From a virus: a stretch of 64,000 bases of DNA. The translations under genes were made by a program, and so were the position numbers. Location: positions 1-64,000 of the IMG/VR virus record IMGVR_UViG_3300042290_000327; one strand, written 5' to 3'. Under the pieces are notes generated by a model. That model worked only from the letters and a program-made list of their open reading frames with translations, searched no databases and had not been told where the DNA came from. This document shows positions 1-64,000 of this stretch, piece after piece; the first letter of the stretch is position 1; each line of letters begins with the position of its first letter.

Positions 1-72
1 CATCCGCACACGGTACAACTACGATACCGGTAAACAAAAAATAGTAGGAGACACACTTAAAGTTATAATAGA

Positions 73-315
73 ATGAGCAAAAAACAGCTGCTGACCGAAC
101 CGGTCCTCCCTAAGGAGAGAATCCTTAACCCTGAATTTGTATATACTACAAAGAGTTTAGAGAAGATGCCTGACCAGAAGTGGCACCAGATCATCTCTTT
201 CATCAAGTCCGGAGTTAGGATTGTAGGTTACGGAATCATTCCTTTCGATTTGGTAGCTGCGGCTATCGTTCTTATATTTAGTGAAGTGATCGGCATTATC
301 GAAGAACTGGTTTAA
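73..315 (+). CDS. hypothetical membrane protein
   Basis: ORF with hydrophobic C-terminal half, abutting queD. Confidence 0.6.
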   Translation: MSKKQLLTEPVLPKERILNPEFVYTTKSLEKMPDQKWHQIISFIKSGVRIVGYGIIPFDLVAAAIVLIFSEVIGIIEELV

Positions 316-325
316 AATTATTAAA

Positions 326-787
326 ATGAGTTATCAAGCAACTAAAGTATTTGACGGCTACTCGACGGTGTTCCGTCAATGGAAAGCTGAAGGGACTCAC
401 TGCCGATTCCTGCACGGGTACGGAGTAAGTCTGAAGGTATGGTTCGAAGGCGAACTAGACGAAAGGAACTGGGTATGGGATTTCGGAGGTATGAAACGTG
501 CTATAGGTAATATAGACGGAATGAATCCTAAGACATGGATGGATTATATGCTCGATCATACCACCATTATAGCTGAAGATGATCCTGAGCTTGAAAACTT
601 TAAAGCAATGCACGAAAGAGGACTTATTCAGTTGAGAGTCATCCCTGATACGGGAGCTGAACGCTTTGCAGAATACTTCCACGGGAAGTTAAACGATTTC
701 GTCCAGGCTGAGACCCAGCACCGGGTGAGAGTAGTACAGGTAGAGTTCCGGGAGCATGAGAAGAATACAGCAATTTACAAAGCATAA
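326..787 (+). CDS. queD: 6-carboxy-5,6,7,8-tetrahydropterin synthase
   Basis: CRFLHGY, DFGGMK, LDHT motifs; beside queE. Confidence 0.9.
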   Translation: MSYQATKVFDGYSTVFRQWKAEGTHCRFLHGYGVSLKVWFEGELDERNWVWDFGGMKRAIGNIDGMNPKTWMDYMLDHTTIIAEDDPELENFKAMHERGLIQLRVIPDTGAERFAEYFHGKLNDFVQAETQHRVRVVQVEFREHEKNTAIYKA

Positions 788-789
788 TT

Positions 790-1572
790 ATGGCACTAAA
801 AAGAGTTGAAGATTATAATAAGATTCTACCTATTGTAGAGCTTTATACCTGCATACAGTCTGAAGGTTCAAGGGCAGGTAGACCTACTGTCGCCGTTAGG
901 ACTACCGGCTGTACCCACCGCTGCTATTTCGGTGAAGGGGGCTGGTGCGATTCTTGGTATACAAGCATTCACCCTGAAAAAGGTAAATATACCTTCCAGG
1001 ATATTATCAATATTTACGATGCTAATCCTGAAATTAAGGAGATGATGCTTACTGGAGGTTCTCCTTCGATGCACCCTACCATTGTAAATGAACTTACTCA
1101 TTTTGCAAATGAAAGACAAATCATCATTACTATTGAAACTGAAGGAAGTCATTTCGTCGAAACAGATTACCCTCTTGGCCTTATTAGCTTCAGTCCTAAA
1201 TTTAGCAATAGCGTACCTGTTTTGGGGGCTACTACACCCTTAGGAAGTACTGTAGATCAAAAGTTTATTGATACCCATAATCGTTTACGTTTAAATAAAG
1301 ATTCTATTAAGCAATCAATGGCTTATCATTCTGATTACCATATGAAGGTAGTTGTTAATCCTGTTGAGCGTCCTGATGTTTGGACTGAGATTAGATCATT
1401 TATGGATGAGCTAGAGGTACCAAAAGACAAGATATGGATTATGCCCCCGGGTGATAATCGTGAAGAGCTAATCCGTGTTTATCCTATGGTAATTAATTGG
1501 TGTACTGAAAATATGTACAACTTCACAGGCCGGGAACATATCATTGCTTTTGATACTAAAAGAGAAGTCTAA
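790..1572 (+). CDS. queE: 7-carboxy-7-deazaguanine synthase (radical SAM)
   Basis: IQSEG..G.P.V.VRTTGC, LTGG.P, IETEG, SFSPK motifs; Cys motif CxxxC-x7-C. Confidence 0.9.
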   Translation: MALKRVEDYNKILPIVELYTCIQSEGSRAGRPTVAVRTTGCTHRCYFGEGGWCDSWYTSIHPEKGKYTFQDIINIYDANPEIKEMMLTGGSPSMHPTIVNELTHFANERQIIITIETEGSHFVETDYPLGLISFSPKFSNSVPVLGATTPLGSTVDQKFIDTHNRLRLNKDSIKQSMAYHSDYHMKVVVNPVERPDVWTEIRSFMDELEVPKDKIWIMPPGDNREELIRVYPMVINWCTENMYNFTGREHIIAFDTKREV

Positions 1573-1751
1573 TGCCCTACATAATTCTTAAACACACCAC
1601 CATCAACGGTAGTCCCAGGACTATCCTTGTGAATGATAGTGAAGGAATTTCTATGGAGTTTACGACTTTTGAAAGTGCTTCTAAGCTAGCAGAACTTTTC
1701 CAGGCCAACTCTACCTCCGGGAATATCTACGAAATAAAAGAGTTAAAATAA
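1572..1751 (+). CDS. small hypothetical protein (59 aa, not in ORF track)
   Basis: ATG overlaps queE stop (TAATG); MPYIILKHTT...KELK*. Confidence 0.6.
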   Translation: MPYIILKHTTINGSPRTILVNDSEGISMEFTTFESASKLAELFQANSTSGNIYEIKELK

Positions 1752-1927
1752 TGCCGCACAACTACCTTCAGGTACTTCATCAGTTATGGGCTCTTAAGGT
1801 TATAGAACCTTCCGGCATCATAGCCGCCATACACCCTTACGGATACAGGCTAAGCTACATCACCCTTGACGGATTAGGGGTAGAGAGTGAGAGTGAAAAG
1901 TTTCAATTCAAGCACGGAGTCCGATAA
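1751..1927 (+). CDS. small hypothetical protein (58 aa, not in ORF track)
   Basis: TAATG coupling; MPHNYLQV...HGVR*. Confidence 0.5.
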   Translation: MPHNYLQVLHQLWALKVIEPSGIIAAIHPYGYRLSYITLDGLGVESESEKFQFKHGVR

Positions 1928-1930
1928 AGC

Positions 1931-2119
1931 ATGAAACTCGGAGAGACAATAAACGTAGGAGATGATTGGTATAAAATTTTTAGAACAGTTAGAGAAGATC
2001 GCCAATGGGATGCTGAACTTCTTAAACAGTACTGGTTTTGTACACATACCTTCCGTAAGGATGGTGTGCTCTATTTTTGTAGGGAGATTGAAAAAGTTAA
2101 ATTTGAAGAAGTAATATGA
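1931..2119 (+). CDS. hypothetical protein
   Basis: ORF coupled (ATGA) to next gene. Confidence 0.6.
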   Translation: MKLGETINVGDDWYKIFRTVREDRQWDAELLKQYWFCTHTFRKDGVLYFCREIEKVKFEEVI

Positions 2120-2925
2120 ACTCAATTCCAGTTATAGGAACCCCAATTGTTAACGGCTTTGAATGGTTACAACGTCTAGTAGATAGTGTAGACTTTCCAG
2201 TTGATAAATTTGTTATTGTAGATAATAACGGTAGAGGAGAGCTTACAGAGCAGCTTCGCAAACTTGCAGAAACTCCACATAAATTTATTTCAAAAATTTA
2301 TTTAATTGAACTGCCAAGTAACTTAGGAGTAGCCGCTTCGTGGAACCTAATAATTAAAACTAATTTAACTGCACCTTACTGGCTTTTTGCAAGCCACGAT
2401 GTAGCTTTTACACCTGGCCTCCTAGAAGAAATCTGCACAGAAGCTCAAAATTCTGAAGTTGAAATGATACACGCTAATGCAGGTGAATTTGGCGACGGTG
2501 CATACGACCTATTCTTACTCAAGGATAAAGTAGTCCAGAAGTTAGGTATGTTTGATGAAAACTTTTATCCTGCTTACTGCGAGGATATAGACTATATAAT
2601 GAGAGTTACAAGATGGAATTGGAATAATCCTGAAAATAATATAAACAGATTAGCAGGACTAAAGAGTCCGTACTACCACGGACATGCAATATCTACCGAC
2701 CCTGACTACTACAGAGACGGAGCTCAGACAAAAAAACACTCCACAGAACTTAATACAAAATTAGACCAAATTAATGTGTTGAATTTTGAATATATGTACG
2801 AAAAATGGGGTCCAGGCTGGAGAATGACGAACCCGCAAGTGCACCCTTTTGGAAGGCACGGAACTCCTATCACTACAACAACCTTTAATCTAGAATTCGC
2901 AAGAAAAAAGCATTTAGGATTTTAA
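2116..2925 (+). CDS. glycosyltransferase family 2-like
   Basis: VIVDN, NLGVAASWN, GMFDENFYPAYCEDIDY motifs. Confidence 0.8.
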   Translation: MNSIPVIGTPIVNGFEWLQRLVDSVDFPVDKFVIVDNNGRGELTEQLRKLAETPHKFISKIYLIELPSNLGVAASWNLIIKTNLTAPYWLFASHDVAFTPGLLEEICTEAQNSEVEMIHANAGEFGDGAYDLFLLKDKVVQKLGMFDENFYPAYCEDIDYIMRVTRWNWNNPENNINRLAGLKSPYYHGHAISTDPDYYRDGAQTKKHSTELNTKLDQINVLNFEYMYEKWGPGWRMTNPQVHPFGRHGTPITTTTFNLEFARKKHLGF

Positions 2926-2927
2926 TT

Positions 2928-3602
2928 ATGAAACAGTATTTTGAACGTGACAGCGATACATCGTCTCAATGGGGGATAGTATCTGGGAATATCGGAACTA
3001 GATCAGAGCATGATAAGCCTCGGTTCTGGGTAGTAGATGATTTTTATGAGAATCCTGATGCGATGCGAGAATATGCACTATCTCAAACCTTTTTTGAAGG
3101 AGAAGGCGCAGTAGGTTGGAGGACTCGCAAACAGTTTCTTTTTGACGGACTTAAGGAAAGCTTTGAGGATATCATGGGTAAGAAGATCTTAGACCATACA
3201 CCTGAAGGTACCGGCTGGTACGATGTAGGTATTAATGGGCGATTCCAAGCTTGTGAAGCAGGTACTAAGATGGTATACCATTGTGACAAACAATCTTGGG
3301 CTGCTGTGCTTTACCTAACTCCCGATGCACCTCCTCAGAGCGGCACTAGCTTTTACAGACATAAAGAAACTAAAGTAAGACATGCCAGCGAGATAGCTTG
3401 GGGGACTGGGGATGAACTGCGGACATTTAATCAAAAAACTTTTGTTGATCCTACACCTTTTGAGAGAGTAGATACGGTAGGAAATGTCTATAATAGGCTG
3501 GTAATCTTCGACGGTCAATTAATACATTCCGGTAATGACTATTTCGGATGGGATATAGCATCAAGCAGATTTTTTCAGATCTTTTTTTTCGACGTCGAAT
3601 AG
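2928..3602 (+). CDS. 2OG-Fe(II) oxygenase-like protein
   Basis: VVDDFY.NPD, HCD...WAAVLYL, NRLVIFDG..IHS, RFFQ motifs. Confidence 0.75.
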   Translation: MKQYFERDSDTSSQWGIVSGNIGTRSEHDKPRFWVVDDFYENPDAMREYALSQTFFEGEGAVGWRTRKQFLFDGLKESFEDIMGKKILDHTPEGTGWYDVGINGRFQACEAGTKMVYHCDKQSWAAVLYLTPDAPPQSGTSFYRHKETKVRHASEIAWGTGDELRTFNQKTFVDPTPFERVDTVGNVYNRLVIFDGQLIHSGNDYFGWDIASSRFFQIFFFDVE

Positions 3603-3681
3603 TATTTTATATGAGTTCAATGAAACGTCTCCTTAACCAGTTAGCTAAAGCTTTTTTTAAATTTATACAACACCACTAACA

Positions 3682-4275
3682 ATGAAAAACCTACTGTTCT
3701 TACTTTTGCTTCCCGTCCCCCTTCTTGCACAGCTCCGGGATAGCGTCTACTTCAACAACACCCATTTCACTGTAAACTACTCCGAGATTCTGGAAGGACC
3801 AAGATCCATTCGATATACGGTACTATGTCCAACCGGGACAGCTTCAAGATCGGGTATGGAGTTCTACAAAGAAAAAAAGATTCACACTTCAGATCACAAA
3901 GATTATGAAGCAAATGAATGGGATAAAGGACATATGGCTCCTGCTGCATCATTTAACTGCAACCGGGATATGTTATTCTCTACCTTTACTTACGTAAACT
4001 CTAGCTTGCAGCACCAGAGCCTTAATAGAGGAGTTTGGAAGAAACTCGAGGTCCGAGAAAGAGAATTAGCTACAAAAGGAAGTTTAAAGGTCTTTATTAG
4101 AATAGAGTACCCGACTGAACCCGTCAGAGTTACTACCGGTGCTGCTATACCTTTAGGGTACTACAAAGAAATAAAAGTTGGAAATAATAGAGAATGTTAC
4201 TATTTTAAGAACGTGCAACCGAACACATCAGATCTTCAGACTTATAAATGCCCATGCAGAAATGCTATTAAATAA
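3682..4275 (+). CDS. secreted DNA/RNA non-specific endonuclease (NucA-like)
   Basis: signal peptide; DKGHMAPA and LNRGVWKKLE motifs. Confidence 0.85.
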   Translation: MKNLLFLLLLPVPLLAQLRDSVYFNNTHFTVNYSEILEGPRSIRYTVLCPTGTASRSGMEFYKEKKIHTSDHKDYEANEWDKGHMAPAASFNCNRDMLFSTFTYVNSSLQHQSLNRGVWKKLEVRERELATKGSLKVFIRIEYPTEPVRVTTGAAIPLGYYKEIKVGNNRECYYFKNVQPNTSDLQTYKCPCRNAIK

Positions 4276-4781
4276 TGCGTAACCTTTTTACACCTCAGGA
4301 AATAGATCTTAAGATTAAGATAATTGCTAAAAAGATTTCCGCGGAACACCAGGGAGATAAAACTCCCGTAGTCATGGTAGGGCTTCTCAATGGAGCGTTT
4401 ATGTTCTACTCAGACTTAGTACGTAATCTGTCAATTGACGTAGAGTGTGATTTTATAAGAGTCAAAAGCTATACAGCCCAGTTTAAGCAAGGTGATATCA
4501 AAATTCTTAAAGACCTTGAGACTCCTATCAAAGGTAAACACGTATACTTGGTAGATGATATCTACGATACAGGCTCTACCATGAAAGCACTAATTGAGTA
4601 CCTGGAGGTTAAGAAGCCTGCCTCTATCTCGATTATAACTCTCCTTGTAAGAGAAACCTCTCCAGCCCCTCAACAGACCTGCTACCATGCCTTGTCTATC
4701 AAGGATGAATGGGTGGTGGGTTACGGGATGGATGACGAAAACGGTTATTCAAGAAATTTAGATGGAGTGTTTGCACTCTGA
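4275..4781 (+). CDS. hpt: hypoxanthine/guanine phosphoribosyltransferase
   Basis: GLLNGAFMF..DL, LVDDIYDTGST PRPP loop, VVGYGMD. Confidence 0.9.
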   Translation: MRNLFTPQEIDLKIKIIAKKISAEHQGDKTPVVMVGLLNGAFMFYSDLVRNLSIDVECDFIRVKSYTAQFKQGDIKILKDLETPIKGKHVYLVDDIYDTGSTMKALIEYLEVKKPASISIITLLVRETSPAPQQTCYHALSIKDEWVVGYGMDDENGYSRNLDGVFAL

Positions 4782-4840
4782 GATAAGTTTCGTATATTAT
4801 ACAACGGTGTCGTAGCACCACCTTAAAAACACTAATTAAT

Positions 4841-5551
4841 ATGGCAGATAAAAAGCATTATGATGTTGAACTAGCTAAAGCCGGGTTCGCTAACGGCATC
4901 TCTACCCAGCTCGCTGATAAGTTCAAGAAGCATAAGATGATCGATATTCATCTTTCCGAGCAGGAAAAACTTAGCATCATCCAAGACGCTGCGCAGGCGT
5001 TTGGAAAGTTCCTAGATGCGCTGGGTGTTGACTGGAAGAACGATCCTAACTCCTCCGACACCCCTAACCGAGTTGCTAAGGCTTACGTAAACGATTTATG
5101 GGCCGGACGATTCAATCCTATGCCCGCTATCACGGCATTCCCTGCCGACGACTACGACGGGATAGTCTTTGAAGGTAATATCCCTTTAACCTCTATGTGC
5201 TCCCACCATCATCAAGCCATTCAAGGCCGGGTTCATATCGCTTATATCCCAGGTCCGGGCGGCAAAGTGATCGGGCTATCTAAACTAAACCGAGTAGTAG
5301 AGCATTTCGGTCGCCGAGGAGCAATCCAAGAACAGCTCACGGTCGCCATCCATAACGCAGTCAATACCGTTTGCGAGGATAACATCGGTGTAGCTGTTAT
5401 GATTGAAGCTACTCACAACTGTGTTTCCTGCAGAGGAACAAAACACGCAGGAGCCTCTATGAAAACTTCTAAGTTATCAGGAAGCTTCTTAAACGAAGAC
5501 TCAGCCCGTGCTGAATTTTATGAGTTTGTAAAAGGATACTCATGCAAGTAG
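4841..5551 (+). CDS. folE: GTP cyclohydrolase I
   Basis: DTPNRVAK, SMCSHH, GLSKLNR, IQEQLT, HNCVSCRG. Confidence 0.95.
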   Translation: MADKKHYDVELAKAGFANGISTQLADKFKKHKMIDIHLSEQEKLSIIQDAAQAFGKFLDALGVDWKNDPNSSDTPNRVAKAYVNDLWAGRFNPMPAITAFPADDYDGIVFEGNIPLTSMCSHHHQAIQGRVHIAYIPGPGGKVIGLSKLNRVVEHFGRRGAIQEQLTVAIHNAVNTVCEDNIGVAVMIEATHNCVSCRGTKHAGASMKTSKLSGSFLNEDSARAEFYEFVKGYSCK

Positions 5552-6045
5552 AAAAAGTAAAATTTGTTGACGAGGTAGAGCTTTTTAATTCTACCTTTGG
5601 AAAACCTAACAACTACACCCCTATCGTCCCTAATGATAAAAAGCTTACTGACTTTGTAGTTAGCTTTATTAGGGAGGAGACTGATGAGTTGGAGCAGGCT
5701 ATTAAGGATAAAGATATCGTTGAGGTACTGGATGCTATTTGTGATCTTCTGTATGTTGCAGTTGGCAACGCAACTATGGTCTTTGGTCTCAAGGATAAAC
5801 TAGTCCCAGCTTATGCAGAGGTCCAGGCCTCGAATATGTCTAAGAGCTGTGCTACTGAAGAAGAAGCAAAAGCTACAGTAGAGGAAAGATCTAAAGAGCA
5901 TGGAGAGTGTTACTACCGTCAGGTAGGAGACCGATATGTTGTCTACCGAAAGTCCGACGATAAGGTTATGAAGTCTATTAACTACTTCGCCCCTAATCTC
6001 GAGCAATTCTTCACTGAAAAAGAAATTAAAAAAGCCAAGCAATGA
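5542..6045 (+). CDS. MazG-like/PRA-PH nucleotide pyrophosphohydrolase
   Basis: EETDEL, EVLDAICDLLYV, EVQASNMSK. Confidence 0.8.
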   Translation: MQVEKVKFVDEVELFNSTFGKPNNYTPIVPNDKKLTDFVVSFIREETDELEQAIKDKDIVEVLDAICDLLYVAVGNATMVFGLKDKLVPAYAEVQASNMSKSCATEEEAKATVEERSKEHGECYYRQVGDRYVVYRKSDDKVMKSINYFAPNLEQFFTEKEIKKAKQ

Positions 6046-6230
6046 CACCCCAGGAATTAATCGATCAAAATAAAACTTTCTCAGAAGAGTTGCAGCAATG
6101 GATTGTACCTCTTATCTTTGTAGACGAAGCTCTTAGGATGAAAACTGCTCAGGAGGTCGACCAGAGTATTAAACAGCTTGAAGAAGTAATGCAAGAATTA
6201 AATTCAGTAATTAATAAGATAAATGATTAA
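6042..6230 (+). CDS. hypothetical protein
   Basis: coupled ORF, coiled-coil-like. Confidence 0.55.
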   Translation: MTPQELIDQNKTFSEELQQWIVPLIFVDEALRMKTAQEVDQSIKQLEEVMQELNSVINKIND

Positions 6231-7053
6231 GATAGCTCATGAAGCTCCAAAAGCCATCTTCGGTAAGATGCAAGAACTTACTGATTACGATTATGCTTTA
6301 GTGCATCTCTTTGAAGAAGATCCTGAATACCTTCAGCAGTTCAAAGACGCTTTAGCAGCAGGCAGGGAGGTTATCTTAGATAATTCTATCTTTGAACTTG
6401 AAGAAGCTTTTGATGCCGAGCGTTTTACTTACTGGATCAACGAACTTAAGCCGACCTGGTATATTGTTCCTGACGCATTAGAGAACGTAAAGAAGACTAT
6501 GTCTAATATGGCAGAGTGGAATGTTAGGTATGCTCACAAAGTACCCGCTGAATGTAAGAAGATTGGGGTTGTGCAGGGTAAGACTTATACCGAGCTCGCT
6601 AACTGCTACGATCACATGATCAATTCAGCTCAAGTTGATATGGTTGCTATCTCTTTTGACTACAGCTACTACGAGGAAAAGTTTCCTCACCCTAATAAGT
6701 ACGTCAGCTGGATGCTGGGTAGGGTTCAGCTGCTAGGTCGAATGCTTAAAGACGGAGTAATTAATACTGATATGCCTCACCACCTTCTAGGTTGCGGACT
6801 ACCTCAAGAGTTTCAATTTTACCGCGAAGCTAACTACGATTGGATTTACTCCTTAGATACTTCCAACCCAGTAGTCCACGGCCTGAAGGAGGTCTACTAC
6901 AAGGATCAAGGGCTATGGAATAAAGAATCTCAGAAACTCTTTACCATGATTAACTCTGAAGTAACTTCTACTCAGATGGAGGTCATTCGTCATAATGTCT
7001 CACGTTTTAGATGGTTTGCAAATGGAAACGCGCAAGTGGGTAGCATTCTTTAG
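6223..7053 (+). CDS. TGT-fold deazaguanine transglycosylase-like protein (DpdA-like)
   Basis: ILDNS, VPD, GVVQG, HHLLG, SLDTS TGT-barrel motifs inside que cluster. Confidence 0.7.
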   Translation: MIKIAHEAPKAIFGKMQELTDYDYALVHLFEEDPEYLQQFKDALAAGREVILDNSIFELEEAFDAERFTYWINELKPTWYIVPDALENVKKTMSNMAEWNVRYAHKVPAECKKIGVVQGKTYTELANCYDHMINSAQVDMVAISFDYSYYEEKFPHPNKYVSWMLGRVQLLGRMLKDGVINTDMPHHLLGCGLPQEFQFYREANYDWIYSLDTSNPVVHGLKEVYYKDQGLWNKESQKLFTMINSEVTSTQMEVIRHNVSRFRWFANGNAQVGSIL

Positions 7054-7558
7054 TCAGACTGGTTCCGAGATCGTTCAGATCTCAGAAGCTTTAGGAAGGT
7101 GGCCGGATATGATTATTAGTAATCGCCGGCCTGAGTCTGCTAGGATTATTAATTCCGGGATACCTGAAGATAAGATTTACTATACCTCCAATAGTCCAGA
7201 GGGGTATGAGTATTTTCATTATCTCTGTCAGGTAGAAGATCCGATAGTTACTCTTCACGGATGGCTGAGAGTAGTACCAGAGGAAATTTGTACTAATTAC
7301 GAGATGTATAACGGACATCCAGGGCTTATAACCAAGTACCCTGAACTCAAAGGTAAAGATCCTCAGATCCGAGCCTTCGAAGGAAATTACAATACAGGAG
7401 GTTGCGTTATTCATAAAGTAACTCCTGGGGTAGACGAAGGAGAGATTCTTATGGAAAGAGAAGTAGGAATCAGGCTGTTGGATCATGAGGGTTTATTTCG
7501 TATCTTGCATAAGACTTCGGTAGATATGTGGGTAGAATTCCTTAAAGAAAGGTTATGA
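7022..7558 (+). CDS. PurN-like formyltransferase (DpdN-like)
   Basis: FFSQTGS, NGHPGL, GCVIHKVT.GVDEG motifs; ATG 7022 preferred start. Confidence 0.75.
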   Translation: METRKWVAFFSQTGSEIVQISEALGRWPDMIISNRRPESARIINSGIPEDKIYYTSNSPEGYEYFHYLCQVEDPIVTLHGWLRVVPEEICTNYEMYNGHPGLITKYPELKGKDPQIRAFEGNYNTGGCVIHKVTPGVDEGEILMEREVGIRLLDHEGLFRILHKTSVDMWVEFLKERL

Positions 7559-8073
7559 TTAAGAGATTGGCATTAGTAGGGGCTAGCAGTACTGGTAAAA
7601 CGACTGTGTATGAGCTGCTTAAGAATCAGCTCCCTAAGTGGGAGTTTGTAAATGAGAGTACTAGGACGGTAGCTCGGTATGGCTTCCCTATCAACGAACT
7701 CGGTACTACCGAAACTCAGTTAGCTATCTCAAGCTTTCATCTAGAGGCATTACTCAAGCCTTATAACCTAATCTTAGATCGCTGCTACTTAGACTTAGTA
7801 GTTTACTCCCGTCATATGCCCGGACTCTCCCAGTCCGGCCTAGAGTACATAGAAGATACTTGGAAGAGAGTCCAGGATGAATATACTCACTATATTTATT
7901 TCCCTATCGAGTTCCAGGCGATCGATGACGGAGAAAGAAGTGTTGATGAAGATTGGAGAAAGATCATCGATCAAGAATTTAAATACCAGTTGGATCAGAC
8001 TGACAGGCATTACCTGGCTGTGACCGGCTCACCTATGCAGAGAATAAATCAAATCCTTAAATACATTAAATAA
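7555..8073 (+). CDS. P-loop nucleotide kinase (NadR/AAA_28-like)
   Basis: GASSTGKTT Walker A, ILDRCYLD, DDGER. Confidence 0.75.
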   Translation: MIKRLALVGASSTGKTTVYELLKNQLPKWEFVNESTRTVARYGFPINELGTTETQLAISSFHLEALLKPYNLILDRCYLDLVVYSRHMPGLSQSGLEYIEDTWKRVQDEYTHYIYFPIEFQAIDDGERSVDEDWRKIIDQEFKYQLDQTDRHYLAVTGSPMQRINQILKYIK

Positions 8074-8987
8074 TGGACCATAACAAGAACCAAAGTGCAG
8101 TTGTAGAGATTGCAAGCAAACACCTCGGCCAGGTAGGAGGTGCCGGGTACTCCGATCAGTACGATCCTTCGTTGCTGGTTGCGATCCCGCGTTACCTAAA
8201 CCGAGAGGCTTACGGCATCAAAGAAGAGAGCCTACCTTTTATAGGAGTGGATGTCTGGAATGCTTACGAAGTCTCGGCGATCACTAAGAAAGGATTACCG
8301 GTAGCAGGGATGCTTAAGATTGTATGTCCTGCTGACTCACCTTTCCACGTAGAGTCAAAGTCAATTAAACTTTATCTGAACTCTTTTAACATGACTGCTT
8401 TCGGCGAGACTGCTAGAGAGTGTATCGAGTTTATCGAAAGTCAGGTCTCTAAAGATCTTACCGACCTCCTGCAAGGAGAGGTGACCTGTAAGTTCTTCAC
8501 CAGCAACGATATTCACGAGTATCAGTTTGTAGAGTTTACTCCCCTCGGTGCTTTGGTTGATCTGGATGCAGTAGAGTTTACTTCCTTCCATTCTGATGCT
8601 ACCCAGCTTAAGATCTGGCACACAAAAGAGGATGTAGTAGTTAAGAAGATTGAATCTGATCTACTAAGATCTAATTGCCGGGTGACCAATCAGCCGGATT
8701 GGGGTGATGTTTATATTCATATGATTGGTAAGAACGTTCCTGATGAGGCATCACTGGCCCAATACATAGTCTCTCACCGCCAGGTATCCCACTTCCACGA
8801 AGAGATTTGTGAGATGATCTTTACCCACCTTACTGAGGCTTATCAGCCTGAAGGTTTGATGGTAGCATGTCTTTACACCCGAAGAGGAGGATTGGATATT
8901 AATCCTATCCGATCAACGCACGCTAATCTGATCCCGGGCTGGTACAAAGATCCTACCAAGCGGATGAAGAAAACTTTACGTCAATAA
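8073..8987 (+). CDS. queF: preQ0 reductase, bimodular
   Basis: YDPSLL..IPR, DVWNAYE, VESKSIKLYLNS, LLRSNCRVTNQPDWG, FHEE, YTRRGGLDINP. Confidence 0.92.
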   Translation: MDHNKNQSAVVEIASKHLGQVGGAGYSDQYDPSLLVAIPRYLNREAYGIKEESLPFIGVDVWNAYEVSAITKKGLPVAGMLKIVCPADSPFHVESKSIKLYLNSFNMTAFGETARECIEFIESQVSKDLTDLLQGEVTCKFFTSNDIHEYQFVEFTPLGALVDLDAVEFTSFHSDATQLKIWHTKEDVVVKKIESDLLRSNCRVTNQPDWGDVYIHMIGKNVPDEASLAQYIVSHRQVSHFHEEICEMIFTHLTEAYQPEGLMVACLYTRRGGLDINPIRSTHANLIPGWYKDPTKRMKKTLRQ

Positions 8988-8992
8988 GAGTT

Positions 8993-9014
8993 GGCTCCTT
9001 CGGGAGCCTTTCTT
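8993..9014 (+). terminator. hairpin terminator overlapping polA promoter
   Basis: GGCTCC-TTCG-GGAGCC then TTTCTT. Confidence 0.55.
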
Positions 9015-9026
9015 ATCTTTAGCTAT

Positions 9027-11360
9027 ATGTCAATAGAAAAAAAGTACTACCTCGTCACCGATAAAGAGACTGTAAACCTCTTAATCCAACACATCCAGGA
9101 ATCAAAAGTAATCGCTTATGATACCGAGACTGACTCCCTCAATATGAGGAAAGGTCAGATTATAGGATTCTCCGTATCGGGGGATATCGGGATGGGGTTC
9201 TACCTCCCTACTATGGCCTGGAACCACCAGACCGGTACCCTAGATGAACTTAACATCGAAGGGGTACCTTGCCACTCTATAGCAAAAAAAATCTTACCTA
9301 TGTTAATCGGCAAGAAGCTTGTGATGCACAACGCATCATTTGACTGCCGTTTTACTAAAAACTTCTATAAGGTTGACCTCCTGGAAAGTTTATGGGTAGA
9401 TACTGCCTTACTAGTCCACACCGTCCAAGAGGAGGGAGCAGGGATGGGAGTATTCGGTCTTAAATCTCTAGCAATATCAGTACAGAATGAAATCGGACTC
9501 GACGTCGAAAAAGCTGCCAACGAAGAGCAGGTCCTGCTCAAGGAATCTATTAAAGCCAACGGAGGTTCAGCTACTAAGGAAAACTACGAGATTTACAAAG
9601 CCGACATGGAGCTTTTGGGGAAGTACGCTGCTGCTGATACCGACCTTACTCTTCGTCTCTGTAGTCATTTTATGGACGTCCTTCAACGAGAGGGTCTTGA
9701 GAAATTCTTCTTCGAAGACGAAGTAATGCCCCTCTACAAGGAGGTTACTATCCCGATGGAGGAGATGGGTGTTGACTTGAATATAGATTTGCTACTTGAG
9801 ACCAGGGATGAGATCTTAAAAGACTTGGCTGAGAATAAGCAGATCGTTCTCAAATCTCTGATAGGTACTAAGGCCGGTCAGGAATGGGTTGTAGACACTG
9901 CTCTAAATGAGTTCCCGCCCTCTAACAAAGGTACATGGGCACAGACACTAGCCGAGCGCTACTCCCTCTCTCTGCCTAAATCTGATAAGACTGGTAAGTT
10001 CTCTATAACCAAAAAGACTTTAGAGGAGCTAGAAGATTCTCCTGCTAAGGAATACTTACTAACCGGGGATCTAAACCTCTTAGATACTATGGAGGCTATG
10101 AAGATATCGATGTCTTTATGGAAGCAAAAGAACGACGGTGACTATGTTAACATCCAGTCTAAAAAGCACCTAGGAGAGATAGCATTTAAGTATATGAATA
10201 TCCGGGCTAGGTCTCAGACCGCTAAAGGTCAGGACCAGTTCGATATGGATATGTTGGAGGATTTATCTAAGACTCACTCCTGGGCCGAAAACCTCCGGGT
10301 GTATAATAAGCTTCTTAAGATTAAGTCTACTTACATCGATCGATTTGTTGATAACGCCGAAGATGGGAAGTACTTCTTTTACTTCAAGCAGCACGGTACT
10401 GTCTCCGGCCGATACGGTTCCGACGCCCAGCAGCTACCCAAACCCAAGGAAGAGGGTGAGGACGTTCCAATTATCGTTAAGTACAATAACGCTGTTAGGG
10501 CTTTCTTGATAGCGGGAGAAGGAAGGAAGATAATTGATGCTGACTACGAGTCACTAGAACCTCACTGCTTTGCTTCAGTATCCGGGGATAGGGGTCTGCA
10601 AGATATCTTTAATAATGGATGGGACTTCTACTCTACAGTTGCTATTAAGGCCGAGAAGCTAGAACTAGATAAAGTCAACTACCCTAATGGAGTTAGTCCG
10701 GATAAAAAATCTCCGGTCTACCTTAAGAAGATTGATCCCGTTAAAAGGAATAAAGCCAAGGCCTACTCGCTAGGAATCGCTTACGGTATGGAGGCTTACG
10801 CGTTAGGAAAGTCTCTTGACATAGATCAGAAAGCAGCCCAGATACTAGTTGACGGATACTTGGATGGGTTCCCTGAGCTTAAGGCCTGGAGGATCAACTC
10901 CCGGCAGCACGTCAAAGAGCACGGCTCTATTAAGAATAAAGTAGGCCGAGTGAGGCACCTACCTAAAGTCCAGAGACTCTACCTTAAGTACGGAGATCAG
11001 ATCATGGACTGGAGATATAGGAATGAGCTCGCTAATACTTACGGCAAGGAACAGGTCATGAGCATGTATAGGGATTATCGCAACGGACTTAATAACTGCC
11101 TGAACTATCAGCTGCAGTCACTAGCAGCGGCTGTTGTAAACCGGGCTGCTATTCAGATCAATCGAAAACTTAAAGAGATGGGTATCGACGGACGAGTCCA
11201 GGCTCAGGTCCATGACCAGCTCATAATCAACGTCCCGGAACATCAGGCTGAGTTAGTAGCTCCTATCGTAAAAGAGATCATGGAAAACACCACCCAGCTA
11301 GAAGGAGTAACTCTAAAAGCACCTCCTGAGATTACCAATAATTGGCGAGACGGACACTAA
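9027..11360 (+). CDS. polA: DNA polymerase family A with 3'-5' exonuclease
   Basis: YDTETD ExoI, HNASFD ExoII, GTVSGR, DADY motif A, KAYSLGIAYG motif B, QVHDQ motif C; ATG 9027 follows promoter. Confidence 0.93.
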   Translation: MSIEKKYYLVTDKETVNLLIQHIQESKVIAYDTETDSLNMRKGQIIGFSVSGDIGMGFYLPTMAWNHQTGTLDELNIEGVPCHSIAKKILPMLIGKKLVMHNASFDCRFTKNFYKVDLLESLWVDTALLVHTVQEEGAGMGVFGLKSLAISVQNEIGLDVEKAANEEQVLLKESIKANGGSATKENYEIYKADMELLGKYAAADTDLTLRLCSHFMDVLQREGLEKFFFEDEVMPLYKEVTIPMEEMGVDLNIDLLLETRDEILKDLAENKQIVLKSLIGTKAGQEWVVDTALNEFPPSNKGTWAQTLAERYSLSLPKSDKTGKFSITKKTLEELEDSPAKEYLLTGDLNLLDTMEAMKISMSLWKQKNDGDYVNIQSKKHLGEIAFKYMNIRARSQTAKGQDQFDMDMLEDLSKTHSWAENLRVYNKLLKIKSTYIDRFVDNAEDGKYFFYFKQHGTVSGRYGSDAQQLPKPKEEGEDVPIIVKYNNAVRAFLIAGEGRKIIDADYESLEPHCFASVSGDRGLQDIFNNGWDFYSTVAIKAEKLELDKVNYPNGVSPDKKSPVYLKKIDPVKRNKAKAYSLGIAYGMEAYALGKSLDIDQKAAQILVDGYLDGFPELKAWRINSRQHVKEHGSIKNKVGRVRHLPKVQRLYLKYGDQIMDWRYRNELANTYGKEQVMSMYRDYRNGLNNCLNYQLQSLAAAVVNRAAIQINRKLKEMGIDGRVQAQVHDQLIINVPEHQAELVAPIVKEIMENTTQLEGVTLKAPPEITNNWRDGH

Positions 11361-11370
11361 AATTTCTAAC

Positions 11371-12222
11371 GTGCTAATAGATACATTTCCATACTTTAAC
11401 GAACGAGAACTTTTAGAGTTACGTATCAAGCTTCTGTACGATCACGTAGATAAGTTTATTATCTGTGAAGGAGACCATACACACAAAGGAGATCCTAAAC
11501 CTCTAACCTGTAAACAGACTCTTAAGGAACTAGGACTTCTAACTGATAAAGTACAGGTTGTAGAGGTTAAAATGCCTTCATACGATCAAGAACCAGATCC
11601 CTGGGTTCGAGAGAGAATGCAGCGCAATGCTGTTCAAGAGTTCATACAGGAAGGAGATGTAATTATTGTCTCTGATTGTGATGAGATTATCGACCCAGCT
11701 GTTATCAGTCACCATGTCGCTTCAGTATATAACCTCCCTGAGAAAATATTAAGGCTTCCAATGGTGAATCTTAACGGGAGAGCAGATCTACGAGTGCACA
11801 AAACATCTGGCGAACCAGCTCACTGGTGGGCAGGATTTGTATGCGGAACTTTTCACTTACAGAAGTGGTCTTTATCTGATTTACGAGAATCTGCTACATT
11901 AGGGAAACCTTTATTAGAGTACACTCACTCTCATTTAATACTGGAAGATCACCCGACTATGGGATGGCACTTCACCTGGATGGGAAACCCTCAAAGACGT
12001 AAGATTAAAAAGAAAGCTTTCGCTCACTGGAATGATAAGATTGACGGTATAGGAAATCTAGATAGCGATAAACTTGATAAATTTATAGACGAGTACAATC
12101 CGGCTCCCGAAAGTACTGATCCGCTAGGAAGAGAAGATAGTATCCTTCAACCTTACAGCACTGAAGACCTTCCAGATCTTATTTTTAAATTACCTGCTGT
12201 GAAAAAATTTTTATTTAACTAA
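11371..12222 (+). CDS. glycosyltransferase family 17-like
   Basis: DTFPYFNE.ELLELR, VDKFII.E, ERMQRN, SDCDEI, GWHFTW. Confidence 0.8.
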   Translation: MLIDTFPYFNERELLELRIKLLYDHVDKFIICEGDHTHKGDPKPLTCKQTLKELGLLTDKVQVVEVKMPSYDQEPDPWVRERMQRNAVQEFIQEGDVIIVSDCDEIIDPAVISHHVASVYNLPEKILRLPMVNLNGRADLRVHKTSGEPAHWWAGFVCGTFHLQKWSLSDLRESATLGKPLLEYTHSHLILEDHPTMGWHFTWMGNPQRRKIKKKAFAHWNDKIDGIGNLDSDKLDKFIDEYNPAPESTDPLGREDSILQPYSTEDLPDLIFKLPAVKKFLFN

Positions 12223-12794
12223 TGGAACATTTTTACCATAATATACAAGGGTGGTTTACTTACCCAAATCTATACTCTGAAATGGTTAATAGAGCTTTAG
12301 TTCCTGCACATTTTGTAGAGGTAGGGGTTTGGAAAGGAACTAGTGCAGCCTACATGGCAGTAGAAATAGCAAATTCGGGAAAAACTATAAAGTTTGACTG
12401 TATTGATACCTGGGAGGGATCAGAAGAACATTTGGACCCTGCTAGTTCAGCTTTTGAACTCAACCTCTTGACTAACCAAGACTGGCTTTATGATACCTTT
12501 ATAACTAATATGAAACCAGTACAAGAATGGTATACTCCTTACCGAATGGAATCGCTGCAGGCAGTAAAGCTCTATCAGCCAGCTTCATTGGATTTTGTAT
12601 TTATTGATGCTGCCCACGACTACCAAAGTGTACTAGCTGATATTCAAGCATGGTTTCCAAAAGTAAAAGGAAGTATTGCAGGTCATGACTATAGCTGGAG
12701 CGAGGAAGTTAAGCAGGCTGTACATGATTTTTTTGACCCACTAGGACTAGAGGTGAGAGAAACTGAAGGTTGTTGGGTTGTATATAAAAGTTAA
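12222..12794 (+). CDS. class I SAM methyltransferase (Methyltransf_24-like)
   Basis: VEVGVWKGTS, DFVFIDAAHDY, IAGHDY. Confidence 0.85.
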   Translation: MEHFYHNIQGWFTYPNLYSEMVNRALVPAHFVEVGVWKGTSAAYMAVEIANSGKTIKFDCIDTWEGSEEHLDPASSAFELNLLTNQDWLYDTFITNMKPVQEWYTPYRMESLQAVKLYQPASLDFVFIDAAHDYQSVLADIQAWFPKVKGSIAGHDYSWSEEVKQAVHDFFDPLGLEVRETEGCWVVYKS

Positions 12795-12896
12795 TTTGTA
12801 TATATTTATATAAAAGAGCAGGGGACCGCTCTAAACGACTCACCGACTGGGAGTCAGGTTATGTTAAATTATTAATTAAAAATAGATCTTAGGACT

Positions 12897-13334
12897 ATGA
12901 CACACATCAAGTACACCCCATGGACTGTAGATTATACATCCACATTCGATATCCTTTTTAAGGATTTCTTTAACACAAACTCAACGTTTGTATCCCCGAT
13001 CGATCAAAAGATCGGACATCCAGTAGATATTTATGAAAACGAAAAAGGGTTATTCTTCGAGATCGCCGCTACCGGCCTCTCGAAACAAGATACCAAAATC
13101 TCCATTGAAGGTGACGTCCTTCGAATTATTCACGATAAAGTGGAAGAGCAGATCGATAAGACTAAAGTTCGTTATTACAACAAAGGACTTAGTAAGCGAT
13201 CGTTCAATCTAGGTTATAAGATCGCCCGTCGATTTGATTTGAGTAGCATTGACGCTCAGATGAAAGACGGATTACTAACTATTTCAATCTCTCATGCTGA
13301 AGGCAATAAGCCTCACGAAGTAGAGATTAAATAG
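12897..13334 (+). CDS. small heat shock protein Hsp20
   Basis: PVDIYE, RSFNL, AQMKDGLLTI alpha-crystallin motifs. Confidence 0.9.
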   Translation: MTHIKYTPWTVDYTSTFDILFKDFFNTNSTFVSPIDQKIGHPVDIYENEKGLFFEIAATGLSKQDTKISIEGDVLRIIHDKVEEQIDKTKVRYYNKGLSKRSFNLGYKIARRFDLSSIDAQMKDGLLTISISHAEGNKPHEVEIK

Positions 13335-13392
13335 AGTTGCATTTGGTCCCCTGCAATTTTTTTCGTATCTTTAAGTATTAATCAATATAGTT

Positions 13393-13674
13393 ATGACAAG
13401 AGGAAAAAAAGTTGGGCATATTAAGCCGCAAATTACCATTAAGGATGAGATGATCAATCCTTACTACGTTAGTGTAGATGAGAATCAATTCACCGTTCAG
13501 ATCGAAGGTTCTACTCTCCCGCTTGGGTACTTCAGTACTCTGGAAGTAGCTATCAAACGTATCGCAAAATACAAGCTTGTAGAGAATCTTAATCAGTCTA
13601 CTGTTGACTTGAATAGCTTTCTCAAGGCTTACGATACTGTTCTAAATCAAATCAATAATAGAATCCCAGTATGA
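13393..13674 (+). CDS. hypothetical protein
   Basis: ORF after promoter, coupled to groES. Confidence 0.7.
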   Translation: MTRGKKVGHIKPQITIKDEMINPYYVSVDENQFTVQIEGSTLPLGYFSTLEVAIKRIAKYKLVENLNQSTVDLNSFLKAYDTVLNQINNRIPV

Positions 13675-13967
13675 AAAAATTAATTCCGCTCAATGATCGG
13701 ATAGTTGTAAAACCTATCGAGCAGTCCGAGCAGATGTACGGCAATATTATTATTGCTGATATGGGCAGAGAGCGCCCGGAGATGGGTGAAGTCATCGCAG
13801 TAGGACCCGGTCGGATGTCCGAATACGGCAAATTCATTCCCGTCAACGTAAATGTTGGGGATGTGGTGCTGCTGCCTAAGATCGGAACTATCCGAGTAGA
13901 GTTCGACGGTGAGGAATACTACATCGGTCAATCAAGAGAAATCCTTTGTAAAGTAACAGAAAAATGA
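13671..13967 (+). CDS. groES: co-chaperonin GroES
   Basis: PLNDRIVV, GEVIAVGPG, VGDVVL. Confidence 0.95.
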   Translation: MKKLIPLNDRIVVKPIEQSEQMYGNIIIADMGRERPEMGEVIAVGPGRMSEYGKFIPVNVNVGDVVLLPKIGTIRVEFDGEEYYIGQSREILCKVTEK

Positions 13968-15598
13968 GTAAGAGAGTAGAATTTTCAAATCAAGCCCGTC
14001 TACGGCTCCTAGCAGGAGTTGAGCAGCTTGCCAACGCAGTAACTTCGACATTAGGTCCTAACGGCCGGAATGTCATCATCGAGCAATCAGCCGGTAACCC
14101 GACCTCAACCAAGGACGGTGTGACGGTTGCCAAGGCGATGGAGCTAGAAGATACTATCGAGAACATGGGTGCCCAGCTGGTAAAGCAAGCATCCATTAAG
14201 ACCGCTGACGGAGCCGGTGACGGTACTACTACCTCAACCCTTCTGGCGTACGAGATCTACAGAGAGGGTCTAGAGTATCTAGACTTACATAACGCTGTTG
14301 ATATCAGCCGAGGAGTAGCCAAGGCTACTAAAGGAGTGGTAGAGTATCTGGAGAAACAGGCCCGCGAAATCACTGACGAGAATCAGCTAAGACAGGTAGC
14401 TACTATCTCAGCCAACAACGACCCAGAGGTCGGAGAGCTGATTGCTGCTGCAATGGATAAGGTAGGCCGGGATGGAGTCGTTACTATTGAAGAGTCAAGG
14501 ACGGGTGAGACCTATCTAGAGACTGTTGAGGGTATGCAATTCAATAGAGGTTACAAGTCGATATACTTTGTTACCGATAACAATAGCATGACTGCAGCTC
14601 TGACTAATCCACTGGTGCTGATAACGGATAAAAAGGTTACCGCTGCTAAAGAGCTGCTACCTATACTAGAGGCTTGCTCGGCACAGAACAAGGCTCTGCT
14701 TATTATCGCCGATGACATCGACGGTGAGGCTTTATCAACGCTGGTGGTCAATAAGATGAGAGGTATCTTGCAGGTGGTGGCTGTGAAGGCTCCTGAGTTC
14801 GGAGATCGCAAAAAAGCTATCCTTGAGGATATCGCTACACTGACCGGCGGTCAAGTAGTATCAGCCGAGAAAGGAATGAGACTTGAGAAGTTCAATACCG
14901 ACTGGCTAGGTTCAGCCCGGAAGGTCACCATCGGGAAAGAAGAGACTACAATCGTTGACGGCAAAGGCACCTCAGAAGCTATCCAGGAACGGGTTGAAGA
15001 GATCAAAGCTATGATCGATAACTCAAAGTCACCTTTCGAAAAAGAGTCCTTGCAGGACCGGTTAGGTAGGCTAATAGGCGGTGTAGCGATCGTTTACGTA
15101 GGAGGTCAATCTGAACTAGAGATGAAGGAGAAAAAAGATAGGGTAGAGGATGCACTGCATGCTACTAAGGCAGCCTTGCAGGAGGGCATTTTGCCGGGTG
15201 GTGGTATCGCACTGCTTAACGCCGGCCGCTTCCTGGAGTCAAATAAAGGTGATCTGCATTTCGCTAACACCTCTACTGAGGTCGGATATAATATCCTTCT
15301 GCAGGCTATCAATAAGCCCTTCTTTAAGATCCTGACTAATGCCGGGTACAGTACCGAGTACTGTGATGGCATCAAGGCTAAGGTTCTTGACACGGGTAAT
15401 CCCTGGCAAGGTTTTAATCTACGGACTGAAGAGTACGTTGATATGTTTGAGGAAGGTATTATCGATCCTGCCAAGGTAACACGCCTGGCATTAGAAAATG
15501 CAGCTTCAATTGCAGGTACTATGCTTACAACCGAATGCGTTATAAGCAACCTAAAGGAGAAGAGCAGTGACCCTATGGATTTTAATTCAATGATGTAA
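13964..15598 (+). CDS. groEL: chaperonin GroEL
   Basis: TLGPNGRNV, TKDGVTVA, GDGTTT, GIIDPAKV. Confidence 0.97.
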   Translation: MSKRVEFSNQARLRLLAGVEQLANAVTSTLGPNGRNVIIEQSAGNPTSTKDGVTVAKAMELEDTIENMGAQLVKQASIKTADGAGDGTTTSTLLAYEIYREGLEYLDLHNAVDISRGVAKATKGVVEYLEKQAREITDENQLRQVATISANNDPEVGELIAAAMDKVGRDGVVTIEESRTGETYLETVEGMQFNRGYKSIYFVTDNNSMTAALTNPLVLITDKKVTAAKELLPILEACSAQNKALLIIADDIDGEALSTLVVNKMRGILQVVAVKAPEFGDRKKAILEDIATLTGGQVVSAEKGMRLEKFNTDWLGSARKVTIGKEETTIVDGKGTSEAIQERVEEIKAMIDNSKSPFEKESLQDRLGRLIGGVAIVYVGGQSELEMKEKKDRVEDALHATKAALQEGILPGGGIALLNAGRFLESNKGDLHFANTSTEVGYNILLQAINKPFFKILTNAGYSTEYCDGIKAKVLDTGNPWQGFNLRTEEYVDMFEEGIIDPAKVTRLALENAASIAGTMLTTECVISNLKEKSSDPMDFNSMM

Positions 15599-15735
15599 TG
15601 AGCAAAGTTTCAAGCAAAGCCCGGTACGAGGCATTTCAGGAGTGGTATAAGTGGGCGTCCAATCGCTACGCTTCTTTAAAAAAGAAAAGACGCCCTGACT
15701 CCCAGGACGGTAACTCCAATACTCCTCAGCGATGA
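15598..15735 (+). CDS. small basic hypothetical protein (45 aa)
   Basis: TAATG coupling to groEL; not in ORF track. Confidence 0.45.
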   Translation: MSKVSSKARYEAFQEWYKWASNRYASLKKKRRPDSQDGNSNTPQR

Positions 15736-15899
15736 AGTTCAAGCCCGGTGATACAGTCAAGGTTCTAGATCCTAGAATCAGCTTTACAGTATGTAAGGTA
15801 GTAGAAGTAGAAGGTGCTATCATCCGTATAGAAGATGCCTCAGGAGCAATCCACGAAGTATTCGCTGAACAGCTCCATAAGCAGCTACTATTTGGTTAA
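15732..15899 (+). CDS. small SH3/KOW-like hypothetical protein (55 aa)
   Basis: ATGA coupling; MKFKPGDTVKV pattern. Confidence 0.55.
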   Translation: MKFKPGDTVKVLDPRISFTVCKVVEVEGAIIRIEDASGAIHEVFAEQLHKQLLFG

Positions 15900-15976
15900 A
15901 ACTCTTCTTAGCAGCTTTAGACCTTCGGGGCTATTTATCTTAGTACTATCTCTAGTTTAATTTTGTCTTACTAAAA

Positions 15977-16147
15977 ATGGATCTTAATCGGATTGAAGAA
16001 CTAGGGTTCTTAGCTCACAAGGAAGGTTTTTTCACTCAATGGCAGGACACTGCCTCGCGTTATCTAAAGCGAGAGAACTACCAAGATTCTACTGAAGCCT
16101 ACGAAAGAGCTTACGCAAAATACTCCCAAACAGTTGGATCAAATTAA
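15977..16147 (+). CDS. small hypothetical protein (56 aa)
   Basis: MDLNRIEELG...GSN* after A-rich leader. Confidence 0.5.
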   Translation: MDLNRIEELGFLAHKEGFFTQWQDTASRYLKRENYQDSTEAYERAYAKYSQTVGSN

Positions 16148-16427
16148 ACAAGTTATTATATTTAGCTAGATGAATGGTTTTAGATTTTTGTATTGGGATG
16201 ATTATGAAGCGCCTAAGGGAGACAGCAGAGGAGAGAGCTCTAGCACAGAAGATACGCCGGAAAATGATTCAAAGGGATCACGGGGCGGAAAAGACCCGGT
16301 ATAGACGAGATAAGAGTTGGATGCGAAATGAGTTGGATTGACGAATACGACAATTGGGCACCCGACAGTCCTATGAGCGGACACGTCCTCCATATAGAGG
16401 AGGAAGAGGAGTAAACTCCTAAACCAA

Positions 16428-16512
16428 GCACCAGTGATGAAATGGTAGACATGAGGGACTTAAAATCCCTTGGGCAGGAATGCTCGTGCCGGTTCGAGTC
16501 CGGCCTGGTGTA
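16428..16512 (+). tRNA. tRNA-Leu(TAA)
   Basis: GCACCAG/CTGGTGT acceptor, AGGGA-CTTAAAA-TCCCT, long variable arm. Confidence 0.95.
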
Positions 16513-16535
16513 CAAAAGAAAAAGTTTTTAAAAAA

Positions 16536-16567
16536 GTTGCCTTAATAAAAAATTCTTCATATATTTA
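16536..16567 (+). promoter_or_regulatory. Bacteroidota-type promoter of leader peptide
   Basis: GTTG-N20-TATATTTA, 7 nt before ATG 16575. Confidence 0.75.
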
Positions 16568-16574
16568 TATAACG

Positions 16575-16658
16575 ATGAGACACTGCTTTACATATAACGC
16601 GTCGTGGACACTTCCAGTGCAGAGCATTGAGAAGGATGGTCCTATGTATGCCGGGTGA
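16575..16658 (+). CDS. putative attenuator leader peptide MRHCFTYNASWTLPVQSIEKDGPMYAG (all 20 amino acids)
   Basis: 20 different residues in first 22 codons; 3' end overlaps antiterminator strand. Confidence 0.8.
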   Translation: MRHCFTYNASWTLPVQSIEKDGPMYAG

Positions 16659-16697
16659 AGCAGTCTTAGAGTAACTACGAGACTACAGAAGCCCGGC
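16650..16697 (+). promoter_or_regulatory. putative antiterminator
   Basis: GCCGGGT 16650-16656 can pair with terminator 5' arm GCCCGGC 16691-16697, enclosing AGTCT/AGACT hairpin. Confidence 0.7.
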
Positions 16698-16722
16698 CCC
16701 CAAAGCCGGGTTTTTTGTTTTT
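16689..16722 (+). terminator. intrinsic terminator of the attenuator
   Basis: AAGCCCGGC-CCCCAAA-GCCGGGTTTTTTGTTTTT. Confidence 0.9.
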
Positions 16723-16753
16723 AAGTAGTTACAAAAAAAAAAATAGCCGAAAA

Positions 16754-16785
16754 GTTGGACTGAAGTAAAAACGGTTCTATCTTTA
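16754..16785 (+). promoter_or_regulatory. promoter of tRNA array
   Basis: GTTG-N20-TATCTTTA. Confidence 0.7.
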
Positions 16786-16811
16786 GGTCACTGAGTCGGT
16801 AACACGGCGAA

Positions 16812-16832
16812 GTTCTTTGACATACTGGTAAA
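16812..16832 (+). promoter_or_regulatory. boxA-like element / leader strand of long-range helix (copy 1)
   Basis: GTTCTTTGACATACTGGTAAA resembles rrn boxA; repeated at 20225. Confidence 0.65.
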
Positions 16833-16835
16833 AAT

Positions 16836-16908
16836 GATTCCGTAGCTCAGTTGGTAGAGCAGTACACTTTTAATGTACGGGCCGTGGGTTCGAGCCCCAC
16901 CGGGATCA
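16836..16908 (+). tRNA. tRNA-Lys(TTT)
   Basis: cloverleaf, GTACA-CTTTTAA-TGTAC. Confidence 0.95.
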
Positions 16909-17015
16909 CAGGCGGTTATGCTTCCGAAGTGCTGGTTAGACTGAGACACCTAATCGATGAGCCCATCAAAAAGTGAGTAGTTTTGTGGTAACTACTTAAA
17001 AGTAAACCGCAACAC

Positions 17016-17133
17016 AGTCAGGTGGCGGAATGGTAGACGCACGAAAAAGCAGGTGAGATACAGACTGCTCCAGCAATGGATGATCAAGTGTCCTTGGAAG
17101 GCTCACACACAGGTTCGATTCCTGTCCTGACTA
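17016..17133 (+). ncRNA. tRNA-scaffold RNA copy 1 (118 nt)
   Basis: AGTCAGG/CCTGACT-A acceptor, Leu-type D arm, T arm; unique insert instead of anticodon arm. Confidence 0.75.
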
Positions 17134-17223
17134 CGATTCATAGTGAACCATCTATGAACACAACCAAAGAGTAATATTGGAGGAACTATCAAAGTGGTGA
17201 CGGCTCGGAAAGACGAGTATTAT

Positions 17224-17295
17224 TGGACAGAGCAGGGTATTGCAGCTTGAGGTTCCTAGGCTCAAGAAGATGTGGTTCGAGCCCACACTGTCCAG
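17224..17295 (+). tRNA. atypical tRNA-like RNA (central CCT, 9-nt anticodon loop)
   Basis: TGGACAG/CTGTCCA, GCA/TGC mini D arm, CTTGAG-GTTCCTAGG-CTCAAG, TGTGG-TTCGAGC-CCACA. Confidence 0.6.
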
Positions 17296-17300
17296 CAAAC

Positions 17301-17384
17301 AGTCAGGTGGCGGAATGGTAGACGCAGTAGGGAGAGCCAAAGAGGTATCTACGAAAGTTACAGGTTCGAATCCTGTCCTGACTA
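17301..17384 (+). ncRNA. tRNA-scaffold RNA copy 2 (84 nt)
   Basis: same scaffold; GTAGG/TCTAC stem with 16-nt loop. Confidence 0.75.
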
Positions 17385-17465
17385 CCTAGCCTTGATTTGG
17401 GGCAAGTGCTCGTACATGTTTGCGGGTAAGTCAATACTAAATCTATACTGATGGAAAGACATCGG

Positions 17466-17541
17466 AGTCGGGAAAAGTTGGCATCGGAATGAGCAGTTCG
17501 AAATGTTTCACCGAGTGCAGGTTCGAATCCTGTCCTGACTA
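17466..17541 (+). ncRNA. tRNA-scaffold RNA copy 3 (76 nt, D arm lost)
   Basis: AGTCGGG/CCTGACT acceptor with G-U, T arm, TCGG/CCGA inner stem. Confidence 0.65.
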
Positions 17542-17650
17542 CAAAGTGTTGGTATCCAGGTGGGTGAAGTAGGGGATATACACTTAAATAAAACAACAAC
17601 GGTGAAAATATGTAACGGCCGATAAACATAGAAGTAGCAACGAAGCCCGT

Positions 17651-17703
17651 GACACCAAGTAGATGCCTCCACGTGGCGGTGTTGGATAACCAACCAAATC
17701 TAT
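17651..17703 (+). ncRNA. minimal HDV-like (theta-type) self-cleaving ribozyme
   Basis: P1 GACACC/GGTGTT, P2 GTAGAT/ATCTAT, P3 GCC/GGC, L3 TCCACGT, P1.1 GG, J4/2 ACCAA. Confidence 0.8.
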
Positions 17704-17713
17704 AAATTAAAAT

Positions 17714-17816
17714 AGTCAGGTGGCGGAATGGTAGACGCTAAGTGGGTACACACGATCCCTATTGCAGCAAGGTACACGGCGGCTGGGGAGTACAGGTTCA
17801 AATCCTGTCCTGACTA
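17714..17816 (+). ncRNA. tRNA-scaffold RNA copy 4 (103 nt)
   Basis: same scaffold, unique insert. Confidence 0.75.
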
Positions 17817-17891
17817 CGATGCTTAAAACTAAAACTGAGTGGTTGTCAGTTTATGTTACGCTTTGTTTACGATGGTTCGACTCCATCATAC

Positions 17892-18018
17892 AGTCAGGTG
17901 GCGAAATGGTAGACGCAAATGCCACTCGGAGAAGAAGGAACTACGCCAACATCTCCTTGCAAGTGGTAGGGTATCCTAAAGAGTAAATCCCATACAGGTT
18001 CGAATCCTGTCCTGACTA
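17892..18018 (+). ncRNA. tRNA-scaffold RNA copy 5 (127 nt)
   Basis: same scaffold; TGCCACT/AGTGGTA and GGAGA/TCTCC stems in insert. Confidence 0.75.
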
Positions 18019-18132
18019 CAGGGATATACACTCAAAAAGTGTTGTTAGCAATTCGAATTAGTACGGCTTTGTCTGAGCGAAATTCTTAGGTTGTATAGGC
18101 AGTGGAGCGACACCACATATCTTTTCTAAAAT

Positions 18133-18240
18133 AGTTAGGTGGCGGAATTGGTAACGCACATACAACGAGAGTTCTGCGGGCTCAACCATAAAGAGAGGTG
18201 TATGGTGGTATAAATACAGGTTCGAATCCTGTCCTGACTA
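18133..18240 (+). ncRNA. tRNA-scaffold RNA copy 6 (108 nt)
   Basis: AGTTAGG/CCTGACT; CATACA/TGTATG stem in insert. Confidence 0.75.
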
Positions 18241-18244
18241 CAAT

Positions 18245-18319
18245 GCACCCTTAGCTCAGTTGGTTCAGAGCGTCTCGTTTACACCGAGAGGGTCGGAGGT
18301 TCGAATCCTTCAGGGTGCA
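18245..18319 (+). tRNA. tRNA-Val(TAC)
   Basis: cloverleaf, TCTCG-TTTACAC-CGAGA. Confidence 0.95.
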
Positions 18320-18325
18320 CAAAAT

Positions 18326-18407
18326 GCCTGTATCGCATAGCGGCAATTGCAGCTGACTGTAAATCAGCTCCCATTCGGGTTCGGAGGTTCGAGTCCTTCT
18401 GCAGGCA
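18326..18407 (+). tRNA. tRNA-Tyr(GTA)
   Basis: GCTGA-CTGTAAA-TCAGC, variable arm. Confidence 0.93.
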
Positions 18408-18565
18408 CAAAATTTAAGTTCCTTGTATCTCGTAAAGAGATTCCCGAAAAATAGACTGTCAGCTAGAAGTAGGGTATCGATGATAAGAGTTGAGGAGACG
18501 TAGAAGCGGGTGAATGAATTAGCACTAATAGGTCACCGACGTCGTGCCAAGCTTAAATTTTTAAC

Positions 18566-18647
18566 GGGGGTATCGCATAGCGGCAATTGCAAGGGACTGT
18601 AACTCCCTCCTCATTCGAGTTCGGTGGTTCGAGTCCACCTGCCCCCA
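18566..18647 (+). tRNA. tRNA-Tyr(GTA), second copy
   Basis: AGGGA-CTGTAAC-TCCCT, variable arm. Confidence 0.93.
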
Positions 18648-18652
18648 CACTC

Positions 18653-18726
18653 GCACTGGTAGCTCAATTGGATAGAGCACTTGACTACGGATCAAGAGGT
18701 TCGGGGTTCGACTCCCTGCCGGTGCA
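18653..18726 (+). tRNA. tRNA-Arg(ACG)
   Basis: CTTGA-CTACGGA-TCAAG. Confidence 0.95.
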
Positions 18727-18808
18727 CTGAAGATGGTTATAACAAATACCTGTACCAGAATACCGGTCAAAAATCAGGAATGTGTAGGTAGCGACTTACC
18801 GCTAAACA

Positions 18809-18881
18809 GGACCCGTAGCTCAGTTGGTAGAGCGTCGCCCTGAAGAGGCGAGCGTCAGCAGTTCGAATCTGTTCGGGTCCA
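18809..18881 (+). tRNA. tRNA-Phe(GAA)
   Basis: TCGCC-CTGAAGA-GGCGA. Confidence 0.95.
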
Positions 18882-18887
18882 CAGCAC

Positions 18888-18962
18888 TGGAATGTAGCTC
18901 AGTTGGTTTAGAGCACCTCGCTGATACCGAGGGGGTCGTAGGTTCGAGTCCTATCTTTCCAA
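18888..18962 (+). tRNA. tRNA-Ile(GAT)
   Basis: CCTCG-CTGATAC-CGAGG; one U-U mismatch in acceptor. Confidence 0.88.
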
Positions 18963-18966
18963 CAAC

Positions 18967-19040
18967 GGTCCTGTACCCAAGCGGTCAAAGGGAACTGTTT
19001 GCAAAACAGCCACTCGCTGGTTCGAATCCAGCCGGGACCT
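18967..19040 (+). tRNA. tRNA-Cys(GCA)
   Basis: CTGT-TTGCAAA-ACAG, U73. Confidence 0.92.
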
Positions 19041-19046
19041 CTACAG

Positions 19047-19117
19047 TACCCCGTCGTCTAATGGCAGGACAAATGACTTTGACTCATTTAATGGTAGTTC
19101 GAATCTATCCGGGGTAA
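19047..19117 (+). tRNA. tRNA-Gln(TTG)
   Basis: AATGA-CTTTGAC-TCATT. Confidence 0.93.
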
Positions 19118-19122
19118 CAAAC

Positions 19123-19193
19123 GCGTCTGTAGTGAAAGGGTATCATAGGGGTCTCCAAAACCTTTGTTGAGGGTTCGAATCCTTCCGGGCGTG
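19123..19193 (+). tRNA. tRNA-Trp(CCA)
   Basis: GGGGT-CTCCAAA-ACCTT. Confidence 0.92.
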
Positions 19194-19199
19194 CTAGAT

Positions 19200-19273
19200 G
19201 GCGAGGTAGCTCAGATGGTTAGAGCGCAGGATTCATAACCCTGAGGTCGGCAGTTCGATCCTGCCTCTCGCTA
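19200..19273 (+). tRNA. elongator tRNA-Met(CAT)
   Basis: CAGGA-TTCATAA-CCCTG, paired 1-72. Confidence 0.9.
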
Positions 19274-19274
19274 C

Positions 19275-19507
19275 TAAAATAAGAGGACCTATCGCTTCAA
19301 AAGAAGAGGAAACTCAGGACATCACAGCTTAAGGTGGAAGATATAAGGTGTACGCCTTATCTCGCACGATTATAAGGTTACAGCCTTATAACATTACACC
19401 ACCGAGGATGCAACCCGAAACAGTCTATAATGGTGAGCTGATTAGACAAGGTAGGGGCAAAGATTAATGATAGGATAAAACAAGATCCTGGTTACTCTCT
19501 TATTTTA
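19275..19507 (+). ncRNA. rnpB: minimal RNase P RNA
   Basis: P1 ends pair; GAGGAAACTCAGGA pairs TCCTGGTT (P4 with bulged U); P2 CCTATC/GATAGG; P5, P6, P7, P15 identifiable. Confidence 0.85.
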
Positions 19508-19512
19508 AACAT

Positions 19513-19586
19513 GGTGGATGTAGCTCAGTTGGTAGAGCAATAGATTGTGGTTCTATTGGTCGCGGGTTCGATTCCCGTCATTCACC
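19513..19586 (+). tRNA. tRNA-His(GTG)
   Basis: G-1/C73, ATAGA-TTGTGGT-TCTAT. Confidence 0.95.
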
Positions 19587-19595
19587 CTAAACAAA

Positions 19596-19683
19596 GGAAG
19601 GTTGGCTGAGTGGACGAAAGCGGTAGTTTGCTAAACTATTGATCGGGTTAACCGGTCCACAGGTTCGAATCCTGTACCTTCCG
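19596..19683 (+). tRNA. tRNA-Ser(GCT)
   Basis: GTAGT-TTGCTAA-ACTAT, long variable arm, G73. Confidence 0.95.
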
Positions 19684-19700
19684 CATTTTAGTTATTAATC

Positions 19701-20162
19701 ATGAACAAGGTATTTAAAAGCGGTACTACCGGCAGACCTATCAACTTAATCAGTTACATTCTGGATTACATAAAAGAATATCCAGAGACAAAGATTTACG
19801 TTGGTACTGACTCCCAGAACAGGGGTCCGGAGACAATCTACGCTACTACGGTAGTGCTGAGATACAGAACAAGAGGATGCCATGTTCTGTATTACAAAAC
19901 AAGAGTTCCTCTGGTAAGAGATTTTTGGAGCAGGCTCTGGAGAGAGACAGAAATGTCAATCGAAACTGCTACATTTATTGTGGAGAATAGTCCTCTAAAG
20001 GTGGAGTCAATAGATCTTGACTTTAATGATGATGAGTATAAGGCTTCAAATAAATTAGTCTCTGCTTCTAAAGGATGGGTATCGGCTGCAGGCTTTAAGT
20101 CTACAACCAAACCTGCCCTGCAGATTGCAACCAGAGCAGCCGATCACATTATCAGAAATTAA
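19701..20162 (+). CDS. RNase H-like YkuK/DUF458 family protein
   Basis: IYVGTDSQ, RLWRE, IDLDFN, ATRAADH motifs. Confidence 0.8.
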   Translation: MNKVFKSGTTGRPINLISYILDYIKEYPETKIYVGTDSQNRGPETIYATTVVLRYRTRGCHVLYYKTRVPLVRDFWSRLWRETEMSIETATFIVENSPLKVESIDLDFNDDEYKASNKLVSASKGWVSAAGFKSTTKPALQIATRAADHIIRN

Positions 20163-20172
20163 TTCTGAAAGA

Positions 20173-20204
20173 GTTGCCAGAATGTAAAAACGTTCGTATC
20201 TTTA
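20173..20204 (+). promoter_or_regulatory. internal promoter of tRNA array
   Basis: GTTG-N20-TATCTTTA. Confidence 0.7.
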
Positions 20205-20224
20205 TATAGTTGAAAGAGAACAAC

Positions 20225-20245
20225 GATCTTTGACATACTGGTAAA
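20225..20245 (+). promoter_or_regulatory. boxA-like element / leader strand (copy 2)
   Basis: GATCTTTGACATACTGGTAAA. Confidence 0.65.
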
Positions 20246-20302
20246 AAAACTTAGACACGTTCTCGTGTTTTCCAAGCCTCTACCTATTTATATAAAAGAG
20301 GT

Positions 20303-20731
20303 ATGAGAAAAGAAACACGAGAAGACTTTCAAAAAGCTATAGAAGCTTCAAACTCTATGCAAGAAGCTGCTAGACTGTTGGGAATGAGCTACGATACTTT
20401 TAGAAGCTATGCTCGTAAGTACGGAGTTTTTAATCCTAATCAAGCGGGGAAAGGACGTATGAAGGCTAAAATTTATAAAGAGGCTGATGACGTATTTCAA
20501 AAGGTTGATAAACAGATCGGTAGAGCTATTGTAAAGAAATGGCTTCTGCAGGAAAGAGAGTATAGATGTCAAAAATGTGGAAATAGTGGGGAGTGGCAAG
20601 GAGAGCCTCTAGCTTTAGAGTTAGAACATATAAATGGAGATTCACTTGATAATACGAGAGAAAATCTACTTATACTATGTCCTAACTGCCACTCCCAAAC
20701 TTCTACCTTTAGAGGTAGGAAAATTAAATAA
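20303..20731 (+). CDS. HNH endonuclease with N-terminal HTH
   Basis: CQKCG...LELEHING...NLLILCPNCHSQ. Confidence 0.88.
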   Translation: MRKETREDFQKAIEASNSMQEAARLLGMSYDTFRSYARKYGVFNPNQAGKGRMKAKIYKEADDVFQKVDKQIGRAIVKKWLLQEREYRCQKCGNSGEWQGEPLALELEHINGDSLDNTRENLLILCPNCHSQTSTFRGRKIK

Positions 20732-20805
20732 GCCCTCGTGACGGAACTGGCATACGTACTAGACTTAGGATCTAGGTTTTGGGAGTTCGACTCTCCCCGG
20801 GGGTA
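20732..20805 (+). tRNA. tRNA-Leu(TAG), short variable loop
   Basis: CTAGA-CTTAGGA-TCTAG, 5-nt variable loop. Confidence 0.9.
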
Positions 20806-20814
20806 CAAAAATAT

Positions 20815-20891
20815 GGTCTCGTAGCTCAGCTGGATAGAGCATCGCACTTCTAATGCGACGGTCATTGGTTCGAATCCAATCGAGATCACCA
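20815..20891 (+). tRNA. tRNA-Arg(TCT)
   Basis: TCGCA-CTTCTAA-TGCGA, encoded CCA. Confidence 0.95.
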
Positions 20892-20895
20892 CAAT

Positions 20896-20968
20896 GGTCG
20901 GTTCATCTAGGGGTCTAGGATGTTACCCTTTCACGGTAGACACACGGGTTCGAATCCCGTACCGACTA
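20896..20968 (+). tRNA. tRNA-Glu(TTC)
   Basis: TTACC-CTTTCAC-GGTAG. Confidence 0.93.
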
Positions 20969-21079
20969 CAAAAGTGTTAACCACCCGACCTACTAGGGTG
21001 AAGTATCGAGTACGATATACTTGAATAGAATAGGTGGCTACCATAAGAACGCCATAAACTCGTTAACACTTTCTTATAT

Positions 21080-21151
21080 CGCGGGATAGAGCAGAGGTAG
21101 CTCACAAGGCTCATAACCTTGGGGTCGGAGGTTCGATTCCTTCTCCCGCAA
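21080..21151 (+). tRNA. initiator tRNA-fMet(CAT)
   Basis: C1-A72 mismatch, CAAGG-CTCATAA-CCTTG. Confidence 0.9.
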
Positions 21152-21158
21152 CTAGATA

Positions 21159-21232
21159 GGGGGATTAGCTCAGCTGGCTAGAGCGACTGCCTTGCACGCA
21201 GTAGGTCAACGGTTCGACTCCGTTATTCTCCA
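21159..21232 (+). tRNA. tRNA-Ala(TGC)
   Basis: G3-U70, ACTGC-CTTGCAC-GCAGT. Confidence 0.95.
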
Positions 21233-21321
21233 CTAAGAAGTGTCGCAATACGCGTTTCAATCTGATTGATAGACGTATCAATAAAAGATGTCCGGAGGTG
21301 AAAATCCTTAGCTTCTTAAAT

Positions 21322-21429
21322 AGTCAGGAGCGGAGTGGCTCCGTGATCGCAACTTAAAGAGATAGTCATACGAACTTTATGTGTCAGGCTATGTACGCGG
21401 TAGAACAGGTTCGATTCCTGTCCTGACTA
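21322..21429 (+). ncRNA. tRNA-scaffold RNA copy 7 (108 nt)
   Basis: AGTCAGG/CCTGACT, remodelled D arm GCGGAG/CTCCGT, ATAGTC/GGCTAT insert stem. Confidence 0.7.
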
Positions 21430-21480
21430 CGAGGCTATATTTTTGCATGTTTATTATAGCGAATAAAGAAAACATGCGTT

Positions 21481-21621
21481 AGTCAGGTGGCGGAATGGTA
21501 GACGCACCCAAAGTATGTGAGGGAAAAATAATCATATAGGTTGCTGCCTTAAGGTAGTAAGGCCTGAAAGTTTAAACTTTTAATTGTAAAAGTTATACAG
21601 GTTCAAATCCTGTCCTGACTA
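21481..21621 (+). ncRNA. tRNA-scaffold RNA copy 8 (141 nt)
   Basis: same scaffold; three hairpins in insert. Confidence 0.75.
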
Positions 21622-21707
21622 CACAATCAGCCACAAGAGGATTGGCATTGAGTTGTTGCAACTAAACAAAATGCAAGTGGTTGACAGCTTGGAAAGACAA
21701 GCAACAT

Positions 21708-21940
21708 AGTCAGGTGGCGGAATGGCTACTTCAACCCCGCGCAGTCGGAGCAATAGATACGGTTCGAATCCGTTGTGGGGTCAATGAGTAGTTTTGGTAG
21801 ACGCAGGTTTGTAGGTTACGTGCCACGAGATGAAAGCAACCTTAATATCGGAGTTAACAACCGAAAAGATAGTTAAACTATTGACCTGAATTGACAGGAA
21901 GTTAAATAATGGCTTACAGGTTCAAATCCTGTCCTGACTA
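21708..21940 (+). ncRNA. tRNA-scaffold RNA copy 9 (233 nt, extra D-loop insertion)
   Basis: same scaffold; D loop split by ~70-nt insertion carrying its own acceptor+T-arm mimic. Confidence 0.7.
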
Positions 21941-22155
21941 CAATGAGTAAGAGATACTCAGAGTCTTTAATCCAAGACTTAAACAATGGATAGGGTATTG
22001 GGCCGGACATCCTTAAACGCCGGTTTCGTGGGAACAAAGGAGAGCGACACACCTCCTCCCAGTAGTGTTGACTTTTTCAAGGTGTAAGAACCGCAGGGTT
22101 TTGAAAGCAAAAAACCGGGAATATCTACTCACTGGAATCTCAGGTGGGGTAATTT

Positions 22156-22229
22156 GGTGCGGTAGTTCAGTCGGTTAGAATACAGGCCTGTCACGCCTGG
22201 GGTCGCGGGTTCGAGTCCCGTCCGCACCG
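22156..22229 (+). tRNA. tRNA-Asp(GTC)
   Basis: CAGGC-CTGTCAC-GCCTG. Confidence 0.96.
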
Positions 22230-22368
22230 CTATAGAAACAGAGGAGGCGTAGAGCAACTAGCCGGGAGAGCGGCGACGCAAGGGTACACACTTAGTAGCT
22301 CTCTTATTGGTGTGTGAAGCTTCTTAGTCAGATTCCTGATAAAGTTGTTCCTGTTTCTTTTGTATATT

Positions 22369-22456
22369 GGAGGTTTGGCAGAGTGGTCGATTGCGGTAGT
22401 CTTGAAAACTATTGACTGTAACAGGTCCCGGGGTTCGAATCCCTGAGCCTCCGCCA
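22369..22456 (+). tRNA. tRNA-Ser(TGA)
   Basis: GTAGT-CTTGAAA-ACTAT, long variable arm, encoded CCA. Confidence 0.95.
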
Positions 22457-22457
22457 T

Positions 22458-22530
<73 letters not shown>

Positions 22531-22554
22531 CTAACTTTTAAATCCCCCTTTCTT

Positions 22555-22746
22555 ATGTCAAAAGCAGAGAAAATTCTCTACATGGTTATGTACACCTTGT
22601 TCACCGTTGGTACAATCCTTGCAATTGCTCGTAATGAATACGGCCATGCAATCTGGGTTATCACCGGGTTTATGTGGATGCATAACGCCTTTACCAATCG
22701 CCGGGAAGTAATTAAGCTCCAGGAAGAGTTGGAAAGTACAAAGTAA
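22555..22746 (+). CDS. small 2-TM membrane protein
   Basis: two hydrophobic stretches. Confidence 0.6.
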   Translation: MSKAEKILYMVMYTLFTVGTILAIARNEYGHAIWVITGFMWMHNAFTNRREVIKLQEELESTK

Positions 22747-22791
22747 GTTCATATATTTATATAAGTTAATCAATTAATTAAATTCAAAGTT

Positions 22792-22947
22792 ATGAAAAAT
22801 TTCATGCTTATGGCTGCTGCCGTTCTCGCTCTTGCTTCTTGCGCTAACACCGAAGAAGTAGCTGTTGAAGAAGTATCAGTAGACACTACCGCCGTAGTAG
22901 AAGATACTACTGTAGTAGCAGAAGGTGACGAAGCAGCTGCAGAATAA
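22792..22947 (+). CDS. small acidic lipoprotein (51 aa, not in ORF track)
   Basis: MKNFMLMAAAVLALAS-C lipobox; own promoter at 22728. Confidence 0.75.
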   Translation: MKNFMLMAAAVLALASCANTEEVAVEEVSVDTTAVVEDTTVVAEGDEAAAE

Positions 22948-23074
22948 TACTGAGTCTAGCCTCCAAATCCTAATAGCCGAAAGGTGATGGTTAGGTTGAC
23001 GTGGGAAAAGTCAACAACAGAGCAGGGGAAGAGCGTGAACCAATAAGCGCCTCGTCGAAATGCTTCCCCAATTT

Positions 23075-23147
23075 GCCTCCATAGCTCAGTTGGTAGAGCT
23101 GCTGATTTGTAATCAGCAGGTCGGCGGTTCGAGTCCGTCTGGAGGCT
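23075..23147 (+). tRNA. tRNA-Thr(TGT)
   Basis: GCTGA-TTTGTAA-TCAGC. Confidence 0.96.
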
Positions 23148-23296
23148 CAGCAGTTACCTGATTTAGCACTAGGACGGTAACAACCATTGGAGGAAGCTAA
23201 CCTCACGAATGGTCCTGTAGGTTGTCGATTAATCGCGTAAAGTTTCCTACCAGGTAGAGTAGGTGAGTCCTTGTTGGTGATAAAGCTCTACCGTTT

Positions 23297-23369
23297 GCGA
23301 AAGTAGCTCAGTTGGTAGAGCATGACCTTGCCAAGGTCAGGGTCGCCGGTTCGAACCCGGTCTTTCGCT
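23297..23369 (+). tRNA. tRNA-Gly(GCC)
   Basis: TGACC-TTGCCAA-GGTCA. Confidence 0.96.
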
Positions 23370-23374
23370 CTAAT

Positions 23375-23447
23375 GCGGTAATAGCTCAGTTGGTAGAGCA
23401 CGTTCCTTCCAAGTACGGGGTCGCAGGTTCGAATCCTGTTTACCGCT
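23375..23447 (+). tRNA. tRNA-Gly(TCC)
   Basis: CGTTC-CTTCCAA-GTACG. Confidence 0.92.
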
Positions 23448-23448
23448 C

Positions 23449-23745
23449 AAAAGTAATGTGGCTGAATAAAGGGTTAAGAGTCCTTAAGGCACTGGTCGAT
23501 CTGCTGAAAAGCAGTGAGGTTGGGTCATACAGACATATGAGTTAAAACCACTCAAACTATAGGGTAGAATGCGCAACCCGGTAGTCAATGAGGTCCCGCC
23601 AAGTGAGATAATTATGATCTTTGCAACGGGTGCTGGTAGTCAAGCCAGCTGGTCATTACAGCAGAACTAGCTACTCTGTTGGACCATGGGTGAAAAGGGG
23701 TATGTCCAGGACGTGTAGGTAGTCAGGAATCCTATCATTATTTTT
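23449..23745 (+). ncRNA. candidate ~300-nt structured ncRNA
   Basis: ends pair (AAAAGTAATG/CATTATTTTT), many internal hairpins, flanked by tRNAs. Confidence 0.45.
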
Positions 23746-23751
23746 TTTTAA

Positions 23752-23823
23752 GCTCATGTGGCGCAGTGGTAGCGCAGTAGACTGTTAATCTATTGGTCGT
23801 TGGTTCGAATCCATCCATGAGCG
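23752..23823 (+). tRNA. tRNA-Asn(GTT)
   Basis: GTAGA-CTGTTAA-TCTAT. Confidence 0.93.
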
Positions 23824-23828
23824 CTTAA

Positions 23829-23845
23829 TTTACCAGTATGTCAAA
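23829..23845 (+). repeat. trailer strand complementary to both boxA-like leaders
   Basis: TTTACCAGTATGTCAAA is the exact reverse complement of 16816-16832 and 20229-20245. Confidence 0.85.
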
Positions 23846-23848
23846 AAT

Positions 23849-23922
23849 GGGCCTGTAGCTCAGTCGGTTAGAGCGAGGGACTCATAATCCCCAGGTCCCA
23901 GGTTCGAGCCCTGGCAGGCCCA
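23849..23922 (+). tRNA. tRNA-Ile2(CAT) (probable lysidine tRNA)
   Basis: GGGCCTG acceptor, GGGA-CTCATAA-TCCC; third CAT tRNA. Confidence 0.85.
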
Positions 23923-24006
23923 CACTTAAACTAAACATAAACTTAAGTTAAACTTGATAAGAGAGTTTAATTCTATCTTATAATAAGATTAATTAACTTA
24001 ACGATT

Positions 24007-25515
24007 ATGAAAAAACTAGCGTTACTATTTGGGTTTATTTCAACAACCCTACTTGCACAAACTTCATTTTGGACTCCTACAGTATATAGAGGAGCATTTG
24101 AACCAGCTCCGGCCCCGATGTGGACTGACAGCTGGACTAACTGGGACCCGCAGTATACAATCTATCCAACTCCTACTGATGTAGTATCGGATTCAATTAC
24201 TTCAAATACTACTTGGACTAACAACAAGACTTATTTAGTTCAAGGCCCACTCTACGTAAAAGCTAATCTTACTATCCAGCCAGGTACTGTAGTTTTATTT
24301 GATAAGACAGCAGCCGGTTCTGCTTTGATTGTAACCAATAAGGGTAGACTATTTGCAGACGGACAAGAGAACAGCCCAATCATATTTGCTTCAAATGCCA
24401 TCCCGGGTCAAAGATCAATCGGGGACTGGGGAGGAATTGTACTATTAGGTGAGGCTAAAAATAATCTGCCAGCTAACACTGCTTCAGGTACTCCTGCAGG
24501 TATTGGTTATATTGAAGGTTTACCTACATCCAAAAATACTCAATACGGAGGCAACAACGATGAAGACACCTCAGGAGTTCTAAGGTATATCAGGATTGAA
24601 TTTGCCGGGTATGCTTACCAGCCTGATAAGGAAATCAATGGTATAACATTTGGTTCAGTGGGTAGAGGTACTCTAGTAGATTACGTTCAAGTATCGTTTG
24701 CTAATGATGATGCCTTTGAATGGTTTGGAGGTACTATAAATTGCAAGCACTTGGTTTCATACCGCAACCTGGACGACGACATGGATTGCGATTTTGGCTA
24801 CAGAGGTAAAGTTCAATTTGCTTTAATTGTTAGAGATCCTTTTATTGCTGACCAGTCATCAGGTTCAACCTCAGAAGGATTTGAATGTGATAATGACGGC
24901 TCCGGCTCTAACAACGGACCTAAGACAGCTGCTACATTCTCTAACGTAACTGCTATCGGTCCACTAAGAGGTGACCTACAAGCTACAGTCGATCCTAAGT
25001 TTAGAAGAGCTTTAAGACTCCGCCGGAACAGTGAAATGAAAATCTTCAACTCAGTCTTTATAGACTTTAAAGATGGTATTCATATTGACGGAACTTCCAC
25101 AGAAACAAATGCACTACAGAGTAGGTTAGTGTTCCAAAATAATCTGATTGCTGGCTGCAGCGGTAAATTTATCCTCAGAGGCACTAATCCTTCTTTTGAT
25201 GCCGGTGCCTGGTATTTTACTTCTAATGATACTCTAGCAGTTTCTACTGGATTATTTACCACTCCCTACAGCTACCTACAGCCTGACTATCGTCCATCAG
25301 CTACTAGCGGACTAGACACAGGAGCAAGCTTCACCGACACAAACTTGATCGGTAACACTATCTCAGTTAACGAAGAGCAGTTAGATGTTACTTATGAGAT
25401 TTATGATTGGTACGGTAACTTAGTCTATATTGGGAAACATATACCCTACGACAGACTTAAAGGATTATATGTAATCAAATATAGTGCCAAGCTAGAAAAA
25501 GTATTTGTATACTAA
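24007..25515 (+). CDS. secreted beta-helix-like surface protein of Bacteroidota type
   Basis: signal peptide; GDWGGIVLLG, SGVLRYIRIEFAG, DDAFEWFGG motifs; short CTD-like tail. Confidence 0.7.
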   Translation: MKKLALLFGFISTTLLAQTSFWTPTVYRGAFEPAPAPMWTDSWTNWDPQYTIYPTPTDVVSDSITSNTTWTNNKTYLVQGPLYVKANLTIQPGTVVLFDKTAAGSALIVTNKGRLFADGQENSPIIFASNAIPGQRSIGDWGGIVLLGEAKNNLPANTASGTPAGIGYIEGLPTSKNTQYGGNNDEDTSGVLRYIRIEFAGYAYQPDKEINGITFGSVGRGTLVDYVQVSFANDDAFEWFGGTINCKHLVSYRNLDDDMDCDFGYRGKVQFALIVRDPFIADQSSGSTSEGFECDNDGSGSNNGPKTAATFSNVTAIGPLRGDLQATVDPKFRRALRLRRNSEMKIFNSVFIDFKDGIHIDGTSTETNALQSRLVFQNNLIAGCSGKFILRGTNPSFDAGAWYFTSNDTLAVSTGLFTTPYSYLQPDYRPSATSGLDTGASFTDTNLIGNTISVNEEQLDVTYEIYDWYGNLVYIGKHIPYDRLKGLYVIKYSAKLEKVFVY

Positions 25516-25550
25516 GTTGGGGGACTAAAAGGCTCTTCGTATCTTTAGGT

Positions 25551-26054
25551 ATGGAAGATATGTGCCCGTTTAAGCCCGTTCACTCGGTGGAGTGGCTGGA
25601 GAACTACTTTGCCGAGAACTGCTTTAAGAAGCCCTACGACCGCTTTATGTGGTGGAGGGGATACGTTACTAAGAAGAAGCCTTTGTTCGCTCATGCTCAC
25701 CTCAAGGATAAAGTAATGAACGGGGACTACGACTTACCTCATTACGGGTACGAGGCCGAGCTTGTGGAGCATAAGCTACGTCATGCCTACTTGACTAGGA
25801 ATGATATTACCGGGTTTAACGAAGCTCAGGGTCTGAATATGTCCCGGCGCAAGCGACTGCTTGAAGATCAGATCAAAGAAGATACCAAGCGCCTGGAAGG
25901 ACTTTATAAGGATTGTAAAAAGAACTACGACCTGACTAAGGAGCAGGTCCAGGATGAGATAATGAATCTTGACGGCGATAGTGTTAAGGATCTTTATTTG
26001 ATGCTAGAAAAAAAATACGGAAAAAAAACTGTTGCCGTTCCTAAATTTAAATAG
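25551..26054 (+). CDS. hypothetical protein
   Basis: ORF directly after promoter 25516. Confidence 0.75.
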   Translation: MEDMCPFKPVHSVEWLENYFAENCFKKPYDRFMWWRGYVTKKKPLFAHAHLKDKVMNGDYDLPHYGYEAELVEHKLRHAYLTRNDITGFNEAQGLNMSRRKRLLEDQIKEDTKRLEGLYKDCKKNYDLTKEQVQDEIMNLDGDSVKDLYLMLEKKYGKKTVAVPKFK

Positions 26055-26104
26055 AGGAAAAGTAAATCCGTATATATTTATATAAAATAAAAAAAGTAAA
26101 AATT

Positions 26105-26407
26105 ATGTTAAAGCGTTTTTGGAATTGGTTATTAGGTAAGACTACTGTTGATGAAAAGATTGTTGAGAAAGTTCATCAGATCAAAGTAAGAGCAGAAAGG
26201 ATTGAAAAAGAGATTGAAGATGTAGTTGTTGCTGTAAAAGAAGTAGGTAAGCAAGCCTCCGATGTCGCTAAAGCTGTGAAGGGCTCACCGAGCCGCACTC
26301 GCAAGCCAGCAGCAAAAAAAAATGCTCCTGCACCGACTGCAACTGCAGTTGAAGCTACTCCTGCTGCCAAGAGAACAGCCTCCAACGGCCGCAAATCTAG
26401 CAAGTAG
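26105..26407 (+). CDS. hypothetical protein with Lys/Ala/Pro-rich tail
   Basis: ORF; histone-like basic C-terminus. Confidence 0.7.
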   Translation: MLKRFWNWLLGKTTVDEKIVEKVHQIKVRAERIEKEIEDVVVAVKEVGKQASDVAKAVKGSPSRTRKPAAKKNAPAPTATAVEATPAAKRTASNGRKSSK

Positions 26408-26649
26408 TGAATCCTAACTTGAACGTAAGCCTAGATCAGACCCTCCCTGTTGAGTGTGAGGAGTGCGGAGGGCTTTACTTTGAACAGGCTCTCCACATCC
26501 GAAAGGTATCAGGCCTCTTAACGGGGACTGGACAGACCTCATACCTTCCGATTCCGGTCTTTGCGTGTAAGGCATGCGGACACGTTAACACGGAATTTTT
26601 ACCCAAAGAGTTAAAAGATTTGCCGGGTGATCAAGACAGTACAAATTAG
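26407..26649 (+). CDS. zinc-ribbon protein
   Basis: CEEC...CKAC. Confidence 0.7.
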   Translation: MNPNLNVSLDQTLPVECEECGGLYFEQALHIRKVSGLLTGTGQTSYLPIPVFACKACGHVNTEFLPKELKDLPGDQDSTN

Positions 26650-26753
26650 AGTTCAGTTCAACGAACCGATCTGGATGTATGACGGACTTCAGGAGTCTAT
26701 CTACGATGATTTTACGGACGAAGAAGAGTAACTAAAAAGGTAACTTTTCTTTA

Positions 26754-26778
26754 GGGAGGGACTTCAGGTCCCTTTTCC
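26754..26778 (+). terminator. intrinsic terminator
   Basis: GGGAGGGAC-TTCAG-GTCCCTTTT. Confidence 0.6.
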
Positions 26779-26849
26779 TGTTTCTATTTATTAAGGAATT
26801 GTTATTAGTAATTGTTGTTTAGAAGACAAAATATAATTAATAACTTTCT

Positions 26850-28784
26850 ATGAAAAGAATTTTTGTAGCCCTCGCTATACTAATAGGAGCAACAGCCCAA
26901 GCCCAGAACGGTGCCAACGAAATACTGCCAGCCCCTAACTCCGCCACCCCTTTTATATTGGTTGATACTCTGTTTACTCTGAGTAACTATCCAGCCACTT
27001 ACACTGACGTGTACATCCACTTTGCCAACCCGACTGCAAGTCCGGTTAAAGCTGTTCAGTTTAGGTTATACTACGACAATACTAAATTCTCTGGAGCGAC
27101 GATGTTCTGGGGTCCAACAGCACAGCCCATCGCCGATAAGTACGGATCTTACTTCGATGTAAATGCTAGCGGGTATCTCAACATAGTAGCGACCTACACC
27201 GGTACCAATACTACTTACGACTGGAATGACGGTGCGATGTTTAAATTAAGACTTACTCACGGTGCAAACTACAAAGGAGTTGTTACTCCTGTAGTCACTA
27301 CCGGAGCCGGATCCTACACCAGTCTAGCCACAGTAGGCAACGGAACGGACGTAGCTCTTACCTTATTTAACTACGGAGGAGCATTCCAAATGACACCTCT
27401 AACCTTCCCTATCAGGGTTAAGAACCCAGATCTATCTCCTGCACAGGGTGTTTGGTTTTCAGCAGCAAAGAGACTTAAGTCAACTCCTCAAGCTACTTGG
27501 CAGTCTATCGCTTCTGATTCCACCAACGGAAGCGGTTTAGTACAGTTCACCCATCCTCTTGATACCAACTACTGGCATCTTAAGATTGCCTCTCGTACTG
27601 ATACGATGTCAGACGGAGGTGCTATCTCTATAACCGATGCTTACAAATTAGCCAACCACGTCACCGGTCAAGATACTCTTGCAGGTACCGAGTGGTATGC
27701 TGGTGATATCAATGAATCAGGAACGGTAACCATCTCTGACGGCTTCTCAGTATTCAGTAGACTGGCTCTACAGAGCACTACCTGGAGCGGATTGTTTACA
27801 GGAGTCAATAACGTTGCAATGCAATGGCCTAATGGTTTTGCAACAGCTCAATCAGCAGTAGCAGCTCCCAACTGGAGTACCAATCCTAGAATGTACAGCA
27901 TCGATACAATCGTTAACAGACTAGACTCAATCAACCCTTACATTTATGTGATCGGTGATGCTACTACAACCGGGTATAACAACCCCGCCACCATCCTTGC
28001 CAAGAAAGACCCAACCGGTGATGGAACTACCCAGTACATCTTAGACCCAGGAGTCTATCTTTCAAACAAGTTAGACACAGTTCAGTTTAGGTTCCCTAAG
28101 TTAGTACTATCGACTGACAACTTCGTTGACGTACCGGTTACCATGTACACCTTCGGCAATAAGATCGGAGCAGCTCAGATGGGCTTTGAATACGACACCA
28201 ACATCTTCGAATTTACTTCCATAGAAGCAGGACCAGTAGCTGCTAAATGGACTAGCCTGATCAGTGTTGAGAAGGGAAGAGTGTTCTGGGCCGGTCACGA
28301 AGACAAGCTGAACCCAGGAGTGCTAGAGGCGATGAGTAATGCTTTCACTTTCAGATTCAGAGTTAAATCAATCCTAGGATGGACTTCTACTCCGATCAGA
28401 ATCTTTGATAAGGCAGCTGGTAACGAAAAAGCAGTTGACCTATCGGTTAAGCCTTCTCCTAACGATGGATCGATCATCAACGGAAGAGCTGCTCTAGACC
28501 CTGCCACATTGGAGAAGATATACGGCTTCTATGTCTACCCTAACCCGATCACAGAACTTACCAACGGATGGGCTATAGCTGAATTCTACACCGAAGACAA
28601 GCAGCCCCTCACCATAGTAGTTGCTAACATGCAGGGACAGATTCTAAAAGCTGAAAAAATAGAAGAGACTGATTTAGGTTTCCAAGTCAAAGGAATCTAT
28701 ATGGGTGACCTACCCAGAGGAACTTACTTCGTAAGAATGGTTATGAACGATAGAGATAAAGTTTACAAAATAATTAAATACTAA
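26850..28784 (+). CDS. secreted cohesin/dockerin-like protein with T9SS type A CTD
   Basis: signal peptide; GDINESGTVTISD EF-hand-like; YVYPNP...GTYFVRM...KIIK. Confidence 0.75.
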   Translation: MKRIFVALAILIGATAQAQNGANEILPAPNSATPFILVDTLFTLSNYPATYTDVYIHFANPTASPVKAVQFRLYYDNTKFSGATMFWGPTAQPIADKYGSYFDVNASGYLNIVATYTGTNTTYDWNDGAMFKLRLTHGANYKGVVTPVVTTGAGSYTSLATVGNGTDVALTLFNYGGAFQMTPLTFPIRVKNPDLSPAQGVWFSAAKRLKSTPQATWQSIASDSTNGSGLVQFTHPLDTNYWHLKIASRTDTMSDGGAISITDAYKLANHVTGQDTLAGTEWYAGDINESGTVTISDGFSVFSRLALQSTTWSGLFTGVNNVAMQWPNGFATAQSAVAAPNWSTNPRMYSIDTIVNRLDSINPYIYVIGDATTTGYNNPATILAKKDPTGDGTTQYILDPGVYLSNKLDTVQFRFPKLVLSTDNFVDVPVTMYTFGNKIGAAQMGFEYDTNIFEFTSIEAGPVAAKWTSLISVEKGRVFWAGHEDKLNPGVLEAMSNAFTFRFRVKSILGWTSTPIRIFDKAAGNEKAVDLSVKPSPNDGSIINGRAALDPATLEKIYGFYVYPNPITELTNGWAIAEFYTEDKQPLTIVVANMQGQILKAEKIEETDLGFQVKGIYMGDLPRGTYFVRMVMNDRDKVYKIIKY

Positions 28785-28790
28785 AATGTC

Positions 28791-29183
28791 ATGAGTGAAG
28801 AGCAAGAAGGCGGAATGTCCGGAGTAAAGAAAACAATCCTAGGAGTCCTAGGAACAGCCGTTACCGGGATAGGTATCTGGGCTTCCACCCAGGTCAATAC
28901 CATCCTAGGTATAGAAGATGAAGGAGCAGCTACTGAACAGGTAGCTCCTGTAGAGCAGTCTAACAATCAGAGCGTTAACGTCTCCGGTCCTGCTATTACT
29001 ATTAATGTACCTGATCAGCAGCCTGCCAGAACCAATACTGTCATCAGAGAGACTGTTAGAGAGGTACCTGCTGCCCAGCCAGCTCCAGCTGCAGCTCCTG
29101 CAGAAGAGAAGAAAGAAACTCCTCAAGAGAGAATGGCTCGTCTTAAACAGAAGAAGGCTGACCAGGCCGGCGGTACGGAATGA
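28791..29183 (+). CDS. single-TM membrane protein
   Basis: N-terminal TM, Pro/Ala-rich linker. Confidence 0.7.
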   Translation: MSEEQEGGMSGVKKTILGVLGTAVTGIGIWASTQVNTILGIEDEGAATEQVAPVEQSNNQSVNVSGPAITINVPDQQPARTNTVIRETVREVPAAQPAPAAAPAEEKKETPQERMARLKQKKADQAGGTE

Positions 29184-29920
29184 GAACTAGGAAGGACGAA
29201 ATCCTTGAGAGCATTTTTGCTCCCGCAGGAATACTACTTGTAATCGCATCCTTGATGTTTGTCGGGACTATGGCTACGTCTTGCAAATCCTCGATTGGGG
29301 TGCAGCAGTACCAGGCCGAGTTTGAGAAAGCAGAACCTTTAAACTCTCTGCCAGCTTTTGCAGGTGAGAGACAGATCGTTCAGCTATCTAAGCTTAATGT
29401 CAATAAGGAGTTATGGGATATGTTTCCTGAGCTTAGAGACAAGAGAGTAGGGATGGGAGTATCAAATAGAATAATTGAGAACTTCGAACAGACAGGTCGC
29501 TTTAGCTACGCCGAAGAGAAAGAAGCAATACAGACTCAGATGCTAGATGCGTGGGAGACTGAATTAAATGGACTTAGCGATGGTAAAACTAAGCTTTCAA
29601 TGGAAGGTATAGCTTTGCCGAAATACATCGTCTATGCTGAAATTTATGACTTCTCTGTATCTTATGCCGAAACATACGATAAGGGAAAGACTAATAAGAC
29701 TAACACCACCATCGTTGGTATTCAGATCAGGATGGTGAACGTTGATAACTCCCAGTACATAGTTGCTTCAGGCCAAGGAACTTCAACTCAGGTAGGAGAA
29801 GGATTCTTTAAGAACCCTCAGATGGGCTTTGACGGTTCAACAGTAGGTGTTGCTACACAACGTGCGCTAGAGGTTGCGACAGTAAACCTTGTCAAGCGGA
29901 TGGAAACTTATGGATGGTAG
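29180..29920 (+). CDS. CsgG/TolB-N-like lipoprotein
   Basis: lipobox ATSC; GRF..E, IRMVNVDNSQYI.ASGQG pattern. Confidence 0.6.
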   Translation: MRTRKDEILESIFAPAGILLVIASLMFVGTMATSCKSSIGVQQYQAEFEKAEPLNSLPAFAGERQIVQLSKLNVNKELWDMFPELRDKRVGMGVSNRIIENFEQTGRFSYAEEKEAIQTQMLDAWETELNGLSDGKTKLSMEGIALPKYIVYAEIYDFSVSYAETYDKGKTNKTNTTIVGIQIRMVNVDNSQYIVASGQGTSTQVGEGFFKNPQMGFDGSTVGVATQRALEVATVNLVKRMETYGW

Positions 29921-31457
29921 ATGGAGAATAGTCTTAATTTTTCTTCTTACAGGGTTTAAAGGGTTTAGTCAGTATATTTACAACTACACCGACCCGTGTA
30001 CGGGGACGTTAAACTCTATTACTATCTCACAGCCCTCCGGGTCGGTGACTCTTTTTTATGCCGGGCAATATCAGACCTTCACAGCTACCCAGTTACAGTC
30101 TGGAGCCTTCGAGTTATGGGTACAGGGCATTAATGCAGCTGCTCCTGTTGGAAGCAACCCCTGCGCTGGAAATGGGGGTTCTATCGCAACTGGATCAAAT
30201 GCTGCTATTGGAACTAATACGGTCAATAACGTATCAGGCATAGTCGGTATTGCAGCCAACATTGGCGGGAGTATAGGATCTTCCTCTATCCCGGGTGGAG
30301 GCATGGCCGGAAGCGGTAACTCTAATTCTAATTCAAATGACAATGGTACGAATTCTTCTGGTAGCGGTTCTAGTGGTTCTGGGAATGGTGGTGGTGGTGC
30401 TGGGACTGGCTCCGGTGGTTCCGGATCAGGCTCTACAGGTAGCGGAGGGAGCACTGGGGGGAGTGGCGGTAGCGGTAGTACTGGTGGCGGTGGCTCTAGC
30501 TCGGGTTCTGGGGGAGGTTCCGGAGGAGGTTCAGGAACTGGAGGCTCTGGTTCTTCAGGCGGCTCAGGCTCAGGCGGTTCGGGATCGGGTGGTTCAGGAT
30601 CAGGTCAACCTTCCTCCGGTCAGGGTGAAGGCGGCGGAGGATCTATTCCATCTTCGGGCGGAGGCGGCTCAACAGAAGGCGGTGGTGCAGATGCAGGAGC
30701 AGTCGGAGGCCAGGAAAATACAACCTCAGCATCGGGTGGTGAATCCGAAAGTTCATCCAGTGGTGGTGGAGGCGGTAAAGGAGGTGGCGGTGGCCAAAAA
30801 CAAAAAAGCAGGCAAGAAAAAGTAGGCAGAGGAGCTCTCATAGGTTCCGGTGACTTTGTCGCTATCAGGAACTCCGGCAACATCAGGGACACAGGTCAAG
30901 ATAATTTTAGGTTCAACTCCTCTATCACCCATGTCAATACCAAGCAAAACTTTATCAAAGGAGTTAATCTGAATTACACTACCGGTGAGAATGTCCTGAA
31001 TACTACTCTATACGGTTCTTACAAACATAAAGGGTTTATGGGGGTATTCTCTAATTCGGTGATGAGTAACTTTAAGACCGATTGGTTCAATACAGTCACT
31101 GCTCTAACAGCTCAAAAGGCAGGTCCTGTAACGATGATGGCAGGGACTAACTTTACGGCCGGGCAGCTGGGGAAGAGCTGGTTCCAGAACTGGTCTTTGA
31201 TCGGAGGAGGGTTCACTAACTTTAAAGGAGGTAGGACGGTAAGCGGGAACTTAATGATGCTGGGGGTTTACTCTCCTTACATCTTTTACTACCAAGGCCA
31301 GTGGTACAGTTCAGGGATGCTGCTGGTACCTCTTGCTAACATAGACTTTAAACTAACAGATAAATTTAAATGGAGTATATCTTTCTCTGGTGCCTATCAG
31401 TGGAATGCAGAAATACTTAACTACCAGATATCAACAGGAACAAAAATGTTATTATGA
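29910..31457 (+). CDS. secreted protein with long Gly/Ser linker and beta-barrel-like C-terminus
   Basis: signal peptide, ~170-aa G/S-rich tract, amphipathic beta strands. Confidence 0.7.
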   Translation: MDGRWRIVLIFLLTGFKGFSQYIYNYTDPCTGTLNSITISQPSGSVTLFYAGQYQTFTATQLQSGAFELWVQGINAAAPVGSNPCAGNGGSIATGSNAAIGTNTVNNVSGIVGIAANIGGSIGSSSIPGGGMAGSGNSNSNSNDNGTNSSGSGSSGSGNGGGGAGTGSGGSGSGSTGSGGSTGGSGGSGSTGGGGSSSGSGGGSGGGSGTGGSGSSGGSGSGGSGSGGSGSGQPSSGQGEGGGGSIPSSGGGGSTEGGGADAGAVGGQENTTSASGGESESSSSGGGGGKGGGGGQKQKSRQEKVGRGALIGSGDFVAIRNSGNIRDTGQDNFRFNSSITHVNTKQNFIKGVNLNYTTGENVLNTTLYGSYKHKGFMGVFSNSVMSNFKTDWFNTVTALTAQKAGPVTMMAGTNFTAGQLGKSWFQNWSLIGGGFTNFKGGRTVSGNLMMLGVYSPYIFYYQGQWYSSGMLLVPLANIDFKLTDKFKWSISFSGAYQWNAEILNYQISTGTKMLL

Positions 31458-32266
31458 AAAACTTAGTACTACTAGCTCTACTACCTTTAAACATATTAGC
31501 TCAGACTTCCGAGAATACTCAGACTATATCCGATGTTACTTCAATACAGTATATTGATTTTGACAACGATGTTATGAGTAGCTCCAACGTATCGGTTGGG
31601 TACCTAGGTGATATGAGGATATTGAGTTACAACCTAACCTATGAATGGGGTAAAGAGAATGTAACAAATGGAATATTTGCATCCAATACTCCTTTCTTCA
31701 AGTACACCAAAGTAGGGTACAGTCATAGTAGGTCTAAAACTCTTAAGAATATAGATAGAACAACCTCATACGGAATGACGGTATCAGCATTTGCCGATCA
31801 TTCGGCTGTAGCAATAAGCCCTTATTTTAATCAGATTTACGAGTTTAGAAATAATACCAAACTTGGATACACTCTCTTTATCAGAGACAATACTCACGAT
31901 GATTTTTATTTGTTTGAGCAATTTTATCCTGCTGCATCCTATACAAAATACAGTGGGATGCTCATAGCAATGAAAGAATTTGAATATAAGAGATTTGTAT
32001 TAGGACCCGAATTATTCTTACTATCTTCTATAAGAACACACTATTTTAATTTAGATGACTTTGAAGGCGCATTAGATATTTGGTACTGGGATAATTTCAA
32101 CCTTAGTGCATACTACGGCTCTTCAGTAAAATATAAACTGACTGACAAATTTATGTTCGGGACTAAACTTAGAAGCTGCTACACCTACTCTCCTTCAGAT
32201 AAAACTATTGGGTTTCGTAAGGCAACTCCCTATATACTTTCAATAGGTTGTAATTATGATTTTTAA
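31454..32266 (+). CDS. outer-membrane beta-barrel-like protein
   Basis: signal peptide, Tyr/Phe alternation, C-terminal YDF. Confidence 0.6.
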   Translation: MKNLVLLALLPLNILAQTSENTQTISDVTSIQYIDFDNDVMSSSNVSVGYLGDMRILSYNLTYEWGKENVTNGIFASNTPFFKYTKVGYSHSRSKTLKNIDRTTSYGMTVSAFADHSAVAISPYFNQIYEFRNNTKLGYTLFIRDNTHDDFYLFEQFYPAASYTKYSGMLIAMKEFEYKRFVLGPELFLLSSIRTHYFNLDDFEGALDIWYWDNFNLSAYYGSSVKYKLTDKFMFGTKLRSCYTYSPSDKTIGFRKATPYILSIGCNYDF

Positions 32267-33245
32267 ATTGAAAATACTACTCCTACTGATTCTACCTCTA
32301 TCTCTGATAGGGCAAACATTTACCCACTCAGGTACTATCAGAACTGATGCAGGAGCCGGAATACCAGGAGTAACAGTCAAACTTTACAAGAGAGTTACAC
32401 CTACTATTACAGGATTTACAAATCAGCAGAATTACAACGGCCACTCCTACTATAGGTCAACAGGTTCAGCATTTTGGTTAACAGCCAAAGCTGCTTGTGA
32501 GAATATGGGTGGACACCTAGTAACAGTAACTTCGGCAGCTGAAAATAGCTTTATTTTTAATCTATGGCCATCCGGCTGGATTGGACTAACAGACGAAGTA
32601 ACGGAAGGACAATGGAGATGGGTAACAGGAGAACCTTATTCATATTCTTCTTGGAATCCTGGAGAGCCAAACAACGCAGGTAATGAAGACTACGTTCAGT
32701 TTGTTGGTAGTGGTAGATGGAATGACCTACCAAACAACCAGAGTTTACCTTACGTACTAGAGTTTGAATACATAGTTACAACAACAGCCTGGGCTGTGGA
32801 TGCAACATCAATCACAAATGCTAATGGACAATACTCTTTCAGCCGCCCAACCAATCCTTCAGTGGAATGGTACATTGAAGTAGTAGTGCCTACAGTCTCT
32901 TCTAATTTATCTACCGCAGACTTTGATGGACCCGGTGATGTGGTGTTAGGAAAGACAGCATTAAAGCCTTTCCATTACCATAAGTACGATTTGAATAATG
33001 ACAGCAAGCTCACAGTAGGAGATATTTGTTGGATAGCAGATGTAATAAACGGAGCACCTTTTATAAAAAATACTCTACTCTTTACAAACTCACAATGGAC
33101 TAGCTTGAACACAGGGACGGCTGATCTCAGAAGCACCATCCCAGGTACCACCGGTGCATTTACCTTCACACCAACCTCAGGAGGAACAAACAACTTCTAT
33201 TTATTATCATCTGGATATTACAACCAAGCTACCCTCCAATACTAA
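32256..33245 (+). CDS. secreted C-type lectin domain protein
   Basis: AKAACENMGGHLVTV, WIGLTD, WNPGEPNN, WND; dockerin-like DLNNDSKLTVGD. Confidence 0.85.
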   Translation: MIFKLKILLLLILPLSLIGQTFTHSGTIRTDAGAGIPGVTVKLYKRVTPTITGFTNQQNYNGHSYYRSTGSAFWLTAKAACENMGGHLVTVTSAAENSFIFNLWPSGWIGLTDEVTEGQWRWVTGEPYSYSSWNPGEPNNAGNEDYVQFVGSGRWNDLPNNQSLPYVLEFEYIVTTTAWAVDATSITNANGQYSFSRPTNPSVEWYIEVVVPTVSSNLSTADFDGPGDVVLGKTALKPFHYHKYDLNNDSKLTVGDICWIADVINGAPFIKNTLLFTNSQWTSLNTGTADLRSTIPGTTGAFTFTPTSGGTNNFYLLSSGYYNQATLQY

Positions 33246-33254
33246 TTTACTATT

Positions 33255-33677
33255 ATGATAAATCCAATCCTTGCCATGTGCTTCTACGTAGCTAGCGTAA
33301 CTTCGAATGCTAACCTAGCCGGTATCGACAATCAAAAATTTACTTTCGGACTAAGACAGATCACCGAGGACGTTCTCAATGAAAGAGGTAATCCTTTGTG
33401 CGACCAAAGCGATAAAAATGCTAGCCCGGTTTACGTTACGGTGACTGAAATTAAAGCACCTACTCAAGGTATCAGAGTAGGACCTTTTGAGTTTAAGCAG
33501 AAGAAAACAATCGTTGAAGTAGATATCGCAATAGGTTCGACAGTCCACCACGGAGTAGGTAGAGCTAATACAAACGTTGCTGCTACGCTAATGCAGCTCC
33601 AGGATGAGACTCTTGCATTCGAAAGAACAGAATTTTCAGTAGCTGTTAAGAAAGCTATCGTTGACGCCCTAAAGTAG
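33255..33677 (+). CDS. hypothetical exported protein
   Basis: ORF ending secreted cluster. Confidence 0.7.
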   Translation: MINPILAMCFYVASVTSNANLAGIDNQKFTFGLRQITEDVLNERGNPLCDQSDKNASPVYVTVTEIKAPTQGIRVGPFEFKQKKTIVEVDIAIGSTVHHGVGRANTNVAATLMQLQDETLAFERTEFSVAVKKAIVDALK

Positions 33678-33754
33678 GTCTATTTATATCAAAGGGTTGC
33701 CGTAAATTGTTTTCTTAATTAGTTCTACAAGTTTAACTTTTTAAATAAAAATTT

Positions 33755-33997
33755 ATGGCATTTTGGGACATTTTTAAAGATAAAAATGACTTCAACGAGA
33801 AGACAATCGTTGGCTTTTTATCATTCTCGGTGATGGCTATCTTCGCAGGAGCAGACATAGTAACAGGTATTTTAGGTAACCAACTGGTAATCAGCGATAC
33901 AATCTTTAATTCATTTGTAATGATTACGCTAGGTGCATTTGGTATTGCAGAGGCAGGAAAGATTTTCGGAGGAAAGAAAGAAGAGAATAACGATTAA
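33755..33997 (+). CDS. holin-like 2-TM protein
   Basis: two TM segments, charged tail, directly upstream of endolysin. Confidence 0.55.
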   Translation: MAFWDIFKDKNDFNEKTIVGFLSFSVMAIFAGADIVTGILGNQLVISDTIFNSFVMITLGAFGIAEAGKIFGGKKEENND

Positions 33998-34007
33998 AAA
34001 TTAGATT

Positions 34008-34619
34008 ATGAGCTTAAAAAGTTTACAAGAGAAGATGGGTATAGCTGCTGACGGCGCTTTTGGTCCCGGAACAATGAAGAAAGCAATGGAGTTTTATAAG
34101 TTGACTCCAGTGAGAGCAGCTCACTTCTTCGCTCAAACAGCCCACGAAACAGGAGGCTTCAAAGCATTTTCAGAGAACCTAAACTACTCCGCCCAAGGCC
34201 TGCAAGGTATCTTCGGCAAGTACTTCCCCGGTAACCTCGAAGAGTCTTACGCCCGCCAGCCTGAAAAGATTGCAAACCGAGTCTACGCCGACAGGATGGG
34301 CAACGGAGCTGAAGCATCAGGAGATGGATACAAGTTCAGAGGCAGAGGAGCTCTTCAGTTGACTGGTAAAGCCAACTACGAAGCATTTGCAAAGTACTTA
34401 GGCAATGACGAGGTCTTGACTAACCCTGATACGGTTGCAACTAAGTATGCTTTCGAATCAGCTATGTTTTTCTTTGAAAGAAATAAGCTATGGACTATCT
34501 GTGATAAGGGCATCAACGATGCAGCTATCCTAGAGCTCACCAAGCGCATCAACGGCGGTACTCACGGACTTGAAGACAGAAATGCCAAGACCAAGAAGTA
34601 CTTCGAGTACGTAAAGTAA
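34008..34619 (+). CDS. endolysin, GH19 family with PG-binding N-terminus
   Basis: ADGAFGPGT; AHFFAQTAHETGG, FRGRGALQLTGKANY, TKRINGG. Confidence 0.92.
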   Translation: MSLKSLQEKMGIAADGAFGPGTMKKAMEFYKLTPVRAAHFFAQTAHETGGFKAFSENLNYSAQGLQGIFGKYFPGNLEESYARQPEKIANRVYADRMGNGAEASGDGYKFRGRGALQLTGKANYEAFAKYLGNDEVLTNPDTVATKYAFESAMFFFERNKLWTICDKGINDAAILELTKRINGGTHGLEDRNAKTKKYFEYVK

Positions 34620-35035
34620 TGAAACAAACTGCCATCTTTCTTTCCATCACCACTTCTCTTTCATTCGGCTGCTCTTATTTTCTAGAGCTGACAATGGGTA
34701 ATTTTGAGCAGTATCTTGCTCTGATTGCTGTAGTGTTTGTGGATGGGTTCTTCGGAATTATAGCCGGGATCAAGAGAGAGGGCTTCAAGACCTTTAAGGC
34801 TGTGAAGGTGCTGCAGAGAGCAATAACTTGGGTGGTGCTGCTGACTGTCATACTGATGGTAGAGAAAGGATTTGCAGGTACCAGTTGGTTATCTGAAACC
34901 ATTATCGTACCTTTCATACTTCTACAGCTTATAAGTGCTCTTAAGAATGCTTCGATGTCAGGCTACATTCAGATAGGGGATCTAAATAAGATCTTAGATC
35001 GAATAGATCCTCACAAAGGAGAAAGAAAAGAATAA
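34619..35035 (+). CDS. phage holin family protein
   Basis: 3 TM, VDGFFGII, ISALKNA pattern; adjacent to endolysin. Confidence 0.7.
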   Translation: MKQTAIFLSITTSLSFGCSYFLELTMGNFEQYLALIAVVFVDGFFGIIAGIKREGFKTFKAVKVLQRAITWVVLLTVILMVEKGFAGTSWLSETIIVPFILLQLISALKNASMSGYIQIGDLNKILDRIDPHKGERKE

Positions 35036-35040
35036 AAGAT

Positions 35041-35060
35041 AAGGCCCTTACGGGCTTTTT
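35041..35060 (+). terminator. intrinsic terminator
   Basis: AAGGCCC-TTAC-GGGCTTTTT. Confidence 0.65.
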
Positions 35061-35073
35061 CTATTTATAATAT

Positions 35074-36171
35074 ATGCAGAAGTTAAAGCCATACCTCTTC
35101 CCAATACTTGTAGGACTATCAGCACTATCAGTCTCTGCATCCGCTGCATTTTATTCTGTTAGTGGATTAACTAAGTTATTTGCTGGCGCCGCTCTAGAAG
35201 TAGCAATCATGGCCGGCTCTCTCGAAGTAGCTAAACTAGTAACAGCTTCTTTATTATACCAGTATTGGGATAAATTAAATAAAGGGCTGCGAACATACCT
35301 TGCAGTTGCTACTGTAGTGCTTATTATTATAACTTCTATGGGCATCTACGGCTTCTTATCAGCCGCTTATCAAGAAACAGCTAACAAAGCCAGCAATATT
35401 GACGCTAAAATTGCCCTTATAGAGACAAAGAGGGATAACATAAAGGAGCAGCTAGCAGTATATGCCTCTGAAAAAGAGTCTATCAACAGAGCGGTGAGTG
35501 ATTTAAGAGCAGGACTAGCTAACAATGTTATACGATATAAGGATAAAGACGGGAACCTTATTACTACTACATCTTCTGCTACTAGAACAGCTTTAGAAAA
35601 ACAGTTAGACCAGGCTATAGGGAGACAAGCTGCAATTAACGCTAAGGTAGATAAGTTTAACGATCAACTTTTTACATATGAAACTGATATAGTAAGTACT
35701 AATACCGGTAATGAGACAGCCGGGGAGCTAGGCCCATTAAAGTATCTATCAGGATTAACAGGAGTACCGATGGATAAGATTATAAATGCTTTGCTTTTAA
35801 TTATAATTTTTGTATTTGATCCCCTAGCAATTTCACTAGTAGTAGCAGCTAATTTTGCATTTACCCAGATTAAATTAAAGATTAAAGAAGAGGAGGAAGT
35901 ACCTGAAAGTCTTCCTATATTAGAAGGAGAAAGTATTCAAGAACTACACCAAGAAGACCTAGCTATAGAACAGCCACCAGCTGCCCCTTCTAAAACATAC
36001 TCAGGAGACAGTTATCAAAAATTAGCTCGACAACCCGGTCACTATTACAAAGACATGAAAATTGAGAAAGTAGTAAATAAGGCTGGACGTACTTGGGATA
36101 TTGTTGTAGGAGATAAGAGATACAAGATAGATAAAAGAGATATAGAAATAGTAAGTAGGCTCAAAGAATAG
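35074..36171 (+). CDS. multi-TM membrane protein with coiled coil
   Basis: 3 N-terminal TM, coiled coil, FVFDPLA TM. Confidence 0.7.
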   Translation: MQKLKPYLFPILVGLSALSVSASAAFYSVSGLTKLFAGAALEVAIMAGSLEVAKLVTASLLYQYWDKLNKGLRTYLAVATVVLIIITSMGIYGFLSAAYQETANKASNIDAKIALIETKRDNIKEQLAVYASEKESINRAVSDLRAGLANNVIRYKDKDGNLITTTSSATRTALEKQLDQAIGRQAAINAKVDKFNDQLFTYETDIVSTNTGNETAGELGPLKYLSGLTGVPMDKIINALLLIIIFVFDPLAISLVVAANFAFTQIKLKIKEEEEVPESLPILEGESIQELHQEDLAIEQPPAAPSKTYSGDSYQKLARQPGHYYKDMKIEKVVNKAGRTWDIVVGDKRYKIDKRDIEIVSRLKE

Positions 36172-36206
36172 TTGAACTTCTAAGCAAAAGTTCGTATATT
36201 AAGGTT

Positions 36207-36566
36207 ATGAATGATAAGAAAGTTACTGCTCAAGCGAGCGCCGTTGAGATTCTAAAGAAAGAATACCCGACCATCTATAACGGATATACTCAGATCCAGC
36301 AAGAGCAACTAGAACTCTTTGCTAAGAAGCACCTTGATTACGGGATGCATAACATCACTGCAGGCACCCAGCTCGCTACTGAAGATGAGATTGGCTTTGC
36401 TCTGACCGGGCTCTGGTATCGGATCTCCGATAAAGTAAGCCGATGGAAGAATCTGCTTATTAATCGACGAAGTGTTCAGAACGAATCCTTGATGGATACT
36501 TACCAGGACCTGGCTAACTACGGCATCATAGCTCAGTTAGTAGCTAGGGGGATGTGGAAGAAGTAA
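36207..36566 (+). CDS. nucleotide-modification associated domain protein (DUF1599/Nmad1-like)
   Basis: KKHLDYG, RISDK..R, DTYQDLANYGII. Confidence 0.7.
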   Translation: MNDKKVTAQASAVEILKKEYPTIYNGYTQIQQEQLELFAKKHLDYGMHNITAGTQLATEDEIGFALTGLWYRISDKVSRWKNLLINRRSVQNESLMDTYQDLANYGIIAQLVARGMWKK

Positions 36567-36567
36567 G

Positions 36568-37506
36568 ATGGCAAAAAAGAAACTTCCTAAGGAGGTAAGC
36601 CTGGTTCGTGAATATGAAGTAGAGAAGTACGACACGAAGGAGAATAAAAACATCTCCTACAGTCAATACTCAATCTACAGTACGTGTCCACATCAGTGGT
36701 ACCTTTCGTATCCGAAAAAGCTAGCACCTTATACTCCTAGCATCCATACTGTCTTCGGGACTGCACTTCATGAGACAGTCCAGAACTGGCTTGATGTACT
36801 TTTTAATGAGTCCGTGAAAGCTTCTAATGAGATCGATCTACCGGCCTATCTTATGGACCGGTTAAAGAAGACTTACAAGAAGGAGAGGTTTAGTAACGGA
36901 AACAAAGACTTCACCACTCCAGCTCAGCTCCAGGAATTCCACAACGACGGAATAGCGATACTAGACTACCTAAAAAAGAAACGAGCTATCTACTTTAGCA
37001 CCAAGGGCACATACTTAGTAGGGGTAGAGATTCCGCTTATCCAGAAGCTTAAACCCGGGCTATACTTCAAAGCCTACCTGGACTTAGTCTTCTTTAACGA
37101 AGTTACAGGAAAGTATTTGATATTAGATATCAAGACTTCGACCAAGGGATGGAGTGACTATGAGAAGAAAAGCGATACTAAGATCTCTCAGATTCTATTC
37201 TATAAAGAATTCTTCGCCCAGCAGTTCGGTACTGATGTAGATAGCATCAACGTAGAATTTTTTATCGTTAGAAGGAAAATATTTGAAGGAGGGGAGTTCG
37301 TACCTAAGAGGGTGCAGCAATTCCGACCTGCTTCAGGAAAGATCAAAAGAGGACAGGTGATGTCTGGTTTGAATAGGTTTGTGGAGGAAGCCTTTAATAA
37401 CTCCGGTGAATATATAGAAAAAGATTTTACTAAGAACGCATCAAAGAACAACTGTAGATTCTGTCCATTTAACAAAAGCCCTCTCTGCAATGCAGCTATT
37501 CTGTAG
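36568..37506 (+). CDS. PD-(D/E)XK RecB/Cas4-like exonuclease
   Basis: SYSQ...CP, GTALHE, LDL, ILDIKT, CRFCPF..C. Confidence 0.85.
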   Translation: MAKKKLPKEVSLVREYEVEKYDTKENKNISYSQYSIYSTCPHQWYLSYPKKLAPYTPSIHTVFGTALHETVQNWLDVLFNESVKASNEIDLPAYLMDRLKKTYKKERFSNGNKDFTTPAQLQEFHNDGIAILDYLKKKRAIYFSTKGTYLVGVEIPLIQKLKPGLYFKAYLDLVFFNEVTGKYLILDIKTSTKGWSDYEKKSDTKISQILFYKEFFAQQFGTDVDSINVEFFIVRRKIFEGGEFVPKRVQQFRPASGKIKRGQVMSGLNRFVEEAFNNSGEYIEKDFTKNASKNNCRFCPFNKSPLCNAAIL

Positions 37507-37545
37507 CCACAGCCTATTTATATATGTATATATAAAACAAAGGCT

Positions 37546-37728
37546 ATGGACAACAAAAAGCTGACAAGCGTCAAAGTAGAGCAGCAGTTATTCGATGAGT
37601 TTAAAGTTCAATGCGTACGCTATAAATTTTCATTCCAAAAGTTGGCAGATAGAGCGATCTTTTTCTATCTTACGGATGATACGTTTAGAAACAAAGTACA
37701 TAATCAGAACGATTTAAACATAAAATAA
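37546..37728 (+). CDS. small ribbon-helix-helix-like protein
   Basis: LTSVKV beta strand followed by two helices. Confidence 0.55.
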   Translation: MDNKKLTSVKVEQQLFDEFKVQCVRYKFSFQKLADRAIFFYLTDDTFRNKVHNQNDLNIK

Positions 37729-39173
37729 TGCAAGACAAATTTGGTTATATTGAGCAGAAAAATCGAAAGAAGATTCTTCTGCTATGTGATGATATAAGGC
37801 TGCACTCCGGAGTCGCTACTATGGCGAGAGAGATTGTAGTAGGTACCTCCCACCACTTTAACTGGGTGAATCTAGGAGGGGCGATGAAGCACCCTGACGA
37901 GAAGAAAGCTTTCGACCTCTCTGAAGATGTAAACAAACAGAATGGAATTCAGGATGCTAGTGTTAAGCTTTATGCAACATCCGGTTACGGGACAGCTGAC
38001 ATAGTCAGGGAACTTATCAGGACTGAGAAGCCAGATGCAATACTGCACTTCACCGATCCCAGGTACTGGACTTGGTTGTATGATATCGAAAGAGAGATCA
38101 GGCAACAAATTCCTTTGCTGTACTTGAATATCTGGGACGATTATCCGGCTCCGCTATACAATAAGGCTTACTACGAGTGCTGTGACTTGCTGATGGGAAT
38201 CTCTAAGCAGACTACCAACATTAATAAGCTTGTATTAGAAGAAGCTGCTGGTAAGAAAATTATTGAATATGTTCCTCACGGCATCAATCAAAAGTATTTC
38301 TTTCCTATCACTCCTGAGTATAAGAACTTTGACAAGTATCAGGAGTTTAGAAAGACTATCTTTGAAGGCAAAGAGATCGACTATGTAGTGTTCTGGAACT
38401 CTAGAAATATTAGACGTAAGTCACCCGGTGATGTTATATTAGCCTACCGAAACTTCTGCGATAAGATTGGTGTTGAGAAAGCTAAGAAGTGTGCTCTGAT
38501 AATGCATACCCAGCCCGTGGACGAAAATGGAACTGATCTATATGCCGTAAGAGAGGCTGTATGCGACTCATCATACGTGAATGTATTCTTCTCTCAGGAA
38601 AGACTCGGTACCGAATCAATGAACTGGCTTTATAATCTAGCCGACGTCACTGTGCTGATCTCTTCTAACGAAGGTTGGGGTTTAAGTCTGACTGAATCTA
38701 TGATGGCCGGGACTATGATCATCGGTAATGTTACCGGTGGGATGCAAGATCAGATGAGGTTTGTTGATCACAAAGGTGAATGGTATACTCCTTCATTTGA
38801 AGTACCTTCCAACCATATGGGGACTTATAAGGAGCATGGTGAGTGGGTAGTACCAGTCTTCCCTTCTAACATTTCACTAGTAGGTTCAGTTCCGACTCCC
38901 TACATCTTCGATGATAGATGTGACTTTAGAGATGTAACGGATGCTATCCTCAAGGTCTATGAGATGTCAAGCCAGGAGAGGCAGAGCAGAGGAGCAGCCG
39001 GCCGAGAGTGGGCTCTATCAGAAGAATCAATGATGTCAGCTGATAACATGGGTAGAAATATTATTAAGTATATTGATAGGACTTTTCAGGAGTTTACTCC
39101 TCGTACCAGCTACGATATCATTAAGGTAAAGGATGTAGAAAAAAAATATGTTAAACACCCAATAGTCTACTAA
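37728..39173 (+). CDS. glycosyltransferase family 4
   Basis: VPHGI, RNIRRK, EGWGLSLTESM. Confidence 0.85.
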   Translation: MQDKFGYIEQKNRKKILLLCDDIRLHSGVATMAREIVVGTSHHFNWVNLGGAMKHPDEKKAFDLSEDVNKQNGIQDASVKLYATSGYGTADIVRELIRTEKPDAILHFTDPRYWTWLYDIEREIRQQIPLLYLNIWDDYPAPLYNKAYYECCDLLMGISKQTTNINKLVLEEAAGKKIIEYVPHGINQKYFFPITPEYKNFDKYQEFRKTIFEGKEIDYVVFWNSRNIRRKSPGDVILAYRNFCDKIGVEKAKKCALIMHTQPVDENGTDLYAVREAVCDSSYVNVFFSQERLGTESMNWLYNLADVTVLISSNEGWGLSLTESMMAGTMIIGNVTGGMQDQMRFVDHKGEWYTPSFEVPSNHMGTYKEHGEWVVPVFPSNISLVGSVPTPYIFDDRCDFRDVTDAILKVYEMSSQERQSRGAAGREWALSEESMMSADNMGRNIIKYIDRTFQEFTPRTSYDIIKVKDVEKKYVKHPIVY

Positions 39174-40483
39174 TGGATAAAATTTCAGTTATAGTTAGCT
39201 GCCCGATCGATACTTACAGCGGTTACGGTGGGCGGTCAAGAGATCTCGTTAAGGCTCTTCTTAAGTCAGGTAAGTACGATGTTAAGATTTTAGGTCAGCG
39301 CTGGGGCAGTACTCGATTCGGATATCTCAAAGAGCATTCCGAGCATGAGCTCGCTTCCCTTATAGTACCTTCGATTACAAGGAAACCTAACCTTTGGATT
39401 CAGATTACAGTACCTAACGAATTCCAGGTAGTAGGAGATTATAATATCGGTATCACAGCCGGTATTGAAACCACTGTTTGTGATCCTAGTTGGATTGAAG
39501 GTTTGAATAGGATGGACCTTAACTTGGTGTCATCTGAGCATTCTAAAGAAACCTTTCAACGGTCTCAGTTTAACATTGAAGAGAACGGCAAAGTCAAAGG
39601 ACAGGTGAAGTTACAAAAACCTGTTGAGGTATTATTTGAAGGAGCTGATCTCACTAAGTACCTCCCGACCACTTCAAAGTTTAACCTCGAAAGCATTCAG
39701 GAAGAGTTCGCCTACCTATTTGTAGGACATTGGCTACAAGGTAACGTAGGTCAAGACAGAAAGAATGTAGGGTATATGGTTAAAATTTTCTTAGAAGTAT
39801 TTAAGAATAAAAAAAAGCAACCTGCTCTAATTTTAAAGACTCAGTCAGCTAATGCCTCTATCCTTGATAGGGATCAGCTGCTGCAAAAAATTGATGCTAT
39901 AAGAAAGACCGTTAAAGGTTCACTACCTAACATCTATATAATCCACGGGGAGATGTCCGATCAGGAGATTAACCATCTCTACAATCACCCTAAAGTAAAA
40001 GCAATGATTAGCTTCACAAAGGGAGAAGGCTTCGGAAGACCTCTACTAGAGTTCAGTTTAATTAACAAACCTATTATTGCCTGCAACTGGTCCGGTCATG
40101 TTGACTTCCTGGATAAGGAATTTTGCTATCTAGTCAACGGAACCTTAACCAATGTTGATAAGAGCGCTGCAGTAGATAAGATGCTTTTAAAAGAATCTCA
40201 ATGGTTTACCCCTAACGATTCTGAAGCAGCTACCGCTCTCCGACTTGTCTTTGAAGACTATAAAAAGTACGCAGAGCTGGCTAAAAGACAGGGTTATAAG
40301 TCTCGTACAAGCTTTAGCTGGGAGAAGATGGCAGAGCAATTAGATACAATTCTAACAGCTAATCTCCCCACCTTCACCAAGCAGGTAGAGCTCAAGCTTC
40401 CTACTTTGAATCTTCCTAAACTGCAGAAAGTAGATGAACTGCCAGAACTTAAACTACCTAAACTAAAAAAAATAAATGGATAA
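39173..40483 (+). CDS. glycosyltransferase family 4
   Basis: SGYG, DRKN, EGFGRPLLEF, WSGHVDF. Confidence 0.85.
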   Translation: MDKISVIVSCPIDTYSGYGGRSRDLVKALLKSGKYDVKILGQRWGSTRFGYLKEHSEHELASLIVPSITRKPNLWIQITVPNEFQVVGDYNIGITAGIETTVCDPSWIEGLNRMDLNLVSSEHSKETFQRSQFNIEENGKVKGQVKLQKPVEVLFEGADLTKYLPTTSKFNLESIQEEFAYLFVGHWLQGNVGQDRKNVGYMVKIFLEVFKNKKKQPALILKTQSANASILDRDQLLQKIDAIRKTVKGSLPNIYIIHGEMSDQEINHLYNHPKVKAMISFTKGEGFGRPLLEFSLINKPIIACNWSGHVDFLDKEFCYLVNGTLTNVDKSAAVDKMLLKESQWFTPNDSEAATALRLVFEDYKKYAELAKRQGYKSRTSFSWEKMAEQLDTILTANLPTFTKQVELKLPTLNLPKLQKVDELPELKLPKLKKING

Positions 40484-40913
40484 GTTAACCGATTGCAAGA
40501 GATGTGGCTCCAATGCCTGCTACGAACAGCACGTCACCGACAAGCTAACGACGTGGCTTTGTATGGGGTGCGGGTTCACAACCTCAACAGTTATGACTGA
40601 AGGCAGTCAAGCTACTACGAATGCTTTAGAATCTTCTCCAGAGCTCTACAAAGACCTCCTTCATAAAGACCAGGACGGGAACATCTGGATGCCTGCTACG
40701 GTGACATTGCCGGGTAGAGGGATGGTTTTCATAGACGGAACTACTAAGGAGAACTGGGTATGGACTGCTGTTAAAGCTATTGAGATTCTAAAAGAGGAAC
40801 AGCACAAGTACCCTGAAGGTCAGACCCATAAAATGGATATGAAAGGAGCCCGGAACTTCAAGCAAAGAGACTTTATGGATGCTCTAGAGGTAATTGAGTT
40901 TTACGCAATGTAA
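40476..40913 (+). CDS. zinc-finger hypothetical protein
   Basis: CKRC...CMGC. Confidence 0.7.
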   Translation: MDKLTDCKRCGSNACYEQHVTDKLTTWLCMGCGFTTSTVMTEGSQATTNALESSPELYKDLLHKDQDGNIWMPATVTLPGRGMVFIDGTTKENWVWTAVKAIEILKEEQHKYPEGQTHKMDMKGARNFKQRDFMDALEVIEFYAM

Positions 40914-41539
40914 TGAAAATTAGTTATGCTGTAACGGTTTGTAATGAGCTTGTAGAGATACAGCGGCTACTCCCTTACCTGATTGAAAATAAGAGGAAAG
41001 AAGATGAGATAGTTATCTTCTATGATTCCAATAATGGAAGTAAGTCAGTTGATGAGTACTTAAGAAGCTTATCTTCTAATACCTTTGCTCCATTCCGCTC
41101 TATACATTACCACTTCGATGGGCATTTTGCTAATATGAAGAACGCTTTGACGGAAGCCTGTCTAGGAGATTACATATTTCAGATCGATGCTGACGAAGTA
41201 CCTAACCTACACTTACTTCAATACCTCCCCACCCTACTAGAGGCTAATGAAATAGAAGTACTAAGGGTACCTAGAGTCAATACAGTTCATGGACTAACTT
41301 CGGAACATACCCGGAAGTGGGGATGGACTGTTGACAATCACGGAAGGGTTAACTGGCCCGACCTCCAATGGAGGATCTATGCCAACAATGGAAAGATTAA
41401 ATGGAAAAATAAAGTCCATGAAGTGTTGGAAGGATACCAAACTTACGCTATATTGCCTTTAGAGGTGGAGTATAGTCTGAGTCACCACAAGTATATTGAT
41501 AGGCAGGAGCGACAAAACGAATTTTACAGTACGTTATGA
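40913..41539 (+). CDS. glycosyltransferase family 2
   Basis: KISYAVT..NE, IDADE, KVHE. Confidence 0.85.
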   Translation: MKISYAVTVCNELVEIQRLLPYLIENKRKEDEIVIFYDSNNGSKSVDEYLRSLSSNTFAPFRSIHYHFDGHFANMKNALTEACLGDYIFQIDADEVPNLHLLQYLPTLLEANEIEVLRVPRVNTVHGLTSEHTRKWGWTVDNHGRVNWPDLQWRIYANNGKIKWKNKVHEVLEGYQTYAILPLEVEYSLSHHKYIDRQERQNEFYSTL

Positions 41540-42678
41540 AAAAAATTTGGTATGCTCCGTATAAGTTTGAATCTTACGGAGAAGAAGAGATTAAAGCAGT
41601 AGAAGAATCTCTCCGTTCAGGATGGCTAGGAGGACAAGGTCCTAAGTCGGGTGAATTTGAAGAAAAGATTGCTGCCCGCTTTGGTAAGAAGTACGGTTTA
41701 TTTGTTAACTCCGGGTCATCTGCCTGTTTATTAGCTATTGCAGCTTTAAATCTACCTAAGGGAAGTAAGATTATTACACCTGCTTGTACATTCTCAACTA
41801 CTCTAGCTCCTATCCTACAGCTAGGATACAGGCCGGTATTTGTAGATGTGAGCTTAAGTGATTATGTTGCTAATCTCGATCAAGTAGTAGCAGCTATTAC
41901 TCCGGATGTAAAAGCAATTATGCTACCAAACCTCATTGGTAACAAGCCTGATTGGAAGCGTCTTAGGCAAGAAATTAGACTACTAGGTAGAGCCGATATA
42001 TACCTAATCGAAGACTCAGCTGATACAATCACAGAGACTCTAGAGTCTGATATTGCTACTACTAGCTTCTATGCCTCACACGTTATTACAGCCGGCGGAG
42101 TAGGCGGCATGGTTATGTTTAACGATAAGAAACACGTTACGTTAGCCCTTCAGTACAGAGACTGGGGCCGCCTAGGAGACGATTCTGAAATTATGGACGA
42201 CCGCTTTAACCACATTGTGGACGGTATTCCTTACGATCACAAGTTTCTATATTCGGTACTGGGCTATCATATGAAGGCAAGTGAAATGAATGCTGCTTTC
42301 GGACTAGTTCAATTAAGCCGTTTTAAAAAGTTCGCACAAATTCGTAGAGCAAATATCGAACGATACATTGAGAACCTCTATGGGGTAGGAGACCTAATCC
42401 TTCCAGATGATTCAATTAAACCAAACTGGCTTGCTCTTCCTCTGCAAACTGAACGTCGTTTTGAACTACTTACATTCTTAGAAAATAATAACATTCAGAC
42501 CCGTGTAACGTTTGCTGGTAATGTAACCCGTCACCCAGCCTATAGAGAGTTCTTACAGGATTTCGAAAACGCAGATACTATTATGAAAAATGGTTTCTTG
42601 TTAGGAGCACACCACGGAATGACTATCGAGGATGTAGATTACGTCTGCGATAAGATTAAAGATTTTTTTAACCGGTGA
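41536..42678 (+). CDS. DegT-family PLP/PMP enzyme, RfbH/ColD-like 3-dehydratase
   Basis: VNSGSSA, IEDSAD, SFYASHVIT (His at catalytic Lys position). Confidence 0.8.
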   Translation: MKKIWYAPYKFESYGEEEIKAVEESLRSGWLGGQGPKSGEFEEKIAARFGKKYGLFVNSGSSACLLAIAALNLPKGSKIITPACTFSTTLAPILQLGYRPVFVDVSLSDYVANLDQVVAAITPDVKAIMLPNLIGNKPDWKRLRQEIRLLGRADIYLIEDSADTITETLESDIATTSFYASHVITAGGVGGMVMFNDKKHVTLALQYRDWGRLGDDSEIMDDRFNHIVDGIPYDHKFLYSVLGYHMKASEMNAAFGLVQLSRFKKFAQIRRANIERYIENLYGVGDLILPDDSIKPNWLALPLQTERRFELLTFLENNNIQTRVTFAGNVTRHPAYREFLQDFENADTIMKNGFLLGAHHGMTIEDVDYVCDKIKDFFNR

Positions 42679-43397
42679 AAGTAGTTATTCTCGGTAACGG
42701 CTTACTAGGCACAGAGCTTGTAAAGCAATCAAGATGGGATATTATTTCTCGTAAAGAAGATGGCTTTGATATTACAAATCCCTCTACATTCGACCTCTTG
42801 CTAGAATGTACAGAAGATCTGCATTTAGGAAAAGCTATATGTAAAGCTAGGTATGACACAGTTATTAACTGTATAGCATTTACAGACACCTACTCTGAAG
42901 ATAAAAGTAAGCACTGGGGTGTAAACTACAGAGGAGTAGCTGACCTCGTTAAATTTTGCAATACCTGGGATATAAAACTGGTGCACATTTCTACTGATTA
43001 TGTATACGCTAACTCTATCGGGATACCTTCCGAAGAAGACGTACCAGTGCATCAGGCAACGCATTACGCACATACTAAATTGCTAGCGGATGGGTATGTA
43101 GAGTTAAAAGCTATTCACTATTTGATTATCAGAGCCACTCACAAATCCTATCCTTTTCCTTATAAAGGAGCTTGGATAGATCAGCTAGGGAACTTTGACT
43201 ACGTAAATGTTATAGCAGCTGGAATTATTAAGAGTATTGAAAAGCAGGTAGAGGGGGTCTTAAATATAGGAACAGAGTTTAAAAGTATGTTTAACCTGGC
43301 CCGAAGAACCAACCCTACTGTAACTCCTATACGAATCAAAGATATAAAAATACCTCTGAACACGCAGATGGATGTAAGCAAGTTTAATAGTTTATGA
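42675..43397 (+). CDS. RmlD-like NDP-sugar reductase
   Basis: GNGLLG, INCIAFT, HISTDYVY, YAHTK. Confidence 0.8.
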   Translation: MKVVILGNGLLGTELVKQSRWDIISRKEDGFDITNPSTFDLLLECTEDLHLGKAICKARYDTVINCIAFTDTYSEDKSKHWGVNYRGVADLVKFCNTWDIKLVHISTDYVYANSIGIPSEEDVPVHQATHYAHTKLLADGYVELKAIHYLIIRATHKSYPFPYKGAWIDQLGNFDYVNVIAAGIIKSIEKQVEGVLNIGTEFKSMFNLARRTNPTVTPIRIKDIKIPLNTQMDVSKFNSL

Positions 43398-43618
43398 AAC
43401 TTCATATAGCACTACCTAAAATTAGGACTAATCCTAGGCAAGAATTTAAATGTCCAGACAAACCAGTCTCTCAGCTTAAATATAATAACCTAGACTTTCA
43501 AATATATTTTGTCGCAAATGTACCTGATCCCGAGTTTAGTAGCTATTCTACTACCTTAAACAAGATACAGGAGAGTATTTTAAATCTTGAATTTAGTATT
43601 TTAAGCGAAACTTTATGA
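43394..43618 (+). CDS. hypothetical protein
   Basis: ORF coupled at both ends. Confidence 0.5.
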   Translation: MKLHIALPKIRTNPRQEFKCPDKPVSQLKYNNLDFQIYFVANVPDPEFSSYSTTLNKIQESILNLEFSILSETL

Positions 43619-44640
43619 TAAAGATCAGGCTAGTGCAACCAGATCTGCATCGGAATGAGATTGCTTTCCGGCCGTATTGGAGAGCTAGAGAAGTATTCAA
43701 GCAAGTAGGTATAGAATTTATTACCGAAGATGCTTCTTATGATTTTGCTTTTATTGCACAGGCAAGTTTTATTGATAAGCAAGTTTCCTTATCTGAATCA
43801 ATTGAAAAAGGAATAGAATTTGTTTCTAAATTTGGTAAGGATGTATTGTTGCTAGACGGACAAGATTCTCATTCCCTGATAGGTACTGCAGAGATCCTGA
43901 AAGGCACAGACGTTAGAGTTATGTTTAAGAATACTTTGCTAAAAGACCTCTCCCAATACAAGCAAGGATGGGTTAACGGCAGAACCTACTGGGGTAATGG
44001 GGACTACTCAGTACCTTACATTGATGATATTAGAGATAGGATAAAGCTGAGCGGTACAAACTGGCTTTCAACTATAACTCCTACCTGGTATAAGTACGAC
44101 AGTAATAAGCCTTTTGATGTATCGTGTATGTTTAGCTGGGGGGATAATTCAAATTACGAGTACGGTAATCTTACCTCTCCCCATTATGACAATCACCGCA
44201 AAGAACTTTTAAAGAAGTTAGAAAACACTTCTTACAAGGTTACAAAAAGAGAAAAAGGAGTAAGAATTCCTCAAGATCAATTCTATCAGAATATGTACAA
44301 CTCTAAAATTGTTACAGCTCCTATCGGGTACGGGGAGATAGCAGTTAGAGATATTGAAGCAGCTAGCTTTGGCAGTGTATTGCTAAAGCCGGATATGTCT
44401 CATTTAGATTCATATCCTTTTATCTATAAGGATAAAGAAACATACATTGCATGTAAGTATGATTGGTCTGACGTACTAGAAAAGATAGACTATATTCTGA
44501 CTAATTACAACGAACTGCAGCCTTACCTGACTGAGAATATTAAAAATGAATACACCCAGCAGTACTCCAACGAAAGCTTAGTTAAGTATTTTTATAATCA
44601 ACTATTAACAGTACAAGGAATTGGACATGAGAATAACTAA
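43615..44640 (+). CDS. glycosyltransferase (GT-B, CgeB-like C-terminus)
   Basis: APIGYGEIAVRDIEA...GSVLLKP. Confidence 0.7.
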   Translation: MIKIRLVQPDLHRNEIAFRPYWRAREVFKQVGIEFITEDASYDFAFIAQASFIDKQVSLSESIEKGIEFVSKFGKDVLLLDGQDSHSLIGTAEILKGTDVRVMFKNTLLKDLSQYKQGWVNGRTYWGNGDYSVPYIDDIRDRIKLSGTNWLSTITPTWYKYDSNKPFDVSCMFSWGDNSNYEYGNLTSPHYDNHRKELLKKLENTSYKVTKREKGVRIPQDQFYQNMYNSKIVTAPIGYGEIAVRDIEAASFGSVLLKPDMSHLDSYPFIYKDKETYIACKYDWSDVLEKIDYILTNYNELQPYLTENIKNEYTQQYSNESLVKYFYNQLLTVQGIGHENN

Positions 44641-45055
44641 CATAGATACTTTAAGCGCCTACCTTGATAGGCTTATTACTGAAAGCATTAAGTTATATTT
44701 TTTTAATAAAGATGGCCTAGCTGATAAAGTAGCTCATCAAAGAGAATTAATTGACGAAATAAAACTTAAAATTTCGGAACTATTAGTTGAATCCACAGAA
44801 AGTAACTCGTATATTTATTTAGAAGAGCATCGAACTTTTGATGAGAATTCTATTGTTGAACAGCTTGAAGAGCTTATTCAAAATGATATTAATATAGGAG
44901 AAGCAGATAGGGCTAGATTAGAAGAAACAAAAAAAGCTGAACCTAGTTTGGAAAGAATGATAGTTAACGAAAAAAGACTTCGTAAAGCTAACGAAGGTAG
45001 AGCAGCTAACAAGAACGAAATAGATAGAACTTTTAAAAGTATAGTTGAGAAATGA
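44627..45055 (+). CDS. helical hypothetical protein (DUF4254-like)
   Basis: TLSAYLDRL...IKLY pattern. Confidence 0.55.
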   Translation: MRITNIDTLSAYLDRLITESIKLYFFNKDGLADKVAHQRELIDEIKLKISELLVESTESNSYIYLEEHRTFDENSIVEQLEELIQNDINIGEADRARLEETKKAEPSLERMIVNEKRLRKANEGRAANKNEIDRTFKSIVEK

Positions 45056-46050
45056 ATAAGACTGTTTTAATTACAGGGGTTGCTGGCTTGTTAGGATCTA
45101 GATTAGCAGACTGGATTATAAAGAACAAACCAGGTTACAGAGTAATAGGAATCGATGACTTGAGCGGAGGCTATAAGGAGAACATCCACCCAGATGTAAC
45201 TTTCTGGCAAATGGATCTGGTTGATCATCCTATCGAAAATTGTTTTGAAGCTCATAAGCCTGATTACGTATTTCACTTTGCAGCCTATGCTGCAGAGGGA
45301 CTGTCTCCTTTTATACGCACATACAACTACAAGAACAATCTAGTAGCTACAGCTCGGATTGTTAATGAATGCATCAAGCATGATGTAGAAAGGCTGGTGT
45401 TTACCTCTACCATGGCCGTTTACGGATTTGGAGAGGGAGGTATTTTTCATGAGGATATGAAGCGCTCTCCAATCGATCCTTACGGAGTAGCTAAATCAGC
45501 TTGTGAGCATGATATTGAAATCGCCAACCAGCAGCACGGACTTGACTACTGCATTATCAGACCTCATAACGTCTACGGCGCTAATCAAAACATCTGGGAC
45601 AAGTACCGCAACGTTCTTGGGATTTGGATGTACTATCATATGGAAGGTCAGCCGGTAACTATTTTTGGAGACGGTACTCAAAAGAGAGCATTTAGCTACA
45701 TCGATGATTCTTTAGAACCTCTATGGAATGCTGCAGTACGCCCTGAAGCTTCCAAGCAGATTATTAACCTAGGAGGTATTCAAGAGTATTCTATCAACGA
45801 AGCAGCTGATATTCTAACTGAAGTTGTTGGAGGTGCTGAAAGAGTTTATTTAGAGAAACGCCACGAGGTACATTACGCTATCCCAACCTACGACAAGTCT
45901 ATCGAGCTACTAGGATTCCAGCACAAAACAGATCTTAAAGAAGGTTTGACTAAGATGTGGGAATGGGCTCAGCACCAACCTAAACGAGAGAGATTTGTTT
46001 GGGAGAATTACGAAATAGAAAAAGGAATTTATTCGTTCTGGAAAAAATAA
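45052..46050 (+). CDS. NAD-dependent epimerase/dehydratase
   Basis: TGVAGLLG, YGVAK, RPHNVYG, GDGTQKRAF. Confidence 0.9.
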   Translation: MNKTVLITGVAGLLGSRLADWIIKNKPGYRVIGIDDLSGGYKENIHPDVTFWQMDLVDHPIENCFEAHKPDYVFHFAAYAAEGLSPFIRTYNYKNNLVATARIVNECIKHDVERLVFTSTMAVYGFGEGGIFHEDMKRSPIDPYGVAKSACEHDIEIANQQHGLDYCIIRPHNVYGANQNIWDKYRNVLGIWMYYHMEGQPVTIFGDGTQKRAFSYIDDSLEPLWNAAVRPEASKQIINLGGIQEYSINEAADILTEVVGGAERVYLEKRHEVHYAIPTYDKSIELLGFQHKTDLKEGLTKMWEWAQHQPKRERFVWENYEIEKGIYSFWKK

Positions 46051-46052
46051 AC

Positions 46053-46937
46053 ATGAAGCGGATTGTTATAATTCCTTGCTTTGGTGAAGGGCACTTTACT
46101 GCCTTACAGATTGAAAATCTTGTAAACACTATAAAGCCTACTCACATTATTTACAATGAAGGACTATTCCCAAAAGGACCTGAAAATAAAGGAGGAGTAG
46201 ATGAAAGCTTTCGTAAAGAGTTCTGTTTCGAGGATACTAACCTAGCCTGGGATACGCAAGTAGTACAAGCAGCTGTAAAAGAAGCTCAAATAAAGTACCC
46301 CGAGATACAAATTACCTGGAATGCAGTAGACTACTCAGCCATAGATGCTAACGACTGCTACGTACATTCAGTTAGTAACTTTGAAGAATTAGGTGTAGTT
46401 GTACAAGAAGGAGATTTGATATTTCCTCTCGAAGGAGATGTATTCTTTCACAAAAATGATACCGACTTACTAGAAGAACTTATCTCCAATTTAAATCCTG
46501 ATGAAGGTCTTCAAGCTCCGTACTTAGACTTTATGGAGAATCAATACTACATAGAGGCAGAAAGTTTAGATCCTTCCCGCATTCATAAAAGAAGAATTGT
46601 TATTAAGTTTGGAACCTGGGAATACTACAGAGAGGTTGTAAAGAACTTCACAAGTCAGAAATACCCTCAGCTAACAATCTTTCCAAGATACGTATTTCAC
46701 TATGCCTGGTGGAGACCCGGTAAGTATAAAGATCTTAGATTTAGACAACTCATACGCCCAGAAGCTTACAGAAATGCTTTTAAGTCTGCATTAGAGCAGG
46801 CTAAGCATAACAACCAGGACAATATTATTATCAGGCCGGATAGATTAGAAGCTGATCCTCTACGTTATATAACTCGAATTAATATAGATCACCCGTTGGA
46901 GATCTATACTCATCCTAACTATATTAAAGCATTATGA
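46053..46937 (+). CDS. glycosyltransferase-like protein
   Basis: IIIPC, EGDVF, FHYAW; context. Confidence 0.55.
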   Translation: MKRIVIIPCFGEGHFTALQIENLVNTIKPTHIIYNEGLFPKGPENKGGVDESFRKEFCFEDTNLAWDTQVVQAAVKEAQIKYPEIQITWNAVDYSAIDANDCYVHSVSNFEELGVVVQEGDLIFPLEGDVFFHKNDTDLLEELISNLNPDEGLQAPYLDFMENQYYIEAESLDPSRIHKRRIVIKFGTWEYYREVVKNFTSQKYPQLTIFPRYVFHYAWWRPGKYKDLRFRQLIRPEAYRNAFKSALEQAKHNNQDNIIIRPDRLEADPLRYITRINIDHPLEIYTHPNYIKAL

Positions 46938-47506
46938 CACTAGCTGAAAACAAATACCAGGAACACTGTGGGAGGTATTCCGATATACATGAACATTTAC
47001 CTACACTTTATAAGTATGCAGCTGAATGTGATCATGTAACTGAGATGGGAGTTCGTGAAGTAGTATCTACTTGGGCTTTCCTGCATGCAAAACCTTCTCG
47101 GTTAGTTTCGTATGACCTATTTACATCTTCAAATATTTCACTAGCCAAGCAAGCTGCAAAAGAAATTGAAGTTGATTTTACTTTTATACAAGCAAACGTA
47201 TTAGATGTTGTAATAGAAGAGACAGACTTACTTTTTATAGACACCTGGCATAAGTACGGGCAACTATCTCAGGAACTTCCAATGCATTGCAACGCTGTAC
47301 GTAAGTACATTATACTACACGATACGACAAAGTACGCAACTCAGGATGAAGGTACTTGGGGCCGGTATAGCGATCAAAGGACAGAAGGCAAACAGAAGGC
47401 TGGACTCTGGTCAGCTGTTGAAGAGTTCTTAGAAATAAACCCCGAGTGGAGTATTGCTGAAAGATTTACAAACAATAACGGACTTACTGTACTTAAAAGA
47501 ATATGA
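46934..47506 (+). CDS. class I SAM methyltransferase
   Basis: EMGVR, DLLFIDTWH, ILHDT, NNGL. Confidence 0.8.
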   Translation: MTLAENKYQEHCGRYSDIHEHLPTLYKYAAECDHVTEMGVREVVSTWAFLHAKPSRLVSYDLFTSSNISLAKQAAKEIEVDFTFIQANVLDVVIEETDLLFIDTWHKYGQLSQELPMHCNAVRKYIILHDTTKYATQDEGTWGRYSDQRTEGKQKAGLWSAVEEFLEINPEWSIAERFTNNNGLTVLKRI

Positions 47507-48147
47507 GACAACTAGCTGAAGAGATAATTAGGGAGGGTATTACAAAGGTAAGCCTTGAAAGATTCGAAACAATAATTAGGCATTTTGATAAAATTAATGC
47601 AGTAGAAGGAGATATTATTGAATGCGGAGTATGGAAAGGTGGAATGGGAGTCTTTCTTTCAAAAATATTCGAAAACAGAACTATCTGGCTTGCCGACAGC
47701 TACCAAGGGTTTGAAAACCAAAAAACCAGTACCTACTTTTTTAAAGATGAAAATCACCATGAAGGACCCAGAATGGTTGCACCTCTACAAATAATTCAGG
47801 ACAGCCTTAAAAAATTTGGCCTTGAAGAAGGTAATCGTATTAAGTTTTTAAAGGGGTTTGTAAAAGATACTTTGCCTGATGCAGGCATAGGTACCATTGC
47901 ACTACTCAGAGTAGACGTCGATGCCTACTCGGCAACTAGAGATGTATTGGATAACCTGTACGACAAAGTACAAAAAGGAGGTTATATTATTTTTGATGAT
48001 ACTAGCCTCAACGAATCTCGAGCAGCAATAAAAGACTTTATACAAGAACGAGGTATTTCTTTCACTCTACTCCACCCCGAAACTGATAAGGAAGTAAATC
48101 TAAATACAGGCTCTCTTCCTTCCGGATGTTACACAATTAAACAATAG
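47503..48147 (+). CDS. TylF/MycF-family O-methyltransferase
   Basis: GDIIECGVWKGG, DSYQG, GFVKDTL, LRVDVDAY, GGYIIFDD. Confidence 0.9.
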   Translation: MRQLAEEIIREGITKVSLERFETIIRHFDKINAVEGDIIECGVWKGGMGVFLSKIFENRTIWLADSYQGFENQKTSTYFFKDENHHEGPRMVAPLQIIQDSLKKFGLEEGNRIKFLKGFVKDTLPDAGIGTIALLRVDVDAYSATRDVLDNLYDKVQKGGYIIFDDTSLNESRAAIKDFIQERGISFTLLHPETDKEVNLNTGSLPSGCYTIKQ

Positions 48148-48148
48148 T

Positions 48149-48886
48149 ATGAAAACACTAGCAGTTATTTACAACCACAATCTTCCTGATCTAACCGATC
48201 AGCTTTTTGAATCTCTAGAAGCACATAGAGATGATTCTTATGACCTAATCATTATAGATAACGGTTCTACACCGGAAGGTAAAAGCAAATACACTACTCA
48301 CGAGACAGGACAGAATGTTTACTTTGGGGGAGCTTTAAACCTTGCTATGCAATTGTTTTTAGAGAATAAAGAATACGACAGTCTGCTTTCTCTCAATAAC
48401 GATTTAATTCTACATGGAGGTAACTTTGTTAAATCTCTTCGCAAAGCTATGTTCGAAAAAGATTACAAAATTGTTTCTCCTTGTGTACTACAGCCTCAAA
48501 AGAACCAGTGCAAATGGAAGTATGTTCATTGCTGGTCTGCTACCGAAGTACGTGATGTTAAGTGGGTAGACTTTCAAGCACCTTTAATGCATAGAGACTT
48601 AGTTGAGAAGATTAGTCAGTTTTCTAATCAGCTGATCTACGGCTGGGGACAGGATGTATACTCAGGTATTGTTTGTGAACAGAACAACTGGAAAGTTGGA
48701 GTAGTTGACTGGTGTCCAGTCATACATTACTCAGCTCAGACCTACAAGCAGGAAAAAAGTAACTTATCTCTAAATGAATACTGTATGAATGCAGAAGGAA
48801 ATATGTTTAAGTTCTTTGAAAATAACGATTTAGTTCGTATATTCAATGAATACAGAACTCTCTCTGCAAATTATACCTATGCGTAA
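48149..48886 (+). CDS. glycosyltransferase family 2
   Basis: IIDNGS, LNND, GWGQD. Confidence 0.8.
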   Translation: MKTLAVIYNHNLPDLTDQLFESLEAHRDDSYDLIIIDNGSTPEGKSKYTTHETGQNVYFGGALNLAMQLFLENKEYDSLLSLNNDLILHGGNFVKSLRKAMFEKDYKIVSPCVLQPQKNQCKWKYVHCWSATEVRDVKWVDFQAPLMHRDLVEKISQFSNQLIYGWGQDVYSGIVCEQNNWKVGVVDWCPVIHYSAQTYKQEKSNLSLNEYCMNAEGNMFKFFENNDLVRIFNEYRTLSANYTYA

Positions 48887-49616
48887 CGTTGTCTTCATCA
48901 CGAATCTAGCCACAAACTACGATACTGTTAACTATTCTCAGTTCTGCTTAAACACCTGGCAGCACTGGTGCAAGCGACACGATGTAGAACTCATCGTATT
49001 AGATCAACCTCTAGTAGATCCTACTGAGATGAAAGCTACCTGGCAGAGGTGGTACGTCTTAGATATACTAGAGACAAATAATATTGAGTACGATCAGGTA
49101 GCACTGGTGGATATCGATACGATGATTCACTGGGATGCTCCTAACTTCTTTAATGAGACTAAGCATAATCTAGCAGCTTGTGTGGATAATGACAACGTAG
49201 GATGGGTATGGCAGAGCTTGAAAGGCTACCAGCACCTCTTCCCAGAAGTCAAATTGGATTGGGTTGATTACTACAATTGCGGATTCGTAGTAATAAACAA
49301 GCAGCATAGAGATCTTTGTACTGCTATTACTGACTTCTGGCATAAAAACTCAGAAACTCTAGTATACTTACAGACAACTCTGCGCAAAGGAACAGATCAA
49401 ACTCCTGTTAATTACCTCACCCGGCAGTCAGAGTACGATGTAACACTATTGAGTAAGAGATGGAATCTAACTCACCTTAACCGGAAAGAACTGCTCAATG
49501 ATTTTATGTTCGTTGACTGCGGATATGTATGGCATTTTAATGGGTTTGACAAAGAACATCGCCTAAGCTTTATGAGTCAGACCTGGGATAAATACAAGTC
49601 AAACTATGGGAACTAA
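48879..49616 (+). CDS. glycosyltransferase family 8-like
   Basis: VDID, YNCGF, DQTPVN, WN, HFNG. Confidence 0.8.
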   Translation: MRNVVFITNLATNYDTVNYSQFCLNTWQHWCKRHDVELIVLDQPLVDPTEMKATWQRWYVLDILETNNIEYDQVALVDIDTMIHWDAPNFFNETKHNLAACVDNDNVGWVWQSLKGYQHLFPEVKLDWVDYYNCGFVVINKQHRDLCTAITDFWHKNSETLVYLQTTLRKGTDQTPVNYLTRQSEYDVTLLSKRWNLTHLNRKELLNDFMFVDCGYVWHFNGFDKEHRLSFMSQTWDKYKSNYGN

Positions 49617-50553
49617 ATTTGCTATTGGATGTCTCGTACAATGGTACGAAGTACATATGGTAGAAGAATACTTCAGCACTCTACGCAAATCTATCGATAG
49701 CTACTTAGGAGAAGTTTTAGTAGATATTCTAGTATGCGCCAGTCAAGAACTAGAAGTAGCCCAGCAAGGAAAGTTAGATTATTGCTTAGATACGATTAAA
49801 GACCTTGCTAGGAAGTATAACTTTAGCAGCAACGTAACACCTGACTTAGTTACTATCGCTCAGTACAGACGAGACTTCAACAACAACTACTGTAACCTAG
49901 TTGATATACTTGTATGGGGGGAATCTGATATGTTAGTCCCGCAACAAGCCTTTACGGTATTAGATTACCTACATCAGTCTGTCCCTGATACCCCTAAGTA
50001 CATTACAACATTTGCTATTTGTAAGATGTGGGATAAGAGCTGGGAACCTCTAGAACACCCAGAGTTTACAGACAAGCCTTTTATCGAAGGAGATAGTGAG
50101 AACTGGTGGAATATTCCCTACACGATGACCGAGCAGGAAATGAATAAGTTTAACAATATTGAAGACTTACAGGTAACTTCCATAACCCCTCATAAATTTA
50201 ATGGATGTGGATTAGCAATATCCTCAGAAATTATTAAAGCAGGAGTTAATATACCCTCTTCTGTCTTCTTTATTCACGAAGATACAGCTTTCATGCATGT
50301 GCTTAGTCGGCTGCTTCCTGCAATTCCGCAGTACCATTTTAAGAACTTGCTTGTAGTCCATAATAGAAAGCATCCTAGTAAGAGAAATTACATTGCAGGT
50401 GAGCAAGTTTTTGAAGCAAAGGACATAGATAGTAAAAGAAAATCCCACAACTGGTACAAGTTAGCTAACGAATACTGTAGAAGTAATTCAAACAATTTAT
50501 TTAATCCTAATTATAAATCCTACACCTGGAAAGACGTTTTTAAAAATGCTTAG
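49606..50553 (+). CDS. glycosyltransferase-like protein
   Basis: GESD, HEDT GT-A-like motifs; context. Confidence 0.55.
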   Translation: MGTKFAIGCLVQWYEVHMVEEYFSTLRKSIDSYLGEVLVDILVCASQELEVAQQGKLDYCLDTIKDLARKYNFSSNVTPDLVTIAQYRRDFNNNYCNLVDILVWGESDMLVPQQAFTVLDYLHQSVPDTPKYITTFAICKMWDKSWEPLEHPEFTDKPFIEGDSENWWNIPYTMTEQEMNKFNNIEDLQVTSITPHKFNGCGLAISSEIIKAGVNIPSSVFFIHEDTAFMHVLSRLLPAIPQYHFKNLLVVHNRKHPSKRNYIAGEQVFEAKDIDSKRKSHNWYKLANEYCRSNSNNLFNPNYKSYTWKDVFKNA

Positions 50554-51292
50554 AATCTACTACAGAATATCAGAAACAGGTTATAACAAAGTTAAACCTT
50601 CTTTTATTAACAACGAGAACTGCTTACGAAATTTTGTGAAACATTTCGATCCTAGTACCATAACAGTAATAGCTGACAATATAGGAGAGGAAACTTTTGC
50701 AATGATCTCCAAGTATGTACCGGTTGAGAATATACAGAAGCACTCTGTAGGTAACGGAGCAGGTACTTTTAATTTAGCGTTAGATCAAGCTCTTAAATTA
50801 GAAGACGACACTACTGTGTATTTTGTAGAGAATGATTACCTACACAGGGCCGGAGCAAGAAAGGTCTTAGAGGAAATATTTCTAGCAGGTGTAAACTACG
50901 TGACTCTCTACGATCATCCAGATAAGTACATACTCGCTGAACATGGAGGAAACAAGCTATGCAAAGACGGACCTGAAGTCACTCGAGTATTTGTATCTCA
51001 GCACACTCACTGGAAGGTAACTAATTCTACCACTATGACTTTTGCTACTAAGGTCAAGACCTTGAAAGCAGATGAAGATATCCTGCGCAAGTACACAAAC
51101 GGAATTCACCCAGAGAGTGGAAAGGTAACGGGACATCCCTACGACTTCTCTATGTTTTTGGAATTAAACGCTCGCAAGCGTATATTAATAAGCCCTATAC
51201 CTGGGTACTCTACTCACGGAGAAACATATTTTATGTCTCCTTTAATAAATTGGCAAAGCGAAGTTGATGATTACCACGTGCATCTCCACTAA
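50546..51292 (+). CDS. glycosyltransferase family 2-like
   Basis: IADN, YFVENDYLH, STH. Confidence 0.65.
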   Translation: MLRIYYRISETGYNKVKPSFINNENCLRNFVKHFDPSTITVIADNIGEETFAMISKYVPVENIQKHSVGNGAGTFNLALDQALKLEDDTTVYFVENDYLHRAGARKVLEEIFLAGVNYVTLYDHPDKYILAEHGGNKLCKDGPEVTRVFVSQHTHWKVTNSTTMTFATKVKTLKADEDILRKYTNGIHPESGKVTGHPYDFSMFLELNARKRILISPIPGYSTHGETYFMSPLINWQSEVDDYHVHLH

Positions 51293-52172
51293 TAATAACT
51301 TAAACTACCTTAAGCTAGCTATTGCTTCTGTAAGGAAGAATGCATACTATAAGGGCCAACCTATTATTGTGCATGCTGAAAACTGCACTGACGGAACGGA
51401 TGAATGGCTGCAAGCAGAGGCTTTAAGCTTAGGAGTAGAGTATTATATTGATCATAATACTAAACCTAAAGGTATTGGAGGGGGAATGAACTTCTGCGTC
51501 GATAAAGCTCAGTCAGAGTTTGTTAACATTATTCATTCTGATATGTGGATAGGCCCTAACCAGGACTTAGAACTGCTTAAGCTATTTGAAAATACTAAGA
51601 GTAAATTAATTGCTTCTTCGTTTAGAATACAACCTAAAATCTTCCCAACCGATCCAGACTATAGACCGGGAACAGTATTCTTCCCACCTGAGGCATTTGG
51701 GGAGTTTCACTACAATTTTAACTCTGAATTATTTGACCAATTTGCCTCAGAGTTTTCTGAATTAAACAAAGAAGCTGTAGTACGCAAAGGAGGTGGAGCA
51801 GGGTTTTTCTGTCGCAAAAAAGACTTTGTTAATATTGGTGGAAACGATCCTATCTTCTCTCCGTCAAGTTGGGAGGATATGGATCTGTTTATCAGAATGC
51901 AGGTTGAAGGGTATGAGTTTAAAATGGTTGCTACTTCAGTACTGTACCACTTCTCTGCAAGAGGAAGTCACTTTAAAGAAGATAATTTAAAAGAAAAATC
52001 TGATAGGCAAAAATCAGCAGAGTTAGCTAATGTTGCTAAGTTTGGGAACAAGTGGGGACAGCTACCCGAGCATGATGAGCATACTTTTGTGAAACCTATT
52101 TATAATAGTGGAGTGAATTCGGTTATGTCTTTTGAAGAAAACTTAAAATATTTTGAAGGTTATGGAAAGTGA
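51267..52172 (+). CDS. glycosyltransferase family 2
   Basis: NCTDGT, HSDM, IGGND, WEDMD. Confidence 0.8.
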   Translation: MITTCISTNNNLNYLKLAIASVRKNAYYKGQPIIVHAENCTDGTDEWLQAEALSLGVEYYIDHNTKPKGIGGGMNFCVDKAQSEFVNIIHSDMWIGPNQDLELLKLFENTKSKLIASSFRIQPKIFPTDPDYRPGTVFFPPEAFGEFHYNFNSELFDQFASEFSELNKEAVVRKGGGAGFFCRKKDFVNIGGNDPIFSPSSWEDMDLFIRMQVEGYEFKMVATSVLYHFSARGSHFKEDNLKEKSDRQKSAELANVAKFGNKWGQLPEHDEHTFVKPIYNSGVNSVMSFEENLKYFEGYGK

Positions 52173-53091
52173 AAAGATTTTTATCACTGGCGGAGCAGGA
52201 TACCTAGGCCGGAATCTTGTTAAGAGGTATTATACTGATAATGAAATAACAGTGTACTCTAGAGACGAGGCAAAGCACTACTATCTTAAAAAAGAGTTCC
52301 CAAACATTAATTGTGTCATAGGAGACGTTCGCAACTACGACTTGCTTAAAAGAGCTTCTGCCGGACATACTATTGGGATTTTTGCTGCATCTCTAAAACA
52401 GATTGAAGCTGTAGATCAGAATGTAGAAGAAGGAGTACGAGTGATTGTAGATGGAGCTATTAATTCTAGAAGAGTAGCAGAAGAGAATAACTTTAAAGCA
52501 GCTTGCTTTATCTCCTCAGATAAATCTAGAGCAGCTACAACCCTATACGGTGCTATGAAGTTTGTAGCAGGAGAAGCTTTTATCGTAAATGCTGAAAAGT
52601 CTAACGTTAAGCTTTCCACTGCTATCTACGGTAACGTACTGAACTCAACCGGTTCAATTATCCCTTTGATGTGGGATGCAATCAGAAAAGGTTATAAACT
52701 TACTCTATACTCTCCTGAGATGACTCGTTTTATGATCGATATCGAGCAAGCTATTGACCTTATTGAGGCAGGTCTACAAGAAACTGGGTACAATGTCATA
52801 CCTAATTTAAACGCTTTTAAGGTAAGAGATCTGTTTGAAATTTATGCTGAAAAGTTTGGATTAGAATATAAACTCGGCACACCACGCATCTCTGAAAAGT
52901 TGCATGAAATGATGGTTTCAAAGGAGGAGAGGCCAAGAACATTTTTTAATGTAGGTAATAACACCTACTACATGCATTACAAAGATATCTCAGATAGGGA
53001 AGTAAGCTGGGAAGAATTTACAAGCGATCAAGTGGTAGTAAGTAAGCAGGAACTTGAAGATATTTTGCAACATAATAATTACTTCCAATGA
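52162..53091 (+). CDS. UDP-GlcNAc 4,6-dehydratase-like (PseB/FnlA/CapD family)
   Basis: ITGGAG, YSRDE.K, GDVR, ISSDK, YGAMK, YGNV..S.GS, EKLHE. Confidence 0.85.
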   Translation: MESEKIFITGGAGYLGRNLVKRYYTDNEITVYSRDEAKHYYLKKEFPNINCVIGDVRNYDLLKRASAGHTIGIFAASLKQIEAVDQNVEEGVRVIVDGAINSRRVAEENNFKAACFISSDKSRAATTLYGAMKFVAGEAFIVNAEKSNVKLSTAIYGNVLNSTGSIIPLMWDAIRKGYKLTLYSPEMTRFMIDIEQAIDLIEAGLQETGYNVIPNLNAFKVRDLFEIYAEKFGLEYKLGTPRISEKLHEMMVSKEERPRTFFNVGNNTYYMHYKDISDREVSWEEFTSDQVVVSKQELEDILQHNNYFQ

Positions 53092-53807
53092 ACGTTCTAA
53101 TACTAGGGCACAAAGGGATGCTCGGACACATGGTTTGCGAGTACCTTTCTGATAACGGGATCACAGTCACTGTTACCCCCTTCCGTTACTTAACTCCTGA
53201 TTTTGCCGATGCAGTAACTTCTTTTAAAGGAGAATATATTATTAACTGTATTGGAGCTATCCCTCAACGGACTAAAGACTTTTCTATTAACGAAACTTTA
53301 CCGCACTGGCTAGATACTTTAGCAAACACTAAAGTTATCCATCCAGGAACAGATTGTGAAATGGATAGCGATGAATATGGAGTTTCTAAAAGAGTAGCTA
53401 GAGATTTTCTTATATTGAAAGGAACAAGGACTAAGATACTTAAGACGTCAATAATTGGTCCTGAGCTAGATTCTAAAGTAAGCTTATTGGGATGGTTTTT
53501 AAATAGCGAAGGAAGTGTTACCGGCTACAGCAAAGCGATGTGGAGCGGTATTACAACTTTAGAATGGGCTAAACAGTGTTATAGTTTAATGCAAGATTGG
53601 GATAGTTACGGGGTAGAAAATATTATTCAAAGTACTTGCCTATCTAAATTTAATTTACTATCTTTAATAAAAGAAGTGTTTAATAAGGATATTGAAATCA
53701 TACCAAACCCTTTAGTAGAAGTAAATAAATGCCTTGTAGGAGGAATAGAAACGAAATCAATTAAAGAGCAGCTCATCGAGTTAAAAGAGTACTACTATGA
53801 TAATTGA
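53088..53807 (+). CDS. RmlD-like NDP-sugar reductase
   Basis: GHKGMLG, INCIG, TDC, YGVSK, TSIIG. Confidence 0.8.
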   Translation: MNVLILGHKGMLGHMVCEYLSDNGITVTVTPFRYLTPDFADAVTSFKGEYIINCIGAIPQRTKDFSINETLPHWLDTLANTKVIHPGTDCEMDSDEYGVSKRVARDFLILKGTRTKILKTSIIGPELDSKVSLLGWFLNSEGSVTGYSKAMWSGITTLEWAKQCYSLMQDWDSYGVENIIQSTCLSKFNLLSLIKEVFNKDIEIIPNPLVEVNKCLVGGIETKSIKEQLIELKEYYYDN

Positions 53808-54729
53808 CCTAAACCCAGAGTTTGGCTACGAGCTTGTATGTGCAGCTCCTTATGCCTACTGGCTTAAAGAGCAAGGAGAGTACGTTAAGGTGATAACAAG
53901 TAAAGGAATGAAACCTTACTACTGGTTTTGTGACGAAGTAGAAGAAAAATATACTAACAGGTCTGTAGATAATTCTACTAACGGGGTACAGAATTTGCCT
54001 AACACCTGGGTACATCATAATGCTCTAGCTATTTTTGGGAAAGACTATAGTCTACTTACTGAACAAGAGCAGCAACAAGCCAACGGATGGTTAGATTACT
54101 CTCAATGGGTAGCACCTCCTTATGCTGAGAAGTATTCTAAAAAAGGAGTACCTGCTTTAAGTAACTATGTTATTATCTCAAATAGGTTTAACTTAGAGCA
54201 CGGGCAGGCACCTATCGGATACTTCGATATAGAGAGCTTGTATACTATGTTCAACATTCTAACCGAAAAAGGTTATAACATTATCTATAAACGACCTCGT
54301 AATACAGAGTTTACTACCGATCCTAATGAACTACAGAATAGAGATATCGTAGCCAATGTAGAAGGTCAAGGAGTAATCACCGACTACCAGCTTACAGAGT
54401 ACTTTGAGAATGTATACCTACTTGATGATATTGTTAATGAGGTAGGGGGTACATATAATGAAGCTCAGTTAGAAATATACTCTAGCGCAGAAGGATTTAT
54501 ATCTATGGGCGGAGGTTCAAGTATACTTTGTAGCTACTTTAATAAACCTGTTATTATTTACGTAAATACTTCTAAAGATATTAGACCGGGCTATTTTGAA
54601 GGAGAATCCTATTTTAATAAACTATCTAAAGCAAAGGTATTACCTGTAGTTGATACTTTAGACGAAATAGTTAAAAGAGGTTATCGAGATTATTCTAGGG
54701 TATTTGAATTTATTAAAGAAATATTGTAA
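53797..54729 (+). CDS. glycosyltransferase-like protein (GT-B)
   Basis: EFGYEL, FISMGGGSS; context. Confidence 0.55.
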   Translation: MIIDLNPEFGYELVCAAPYAYWLKEQGEYVKVITSKGMKPYYWFCDEVEEKYTNRSVDNSTNGVQNLPNTWVHHNALAIFGKDYSLLTEQEQQQANGWLDYSQWVAPPYAEKYSKKGVPALSNYVIISNRFNLEHGQAPIGYFDIESLYTMFNILTEKGYNIIYKRPRNTEFTTDPNELQNRDIVANVEGQGVITDYQLTEYFENVYLLDDIVNEVGGTYNEAQLEIYSSAEGFISMGGGSSILCSYFNKPVIIYVNTSKDIRPGYFEGESYFNKLSKAKVLPVVDTLDEIVKRGYRDYSRVFEFIKEIL

Positions 54730-55580
54730 TGAAAGTTCTAGTTACAGGCGGCGCCGGTTTTATAGGAACAAACTTAATCAAAAAGTTATTGAAAGATGGG
54801 CATGAAGTTCAATCGTTTGATAACTACTCAACTGGATTAAAATCAAACGAAGTAGAAGGATGTAAGTATTGGAGTGGTAATATTCAAACAATATCTACAA
54901 TGTATAGTGTTTTTAAAGATTTTGATTTAGTATTTCACATGGCTGCAATTGCAAGAATTGGTCCATCATTTGAAAGACCTAATCAATACATTGATACAAA
55001 CTTTAATGGAACCTATGAGGTTGTAAAGTTTTGTATTAAAAACAATATACCTTTAATCTACGCAGGTTCTTCATCCAAGCACAGCGGTAAGTTCAAGAAC
55101 CCTTACACTTTCTCAAAAGACTTAGGTGAAGATATTATAAAGCTATACCAAAAGCACTATGGATTAAAAGCCTCTATTGCCCGCTTTTATAATGTTTACG
55201 GACCTCACCAGCTCACAGAAGGCGGGTATACAACTTTAATTGGAAAGTGGATTAGGAGTTGGGAGAATAAAGAAAAGTTCGTAATTTATGGGGATGGAGA
55301 ACAGAGACGAGACTTTACTCACGTTGATGATATTATTAATGCCCTTATCCTTATCATGTATAAGCAGGCATATGGATACGAATTCGAACTAGGAAGAGGT
55401 AAGAACCATTCAGTTAACGAAGTGTTAAAAATGTTTAACCAGATAGCCGACTACCTTCCAGCTCAACCAGGAGAAGCTCTTATAACCTTAAACACCGATC
55501 CTACTGCAGCTGAGGTCCTGGGTTGGAACCCATCTCGTAACTTAGAAGATTATTTAAGAAAGATTTTAAATGAAAATTAG
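54729..55580 (+). CDS. NAD-dependent epimerase/dehydratase
   Basis: VTGGAGFIG, YTFSK, RFYNVYGP, GDGEQRRDF. Confidence 0.9.
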   Translation: MKVLVTGGAGFIGTNLIKKLLKDGHEVQSFDNYSTGLKSNEVEGCKYWSGNIQTISTMYSVFKDFDLVFHMAAIARIGPSFERPNQYIDTNFNGTYEVVKFCIKNNIPLIYAGSSSKHSGKFKNPYTFSKDLGEDIIKLYQKHYGLKASIARFYNVYGPHQLTEGGYTTLIGKWIRSWENKEKFVIYGDGEQRRDFTHVDDIINALILIMYKQAYGYEFELGRGKNHSVNEVLKMFNQIADYLPAQPGEALITLNTDPTAAEVLGWNPSRNLEDYLRKILNEN

Positions 55581-56757
55581 TTTTATACAACCTAGCCGGA
55601 ACAACTTAAAGTACCTTAAGTGGTCCTACCAAGCTATTAGAAAGAATCAAGGCGATCATGAGGTAGAGATCTGTGTAGCAGATGACGCATCTACAGACGG
55701 CACCTGGGACTGGTGTATGGAAACAGAAAAGAAAGATCCTAACTTTAAATGGATTCGTAACGAGGGACCTGAAAGGTTAGGTCACACAATTTTATACGAC
55801 CGTTTAATCAACGAAGTAGCAACAAAGGATATCGCTATGATCTACCATGCCGATATGTACTTATGCCCAGGAGCACTAGATGCTATTGAACAGGAGATTA
55901 AACCTCGCACAATTGTCTCTCTTACTAGAATTGAACCCCCTCTACACCCAGACGGCCCAGAGAAGATTTTAAGAGACTTTGGTGTAGAGCCGGAAGAGTT
56001 TAAGGAAGAAGCTTTGCTTGCTTTTATTAATTCCCGAGTACCTAATGATAATGTTACCGAAGGCGTGTTTGCCCCCTGGGCATTTTACCGAGAAGACTTC
56101 CAAAAGATCGGAGGACATGACCCTCTCTACGCACCTCAATCAAAAGAAGATTCAGATATCTTTAACCGGTTCCTCCTTGATGGAATAACATTTGTACAGA
56201 CTTGGCACGGATGTGTTTACCACATGACCTGCAGAGGGAGTAGACGTAATACGGCTGATAAAGCTAAGAACATCTACGAAGATAGTCCGGAGTGGCTAGC
56301 ACAGAATCAAAGAAGTTCTCGAAACTTTATACGCAAATGGGGCCACTTTGTTAAACACGATGCTTTAATGAAACCTATCGTATACCCTAAATACGATATT
56401 GGGATTAAAGTTACAGGATGTAACAGCGAGCTATTGGAGTTATTAGAGCCATGGTGTTCAACTATTCTAATCGATGATGAGATGCAAGTGCTAACCTCGC
56501 ACTATTTGGATAAAGAGCAGCCCAATACCAAAATAGATCTTAGTAAGAAGGTTAAGACTACTCCTTTGGATAAACTAGAGAATGAAGTAATAATTGGAAT
56601 AGATAGAGACACTTTTAAAGAAGGAGACTTTCAGATACTACAACAGCTACCTTTGATACTACAAATGAATGGAAGTCCAGGTAAGTTCATGTTAGGTACT
56701 ATGACTTTAAAGATTAAAGCACTAACTGAATATCAGAACACTTTAATCAATCTATAA
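55570..56757 (+). CDS. glycosyltransferase family 2
   Basis: ADDASTDGT, HADM, IGGHD, EDSD. Confidence 0.85.
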   Translation: MKISFIQPSRNNLKYLKWSYQAIRKNQGDHEVEICVADDASTDGTWDWCMETEKKDPNFKWIRNEGPERLGHTILYDRLINEVATKDIAMIYHADMYLCPGALDAIEQEIKPRTIVSLTRIEPPLHPDGPEKILRDFGVEPEEFKEEALLAFINSRVPNDNVTEGVFAPWAFYREDFQKIGGHDPLYAPQSKEDSDIFNRFLLDGITFVQTWHGCVYHMTCRGSRRNTADKAKNIYEDSPEWLAQNQRSSRNFIRKWGHFVKHDALMKPIVYPKYDIGIKVTGCNSELLELLEPWCSTILIDDEMQVLTSHYLDKEQPNTKIDLSKKVKTTPLDKLENEVIIGIDRDTFKEGDFQILQQLPLILQMNGSPGKFMLGTMTLKIKALTEYQNTLINL

Positions 56758-56916
56758 ACAGATGGGTAAGATCCATTTACAGGACTTAGATCGGCTAGAG
56801 GAAGAATCTCGTCCTTACCAGCCTATCAAGACCAATAGGAAGAAAAAAGTAAGTCCTATTTATAAAAAGGATAGCGACCAGTTGGATCGAAACTAAATTA
56901 TTCTTATATTTAAGCT

Positions 56917-57258
56917 ATGAAAGAACTACTTTTAAAAGAAATCCAAAACGTAATTGCTGAAGCTACTAAGGTAAACTTCAAGGGTAAGCAGTTTGTACTT
57001 AAAGTAGACGTTAACGAAGATCCTAACAAAAAAGGAATTAAAGTGCAGTTTATCCCTGCCGATATGTCTCCTATCAATCCTACCGAGCAGAATGAGATTG
57101 CTATGGCATTGAGTGATAAACTCGACTCAGGCTTGAAGCAATTCGGTATGCAGGTAGAGCGGGACAGGCAGCTCAAGGACAAGTCAGTGATTGGCTTCTT
57201 TATTTACATCGAGTATGTAGACAAAATTATTCGGCAGGCATTAGGAACTCAAGCTTAA
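56917..57258 (+). CDS. hypothetical protein
   Basis: ORF after promoter 56881. Confidence 0.7.
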   Translation: MKELLLKEIQNVIAEATKVNFKGKQFVLKVDVNEDPNKKGIKVQFIPADMSPINPTEQNEIAMALSDKLDSGLKQFGMQVERDRQLKDKSVIGFFIYIEYVDKIIRQALGTQA

Positions 57259-57272
57259 TTTAGTTTACTTTT

Positions 57273-57428
57273 ATGAAGAAATTTTCTTTCTACAGTCTTA
57301 CAGATAGTAGCCAGGAGGTGATTGGGTCTACCCGAGCATTTACCCGATTAGCAGCAGCAAAAAACTTTGCCGAAAGAAAGCATTTATCGCTTAAAAATTT
57401 TCTAAGTATATTTAGCGTCACAAGATGA
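57273..57428 (+). CDS. small hypothetical protein (51 aa)
   Basis: MKKFSFYS...VTR*, coupled to next ORF. Confidence 0.5.
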   Translation: MKKFSFYSLTDSSQEVIGSTRAFTRLAAAKNFAERKHLSLKNFLSIFSVTR

Positions 57429-57829
57429 AGCCTAAAGAAATGCTTAGACAAATACTCAAGGATGTTATACCTTTGAAGTACAGAATTAAAGAGGTACCCC
57501 GAAACAGAGAAGCTATGACTAAAGAATTATTTATCGAGATAGTCAAGCTTTTAAAAGAGATTGACGACAGGACCAACTTCGTAGCATCGGAGATTGGAAT
57601 GGATACAACCCAGTACGAGGATAAGTTCTTCAGGGTTATTGAGAATCTTATGCGGATTGCCTTCAACAGGGAGCAGGTATTCTTAATTGAGCTTTACTTA
57701 AATGAGATCGACTACAACGACAAAGAGGAGTGGGATGGTAACATCTCAGTAACTGTTGAGAAGAAAGAGCAAAAGATTGCTTTCCGTACCCCGGAGGATG
57801 TCTGGGAAGCTATTCAAAAGTTTAAGTAA
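57425..57829 (+). CDS. hypothetical protein
   Basis: ORF. Confidence 0.7.
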   Translation: MKPKEMLRQILKDVIPLKYRIKEVPRNREAMTKELFIEIVKLLKEIDDRTNFVASEIGMDTTQYEDKFFRVIENLMRIAFNREQVFLIELYLNEIDYNDKEEWDGNISVTVEKKEQKIAFRTPEDVWEAIQKFK

Positions 57830-57882
57830 AAAGTTGGAGACTAGTTGACTAGTTACTATCTTTAGTTAAATAAAAATAGAAT

Positions 57883-58272
57883 ATGAATAAAAGGTTTTGT
57901 AGTGTGTGTGGGGATGAGATTAATCCCCTGCGTGTAAAAGCTCTCCCGGAGACTAAGACTTGTATTAACCACTCTACTGTGGGTGCTAAGAGAGGTCGGA
58001 TTTTGACTTTAGGAGAGGGTGATCATACCTATAATGAGATTGAAATTTTAGATGAGGAGGTATACCGCCGAGTAGTAGCTTTGGAGTTTGGTGTTGATCG
58101 TTTAGCTGAAGAGATGCCTGAGATCCAGAACTACGATGCGACTATGGTTTCTGACGATACCCGAGCCCTGAGAGAGAAAGCTGAGAAGGTGCTTGAGGAT
58201 GAGGAAGACTCCAAGCTCCTTGAAGATCCTGAAGAGGTGATCGAGGAATCAGAAGAAGAAGAAGAGGAATAG
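57883..58272 (+). CDS. DksA/TraR-type zinc-finger protein with acidic tail
   Basis: CSVCGDEI...RVKALP.TKTCINH. Confidence 0.7.
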   Translation: MNKRFCSVCGDEINPLRVKALPETKTCINHSTVGAKRGRILTLGEGDHTYNEIEILDEEVYRRVVALEFGVDRLAEEMPEIQNYDATMVSDDTRALREKAEKVLEDEEDSKLLEDPEEVIEESEEEEEE

Positions 58273-58919
58273 TGGAGGAGAAGAAGAAAGGGCGTCCTAG
58301 TAAGATTTTGCTAAGGGAGGATATCGAGCGAGCAGTTAAGATGACTAAGTCAAATAAAGCTGCAGCTCGGTACCTCCACTGCTCTTTCCCTCACTACAGA
58401 AAGTATGCTGTCCTGTATACTAATCAGGATGGTGTGACTCTCTTTGAAGCTCATAAGAATCAGGCTGGGGTAGGGATACCTAAATTTCTAACAGGTAGGG
58501 CTACTCAAGCCCCTCTAGAGCAGATCCTGGACGGAACCTTTCCTGTTGAGCATTTCAAGCCTGCGAAGATTAAAGCAGCTTTGATATCAGAAGGTTACTT
58601 AGCTGAGAGTTGCAAGAGGTGTGACTTCGGTGAGAGCAGGCTCTTAGATGGAAAGATTCCTTTGATTTTGACTTTCAAAGATAAGAATAAGCACAACTAC
58701 CACCGGGATAACATCGAACTACTCTGTTACAACTGCTGCTTTCTCTATGCTGCTTCTCCTATTTCTGACGATCAGGTAGAGCAGATGGAGGATTACATTG
58801 AGATTCAGGTTAAGAATTTTGACTGGGAGATAGATCAATCTCATATTGACCATCTGAAAGAGCTGGGGCTGTGGGAGGACAATAAGAAGCCCGGTGATGA
58901 GTTTATATCCCGGGCATGA
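58272..58919 (+). CDS. HTH plus degenerate HNH-like protein
   Basis: AAARYL; CKRC...N..LLCYNC with catalytic His absent. Confidence 0.6.
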   Translation: MEEKKKGRPSKILLREDIERAVKMTKSNKAAARYLHCSFPHYRKYAVLYTNQDGVTLFEAHKNQAGVGIPKFLTGRATQAPLEQILDGTFPVEHFKPAKIKAALISEGYLAESCKRCDFGESRLLDGKIPLILTFKDKNKHNYHRDNIELLCYNCCFLYAASPISDDQVEQMEDYIEIQVKNFDWEIDQSHIDHLKELGLWEDNKKPGDEFISRA

Positions 58920-59137
58920 AAGTACCTAAGAAGAGACAGCGTCCCCAGCTCGACAGCGAGAAGAACAAGCAGTATCTTCTTAGCAAACATGCTGATAAGC
59001 TTTTAGAGCAGGATCAGAAGAATAAAAAGTTATCTGAAAAGTTGCTTAGAGGGGATATATTTACTATCTTTATCGAAGAAGAAAAAAATAAAGGTTATGA
59101 GCGAGAAGAGAGGACTGACGGAGAAGATCAAGTTTGA
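58916..59137 (+). CDS. hypothetical protein
   Basis: coupled ORF. Confidence 0.45.
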   Translation: MKVPKKRQRPQLDSEKNKQYLLSKHADKLLEQDQKNKKLSEKLLRGDIFTIFIEEEKNKGYEREERTDGEDQV

Positions 59138-59381
59138 GTTTAATACTGCTGGGGTATTAGAGATTCAGTATAATACCGGGACCTGGGGTAGAGTTACTGC
59201 GATTACTTTCCGGGCTTATGACGGACCTCGCCGGATTACCGAGCCTCAGTTTACTCAGAAGTCTAACCCTCATGTACCTATGAGGACCTATTTATACGAA
59301 GGACCTGTGTACTACTACGGCTCTAATAAGGAGGCTGTTAAGCAGAATAATCATACTGTTCGTAATTTGTATAACAGCTAA
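59097..59381 (+). CDS. hypothetical protein
   Basis: ORF after promoter 59041. Confidence 0.65.
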   Translation: MSEKRGLTEKIKFEFNTAGVLEIQYNTGTWGRVTAITFRAYDGPRRITEPQFTQKSNPHVPMRTYLYEGPVYYYGSNKEAVKQNNHTVRNLYNS

Positions 59382-59390
59382 TCAATTTAT

Positions 59391-59699
59391 ATGAGACAGT
59401 TTGTATTCGAAAACCCGCAAGAATTTAGTACTTTCTTTTCAGGAAAGAACGTAAAGATTACTAATGCTATCACCGCCGGCATCAGAGTAGCTGTCAAGGC
59501 TAGGAAGAAACACGCTGACTTATTTGAGGTTAGCTTCGAAGGAGGAGATACTGCGTACGATATCAGTTTGCCATCTACCGAATGGCCGCAGGCTTTGGCT
59601 AAATGTTTAGAGTTCTACGAGGAGTCTCAGCTCTACGATGATGCCATCGATACTTACCAGCTTATCAAGCAACTCTCAAATGAAAGAGATCTTATCTAA
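59391..59699 (+). CDS. hypothetical protein
   Basis: ORF. Confidence 0.7.
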   Translation: MRQFVFENPQEFSTFFSGKNVKITNAITAGIRVAVKARKKHADLFEVSFEGGDTAYDISLPSTEWPQALAKCLEFYEESQLYDDAIDTYQLIKQLSNERDLI

Positions 59700-59913
59700 G
59701 ACCCGGCTAGACGGCTCTACTATCACCTATTTCATGTCCGATGATAAGAGGACTGTTACATCTGAACTATCTTACCCCAGGTCATTCAGGAATACCTATG
59801 AGGAGTTAGAGCATAGAAATGAAGGACTACCTAAGACCAAGCGTCAGTACATGACTGATGAAGGTAAGGTGGTAGGGTATCTTACTGCAAAAAAGTTAGG
59901 AATTATTACTTAG
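59680..59913 (+). CDS. hypothetical protein
   Basis: ORF, ATG 59680 preferred. Confidence 0.55.
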   Translation: MKEILSKTRLDGSTITYFMSDDKRTVTSELSYPRSFRNTYEELEHRNEGLPKTKRQYMTDEGKVVGYLTAKKLGIIT

Positions 59914-59967
59914 GTTAGTTGGATCTAATCAAGTTAGTTCCTATCTTTAAGTATAATTAAAAACAAA

Positions 59968-60795
59968 ATGGTTATGATGATTTCAGATAGCAAGCAAGAC
60001 CGCGTAATGTCAATAGAAGATTTAAAGAAGGTAGTACCTTTTGCCTTCATTGATAAACCTACCCGAGAGGTATCAGATAAGTACGTTCACGTACCTACTA
60101 GCCGGGTGATAGAAGACTTAATGAGTATGGGTTGGGAGCCAGTCCAGGCAGCTCAGCGCCGAGGAAGAGCCGGGAAGGTTTCGATCTTCTCCAAGCATAT
60201 GATCAAGTTCCAGAATCCTAATTTAGTTATCAAAGGTGCTCAAGGTGATGATGTATTTCCTCAGATCATTCTTACTAACTCTCATGATGGAACTCAGTCG
60301 TTTAAGTTCATGATGGGGCTATATCGCCTTGTCTGTAGCAATGGACTGGTAGTTGCTGATGAGCAGTTTGCTAACTTCAAGATCCGGCATATGGGATATA
60401 GCTTTGAAGACCTTCAGAAGCTTATCGAGACTGCAGTAGTAGCGCTACCTAAGAAGGTAGAGGTTATCAATATGATGAAGGAAGTACAGATGACGGAGGT
60501 GCAGCAGAAAGACTTCGCTATGAAGGCTTACTTGCTTCGACGTGGTATCGAGATGAGCGATGAAGTTCAGGTAGAGGATGAGGTGTTAGAGGGTATTCTT
60601 TCTAGCCGCCGGACCCAAGACCAGGGCGATGATCTGTGGCTGACCTTTAATCGCATCCAAGAAGCTATCACCCAAGGAGGATTCAAAGGAGCTTTGAACG
60701 GAGCTAAGGTACGTCAGGTGCGTAAGATTAGGTCGTTTGAGAAAGATCTTAAGATCAATCAGGACTTATTCCAGCTAGCGTTACAGTATGCGTAA
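59968..60795 (+). CDS. DUF932/DUF945 family protein
   Basis: SDKY..VPT, NSHDGT, RLVCSNGLV, LWLTFNRIQE. Confidence 0.85.
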   Translation: MVMMISDSKQDRVMSIEDLKKVVPFAFIDKPTREVSDKYVHVPTSRVIEDLMSMGWEPVQAAQRRGRAGKVSIFSKHMIKFQNPNLVIKGAQGDDVFPQIILTNSHDGTQSFKFMMGLYRLVCSNGLVVADEQFANFKIRHMGYSFEDLQKLIETAVVALPKKVEVINMMKEVQMTEVQQKDFAMKAYLLRRGIEMSDEVQVEDEVLEGILSSRRTQDQGDDLWLTFNRIQEAITQGGFKGALNGAKVRQVRKIRSFEKDLKINQDLFQLALQYA

Positions 60796-60952
60796 GATAA
60801 GAGATAAGAAAGCCACCGCACCTGTCCGTTTCGAGAGAGACGGGCAGCTGTGGGAGGTAGTCTACAAGACAGCCGATATGGCTTATGCCGTTAAGCTCAA
60901 TAAGAAAGGCTCTCCGGTTGGTATCATTGAAAGGTTTTATGAGCAGGTCTAG
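60788..60952 (+). CDS. small hypothetical protein (54 aa)
   Basis: overlaps DUF932 stop; MRKIRDKK...EQV*. Confidence 0.5.
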   Translation: MRKIRDKKATAPVRFERDGQLWEVVYKTADMAYAVKLNKKGSPVGIIERFYEQV

Positions 60953-61087
60953 GGCAGGGAGGCCGAGGGGCGAGCGGAGGGGCGTTTCCCTCTCTCGCAC
61001 CGAAGGTGCCACGCGCATTCTCATCAAAAGCCCTACCGGGCTTGGAAAAATTTAGATAAAAGGATTAATAAAAAACAAATAAGAGTT

Positions 61088-61321
61088 ATGGAGTACGGAA
61101 GTATAAGATGGAGGCCGTGGGTGTGTCTGCTAAAAGATGATGAAGGTATCACGGATGTTAAGAGGTTTGATAACTTCCAGGACATGCTACAGTGGAGGTT
61201 AGAGAACATAAGGAAGGGTTTGAATGCCGTCTCTATGACAGAAGAATACTACCTCGGTCTTGAGACCGATGAACATGCGGAGTGGTGGAAGAGTGTTAAA
61301 CAGTTAATTGCATCTTTATGA
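61088..61321 (+). CDS. hypothetical protein
   Basis: ORF after A-rich leader. Confidence 0.65.
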   Translation: MEYGSIRWRPWVCLLKDDEGITDVKRFDNFQDMLQWRLENIRKGLNAVSMTEEYYLGLETDEHAEWWKSVKQLIASL

Positions 61322-61423
61322 GTAAGAGAATACCTTTAGACCAGGACCCTGCATTCCGGGACCTTAATTGGGACCTTCCTTTGAATAAGGATTGGGATGG
61401 CACGTTACAAGACGGACTAGAAA

Positions 61424-61621
61424 ATGAAGAGTGGGATGATGAAGAAGAGTGAACAGGAGTGGGATCATTACTCGGGAATACCTTCACCGTTAGCCTACCA
61501 GAAAAGAGAGCTAGAAAAGAAGCTAGAGAGGGAGTACGATGATGATGATTCTCAGGATGATGATAGAGAGTATAACCCCGGTAAGAGGACTTACAGTGAT
61601 AGCCTTGAGGATGAAGAATAA
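61424..61621 (+). CDS. acidic hypothetical protein
   Basis: ORF. Confidence 0.5.
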   Translation: MKSGMMKKSEQEWDHYSGIPSPLAYQKRELEKKLEREYDDDDSQDDDREYNPGKRTYSDSLEDEE

Positions 61622-61889
61622 CTTTTTATACAAAGTACTTATGAAAGACGGCAAGAGTAAAGGACAATGGCAGGACTGGGATAAGGCATATGCAAAGACT
61701 AGGTCGGTGATATGGAGCTGTAACAAGGAAGAGCATCTGGAGGCAGGACTGAGGATGGTGATAAACTATGAGAGACTAATGCAAAACTTCGGCCCTACTT
61801 CGGTACAAGGCCGGAGGATTGGAGCCGGGACAGTTGATGATCTCCTTTCTCTCATTAGGTTAAAACGTAAGATGATTAGGAGAGGATGA
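61611..61889 (+). CDS. hypothetical protein
   Basis: ORF, ATG 61611 preferred. Confidence 0.55.
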   Translation: MKNNFLYKVLMKDGKSKGQWQDWDKAYAKTRSVIWSCNKEEHLEAGLRMVINYERLMQNFGPTSVQGRRIGAGTVDDLLSLIRLKRKMIRRG

Positions 61890-61900
61890 TGAAGGGAGTA

Positions 61901-62368
61901 AACCGTAGCGTATATAAAGATATTTGTATAGAGTGATATAAAGATATTAAGATATAAATTATGTATAAACTTAAAGCAAAGAGTGAAGTTAAAGCAAAGC
62001 TTTAATAGCTAGTACCTGCCTCCCTCCCTTGCAACTTTTCTTCTATAGAAAATTATTATTTTTCAAACCTTAAAGTAAAGCTTTAAGTATTCAGTAAACC
62101 GTAGATAAAACCGTAGACTAGTAAACCGTATGCAGAAAACCGTCCATGCAATCATCAGTGCTTTAACCGGCAGAAAACCGTACCTACTAGGTAACCGTCC
62201 AGAGGAAACCGTACAAGGTAACCGTAGGGAGAAAATCGTAGAGAGTACCGTACAGCCGTCTGTAAGGCTGGTTATAAACCTGGAGACTGGAACAGTTAAA
62301 GTAAAGCTTTAAGGTTTTAGAAAACCGTACGGAGGTAACCGTCTGGTAAACCGTAGGGAAAAAACCGT
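61901..62368. repeat. iteron-like AACCGT array with TTAAAG(C/T)AAAGCTTTAA boxes
   Basis: 13 exact AACCGT, mostly 12-17 nt apart; longer box near 61989, 62070, 62296 and again near 62793. Confidence 0.8.
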
Positions 62369-62424
62369 CCTGAAAGTTGTCTCCTGCTCTAAGGGTTCGT
62401 ATCTTTAGATGAAAGAAAAAGGTT

Positions 62425-62772
62425 ATGACAAAGTTGGTAAAAGATTTGAGCGGGATAGCGCTAGTGGTGATGCTGCTAGTAGGAGGAGTTTTTGGCTGGG
62501 TCTACTCCCTAGCTACTTTACTGTCCAGTAGAGAGGACCTGCCCGGGGTACTAAAGGCTAGCTTCAGAGGAAGCCTTATAGGAGTAGTAGCGCTAATCTA
62601 CTTAGGGGTAACATACCCAGACGCCTCTTCGGATATGTGGCTGGTGATCGCCCCGGGCTTCTGTGCTTCGGTCTGGTATCTGCTAGGGCCGGAGTTAGAT
62701 AAAAAGCTAAAGGCAGGTATAGGTCTAGCCATAGCAGTAGGTGTACTAGCCTACATGGTGACTGCAGTCTAG
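62425..62772 (+). CDS. 4-TM membrane protein
   Basis: hydrophobic ORF after promoter 62376. Confidence 0.7.
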   Translation: MTKLVKDLSGIALVVMLLVGGVFGWVYSLATLLSSREDLPGVLKASFRGSLIGVVALIYLGVTYPDASSDMWLVIAPGFCASVWYLLGPELDKKLKAGIGLAIAVGVLAYMVTAV

Positions 62773-62978
62773 ACTTCAAGCAAAGCTTTAAGTTAAAGTA
62801 AAGCTTTAAGGTTTGAGTATAAGGTACCGGCCCGTCTACTCTTCCGCCTCTCTTCCAAGGGCAGGCCCGTCAACCATCCTAAATGTACGAAAAAATCTTT
62901 TAGTGACAAACTTTATTTTAGTTGGATTGAAAATAGTTTGTACCTATCTTTAGGTATAATTAAAAACAAACAACGGTT

Positions 62979-63134
62979 ATGTATTCATTAGATTGTAGCT
63001 ATTTTAAAGCAGAATTTGAAACATTAGAGGAATTAATAGAGTCTGTCATAATTAATGGAATGGATCCGAGTTATGAGGTAACATTTAATGGAGAAGGTAC
63101 AGGAGAACAAATATTTGATTTGATTCAGATTTGA
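62979..63134 (+). CDS. small hypothetical early protein (51 aa)
   Basis: follows repeated promoter-leader cassette. Confidence 0.65.
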   Translation: MYSLDCSYFKAEFETLEELIESVIINGMDPSYEVTFNGEGTGEQIFDLIQI

Positions 63135-63192
63135 TTTGGTTACCCAAAATATAGTTCGTATATTTAGGTATAATTAAAAACAAACAACGGTT

Positions 63193-63603
63193 ATGAATAA
63201 GTTAGTAAACAATATTGCAAATAGGGATCTTCAGGTCTTCCATAAAGAATCTACCGATATGTGCGGTAAGGGAAAATATCGGGTGATTGTAAAGTGTCAG
63301 GCCGGATTTATGACTACCAGTACTACTGAGGCGGAATCAGCCATTGAGGTCTTTCGTCGGTATAAGTTAAAATCAGTCCATTCTATCGCTAAGGTTATAA
63401 ATGATGACTTTGATTCAACGGTCTATGCCCGGGTAGGGAAGAAGATCTGGATTTCAGAAGGTCTACTAGTTGAGATTAAGGTGGGGGATATCAATCAGGA
63501 TCTCTATAAGACTGCTTTGTATAGTCAGTATCAGTATAAGTCCGTCAATGCGAATTCATGGGAAAGCTACGCCTACCAGATGAATGAGGAGGTTGCTGCT
63601 TAA
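63193..63603 (+). CDS. hypothetical early protein
   Basis: follows repeated promoter-leader cassette. Confidence 0.75.
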   Translation: MNKLVNNIANRDLQVFHKESTDMCGKGKYRVIVKCQAGFMTTSTTEAESAIEVFRRYKLKSVHSIAKVINDDFDSTVYARVGKKIWISEGLLVEIKVGDINQDLYKTALYSQYQYKSVNANSWESYAYQMNEEVAA

Positions 63604-63678
63604 AAAAAAAGTTTAGGAGGGGGTTGGTTTAACTAACCTTCCTTCTTATCTTTAGGTATAATTAAAAAACAAACGGTT

Positions 63679-63873
63679 ATGGAATCAGTAGAAGTTAAAA
63701 ATCAGACTATCAATTATACTATCAAATTTGGTGGTAATATATATAACCTCTTCTATTACGAAGATTTAATGTCCTATTCAGAGGAATTGACTGAGGCAGT
63801 CTCAGGGTTACCGGTATTAGATGAAGATGAATATGAGGAGGTAATGAATTTCTTTGCGGATAATCGCAAATGA
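63679..63873 (+). CDS. hypothetical early protein
   Basis: follows repeated promoter-leader cassette. Confidence 0.7.
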   Translation: MESVEVKNQTINYTIKFGGNIYNLFYYEDLMSYSEELTEAVSGLPVLDEDEYEEVMNFFADNRK

Positions 63874-64000
63874 GAATGAGTACTCAGTACCGGGTACAGG
63901 TGTATATGCAGGGTCCGGGTTATACTAACACATACCTGGTTAATAAAAAAGACTGTACAGTAGGTCTGTACATCAATGCTTACACTCCTGAAGGGGCGAT

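What the first reader, a model, noticed from the sequence alone, without database searches (positions are those of the whole stretch)
16536..16722. All-20-amino-acid leader peptide plus attenuator in front of a complete tRNA array: candidate pan-tRNA depletion sensor
Seen: promoter GTTG-N20-TATATTTA (16536-16567), then a nearly leaderless ORF 16575-16658, ATG AGA CAC TGC TTT ACA TAT AAC GCG TCG TGG ACA CTT CCA GTG CAG AGC ATT GAG AAG GAT GGT CCT ATG TAT GCC GGG TGA = MRHCFTYNASWTLPVQSIEKDGPMYAG. The first 22 codons contain all 20 amino acids. The only repeats are Thr and Ser, and the two Ser codons (TCG, AGC) need different tRNAs. With equal residue frequencies, 22 draws cover all 20 with probability about 1e-6. 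The last codons carry GCCGGGT (16650-16656), identical to the 3' arm of the downstream intrinsic terminator (GCCCGGC-loop-GCCGGGTTTTTT, 16691-16716), so it can sequester the 5' arm. Established: this is the geometry of ribosome-mediated attenuators (trp, his), which use runs of one amino acid. Inference: a ribosome reaching the stop covers GCCGGGT and the terminator forms. Stalling at any earlier codon (starvation, or host anticodon nucleases such as PrrC or PARIS AriB) frees it and allows read-through into the tRNA array, whose downstream part alone covers all 20 amino acids. I know of no described pangram attenuator. Caveat: a second promoter at 16754 lies after the terminator, so the switch may boost rather than gate expression.
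Basis: partly seen in the sequence, partly recalled or inferred. Interest (0 to 1): 0.96.

Follow-up and report, generated by a model that had tools for sequence, protein, structure and literature searches.

The report
Leader-peptide attenuator before phage tRNA array
A lake phage carries a tiny 27-codon gene using all 20 amino acids, wired to a switchable transcription stop just ahead of its full set of tRNA genes, and it probably lets the phage make more tRNA when ribosomes stall.

Summary
The promoter (16536-16567), the 27-codon ORF (16575-16658), all 20 amino acids within its first 22 codons, the GCCGGGT copy and the terminator are all present.

The element is not unique. Diverged copies in other uncultured phages (L230, L204/L205, and about eight more sORF-terminator-tRNA modules) keep four things:
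- the same ATG and reading frame;
- a stop codon at the end of the strand that pairs with the terminator's 5' arm;
- a 27-29 nt gap between stop and terminator in window, L230 and L204;
- a second promoter and a boxA-like box before the tRNAs.

In fold models, a ribosome at the stop frees the terminator arm, while a ribosome stalled earlier leaves the arm trapped. Shuffled sequences rarely match this (4/120, 0/120 and 2/120).

Across the family, leaders tend to contain the amino acids of the tRNA block behind their terminator (combined p about 0.004 without this window). This block is complete, and so is this leader.

Points against:
- close variants lose Arg, Cys or His;
- one variant loses the ATG;
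- the 7-bp antiterminator is weak;
- nothing shows translation or termination in vivo.

This scan noted the same kind of element earlier on other phage DNA. My four literature searches, plus term look-ups in two papers, found no printed account.

The parts
16428..16513 (+). tRNA-Leu(taa). It lies upstream of the element, so the switch does not control it. The leader has no TTR codon.
   Evidence: ARAGORN and Rfam. A tRNA-Leu(taa) also precedes the element in L230, L204, L205, L278 and L289.
16536..16567 (+). Promoter P1, GTTG-N20-TATATTTA. It ends 7 nt before the ATG, so the mRNA would be nearly leaderless.
   Evidence: The motif occurs 20 times against 2.2 expected. The same motif lies 3-5 nt before the ATG of long ORFs of 777, 167 and 113 aa. 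A TATAnnTA-like box lies just before the ATG in L230, L204, L122 and L200.
16575..16658 (+). Leader ORF of 27 codons plus TGA. All 20 amino acids occur within codons 1-22.
   Evidence: The frame and start are kept in L230 (38 codons) and L204/L205 (28 codons).
16650..16656 (+). 5' strand of the outer antiterminator helix (GCCGGGT). It covers the last two sense codons plus the first base of the stop.
   Evidence: It pairs with 16691-16697 in the nascent-RNA fold. A ribosome at the stop codon covers it.
16662..16684 (+). Inner helix of the antiterminator hairpin: AGTCTT (16662-16667) pairs with GAGACT (16679-16684). The loop holds GTAACTAC.
   Evidence: Nascent-RNA fold. GTAACTAC is shared with L204/L205.
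16687..16722 (+). Intrinsic terminator: an 11-pair stem AGAAGCCCGGC / GCCGGGTTTTT with a 7-nt loop, followed by a T run.
   Evidence: It is the only terminator that the same scanner finds on the + strand between 12000 and 27000. The core CCCGGCCC-NN-AAAGCCGGGTTTT is identical in L230 and L204/L205.
16754..16785 (+). Promoter P2 (GTTG-N20-TATCTTTA), downstream of the terminator. It would give constitutive entry into the array.
   Evidence: A TATCTTTA-type box is kept after the terminator in L230 and L204; L205 has TATTTTTA. Relatives that lack the element also have it (L003).
16812..16832 (+). boxA-like GTTCTTTGACAT leader box just before tRNA-Lys.
   Evidence: The box recurs before tRNAs in L003, L005, L230, L204, L088, L195, L184, L122 and L200. 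Another note on this window pointed it out.
16836..23923 (+). The controlled block: 26 tRNA genes covering all 20 amino acids and 23 distinct anticodons. tRNA-like scaffold RNAs, an RNase P-like RNA and a few ORFs are interspersed.
   Evidence: By my reading with standard wobble rules, leader codons can be read by 22 of the 23 downstream anticodon species. Arg-acg is not sampled, and CTT needs U:U wobble.

Best explanation
This is a ribosome-dependent transcription attenuator (leader-peptide type) that tunes read-through from promoter P1, and from upstream transcription, into the phage's tRNA array.

Proposed mechanism:
- P1 starts a nearly leaderless mRNA, and a ribosome translates the 27-codon leader.
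- As RNA polymerase makes the terminator's 5' arm (16691-16697), that arm pairs with the last leader codons (16650-16656, plus an inner helix) to form an antiterminator.
- If the ribosome has already reached the last codons or the stop, it covers that strand. The 5' arm stays free, the terminator forms and transcription ends at about 16722.
- If the ribosome is held up anywhere earlier, or never starts, the antiterminator persists. Polymerase then runs on past P2 and the boxA-like box into the tRNA genes.

Leaders of this family tend to hold the amino acids whose tRNAs lie in the block behind them. The switch would therefore report how well those codons are being decoded and feed back on tRNA supply. 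Here the block covers all 20 amino acids, and so does the leader.

Shown: the sequence features, their conservation, the in-silico switch and the composition trend. Inferred: translation of the leader, termination, read-through on stalling, and the biological trigger (starvation or host tRNA-cleaving defence).
For: 1. Homologues keep the ORF.
- Window, L230 and L204/L205 start at ATGA[G/A]ACA[C/T] and stay open for 27, 38 and 28 codons. The chance of that is 0.24 x 0.10 x 0.16. The other two frames hold 1-4 stops.
- The peptides align at M[KR]H, T, EK, G and Y.
- L230 shares AAACATATG[GC]TCA in frame with L122/L200.

2. The stop codon tracks the antiterminator.
- In all three lineages it sits at the 3' end of the strand that pairs with the terminator's 5' arm, 29, 28 and 27 nt before the terminator stem.
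- The pairing sequences differ: GCCGGGT:GCCCGGC in the window, CCGGGTTTAG:CTAAACCCGG in L230, GGGTCTGTC:GACAGACCC in L204.

3. Nascent-RNA folds.
- With a ribosome stalled at codons 5-17, the terminator 5' arm is pre-paired at 1.00, 0.90 and 0.83.
- With a ribosome at the stop, it is pre-paired at 0.58, 0.05 and 0.14.
- Dinucleotide shuffles reach the observed difference in 4/120, 0/120 and 2/120 cases.

4. Full-length equilibrium folds.
- P(terminator) is 1.0 with a ribosome at the stop in every lineage.
- It falls to about 0 for early stalls in L230 and L204.

5. P1 belongs to a phage promoter family that also drives leaderless long genes.

6. A generic scan of 3.09 Mb of held phage DNA found 24 terminators with a tRNA 20-450 nt downstream. 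It gave 18 sORF rows, about 12 distinct elements, with 27-51 codons ending 21-31 nt before the terminator.

7. Leaders cover the amino acids of their terminator-delimited tRNA block.
- L205 9/9, L195a 16/16, L195b 5/5, L122 13/13, L156 12/12, L151 16/18, L184 10/11, L114 13/16.
- Fisher combined p = 0.0036 without the window, and 0.0058 with L200.
- L122 lacks D, E and G, whose tRNAs lie behind the next terminator.

8. The window's block is terminator-free and complete.
Against: - No direct evidence of translation, termination or read-through. The RNA libraries laid were contigs only.
- Natural variants of the window-type leader lose unique residues: R2K (L278, P0007, P0008), C4Y (P0001), H3Q+C4S (P0002, P0003, P0005, P0006). 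P0010 has Ile in place of the start Met. Four of six distinct nonsynonymous changes remove a singleton residue, so completeness shows no sign of purifying selection.
- The window's antiterminator outer helix is only 7 bp against an 11-bp terminator. At equilibrium, only stalls at codons 5-12 lower P(terminator), to 0.18-0.84.
- L205 also switches weakly.
- Without block limits, the composition test is null (pooled Fisher p = 0.35). L200 taken to the locus end covers 14/18 (p = 0.56). Single-element p values are mostly 0.04-0.4.
- The extra family members were picked partly by tail-to-arm complementarity, so their switch scores are not independent tests.
- Each codon occurs once or twice only, unlike the codon runs that make classical attenuators sensitive.
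- The closest relatives by GroEL (L002-L009) lack the element altogether.
Confidence: 0.6

Rival explanations
1. Strong pangram version. The leader has been selected to contain every amino acid, so that loss of any single tRNA de-represses the array. Such loss could come from PrrC-like or PARIS-like nucleases. Completeness itself would be the functional feature.
For: - All 20 residues occur in 27 (P = 4-6e-5) and in the first 22 (3-4e-7).
- The diverged L230 leader and its variant P0004 also hold all 20 in 38 residues (P = 4-6e-3).
- By my reading, 22 of 23 downstream anticodon species are sampled.
- The family-wide trend for leaders to mirror their tRNA block.
Against: - Only 1 of 6 window-type peptide variants is complete.
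- R2 is derived: the outgroups and L278 have K.
- Substitutions do not avoid singleton residues.
- Without the window and L230, leader diversity is ordinary (Stouffer z = 1.37).
- L114, L151 and L184 each miss 1-3 residues of their block.
Confidence: 0.15
2. Stand-alone small RNA. P1 to the terminator makes a structured transcript of about 145 nt that acts as an RNA, in trans or as a processing by-product. The open frame and its composition would be incidental.
For: - A promoter plus terminator unit with no long gene.
- The transcript folds well: -55.4 kcal/mol with z = -5.2, and the 5' hairpin alone has z = -3.6.
- One variant lacks the ATG (P0010).
- The synonymous TCG>TCA change turns a G.U pair into A-U in the predicted stem (my reading).
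Against: - No Rfam family matches; only a 19.7-bit hit on the terminator.
- The frame stays open in three saturated lineages (joint chance about 0.004) while the middle sequence is not conserved.
- The stop codon tracks the antiterminator strand.
- Two of three substitutions (CTT>CTC, AGA>AAA) break predicted pairs of the 5' hairpin.
Confidence: 0.12
3. Small functional protein. The ORF encodes a 27-38 aa peptide that has a role of its own. The terminator simply ends this unit and the upstream GroEL/tRNA-Leu transcript.
For: - A conserved start, M[KR]..H, and a Trp in every family member.
- Codons 5-27 are invariant at protein level in the window-type variants except A9T, with two synonymous changes.
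Against: - Peptide identity between lineages is only 12-36%.
- Lengths vary from 27 to 51 residues.
- It does not explain why the last codons always carry a near-copy of the terminator's 3' arm.
- It does not explain why composition follows the tRNA block.
Confidence: 0.08
4. Chance. The ORF, the repeat and the pangram are coincidences in an intergenic spacer at the edge of a 4.2-kb tRNA insertion.
For:
- A 23-codon pangram occurs by chance inside a gene of the same window.
- The nearest relatives lack the element.
Against: - Homologous elements with the same architecture occur in at least three diverged lineages, and similar modules in about eight more.
- The shuffle controls.
- The conserved terminator, P2 and boxA-like box.
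Confidence: 0.05

Closest known systems
Leader-peptide transcription attenuators of amino-acid operons (trpL, hisL, leuL, thrL, pheL; multivalent ilvGMEDA leader). Family features recalled, not taken from a call.
   Same: A short leader ORF, an intrinsic terminator, and a mutually exclusive antiterminator whose 5' strand is covered by a ribosome at the end of the leader. Slow decoding leads to read-through.
   Different: - The controlled genes are tRNAs, not biosynthetic enzymes.
- The leader has no runs of regulatory codons; it holds one or two codons each of many or all amino acids.
- The mRNA is nearly leaderless and driven by a phage promoter.
- A second promoter follows the terminator.
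- The no-ribosome state is predicted to favour the antiterminator in the nascent RNA.
Ribosome-mediated attenuators that respond to general translation inhibition, such as bmrCD of B. subtilis (PMC4191407; search listing and start of the abstract seen only).
   Same: A leader ORF whose slowed translation, whatever the cause, relieves a downstream terminator. It is a generic stall sensor rather than a sensor of one amino acid.
   Different: Those control drug-efflux or resistance genes in bacteria and respond to antibiotics. Here the output is a phage tRNA array, and the leader's composition follows that array.
Anabaena sp. PCC 7120 long tRNA array (trn operon) induced under translational stress (PMC8421152, passages read; PMC10272220, abstract start and term look-up).
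   Same: An accessory tRNA array whose expression rises when translation is impaired.
   Different: [quoted passage not shown] The terms 'leader peptide', 'attenuat' and 'terminator' do not occur in either text. It is a bacterial plasmid array, not a phage.
T-box riboswitches (recalled).
   Same: They sense tRNA status and act through a terminator/antiterminator choice.
   Different: T-boxes bind uncharged tRNA directly and need no translation. No T-box or other Rfam family matches this element.
Leader-peptide attenuators before phage tRNA arrays noted earlier in this scan on other genomes (AI notes e1-5618024, e1-3450868, e1-4040834, e1-5943215 and others).
   Same: The same architecture and the same idea that the leader mirrors the tRNA block behind the terminator.
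   Different: - Those are other phages (giant phages, Caulobacter phages, a marine Bacteroidota phage, a lake phage).
- I did not compare sequences with them.
- This window is the case with a complete 20-amino-acid block and leader.

Membership tests
Ribosome-dependent (leader-peptide) transcription attenuator | A short ORF upstream of the controlled genes with a plausible start | tested here: met
   The 27-codon ORF has its ATG 7 nt after a family promoter. The frame is kept in L230 and L204/L205.
Ribosome-dependent (leader-peptide) transcription attenuator | An intrinsic terminator between the leader ORF and the controlled genes | tested here: met
   An 11-pair GC-rich stem plus T run at 16687-16722. 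Its core sequence is conserved in the homologues.
Ribosome-dependent (leader-peptide) transcription attenuator | An alternative antiterminator pairing that a ribosome at the end of the leader would mask | tested here: met
   In-silico only. The evidence is nascent-RNA folds with ribosome masks in three lineages, plus shuffle controls reaching the observed difference in 4/120, 0/120 and 2/120 cases. The window's helix is the weakest, at 7 bp.
Ribosome-dependent (leader-peptide) transcription attenuator | Regulatory codons cognate to what the controlled genes supply | tested here: inconclusive
   There are no codon runs. Leaders cover the amino acids of their tRNA block (combined p = 0.0036 without the window). 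The test is null without block limits (p = 0.35), and close variants lose R, C or H.
Ribosome-dependent (leader-peptide) transcription attenuator | The leader is translated, and termination responds to ribosome stalling in vivo | not testable with these tools
   Only contigs of RNA libraries were available. No raw reads, Ribo-seq or Term-seq were available.
T-box riboswitch | Stem I specifier loop and the conserved T-box sequence | tested here: not met
   The Rfam E-value scan of 15500-25000 gives no T-box hit. The only hit on the element is CC0196 at 19.7 bits on the terminator.
Known small RNA family | A match to a curated covariance model | tested here: not met
   No Rfam family reaches its gathering score at 16536-16722.

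The most novel reading that the evidence does not exclude
Phages carry a homeostatic decoding gauge. A leaderless mini-gene, written in the amino acids of the tRNA block behind it, measures in real time whether those codons can still be read. It opens a terminator when they cannot. In this phage the gauge spans all 20 amino acids, so loss of any tRNA species, for example through a host anticodon nuclease, would trigger extra transcription of the full replacement tRNA set.
Probability: 0.3. Interest if true: 0.9.

Novelty: new variant of a known kind. Interest (0 to 1): 0.72.

Why it matters
Phage tRNA arrays are usually discussed as codon-usage helpers or as replacements for tRNAs destroyed by host defences. 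How their expression is controlled is little studied.

A translation-coupled attenuator in front of the array would mean the phage measures decoding capacity directly and adjusts tRNA supply. That extends the classic trp/his attenuation logic from amino-acid synthesis to tRNA genes.

The element is small (about 300 bp), has natural variants (R2K, C4Y, H3Q/C4S, start-codon loss) and has diverged homologues. The idea can therefore be tested directly with reporter fusions.

The all-20 leader in front of an all-20 array is the clearest single illustration of the composition rule.

Tried and rejected
- Exact and wobble-degenerate patterns of the ORF found nothing in viral contigs.
- blastn of 15600-18300 against GenBank phages gave only tRNA hits.
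- GroEL-based relatives L002-L009 lack the element. In them, tRNA-Leu(taa) is followed directly by a promoter, the box and tRNA-Leu(tag). Window 16521-20730 is therefore an insertion relative to them.
- The pattern GTAACTAC..CCCGGCC..GCCGGGTTTT gave 16 stretches. Two were the L204/L205 contigs. The other 14 were one unrelated near-identical prophage gene end, and I dropped them.
- The terminator-core pattern gave 63 metagenome and 41 viral stretches. Only L230, L272, L278 and L289 (metagenome) and the L204/L205 contigs (viral) carry the element; the rest were dropped.
- The profile search of 1.84 billion representatives returned 6 hits. Only P0004 and P0002 are true; I took P0012-P0015 as spurious multi-stretch hits and did not inspect them. 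Cluster member P0011 (741 aa) is unrelated and was ignored.
- RNA libraries (contigs only): no RNA contig lay on 16542-16745 in X15, X16 or X17, which proves nothing. RNA-library contigs do cover 16760-17022 (X15, depth 2), 16827-17075 (X16) and pieces of 16810-17100 (X17). DNA carry-over cannot be excluded. DNA run X11 has a contig over 16444-16886 with 0 differences, so it offers no variation to use.
- Testing whether the leader tracks all downstream tRNAs regardless of terminators gave no signal (p = 0.35). I then tested terminator-delimited blocks, after reading earlier scan notes. That choice was made after seeing the data, although the delimiting rule itself was automatic.
- dN/dS-type arguments were dropped. 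There are only 3 nucleotide substitutions among the window-type DNAs and 3 between L204 and L205.
- The L114 15-codon ORF, which ends 4 nt from the terminator, was dropped as a different geometry.
- Supplementary files of papers were not consulted.
- The genome-contig scan, structure prediction and complex prediction were not used.
Full report
WHAT IS THERE. The window is the first 64 kb of a 120,715-bp uncultured virus record. Near-identical DNA stands in 14 lake-water metagenome runs. tRNA-Leu(taa) lies at 16428-16513 and tRNA-Lys(ttt) at 16836-16909. Between them the sequence reads, in order:
- GTTG-N20-TATATTTA at 16536-16567;
- an ATG at 16575 opening a 27-codon ORF that ends with TGA at 16656-16658;
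- a 28-nt spacer;
- an 11-pair GC-rich hairpin with a T run at 16687-16722;
- a second GTTG-N20-TATCTTTA at 16754-16785;
- GTTCTTTGACAT at 16812.

The peptide is MRHCFTYNASWTLPVQSIEKDGPMYAG. Its first 22 residues hold all 20 amino acids.

IS IT MORE THAN CHANCE?
- It is the only 22-codon pangram in the six frames of the window. A 23-codon one lies inside a gene at 47234.
- In 1.97 Mb of 199 other phage loci there is none of 23 codons or fewer, and one of 24.
- With ATG given, the chance that 22 codons are complete is 2.7-3.8e-7. The chance that the whole 27-residue peptide is complete is 4-6e-5.
- The promoter motif is real. It occurs 20 times against 2.2 expected, almost all on the + strand.
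- In three cases the motif ends 3-5 nt before the ATG of a long ORF (777, 167 and 113 aa). Leaderless mRNAs therefore look normal for this phage.

RELATIVES WITHOUT THE ELEMENT. Phages found through the neighbouring GroEL gene (99%, 89% and 80% protein identity) have only 3-8 tRNAs and no match to 16514-16835. In L003-L009, tRNA-Leu(taa) is followed by a promoter, the GTTCTTTGAC box and tRNA-Leu(tag); L002 carries no tRNA-Leu. Window 16521-20730 is an insertion relative to them.

HOMOLOGUES.
- L204/L205. Relatives of a 153-aa ORF inside the insertion led to these loci. After tRNA-Leu(taa) and a tRNA-like gene, they carry a TATATGTA box, ATGAAACAC, a 28-codon ORF, the loop word GTAACTAC, the same terminator core CCCGGCCC-NN-AAAGCCGGGTTTT, a promoter box (TATCTTTA in L204, TATTTTTA in L205) and the GTTCTTTGAC box.
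- Near-identical copies. A metagenome scan with the terminator core gave three of them: L272 (identical ORF), L289 (two synonymous changes) and L278 (the same two plus AGA>AAA, R2K).
- L230. The same scan gave this distant copy: ATGAAACAT, a 38-codon ORF, the terminator, P2, the box and tRNA-Lys.
- Peptide variants. Protein-database look-ups added MRHYF.. (no Cys), MRQSF.. (no His, no Cys), MKHCFTYNTSW.., IRQSF.. (start codon lost) and an L230-type variant that is still complete.

THE FRAME AND THE SWITCH ARE CONSERVED.
- The three diverged lineages keep the frame open from the same ATG (chance 0.24 x 0.10 x 0.16), while the other frames hold stops. The peptides align.
- In each lineage the stop codon sits at the 3' end of the strand that pairs with the terminator's 5' arm, 29, 28 and 27 nt before the terminator stem. 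The pairing sequences differ between lineages.
- I folded the nascent RNA up to the terminator loop with a 31-nt ribosome mask. With a ribosome stalled at codons 5-17, the 5' arm is already paired at 1.00, 0.90 and 0.83 in window, L230 and L204. With the ribosome at the stop, those values are 0.58, 0.05 and 0.14.
- Dinucleotide shuffles of the ORF and spacer reach the observed difference in 4/120, 0/120 and 2/120 cases.
- In full-length equilibrium folds the terminator has probability 1.0 with a ribosome at the stop in every lineage. It drops to about 0 for early stalls in L230 and L204.
- In the window it drops only to 0.18-0.84 for codons 5-12, and it drops little in L205. The window's 7-bp helix is the weakest of the set.

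A WIDER FAMILY.
Of these, 24 have a same-strand tRNA 20-450 nt downstream.
- At those 24 sites there were 18 rows of ATG ORFs of 15-60 codons ending 5-55 nt before the stem. That comes to about 12 distinct elements, mostly of 27-51 codons ending 21-31 nt before the terminator.
- Most are followed by the GTTCTTTGAC box and tRNAs.
- Most peptides share M[KR]..H, and all but L195b hold a Trp. L230 and L122/L200 share AAACATATG[GC]TCA in frame.
- Six of these elements also show the switch (0/80 to 9/80 shuffles). They were selected partly by tail-to-arm complementarity, so that test is not independent.

IS THE PANGRAM MEANINGFUL?
Against:
- Only 1 of 6 window-type peptide variants is complete.
- R2 is derived.
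- Substitutions do not avoid singleton residues.
- Apart from the window (z = 3.9) and L230 (z = 2.7), leader diversity is ordinary (Stouffer z = 1.37).
- A first test of leader against all downstream tRNAs was null (p = 0.35).

For:
- Earlier notes of this scan on other phages describe leaders that mirror the tRNA block behind their terminator, so I tested blocks delimited automatically by the next terminator.
- With Met set aside, coverage was: L205 9/9, L195a 16/16, L195b 5/5, L122 13/13, L156 12/12, L151 16/18, L184 10/11, L114 13/16, L088 4/5, L230 3/3 (both truncated) and L200 14/18.
- Composition-aware p values combine to 0.0036 without the window, or 0.0058 with L200.
- L122 lacks D, E and G, whose tRNAs lie behind the next terminator.
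- L195 has two leaders. The one before the Met-Glu-Arg-Gly-Ala-Leu block draws 14 of 26 residues from those amino acids (p = 0.03). The other lacks Ala and Gly.
- By the same scanner, the window's + strand from 12000 to 27000 has a single terminator, the element itself. Its block is therefore all 26 downstream tRNAs, covering 20 amino acids.
- By my reading with standard wobble rules, 22 of 23 downstream anticodon species are sampled. The only upstream tRNA, Leu(taa), is not.

An all-20 leader is thus what the family trend predicts for a complete block. The trend is moderate, though, and the block analysis was chosen after a null first attempt.

WHAT IT IS NOT. No Rfam family matches the element. 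It has no T-box features.

LITERATURE.
- Four full-text searches found no leader-peptide attenuator before tRNA genes and no pangram leader.
- The nearest printed analogue is the Anabaena trn array, which is induced by translational stress through promoter repeats and TrcR.
- For PMC8421152 I read passages. For PMC10272220 I ran a term look-up. Neither text contains 'leader peptide', 'attenuat' or 'terminator'.
- I did not see the supplements of these papers.

VERDICT. The best reading is a ribosome-dependent attenuator of a conserved phage family that boosts transcription into the tRNA array when leader translation lags. I put confidence at about 0.6. I rate it less likely that exact completeness is itself selected. 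All steps beyond sequence, conservation and in-silico folding are inferred.

Noticed in passing
window 17016-18243 (also 21322-21940 per another note): Six or more tRNA-like units share the same acceptor, D and T arms (..CAGGTGGCGGAATGGTAGACGC .. ACAGGTTCGAATCCTGTCCTGACTAC) but carry different 60-130 nt inserts where the anticodon arm should be. RNA-library contigs cover 16827-17100.
   Followed up: partly
window 19276-19510: A short RNase P class A-like RNA (Rfam RF00010, 49.7 bits, E = 3.7e-13, below the gathering score of 100) sits between tRNA-Met and tRNA-His.
   Followed up: no
window 23437-23745: A weak manA RNA-like match (RF01745, 31.1 bits against a gathering score of 55.2) inside the tRNA array. 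A similar stretch is conserved at 76-83% identity in L201, L205 and L207.
   Followed up: no
window 11363-12799: A stretch of about 1.4 kb is absent from all eight close relatives (L002-L009), whose homology resumes exactly on either side. It is a likely mobile insertion.
   Followed up: no
window 19701-20162 and 20303-20731: Two ORFs lie inside the tRNA array. One is a 153-aa protein conserved at 79-83% identity in 12 IMG/VR tRNA-array loci (11 contigs; L201 shares its contig with L112). The other is a 142-aa ORF that looks like an HNH endonuclease by eye (motif recalled, not scanned).
   Followed up: partly
window 8990-9021, 25516-25547, 56881-56912: Phage promoters GTTG-N20-TAT[AC]TTTA end 3-5 nt before the ATG of long ORFs. 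This points to routine use of leaderless mRNAs.
   Followed up: partly
window 16812-16832 and 20225-20245; L003, L005, L230, L204, L088, L195, L184, L122, L200: A conserved GTTCTTTGACAT box follows the tRNA-array promoters and precedes tRNAs in many phage loci. Another note on this window calls it boxA-like.
   Followed up: partly
L195 663-794 and 3497-3704: One phage contig carries two leader-terminator modules. One precedes a Met-Glu-Arg-Gly-Ala-Leu tRNA block and the other precedes the remaining 16 amino acids. Each leader lacks residues that belong to the other block.
   Followed up: partly

What the first reader, a model, noticed from the sequence alone, without database searches (positions are those of the whole stretch)
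19275..19507. Phage-encoded minimal RNase P RNA lacking most of the specificity domain
Seen: P1 (TAAAATAAGAG/CTCTTATTTTA), P2 CCTATC/GATAGG, tiny P3 CTTC/GAAG, P4 AAC[T]CAGGA/TCCTGGTT with the universal bulged U, P5 CATC/GATG, P6 pseudoknot CAGCTTA/TGAGCTG, P7 GGTGG/CCACC enclosing only two near-duplicate TAAGG..CCTTA hairpins, P15 CCC/GGG with a GGTA internal loop, P16 GTCT/AGAC. P10-P14 and P18 appear absent (~233 nt). Established: P4 is the catalytic core and the S domain reads the tRNA elbow. Inference: a relaxed-specificity ribozyme suited to maturing the odd tRNA-like RNAs around it, probably with host RnpA.
Basis: partly seen in the sequence, partly recalled or inferred. Interest (0 to 1): 0.7.

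Follow-up and report, generated by a model that had tools for sequence, protein, structure and literature searches.

The report
Phage-encoded miniature RNase P RNA
A lake-water phage carries, inside its own run of tRNA genes, a 233-base cut-down gene for RNase P RNA (the ribozyme that trims new tRNAs) that keeps the catalytic half and replaces the half that reads the tRNA elbow by one hairpin; it belongs to a family of such phage genes that I could not find described in print.

Summary
Window 19275-19507 (+) matches Rfam bacterial type A RNase P RNA end to end (49.7 bits, E 2e-14; gathering score 100 not reached). On a sequence-only alignment with 31 related elements from other viral contigs they are 89.3% paired, against 66.1% in shuffles. 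47 of 55 pairs change on both sides, including the P4 and P6 pseudoknots.

The specificity domain is replaced by one long hairpin, more likely than two tandem hairpins. P18 is absent. The gene sits between tRNA-Met and tRNA-His in a 27-tRNA array of a 120.7-kb phage record.

It is accessory: five related phage records lack it. Similar genes occur in 172 viral loci, with every spacing from full size down to about 155 nt, and 95 of them abut a same-strand tRNA. No phage RnpA was found in 6 records.

Most likely it is a working catalytic subunit that uses the host protein. The link to the odd tRNA-like scaffolds is not supported. This scan found the same family before in other phage genomes. I found no paper on it. 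Activity is untested.

The parts
19275..19285 (+). P1 5' strand (pairs with 19497-19507)
   Evidence: 11 perfect pairs. All 11 pairs change on both sides in A1, but only 71.6% of cells pair because MAFFT misaligns the variable 5' ends.
19288..19293 (+). P2 5' strand CCTATC (pairs with 19469-19474)
   Evidence: 6 of 6 pairs covary, 91.7% of cells paired. Aligned to P2 of RF00010.
19295..19306 (+). P3 hairpin CTTC-AAAA-GAAG
   Evidence: 91.4% paired, 3 of 4 pairs covary. A shortened P3 in the Rfam alignment.
19306..19319 (+). GAGGAAACTCAGGA: conserved region CR-I with the P4 5' strand (19311-19319) and bulged T19314
   Evidence: Matches GAGGAAAGUCCGG of RF00010. P4 is 98.8% paired. The two positions left free by the search pattern covary: C-G 17, G-C 14, U-A 1; and A-U 24, G-C 7, unpaired 1.
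19320..19323 (+). P5 5' strand CATC (pairs with 19407-19410)
   Evidence: 100% of cells paired, 4 of 4 pairs covary.
19325..19331 (+). P6 pseudoknot 5' strand CAGCTTA (pairs with 19434-19440 in the P17 loop)
   Evidence: 90.2% paired, 6 of 7 pairs covary. The T19330-G19435 wobble is U-G in 23 of 32 sequences, which fits the + strand only.
19333..19337 (+). P7 5' strand GGTGG (pairs with 19399-19403)
   Evidence: 91.2% paired, 4 of 5 pairs covary.
19342..19390 (+). Extended hairpin in place of the specificity domain, followed by single-stranded CATTACA (19391-19397)
   Evidence: MFE of one hairpin is -16.9 kcal/mol against -11.1 for two tandem hairpins. Homologues L025, L035, L039, L020 and L015 have one hairpin each; L102, L125 and L100 have only a few pairs there. 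Metagenome relatives agree. No S-domain consensus is aligned by Rfam.
19399..19413 (+). P7 3' strand CCACC, P5 3' strand GATG, J5/15 GCAA
   Evidence: Aligned to GCAA of RF00010. C and A of this stretch are invariant or nearly invariant in A1.
19414..19457 (+). P15-P16-P17 arm: P15 19414-19416/19454-19456, P16 19423-19426/19444-19447, P17 19429-19431/19441-19443, and the L15 loop with GGT at 19450-19452
   Evidence: P15 is 97.9% paired with CCC/GGG, CAC/GUG, CUC/GAG and CGC/GCG variants. P16 is 84.9% and P17 95.7% paired. GGT of L15 is invariant or at least 90% conserved.
19461..19474 (+). J18/2 AGATTAATG (conserved region CR-IV) running into the P2 3' strand GATAGG; no P18 before it
   Evidence: Matches AGAUgAAUG of RF00010; 24 model positions of P18 face 0 bases. 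A, G, A and T are invariant in A1.
19480..19495 (+). ACAAGATCCTGGTTAC: conserved region CR-V with the P4 3' strand (19486-19493)
   Evidence: Matches ACAGAACCCGGCUUAC of RF00010. P4 pairing as above.
19497..19507 (+). P1 3' strand CTCTTATTTTA
19200..19274 (+). tRNA-Met directly upstream: discriminator A19273, C19274, then P1 starts at 19275
19513..19587 (+). tRNA-His with encoded G-1 (19513), 6 nt after P1
   Evidence: In 26 of 57 confirmed mini or tiny viral elements, a same-strand tRNA starts within 40 nt after the P4 3' strand.

Best explanation
It is a phage gene for a miniaturised bacterial type A RNase P RNA.

Shown: it keeps the full catalytic domain. That means P1-P5, P15-P17, the P4 and P6 pseudoknots, the bulged U, J5/15 GCAA, the L15 GGU, J18/2 and the ACAGAA-type strand. 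The specificity domain is replaced by one hairpin and P18 is absent.

Inferred:
- It is transcribed as part of the phage's tRNA precursor.
- Its 5' end is set free by 3' processing of tRNA-Met.
- Its 3' end is set free by RNase P cleavage at G-1 of tRNA-His.
- It then joins the host's RnpA protein and cuts the 5' leaders of the phage's 27 closely packed tRNAs. It holds the acceptor stem and the 3' end (the C after the discriminator pairs with the L15 GGU) and does not read the T/D-loop elbow.
- This gives the phage its own supply of the catalytic subunit during infection.
For: Homology:
- RF00010 matches end to end at 49.7 bits, E 2e-14 and 1.1e-15.

Structure under selection:
- 32 sequences, 55 pairs, 89.3% paired against 66.1% in shuffles and 35-44% when slid. 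47 pairs change on both sides. P5 is 100%, P4 98.8%, P15 97.9% and P6 90.2% paired.
- Core residues, including the L15 GGT, are invariant or at least 90% conserved.

Family:
- A model of the 3' half (R1) finds the window and 50 of the 55 viral loci picked by the pattern at 115-175 nt spacing. 31 of those 50 were training sequences; the 5 misses look like chance hits.
- It also finds 63 of 80 metagenome loci, 33 of them at 60 bits or more.

Context:
- The element lies between tRNA-Met and tRNA-His in a run of tRNAs 4-9 nt apart, with no promoter- or terminator-like site flanking it.
- 95 of 172 viral loci have a same-strand tRNA within 100 nt. Among genome-contig loci picked by the same pattern, 1 of 57 does.
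- In 26 of 57 mini or tiny loci a tRNA starts within 40 nt downstream.

Phage origin:
- IMG/VR virus record; terminase at 101894-102484 of the record.

Other:
- No RnpA family match in 6 phage records.
- Contigs from RNA libraries of 3 studies cover variants of the element. Their differences lie in loops, the insert, P1 and P2 and junction bases; none falls in a P4, P5, P6, P7 or P15-P17 pair, the L15 GGT or J18/2.
- 28 of 28 tRNAs have C after the discriminator.
- From established knowledge (recalled, with the abstract of PMC5839562 seen in the listing): the C-domain of type A RNase P RNA alone cleaves substrates, with reduced efficiency.
Against: - No activity, transcript ends or protein binding were measured.
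- The Rfam score is half the gathering score.
- RNA-library contigs do not prove transcription, since DNA can be present in such libraries.
- Five related phage records, one rated 100% complete, do without it. It is therefore dispensable for a similar tRNA array.
- Only 2 of 28 tRNAs encode CCA, so the L15 GGU can pair with at most one encoded base before CCA is added.
- Engineered C-domain ribozymes are poor enzymes (abstract of PMC5839562).
- The record is 74% complete, so a phage RnpA could lie in the missing part.
Confidence: 0.7

Rival explanations
1. It is a working ribozyme, but it does not depend on host RnpA. It would act alone or with an unrecognised phage protein. It might be specialised for substrates other than ordinary tRNAs, such as the tRNA-Leu-like scaffolds or phage mRNAs.
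For: No RnpA in 6 phage records. Loss of the elbow-reading domain should loosen substrate choice (inference). 9 scaffold copies lie in the same array.
Against: The regions that contact the protein in bacterial RNase P (P2-P3, J18/2 and the P4 strands; recalled knowledge) are the best conserved parts. Scaffolds occur in relatives without the ribozyme, and only 2 of the 62 viral loci scanned from the 85-175-nt spacing classes carry the exact scaffold motif. Most loci hold ordinary tRNA arrays.
Confidence: 0.15
2. It is a non-catalytic mimic that soaks up host RnpA, or competes with host RNase P RNA, to reprogramme or shut down host tRNA maturation.
For: Protein-contact regions are conserved. It is small and would be abundant if made with the tRNAs. 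Engineered C-domains are weak enzymes (abstract of PMC5839562).
Against: The phage's own 27 tRNAs need the same enzyme. Substrate-contact and catalytic features that a decoy would not need are conserved with covariation: the L15 GGU, J5/15, the bulged U, and the P6 and P15-P17 geometry.
Confidence: 0.08
3. It is a decaying remnant of a captured host rnpB gene with no present function.
For: It is absent from close relatives. Its Rfam score is below threshold. There is a continuum of sizes in viral contigs.
Against: 47 of 55 pairs keep pairing through changes on both sides across 32 diverged copies (mean column identity 44%). The core residues are invariant. Lake-water variants differ only in loops, the insert, P1/P2 and junction bases, and no P4, P5, P6, P7 or P15-P17 pair, L15 or J18/2 base changes.
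Confidence: 0.04

Closest known systems
Bacterial type A RNase P RNA (rnpB / E. coli M1 RNA; Rfam RF00010)
   Same: Same helices, in the same order, in the catalytic domain: P1-P5, P15-P17, the P4 and P6 pseudoknots, the bulged U in P4, GAGGAAA, J5/15 GCAA, L15 GGU, J18/2 AGAUnAAUG and ACAnnAnCCnGnUUA.
   Different: 233 nt instead of roughly 340-400. P8-P14, with the conserved S-domain sequences, are replaced by one hairpin, and P18 is absent. It scores 49.7 bits against a gathering score of 100. It is encoded by a phage inside a tRNA array rather than as a stand-alone cellular gene; 1 of 57 genome-contig loci abuts a tRNA.
Type T RNase P RNA of Thermoproteaceae (Pyrobaculum; Lai et al. 2010, cited in PMC8172020 and the subject of PMC3579882, abstract seen)
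   Same: A natural RNase P RNA that keeps the catalytic domain and has lost most of the specificity domain.
   Different: Type T is archaeal, a cellular essential gene, and works with archaeal proteins. Here the best match in the Rfam RNase P clan is the bacterial type A model; lower-scoring clan members were dropped by the tool. The details of type T are recalled, not tested.
Engineered C-domain-only ('mini') bacterial RNase P RNAs (for example Eco CP RPR, PMC5839562; abstract seen)
   Same: A catalytic domain without the S-domain; such constructs cleave substrates.
   Different: Those are laboratory deletions with reduced efficiency. This one is natural, conserved and retains P7 with a closing hairpin.
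Diverged or reduced cellular RNase P RNAs of CPR bacteria (PMC8172020, passages read) and Mycoplasma fermentans (cited there)
   Same: Sub-threshold RF00010 matches with missing helices (P12-P14, P18, sometimes the UGG motif).
   Different: The cellular reduced forms I saw (Elusimicrobia and Shapirobacteria MAG contigs) still carry S-domain core sequences, are not next to tRNAs, and score only 26-47 bits with the phage-family model R1. The window's RNA keeps the GGU motif and loses the S-domain core.

Membership tests
Bacterial RNase P RNA, type A (RF00010) | P4 helix with bulged U, flanked by GAGGAAA (CR-I) and ACAGAA..UUA (CR-V) | tested here: met
   19306-19319 and 19480-19495. 98.8% of cells paired; the free positions covary.
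Bacterial RNase P RNA, type A (RF00010) | J18/2 AGAUnAAU (CR-IV) and J5/15 GCAA | tested here: met
   19461-19469 and 19410-19413. Invariant or nearly invariant in 32 sequences.
Bacterial RNase P RNA, type A (RF00010) | P15-P16-P17 arm with the L15 GGU and the P6 pseudoknot to the P17 loop (type A rather than type B) | tested here: met
   P15 97.9%, P16 84.9%, P17 95.7% and P6 90.2% paired, with covariation. GGT conserved.
Bacterial RNase P RNA, type A (RF00010) | Specificity domain (P8-P14) with conserved regions CR-II and CR-III that read the T/D-loop elbow | tested here: not met
   About 140 model positions face 75 bases that form one hairpin. No S-domain consensus is aligned.
Bacterial RNase P RNA, type A (RF00010) | P18 | tested here: not met
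   24 model positions face 0 bases. Some family members (L018, L022, L024, L027, L029-L031) keep an insert there.
Bacterial RNase P RNA, type A (RF00010) | Rfam gathering score | tested here: not met
   49.7 bits against 100.
Bacterial RNase P RNA, type A (RF00010) | Cleaves pre-tRNA 5' leaders; binds RnpA | not testable with these tools
   No assay was possible. No RnpA gene in 6 phage records.
Type T RNase P RNA (Thermoproteaceae) | Best match among RNase P clan models; archaeal host | tested here: not met
   The best clan member is RF00010, the bacterial model. The element lies in a tailed-phage record with bacterial-type tRNA-His carrying G-1.
Phage mini RNase P RNA family (defined here by alignment A1 and model R1) | 3' half (J5/15 to P4 3' strand) matches model R1; P7 closes a short or single hairpin; embedded in a phage tRNA array | tested here: met
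   Window scores 86.1 bits, E 3.6e-16. It was in the training set, so it matches by construction. 19 non-training viral loci also match. tRNA context.

The most novel reading that the evidence does not exclude
Phages carry their own trans-acting RNase P ribozymes as a graded natural deletion series, from full size down to about 155 nt with no specificity domain at all. The small forms would be fully active in vivo and take over tRNA 5' maturation during infection. They might be independent of host RNase P RNA and resistant to whatever shuts it down or attacks it. They would be the smallest natural bacterial-type RNase P enzymes and would release their own 3' ends by cutting the tRNA that follows them.
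Probability: 0.35. Interest if true: 0.9.

Novelty: new variant of a known kind. Interest (0 to 1): 0.8.

Why it matters
RNase P RNA is treated as a universal cellular housekeeping ribozyme, and its two-domain design is textbook. A conserved family of phage-encoded copies matters in three ways.

- It offers a natural experiment on the minimal catalytic core. The elbow-reading domain has been trimmed to a hairpin here, and to nothing in a sister class of about 155 nt.
- It adds tRNA 5' maturation to the list of translation steps that phages bring with them.
- It gives compact ribozymes for structural work and for guide-sequence applications.

It also shows that default Rfam thresholds miss these genes.

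Tried and rejected
Homologues in cultured or GenBank phages:
- blastn (distant mode) of the window's element and of two family members against 50,697 phage records found no match.
- Two full-size viral forms hit only records where the match is host rnpB beside a prophage integrase, or lies among fabI, engB and mtgA. These were rejected as examples of phage-encoded genes.
- Megablast of window 15000-25000 gave tRNA-sized matches only.

Relatives of this phage:
- 12 loci were found through the neighbouring RNaseH-like ORF.
- They have no RNase P match by Rfam at E up to 0.001, by blastn, by RF00010 over 5 whole records, or by R1 over 4 whole records (one 19.6-bit match at E 0.064 was dismissed).

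Other attempts:
- Folding energy did not discriminate the strand.
- The promoter and terminator scan found nothing beyond chance near the element. One promoter-like match at 19443-19471 lies inside it and was ignored.
- My first scaffold regex found nothing because I guessed the T arm wrongly. I replaced it after reading the sequence.
- A crude motif filter was too permissive and was dropped in favour of R1.
- The phage sheath family PF04984 was not found.
- RNA-library contigs lack cover at 19048-19109 in all four runs; I draw no conclusion from that.

Literature:
- Searches. One search was swamped by virome papers.
- Passages read in PMC11143913, PMC6582537, PMC8172020, PMC2996960, PMC1874661 and two preprints.
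- None describes a phage-encoded RNase P RNA.
- Supplements were not opened and could hold annotations that I did not see.

Full report
WHAT IS THERE

Window 19275-19507 lies on the + strand between tRNA-Met (19200-19274) and tRNA-His (19514-19587). These belong to a block of 27 same-strand tRNA genes at 16428-23923.

The default Rfam scan at gathering thresholds lists only tRNAs. A permissive scan of 19150-19650 aligns 19276-19510 to bacterial type A RNase P RNA (RF00010) from model position 1 to 367. The score is 49.7 bits with E 2e-14; the gathering score is 100. The same hit is the only one in the whole 120,715-base record, at E 1.1e-15.

The alignment keeps P1, P2, a short P3, GAGGAAAcUCaGG, GCAA, the P15 arm with GGU, AGAUuAAUG and ACAaGAuCCuGGUUAC. 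About 140 model positions of the specificity domain face 75 bases. The 24 positions of P18 face none.

The record is an IMG/VR virus record that CheckV rates 74% complete. It carries a large-terminase match at 101894-102484 and a phage-type DNA polymerase. At least 14 lake-water DNA runs hold 96% or more of the sampled words of 18800-19700. Eight of them may be the source, and several may belong to one campaign.

CHECK OF THE HELICES

I add P17 (19429-19431 / 19441-19443). Its loop GGTGAGCTG carries the 3' strand of the P6 pseudoknot, as in type A RNAs.

Minimum free energy does not single out the region or the strand: z is -2.31 on + and -2.58 on -. The test therefore has to be comparative.

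RELATIVES AND COVARIATION

Close relatives of this phage do not help.
- Twelve loci found through the adjacent RNaseH-like ORF have similar tRNA arrays but no RNase P match.
- Five of their whole records have none either. One of these is 170 kb and rated 100% complete.
- The gene is therefore accessory in this lineage.

I then scanned IMG/VR for the two P4 strands at reduced spacing: GAGGAAANTCNGG, a gap, then ACANNANCCNGNTTA. The window's own gap is 161 nt.
- Gaps of 145-175 nt gave 27 contigs.
- Gaps of 115-145 nt gave 28 contigs.

A MAFFT alignment of the window with 31 of these (A1, mean column identity 44%) was scored against the window's own structure, with both pseudoknots written in.
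- 89.3% of 1738 cells form standard pairs. Shuffles give 66.1%, and 0 of 500 reach the observed value. Partners slid by 1-3 columns give 35-44%.
- 47 of 55 pairs change on both sides. The covariation score is 0.619 against 0.192 in shuffles.
- Percentage of cells paired, by helix: P5 100, P4 98.8, P15 97.9, P17 95.7, P2 91.7, P3 91.4, P7 91.2, P6 90.2, P16 84.9, P1 71.6. The variable 5' ends of P1 are poorly aligned.
- Two P4 pairs were left free on both strands by the search pattern, and both covary: C-G 17, G-C 14, U-A 1; and A-U 24, G-C 7, unpaired 1.
- The U-G wobble in P6 (23 of 32 sequences) would be A-C on the other strand, which fixes the strand.
- The shuffle control does not correct for relatedness. 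The slid control does.

A model of the 3' half (R1, 97 positions) gave these results.
- It finds the window (86.1 bits) and 50 of the 55 pattern loci at E up to 0.01.
- The five misses are L037, L103, L108, L114 and L116. They look like chance or coding matches.
- 31 of the 50 were training sequences.
- The model's 3' end overlaps the search pattern, so part of each score is given by construction.

THE SPECIFICITY-DOMAIN REMNANT

P7 (GGTGG/CCACC) encloses AAG, a 57-nt insert and A.
That fold scores -11.1 kcal/mol.
- One long imperfect hairpin (19342-19390) scores -16.9 kcal/mol.
- L025, L035, L039, L020 and L015, and further metagenome members, all have one hairpin there, followed by a conserved CGTTAT-like single strand.
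- In L102, L125 and L100 the hairpin shrinks to 0-4 predicted pairs (none in L102, 4 in L125, 3 in L100), often with a GAAA loop.

No S-domain consensus is present.

CONTEXT AND LIKELY BIOGENESIS

- The element starts 2 nt after the discriminator of tRNA-Met and ends 6 nt before tRNA-His, which has an encoded G-1.
- Neighbouring tRNAs are 4-9 nt apart. No promoter- or terminator-like site flanks the element.
- Among 57 confirmed mini or tiny viral elements, 26 have a same-strand tRNA starting within 40 nt after the P4 3' strand, typically 11-24 nt; the window has 19.
- I infer co-transcription with the tRNAs, and 3'-end release by RNase P cleavage of the next tRNA. This is not shown.
- Contigs from RNA libraries of three studies cover variants of the element. 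X16 record 12 spans 19118-19636 with 39 differences, X17 record 15 spans 19118-19590, and X15 record 4 spans 19378-19606. Their differences fall in loops, the insert, P1 and P2 and junction bases (19417, 19484, 19495). None falls in a P4, P5, P6, P7 or P15-P17 pair, the L15 GGT or J18/2. In the two wetland contigs that span all of P1, a change on its 3' side comes with an inserted G on its 5' side. Such libraries can contain DNA, so this is a weak hint of expression.

HOW WIDE THE FAMILY IS

Scans at all spacings gave these counts of viral contigs:
- 85-115 nt: 7
- 115-145 nt: 28
- 145-175 nt: 27
- 175-205 nt: 20
- 205-235 nt: 20
- 235-265 nt: 30
- 265-295 nt: 43

Together these are 172 distinct loci. 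134 of them hold at least one tRNA, and 95 hold a same-strand tRNA within 100 nt.

The smallest class (L171-L177, about 155 nt overall) has no P7 at all. There the P5 loop itself seems to pair with the P17 loop, and all 7 loci abut a tRNA.

The same 145-175 pattern was also run on other collections.
- In one genome per prokaryote species it gave 57 loci, of which 1 abuts a tRNA. Only L073 (81.9 bits) and L056 (66.3 bits, with 11 tRNAs) match R1 strongly. The Elusimicrobia and Shapirobacteria forms score 26-47 bits and keep S-domain core sequences. They appear to be the cells' own reduced genes, as reported for CPR bacteria (PMC8172020, passages read).
Of the 80 loci returned, 63 match R1 and 33 score 60 bits or more. 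Some are the same contigs as in IMG/VR.

MECHANISM

Shown:
- Homology to type A RNase P RNA.
- A catalytic domain maintained by selection.
- Loss of the S-domain and of P18.
- Phage origin and embedding in a tRNA array.

Inferred: it is the catalytic subunit of an RNase P that matures the phage's tRNAs, most likely with host RnpA. The reasons are these.
- The protein-contact regions are the most conserved parts. This rests on recalled knowledge of which regions contact the protein.
- No RnpA family match exists in this record or in five other carrier records, one of them 329 kb with terminal repeats and rated 100% complete.
- Conservation of the L15 GGU, J5/15 and the bulged U argues for substrate binding and catalysis rather than a pure protein decoy.

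One detail bears on this. Only 2 of 28 tRNA genes encode CCA, yet all 28 have C after the discriminator. That C could pair with L15.

The scaffold's exact 3' motif also occurs in relatives without the ribozyme, and in only 2 of the 62 viral loci scanned from the 85-175-nt spacing classes.

COMPARISON AND NOVELTY

The closest family is bacterial type A RNase P RNA. The catalytic-domain features are met. The S-domain, P18 and the Rfam threshold are not.

It works like the archaeal type T RNA and like engineered C-domain ribozymes. Both of those comparisons rest on recall or on abstracts only.

Seven literature searches, and passages of eight papers, turned up no report of a phage-encoded RNase P RNA. 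Supplements were closed, and the library lacks most subscription journals.

Earlier notes of this scan describe the same kind of gene in other phage genomes and reached the same reading. My evidence here is independent of them.

VERDICT

This is a real, conserved, phage-encoded miniature RNase P RNA. Its function as an enzyme is probable but untested.

Noticed in passing
L171-L177 (for example L171:9754-9866): A still smaller viral class, about 155 nt overall with 85-115 nt between the P4 strands. It has no P7 or S-domain remnant at all, and the P5 loop appears to pair with the P17 loop. All 7 loci abut a same-strand tRNA, and several have a TATAAT-like box just upstream.
   Followed up: partly
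window 16428-23923 (28 Rfam tRNA matches): Only 2 of 28 tRNA genes encode CCA, but 28 of 28 have C directly after the discriminator. The usual continuation is CA.. or CT... This points to a shared 3'-end processing or recognition rule.
   Followed up: partly
L041-L097 (genome contigs), for example L069, L071, L043, L051, L059: MAG contigs of Elusimicrobia, Shapirobacteria, Dojkabacteria and Patescibacteria carry stand-alone RNase P RNAs with only 145-175 nt between the P4 strands. They keep S-domain core sequences and are not next to tRNAs. Diverged CPR forms are published (PMC8172020); I did not check whether the Elusimicrobia ones are.
   Followed up: partly
window 17016-18244 and 21322-21940; L002:4461, L003:7363, L007:1308 and 1644, L015:5708, 5897 and 6166, L039:3566: The tRNA-like 'scaffold' (AGTCAGGTGGCGGAATGGTAGACGC ... 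CAGGTTCGAATCCTGTCCTGACT) has a tRNA-Leu-type frame. In L015, two of the motif sites are the 3' ends of genes that ARAGORN calls tRNA-Leu. Copies exist in relatives that lack the RNase P RNA.
   Followed up: partly
L002:3831-3893, L003:6733-6795, L006:3983-4045, L007:1106-1168, L010:6809-6871: Matches to freshwater-1 RNA (RF02979) at 67-69 bits, just under its gathering score of 72, sit inside the tRNA arrays of the related phages. Weak manA RNA matches (30 bits against 55) occur in L008, L009 and L011-L013.
   Followed up: no
window 19701-20162 and 20303-20731: An RNaseH-like (PF04308) ORF and an HNH endonuclease ORF lie inside the tRNA array, directly after the tRNA-His/tRNA-Ser pair that follows the ribozyme. 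The RNaseH-like ORF is conserved at 79-83% protein identity in 12 related viral contigs.
   Followed up: partly
L246 (MW495066.1 112823-117917) and L247 (CAKLQF020000022.1 44000-51000): Two GenBank records filed as phages hold unannotated RNase P RNA-like stretches in bacterial-looking surroundings. One has fabI, engB and mtgA; the other has a prophage integrase, coaD and fdx. These are probably host DNA, not phage-encoded genes.
   Followed up: partly
L128-L170 and L216-L245: Full-size type A RNase P RNA patterns (235-295 nt between the P4 strands) also occur in viral contigs. 33 of these 73 abut a same-strand tRNA, some on contigs of 370-500 kb. Phage carriage is therefore not limited to the reduced forms.
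   Followed up: partly
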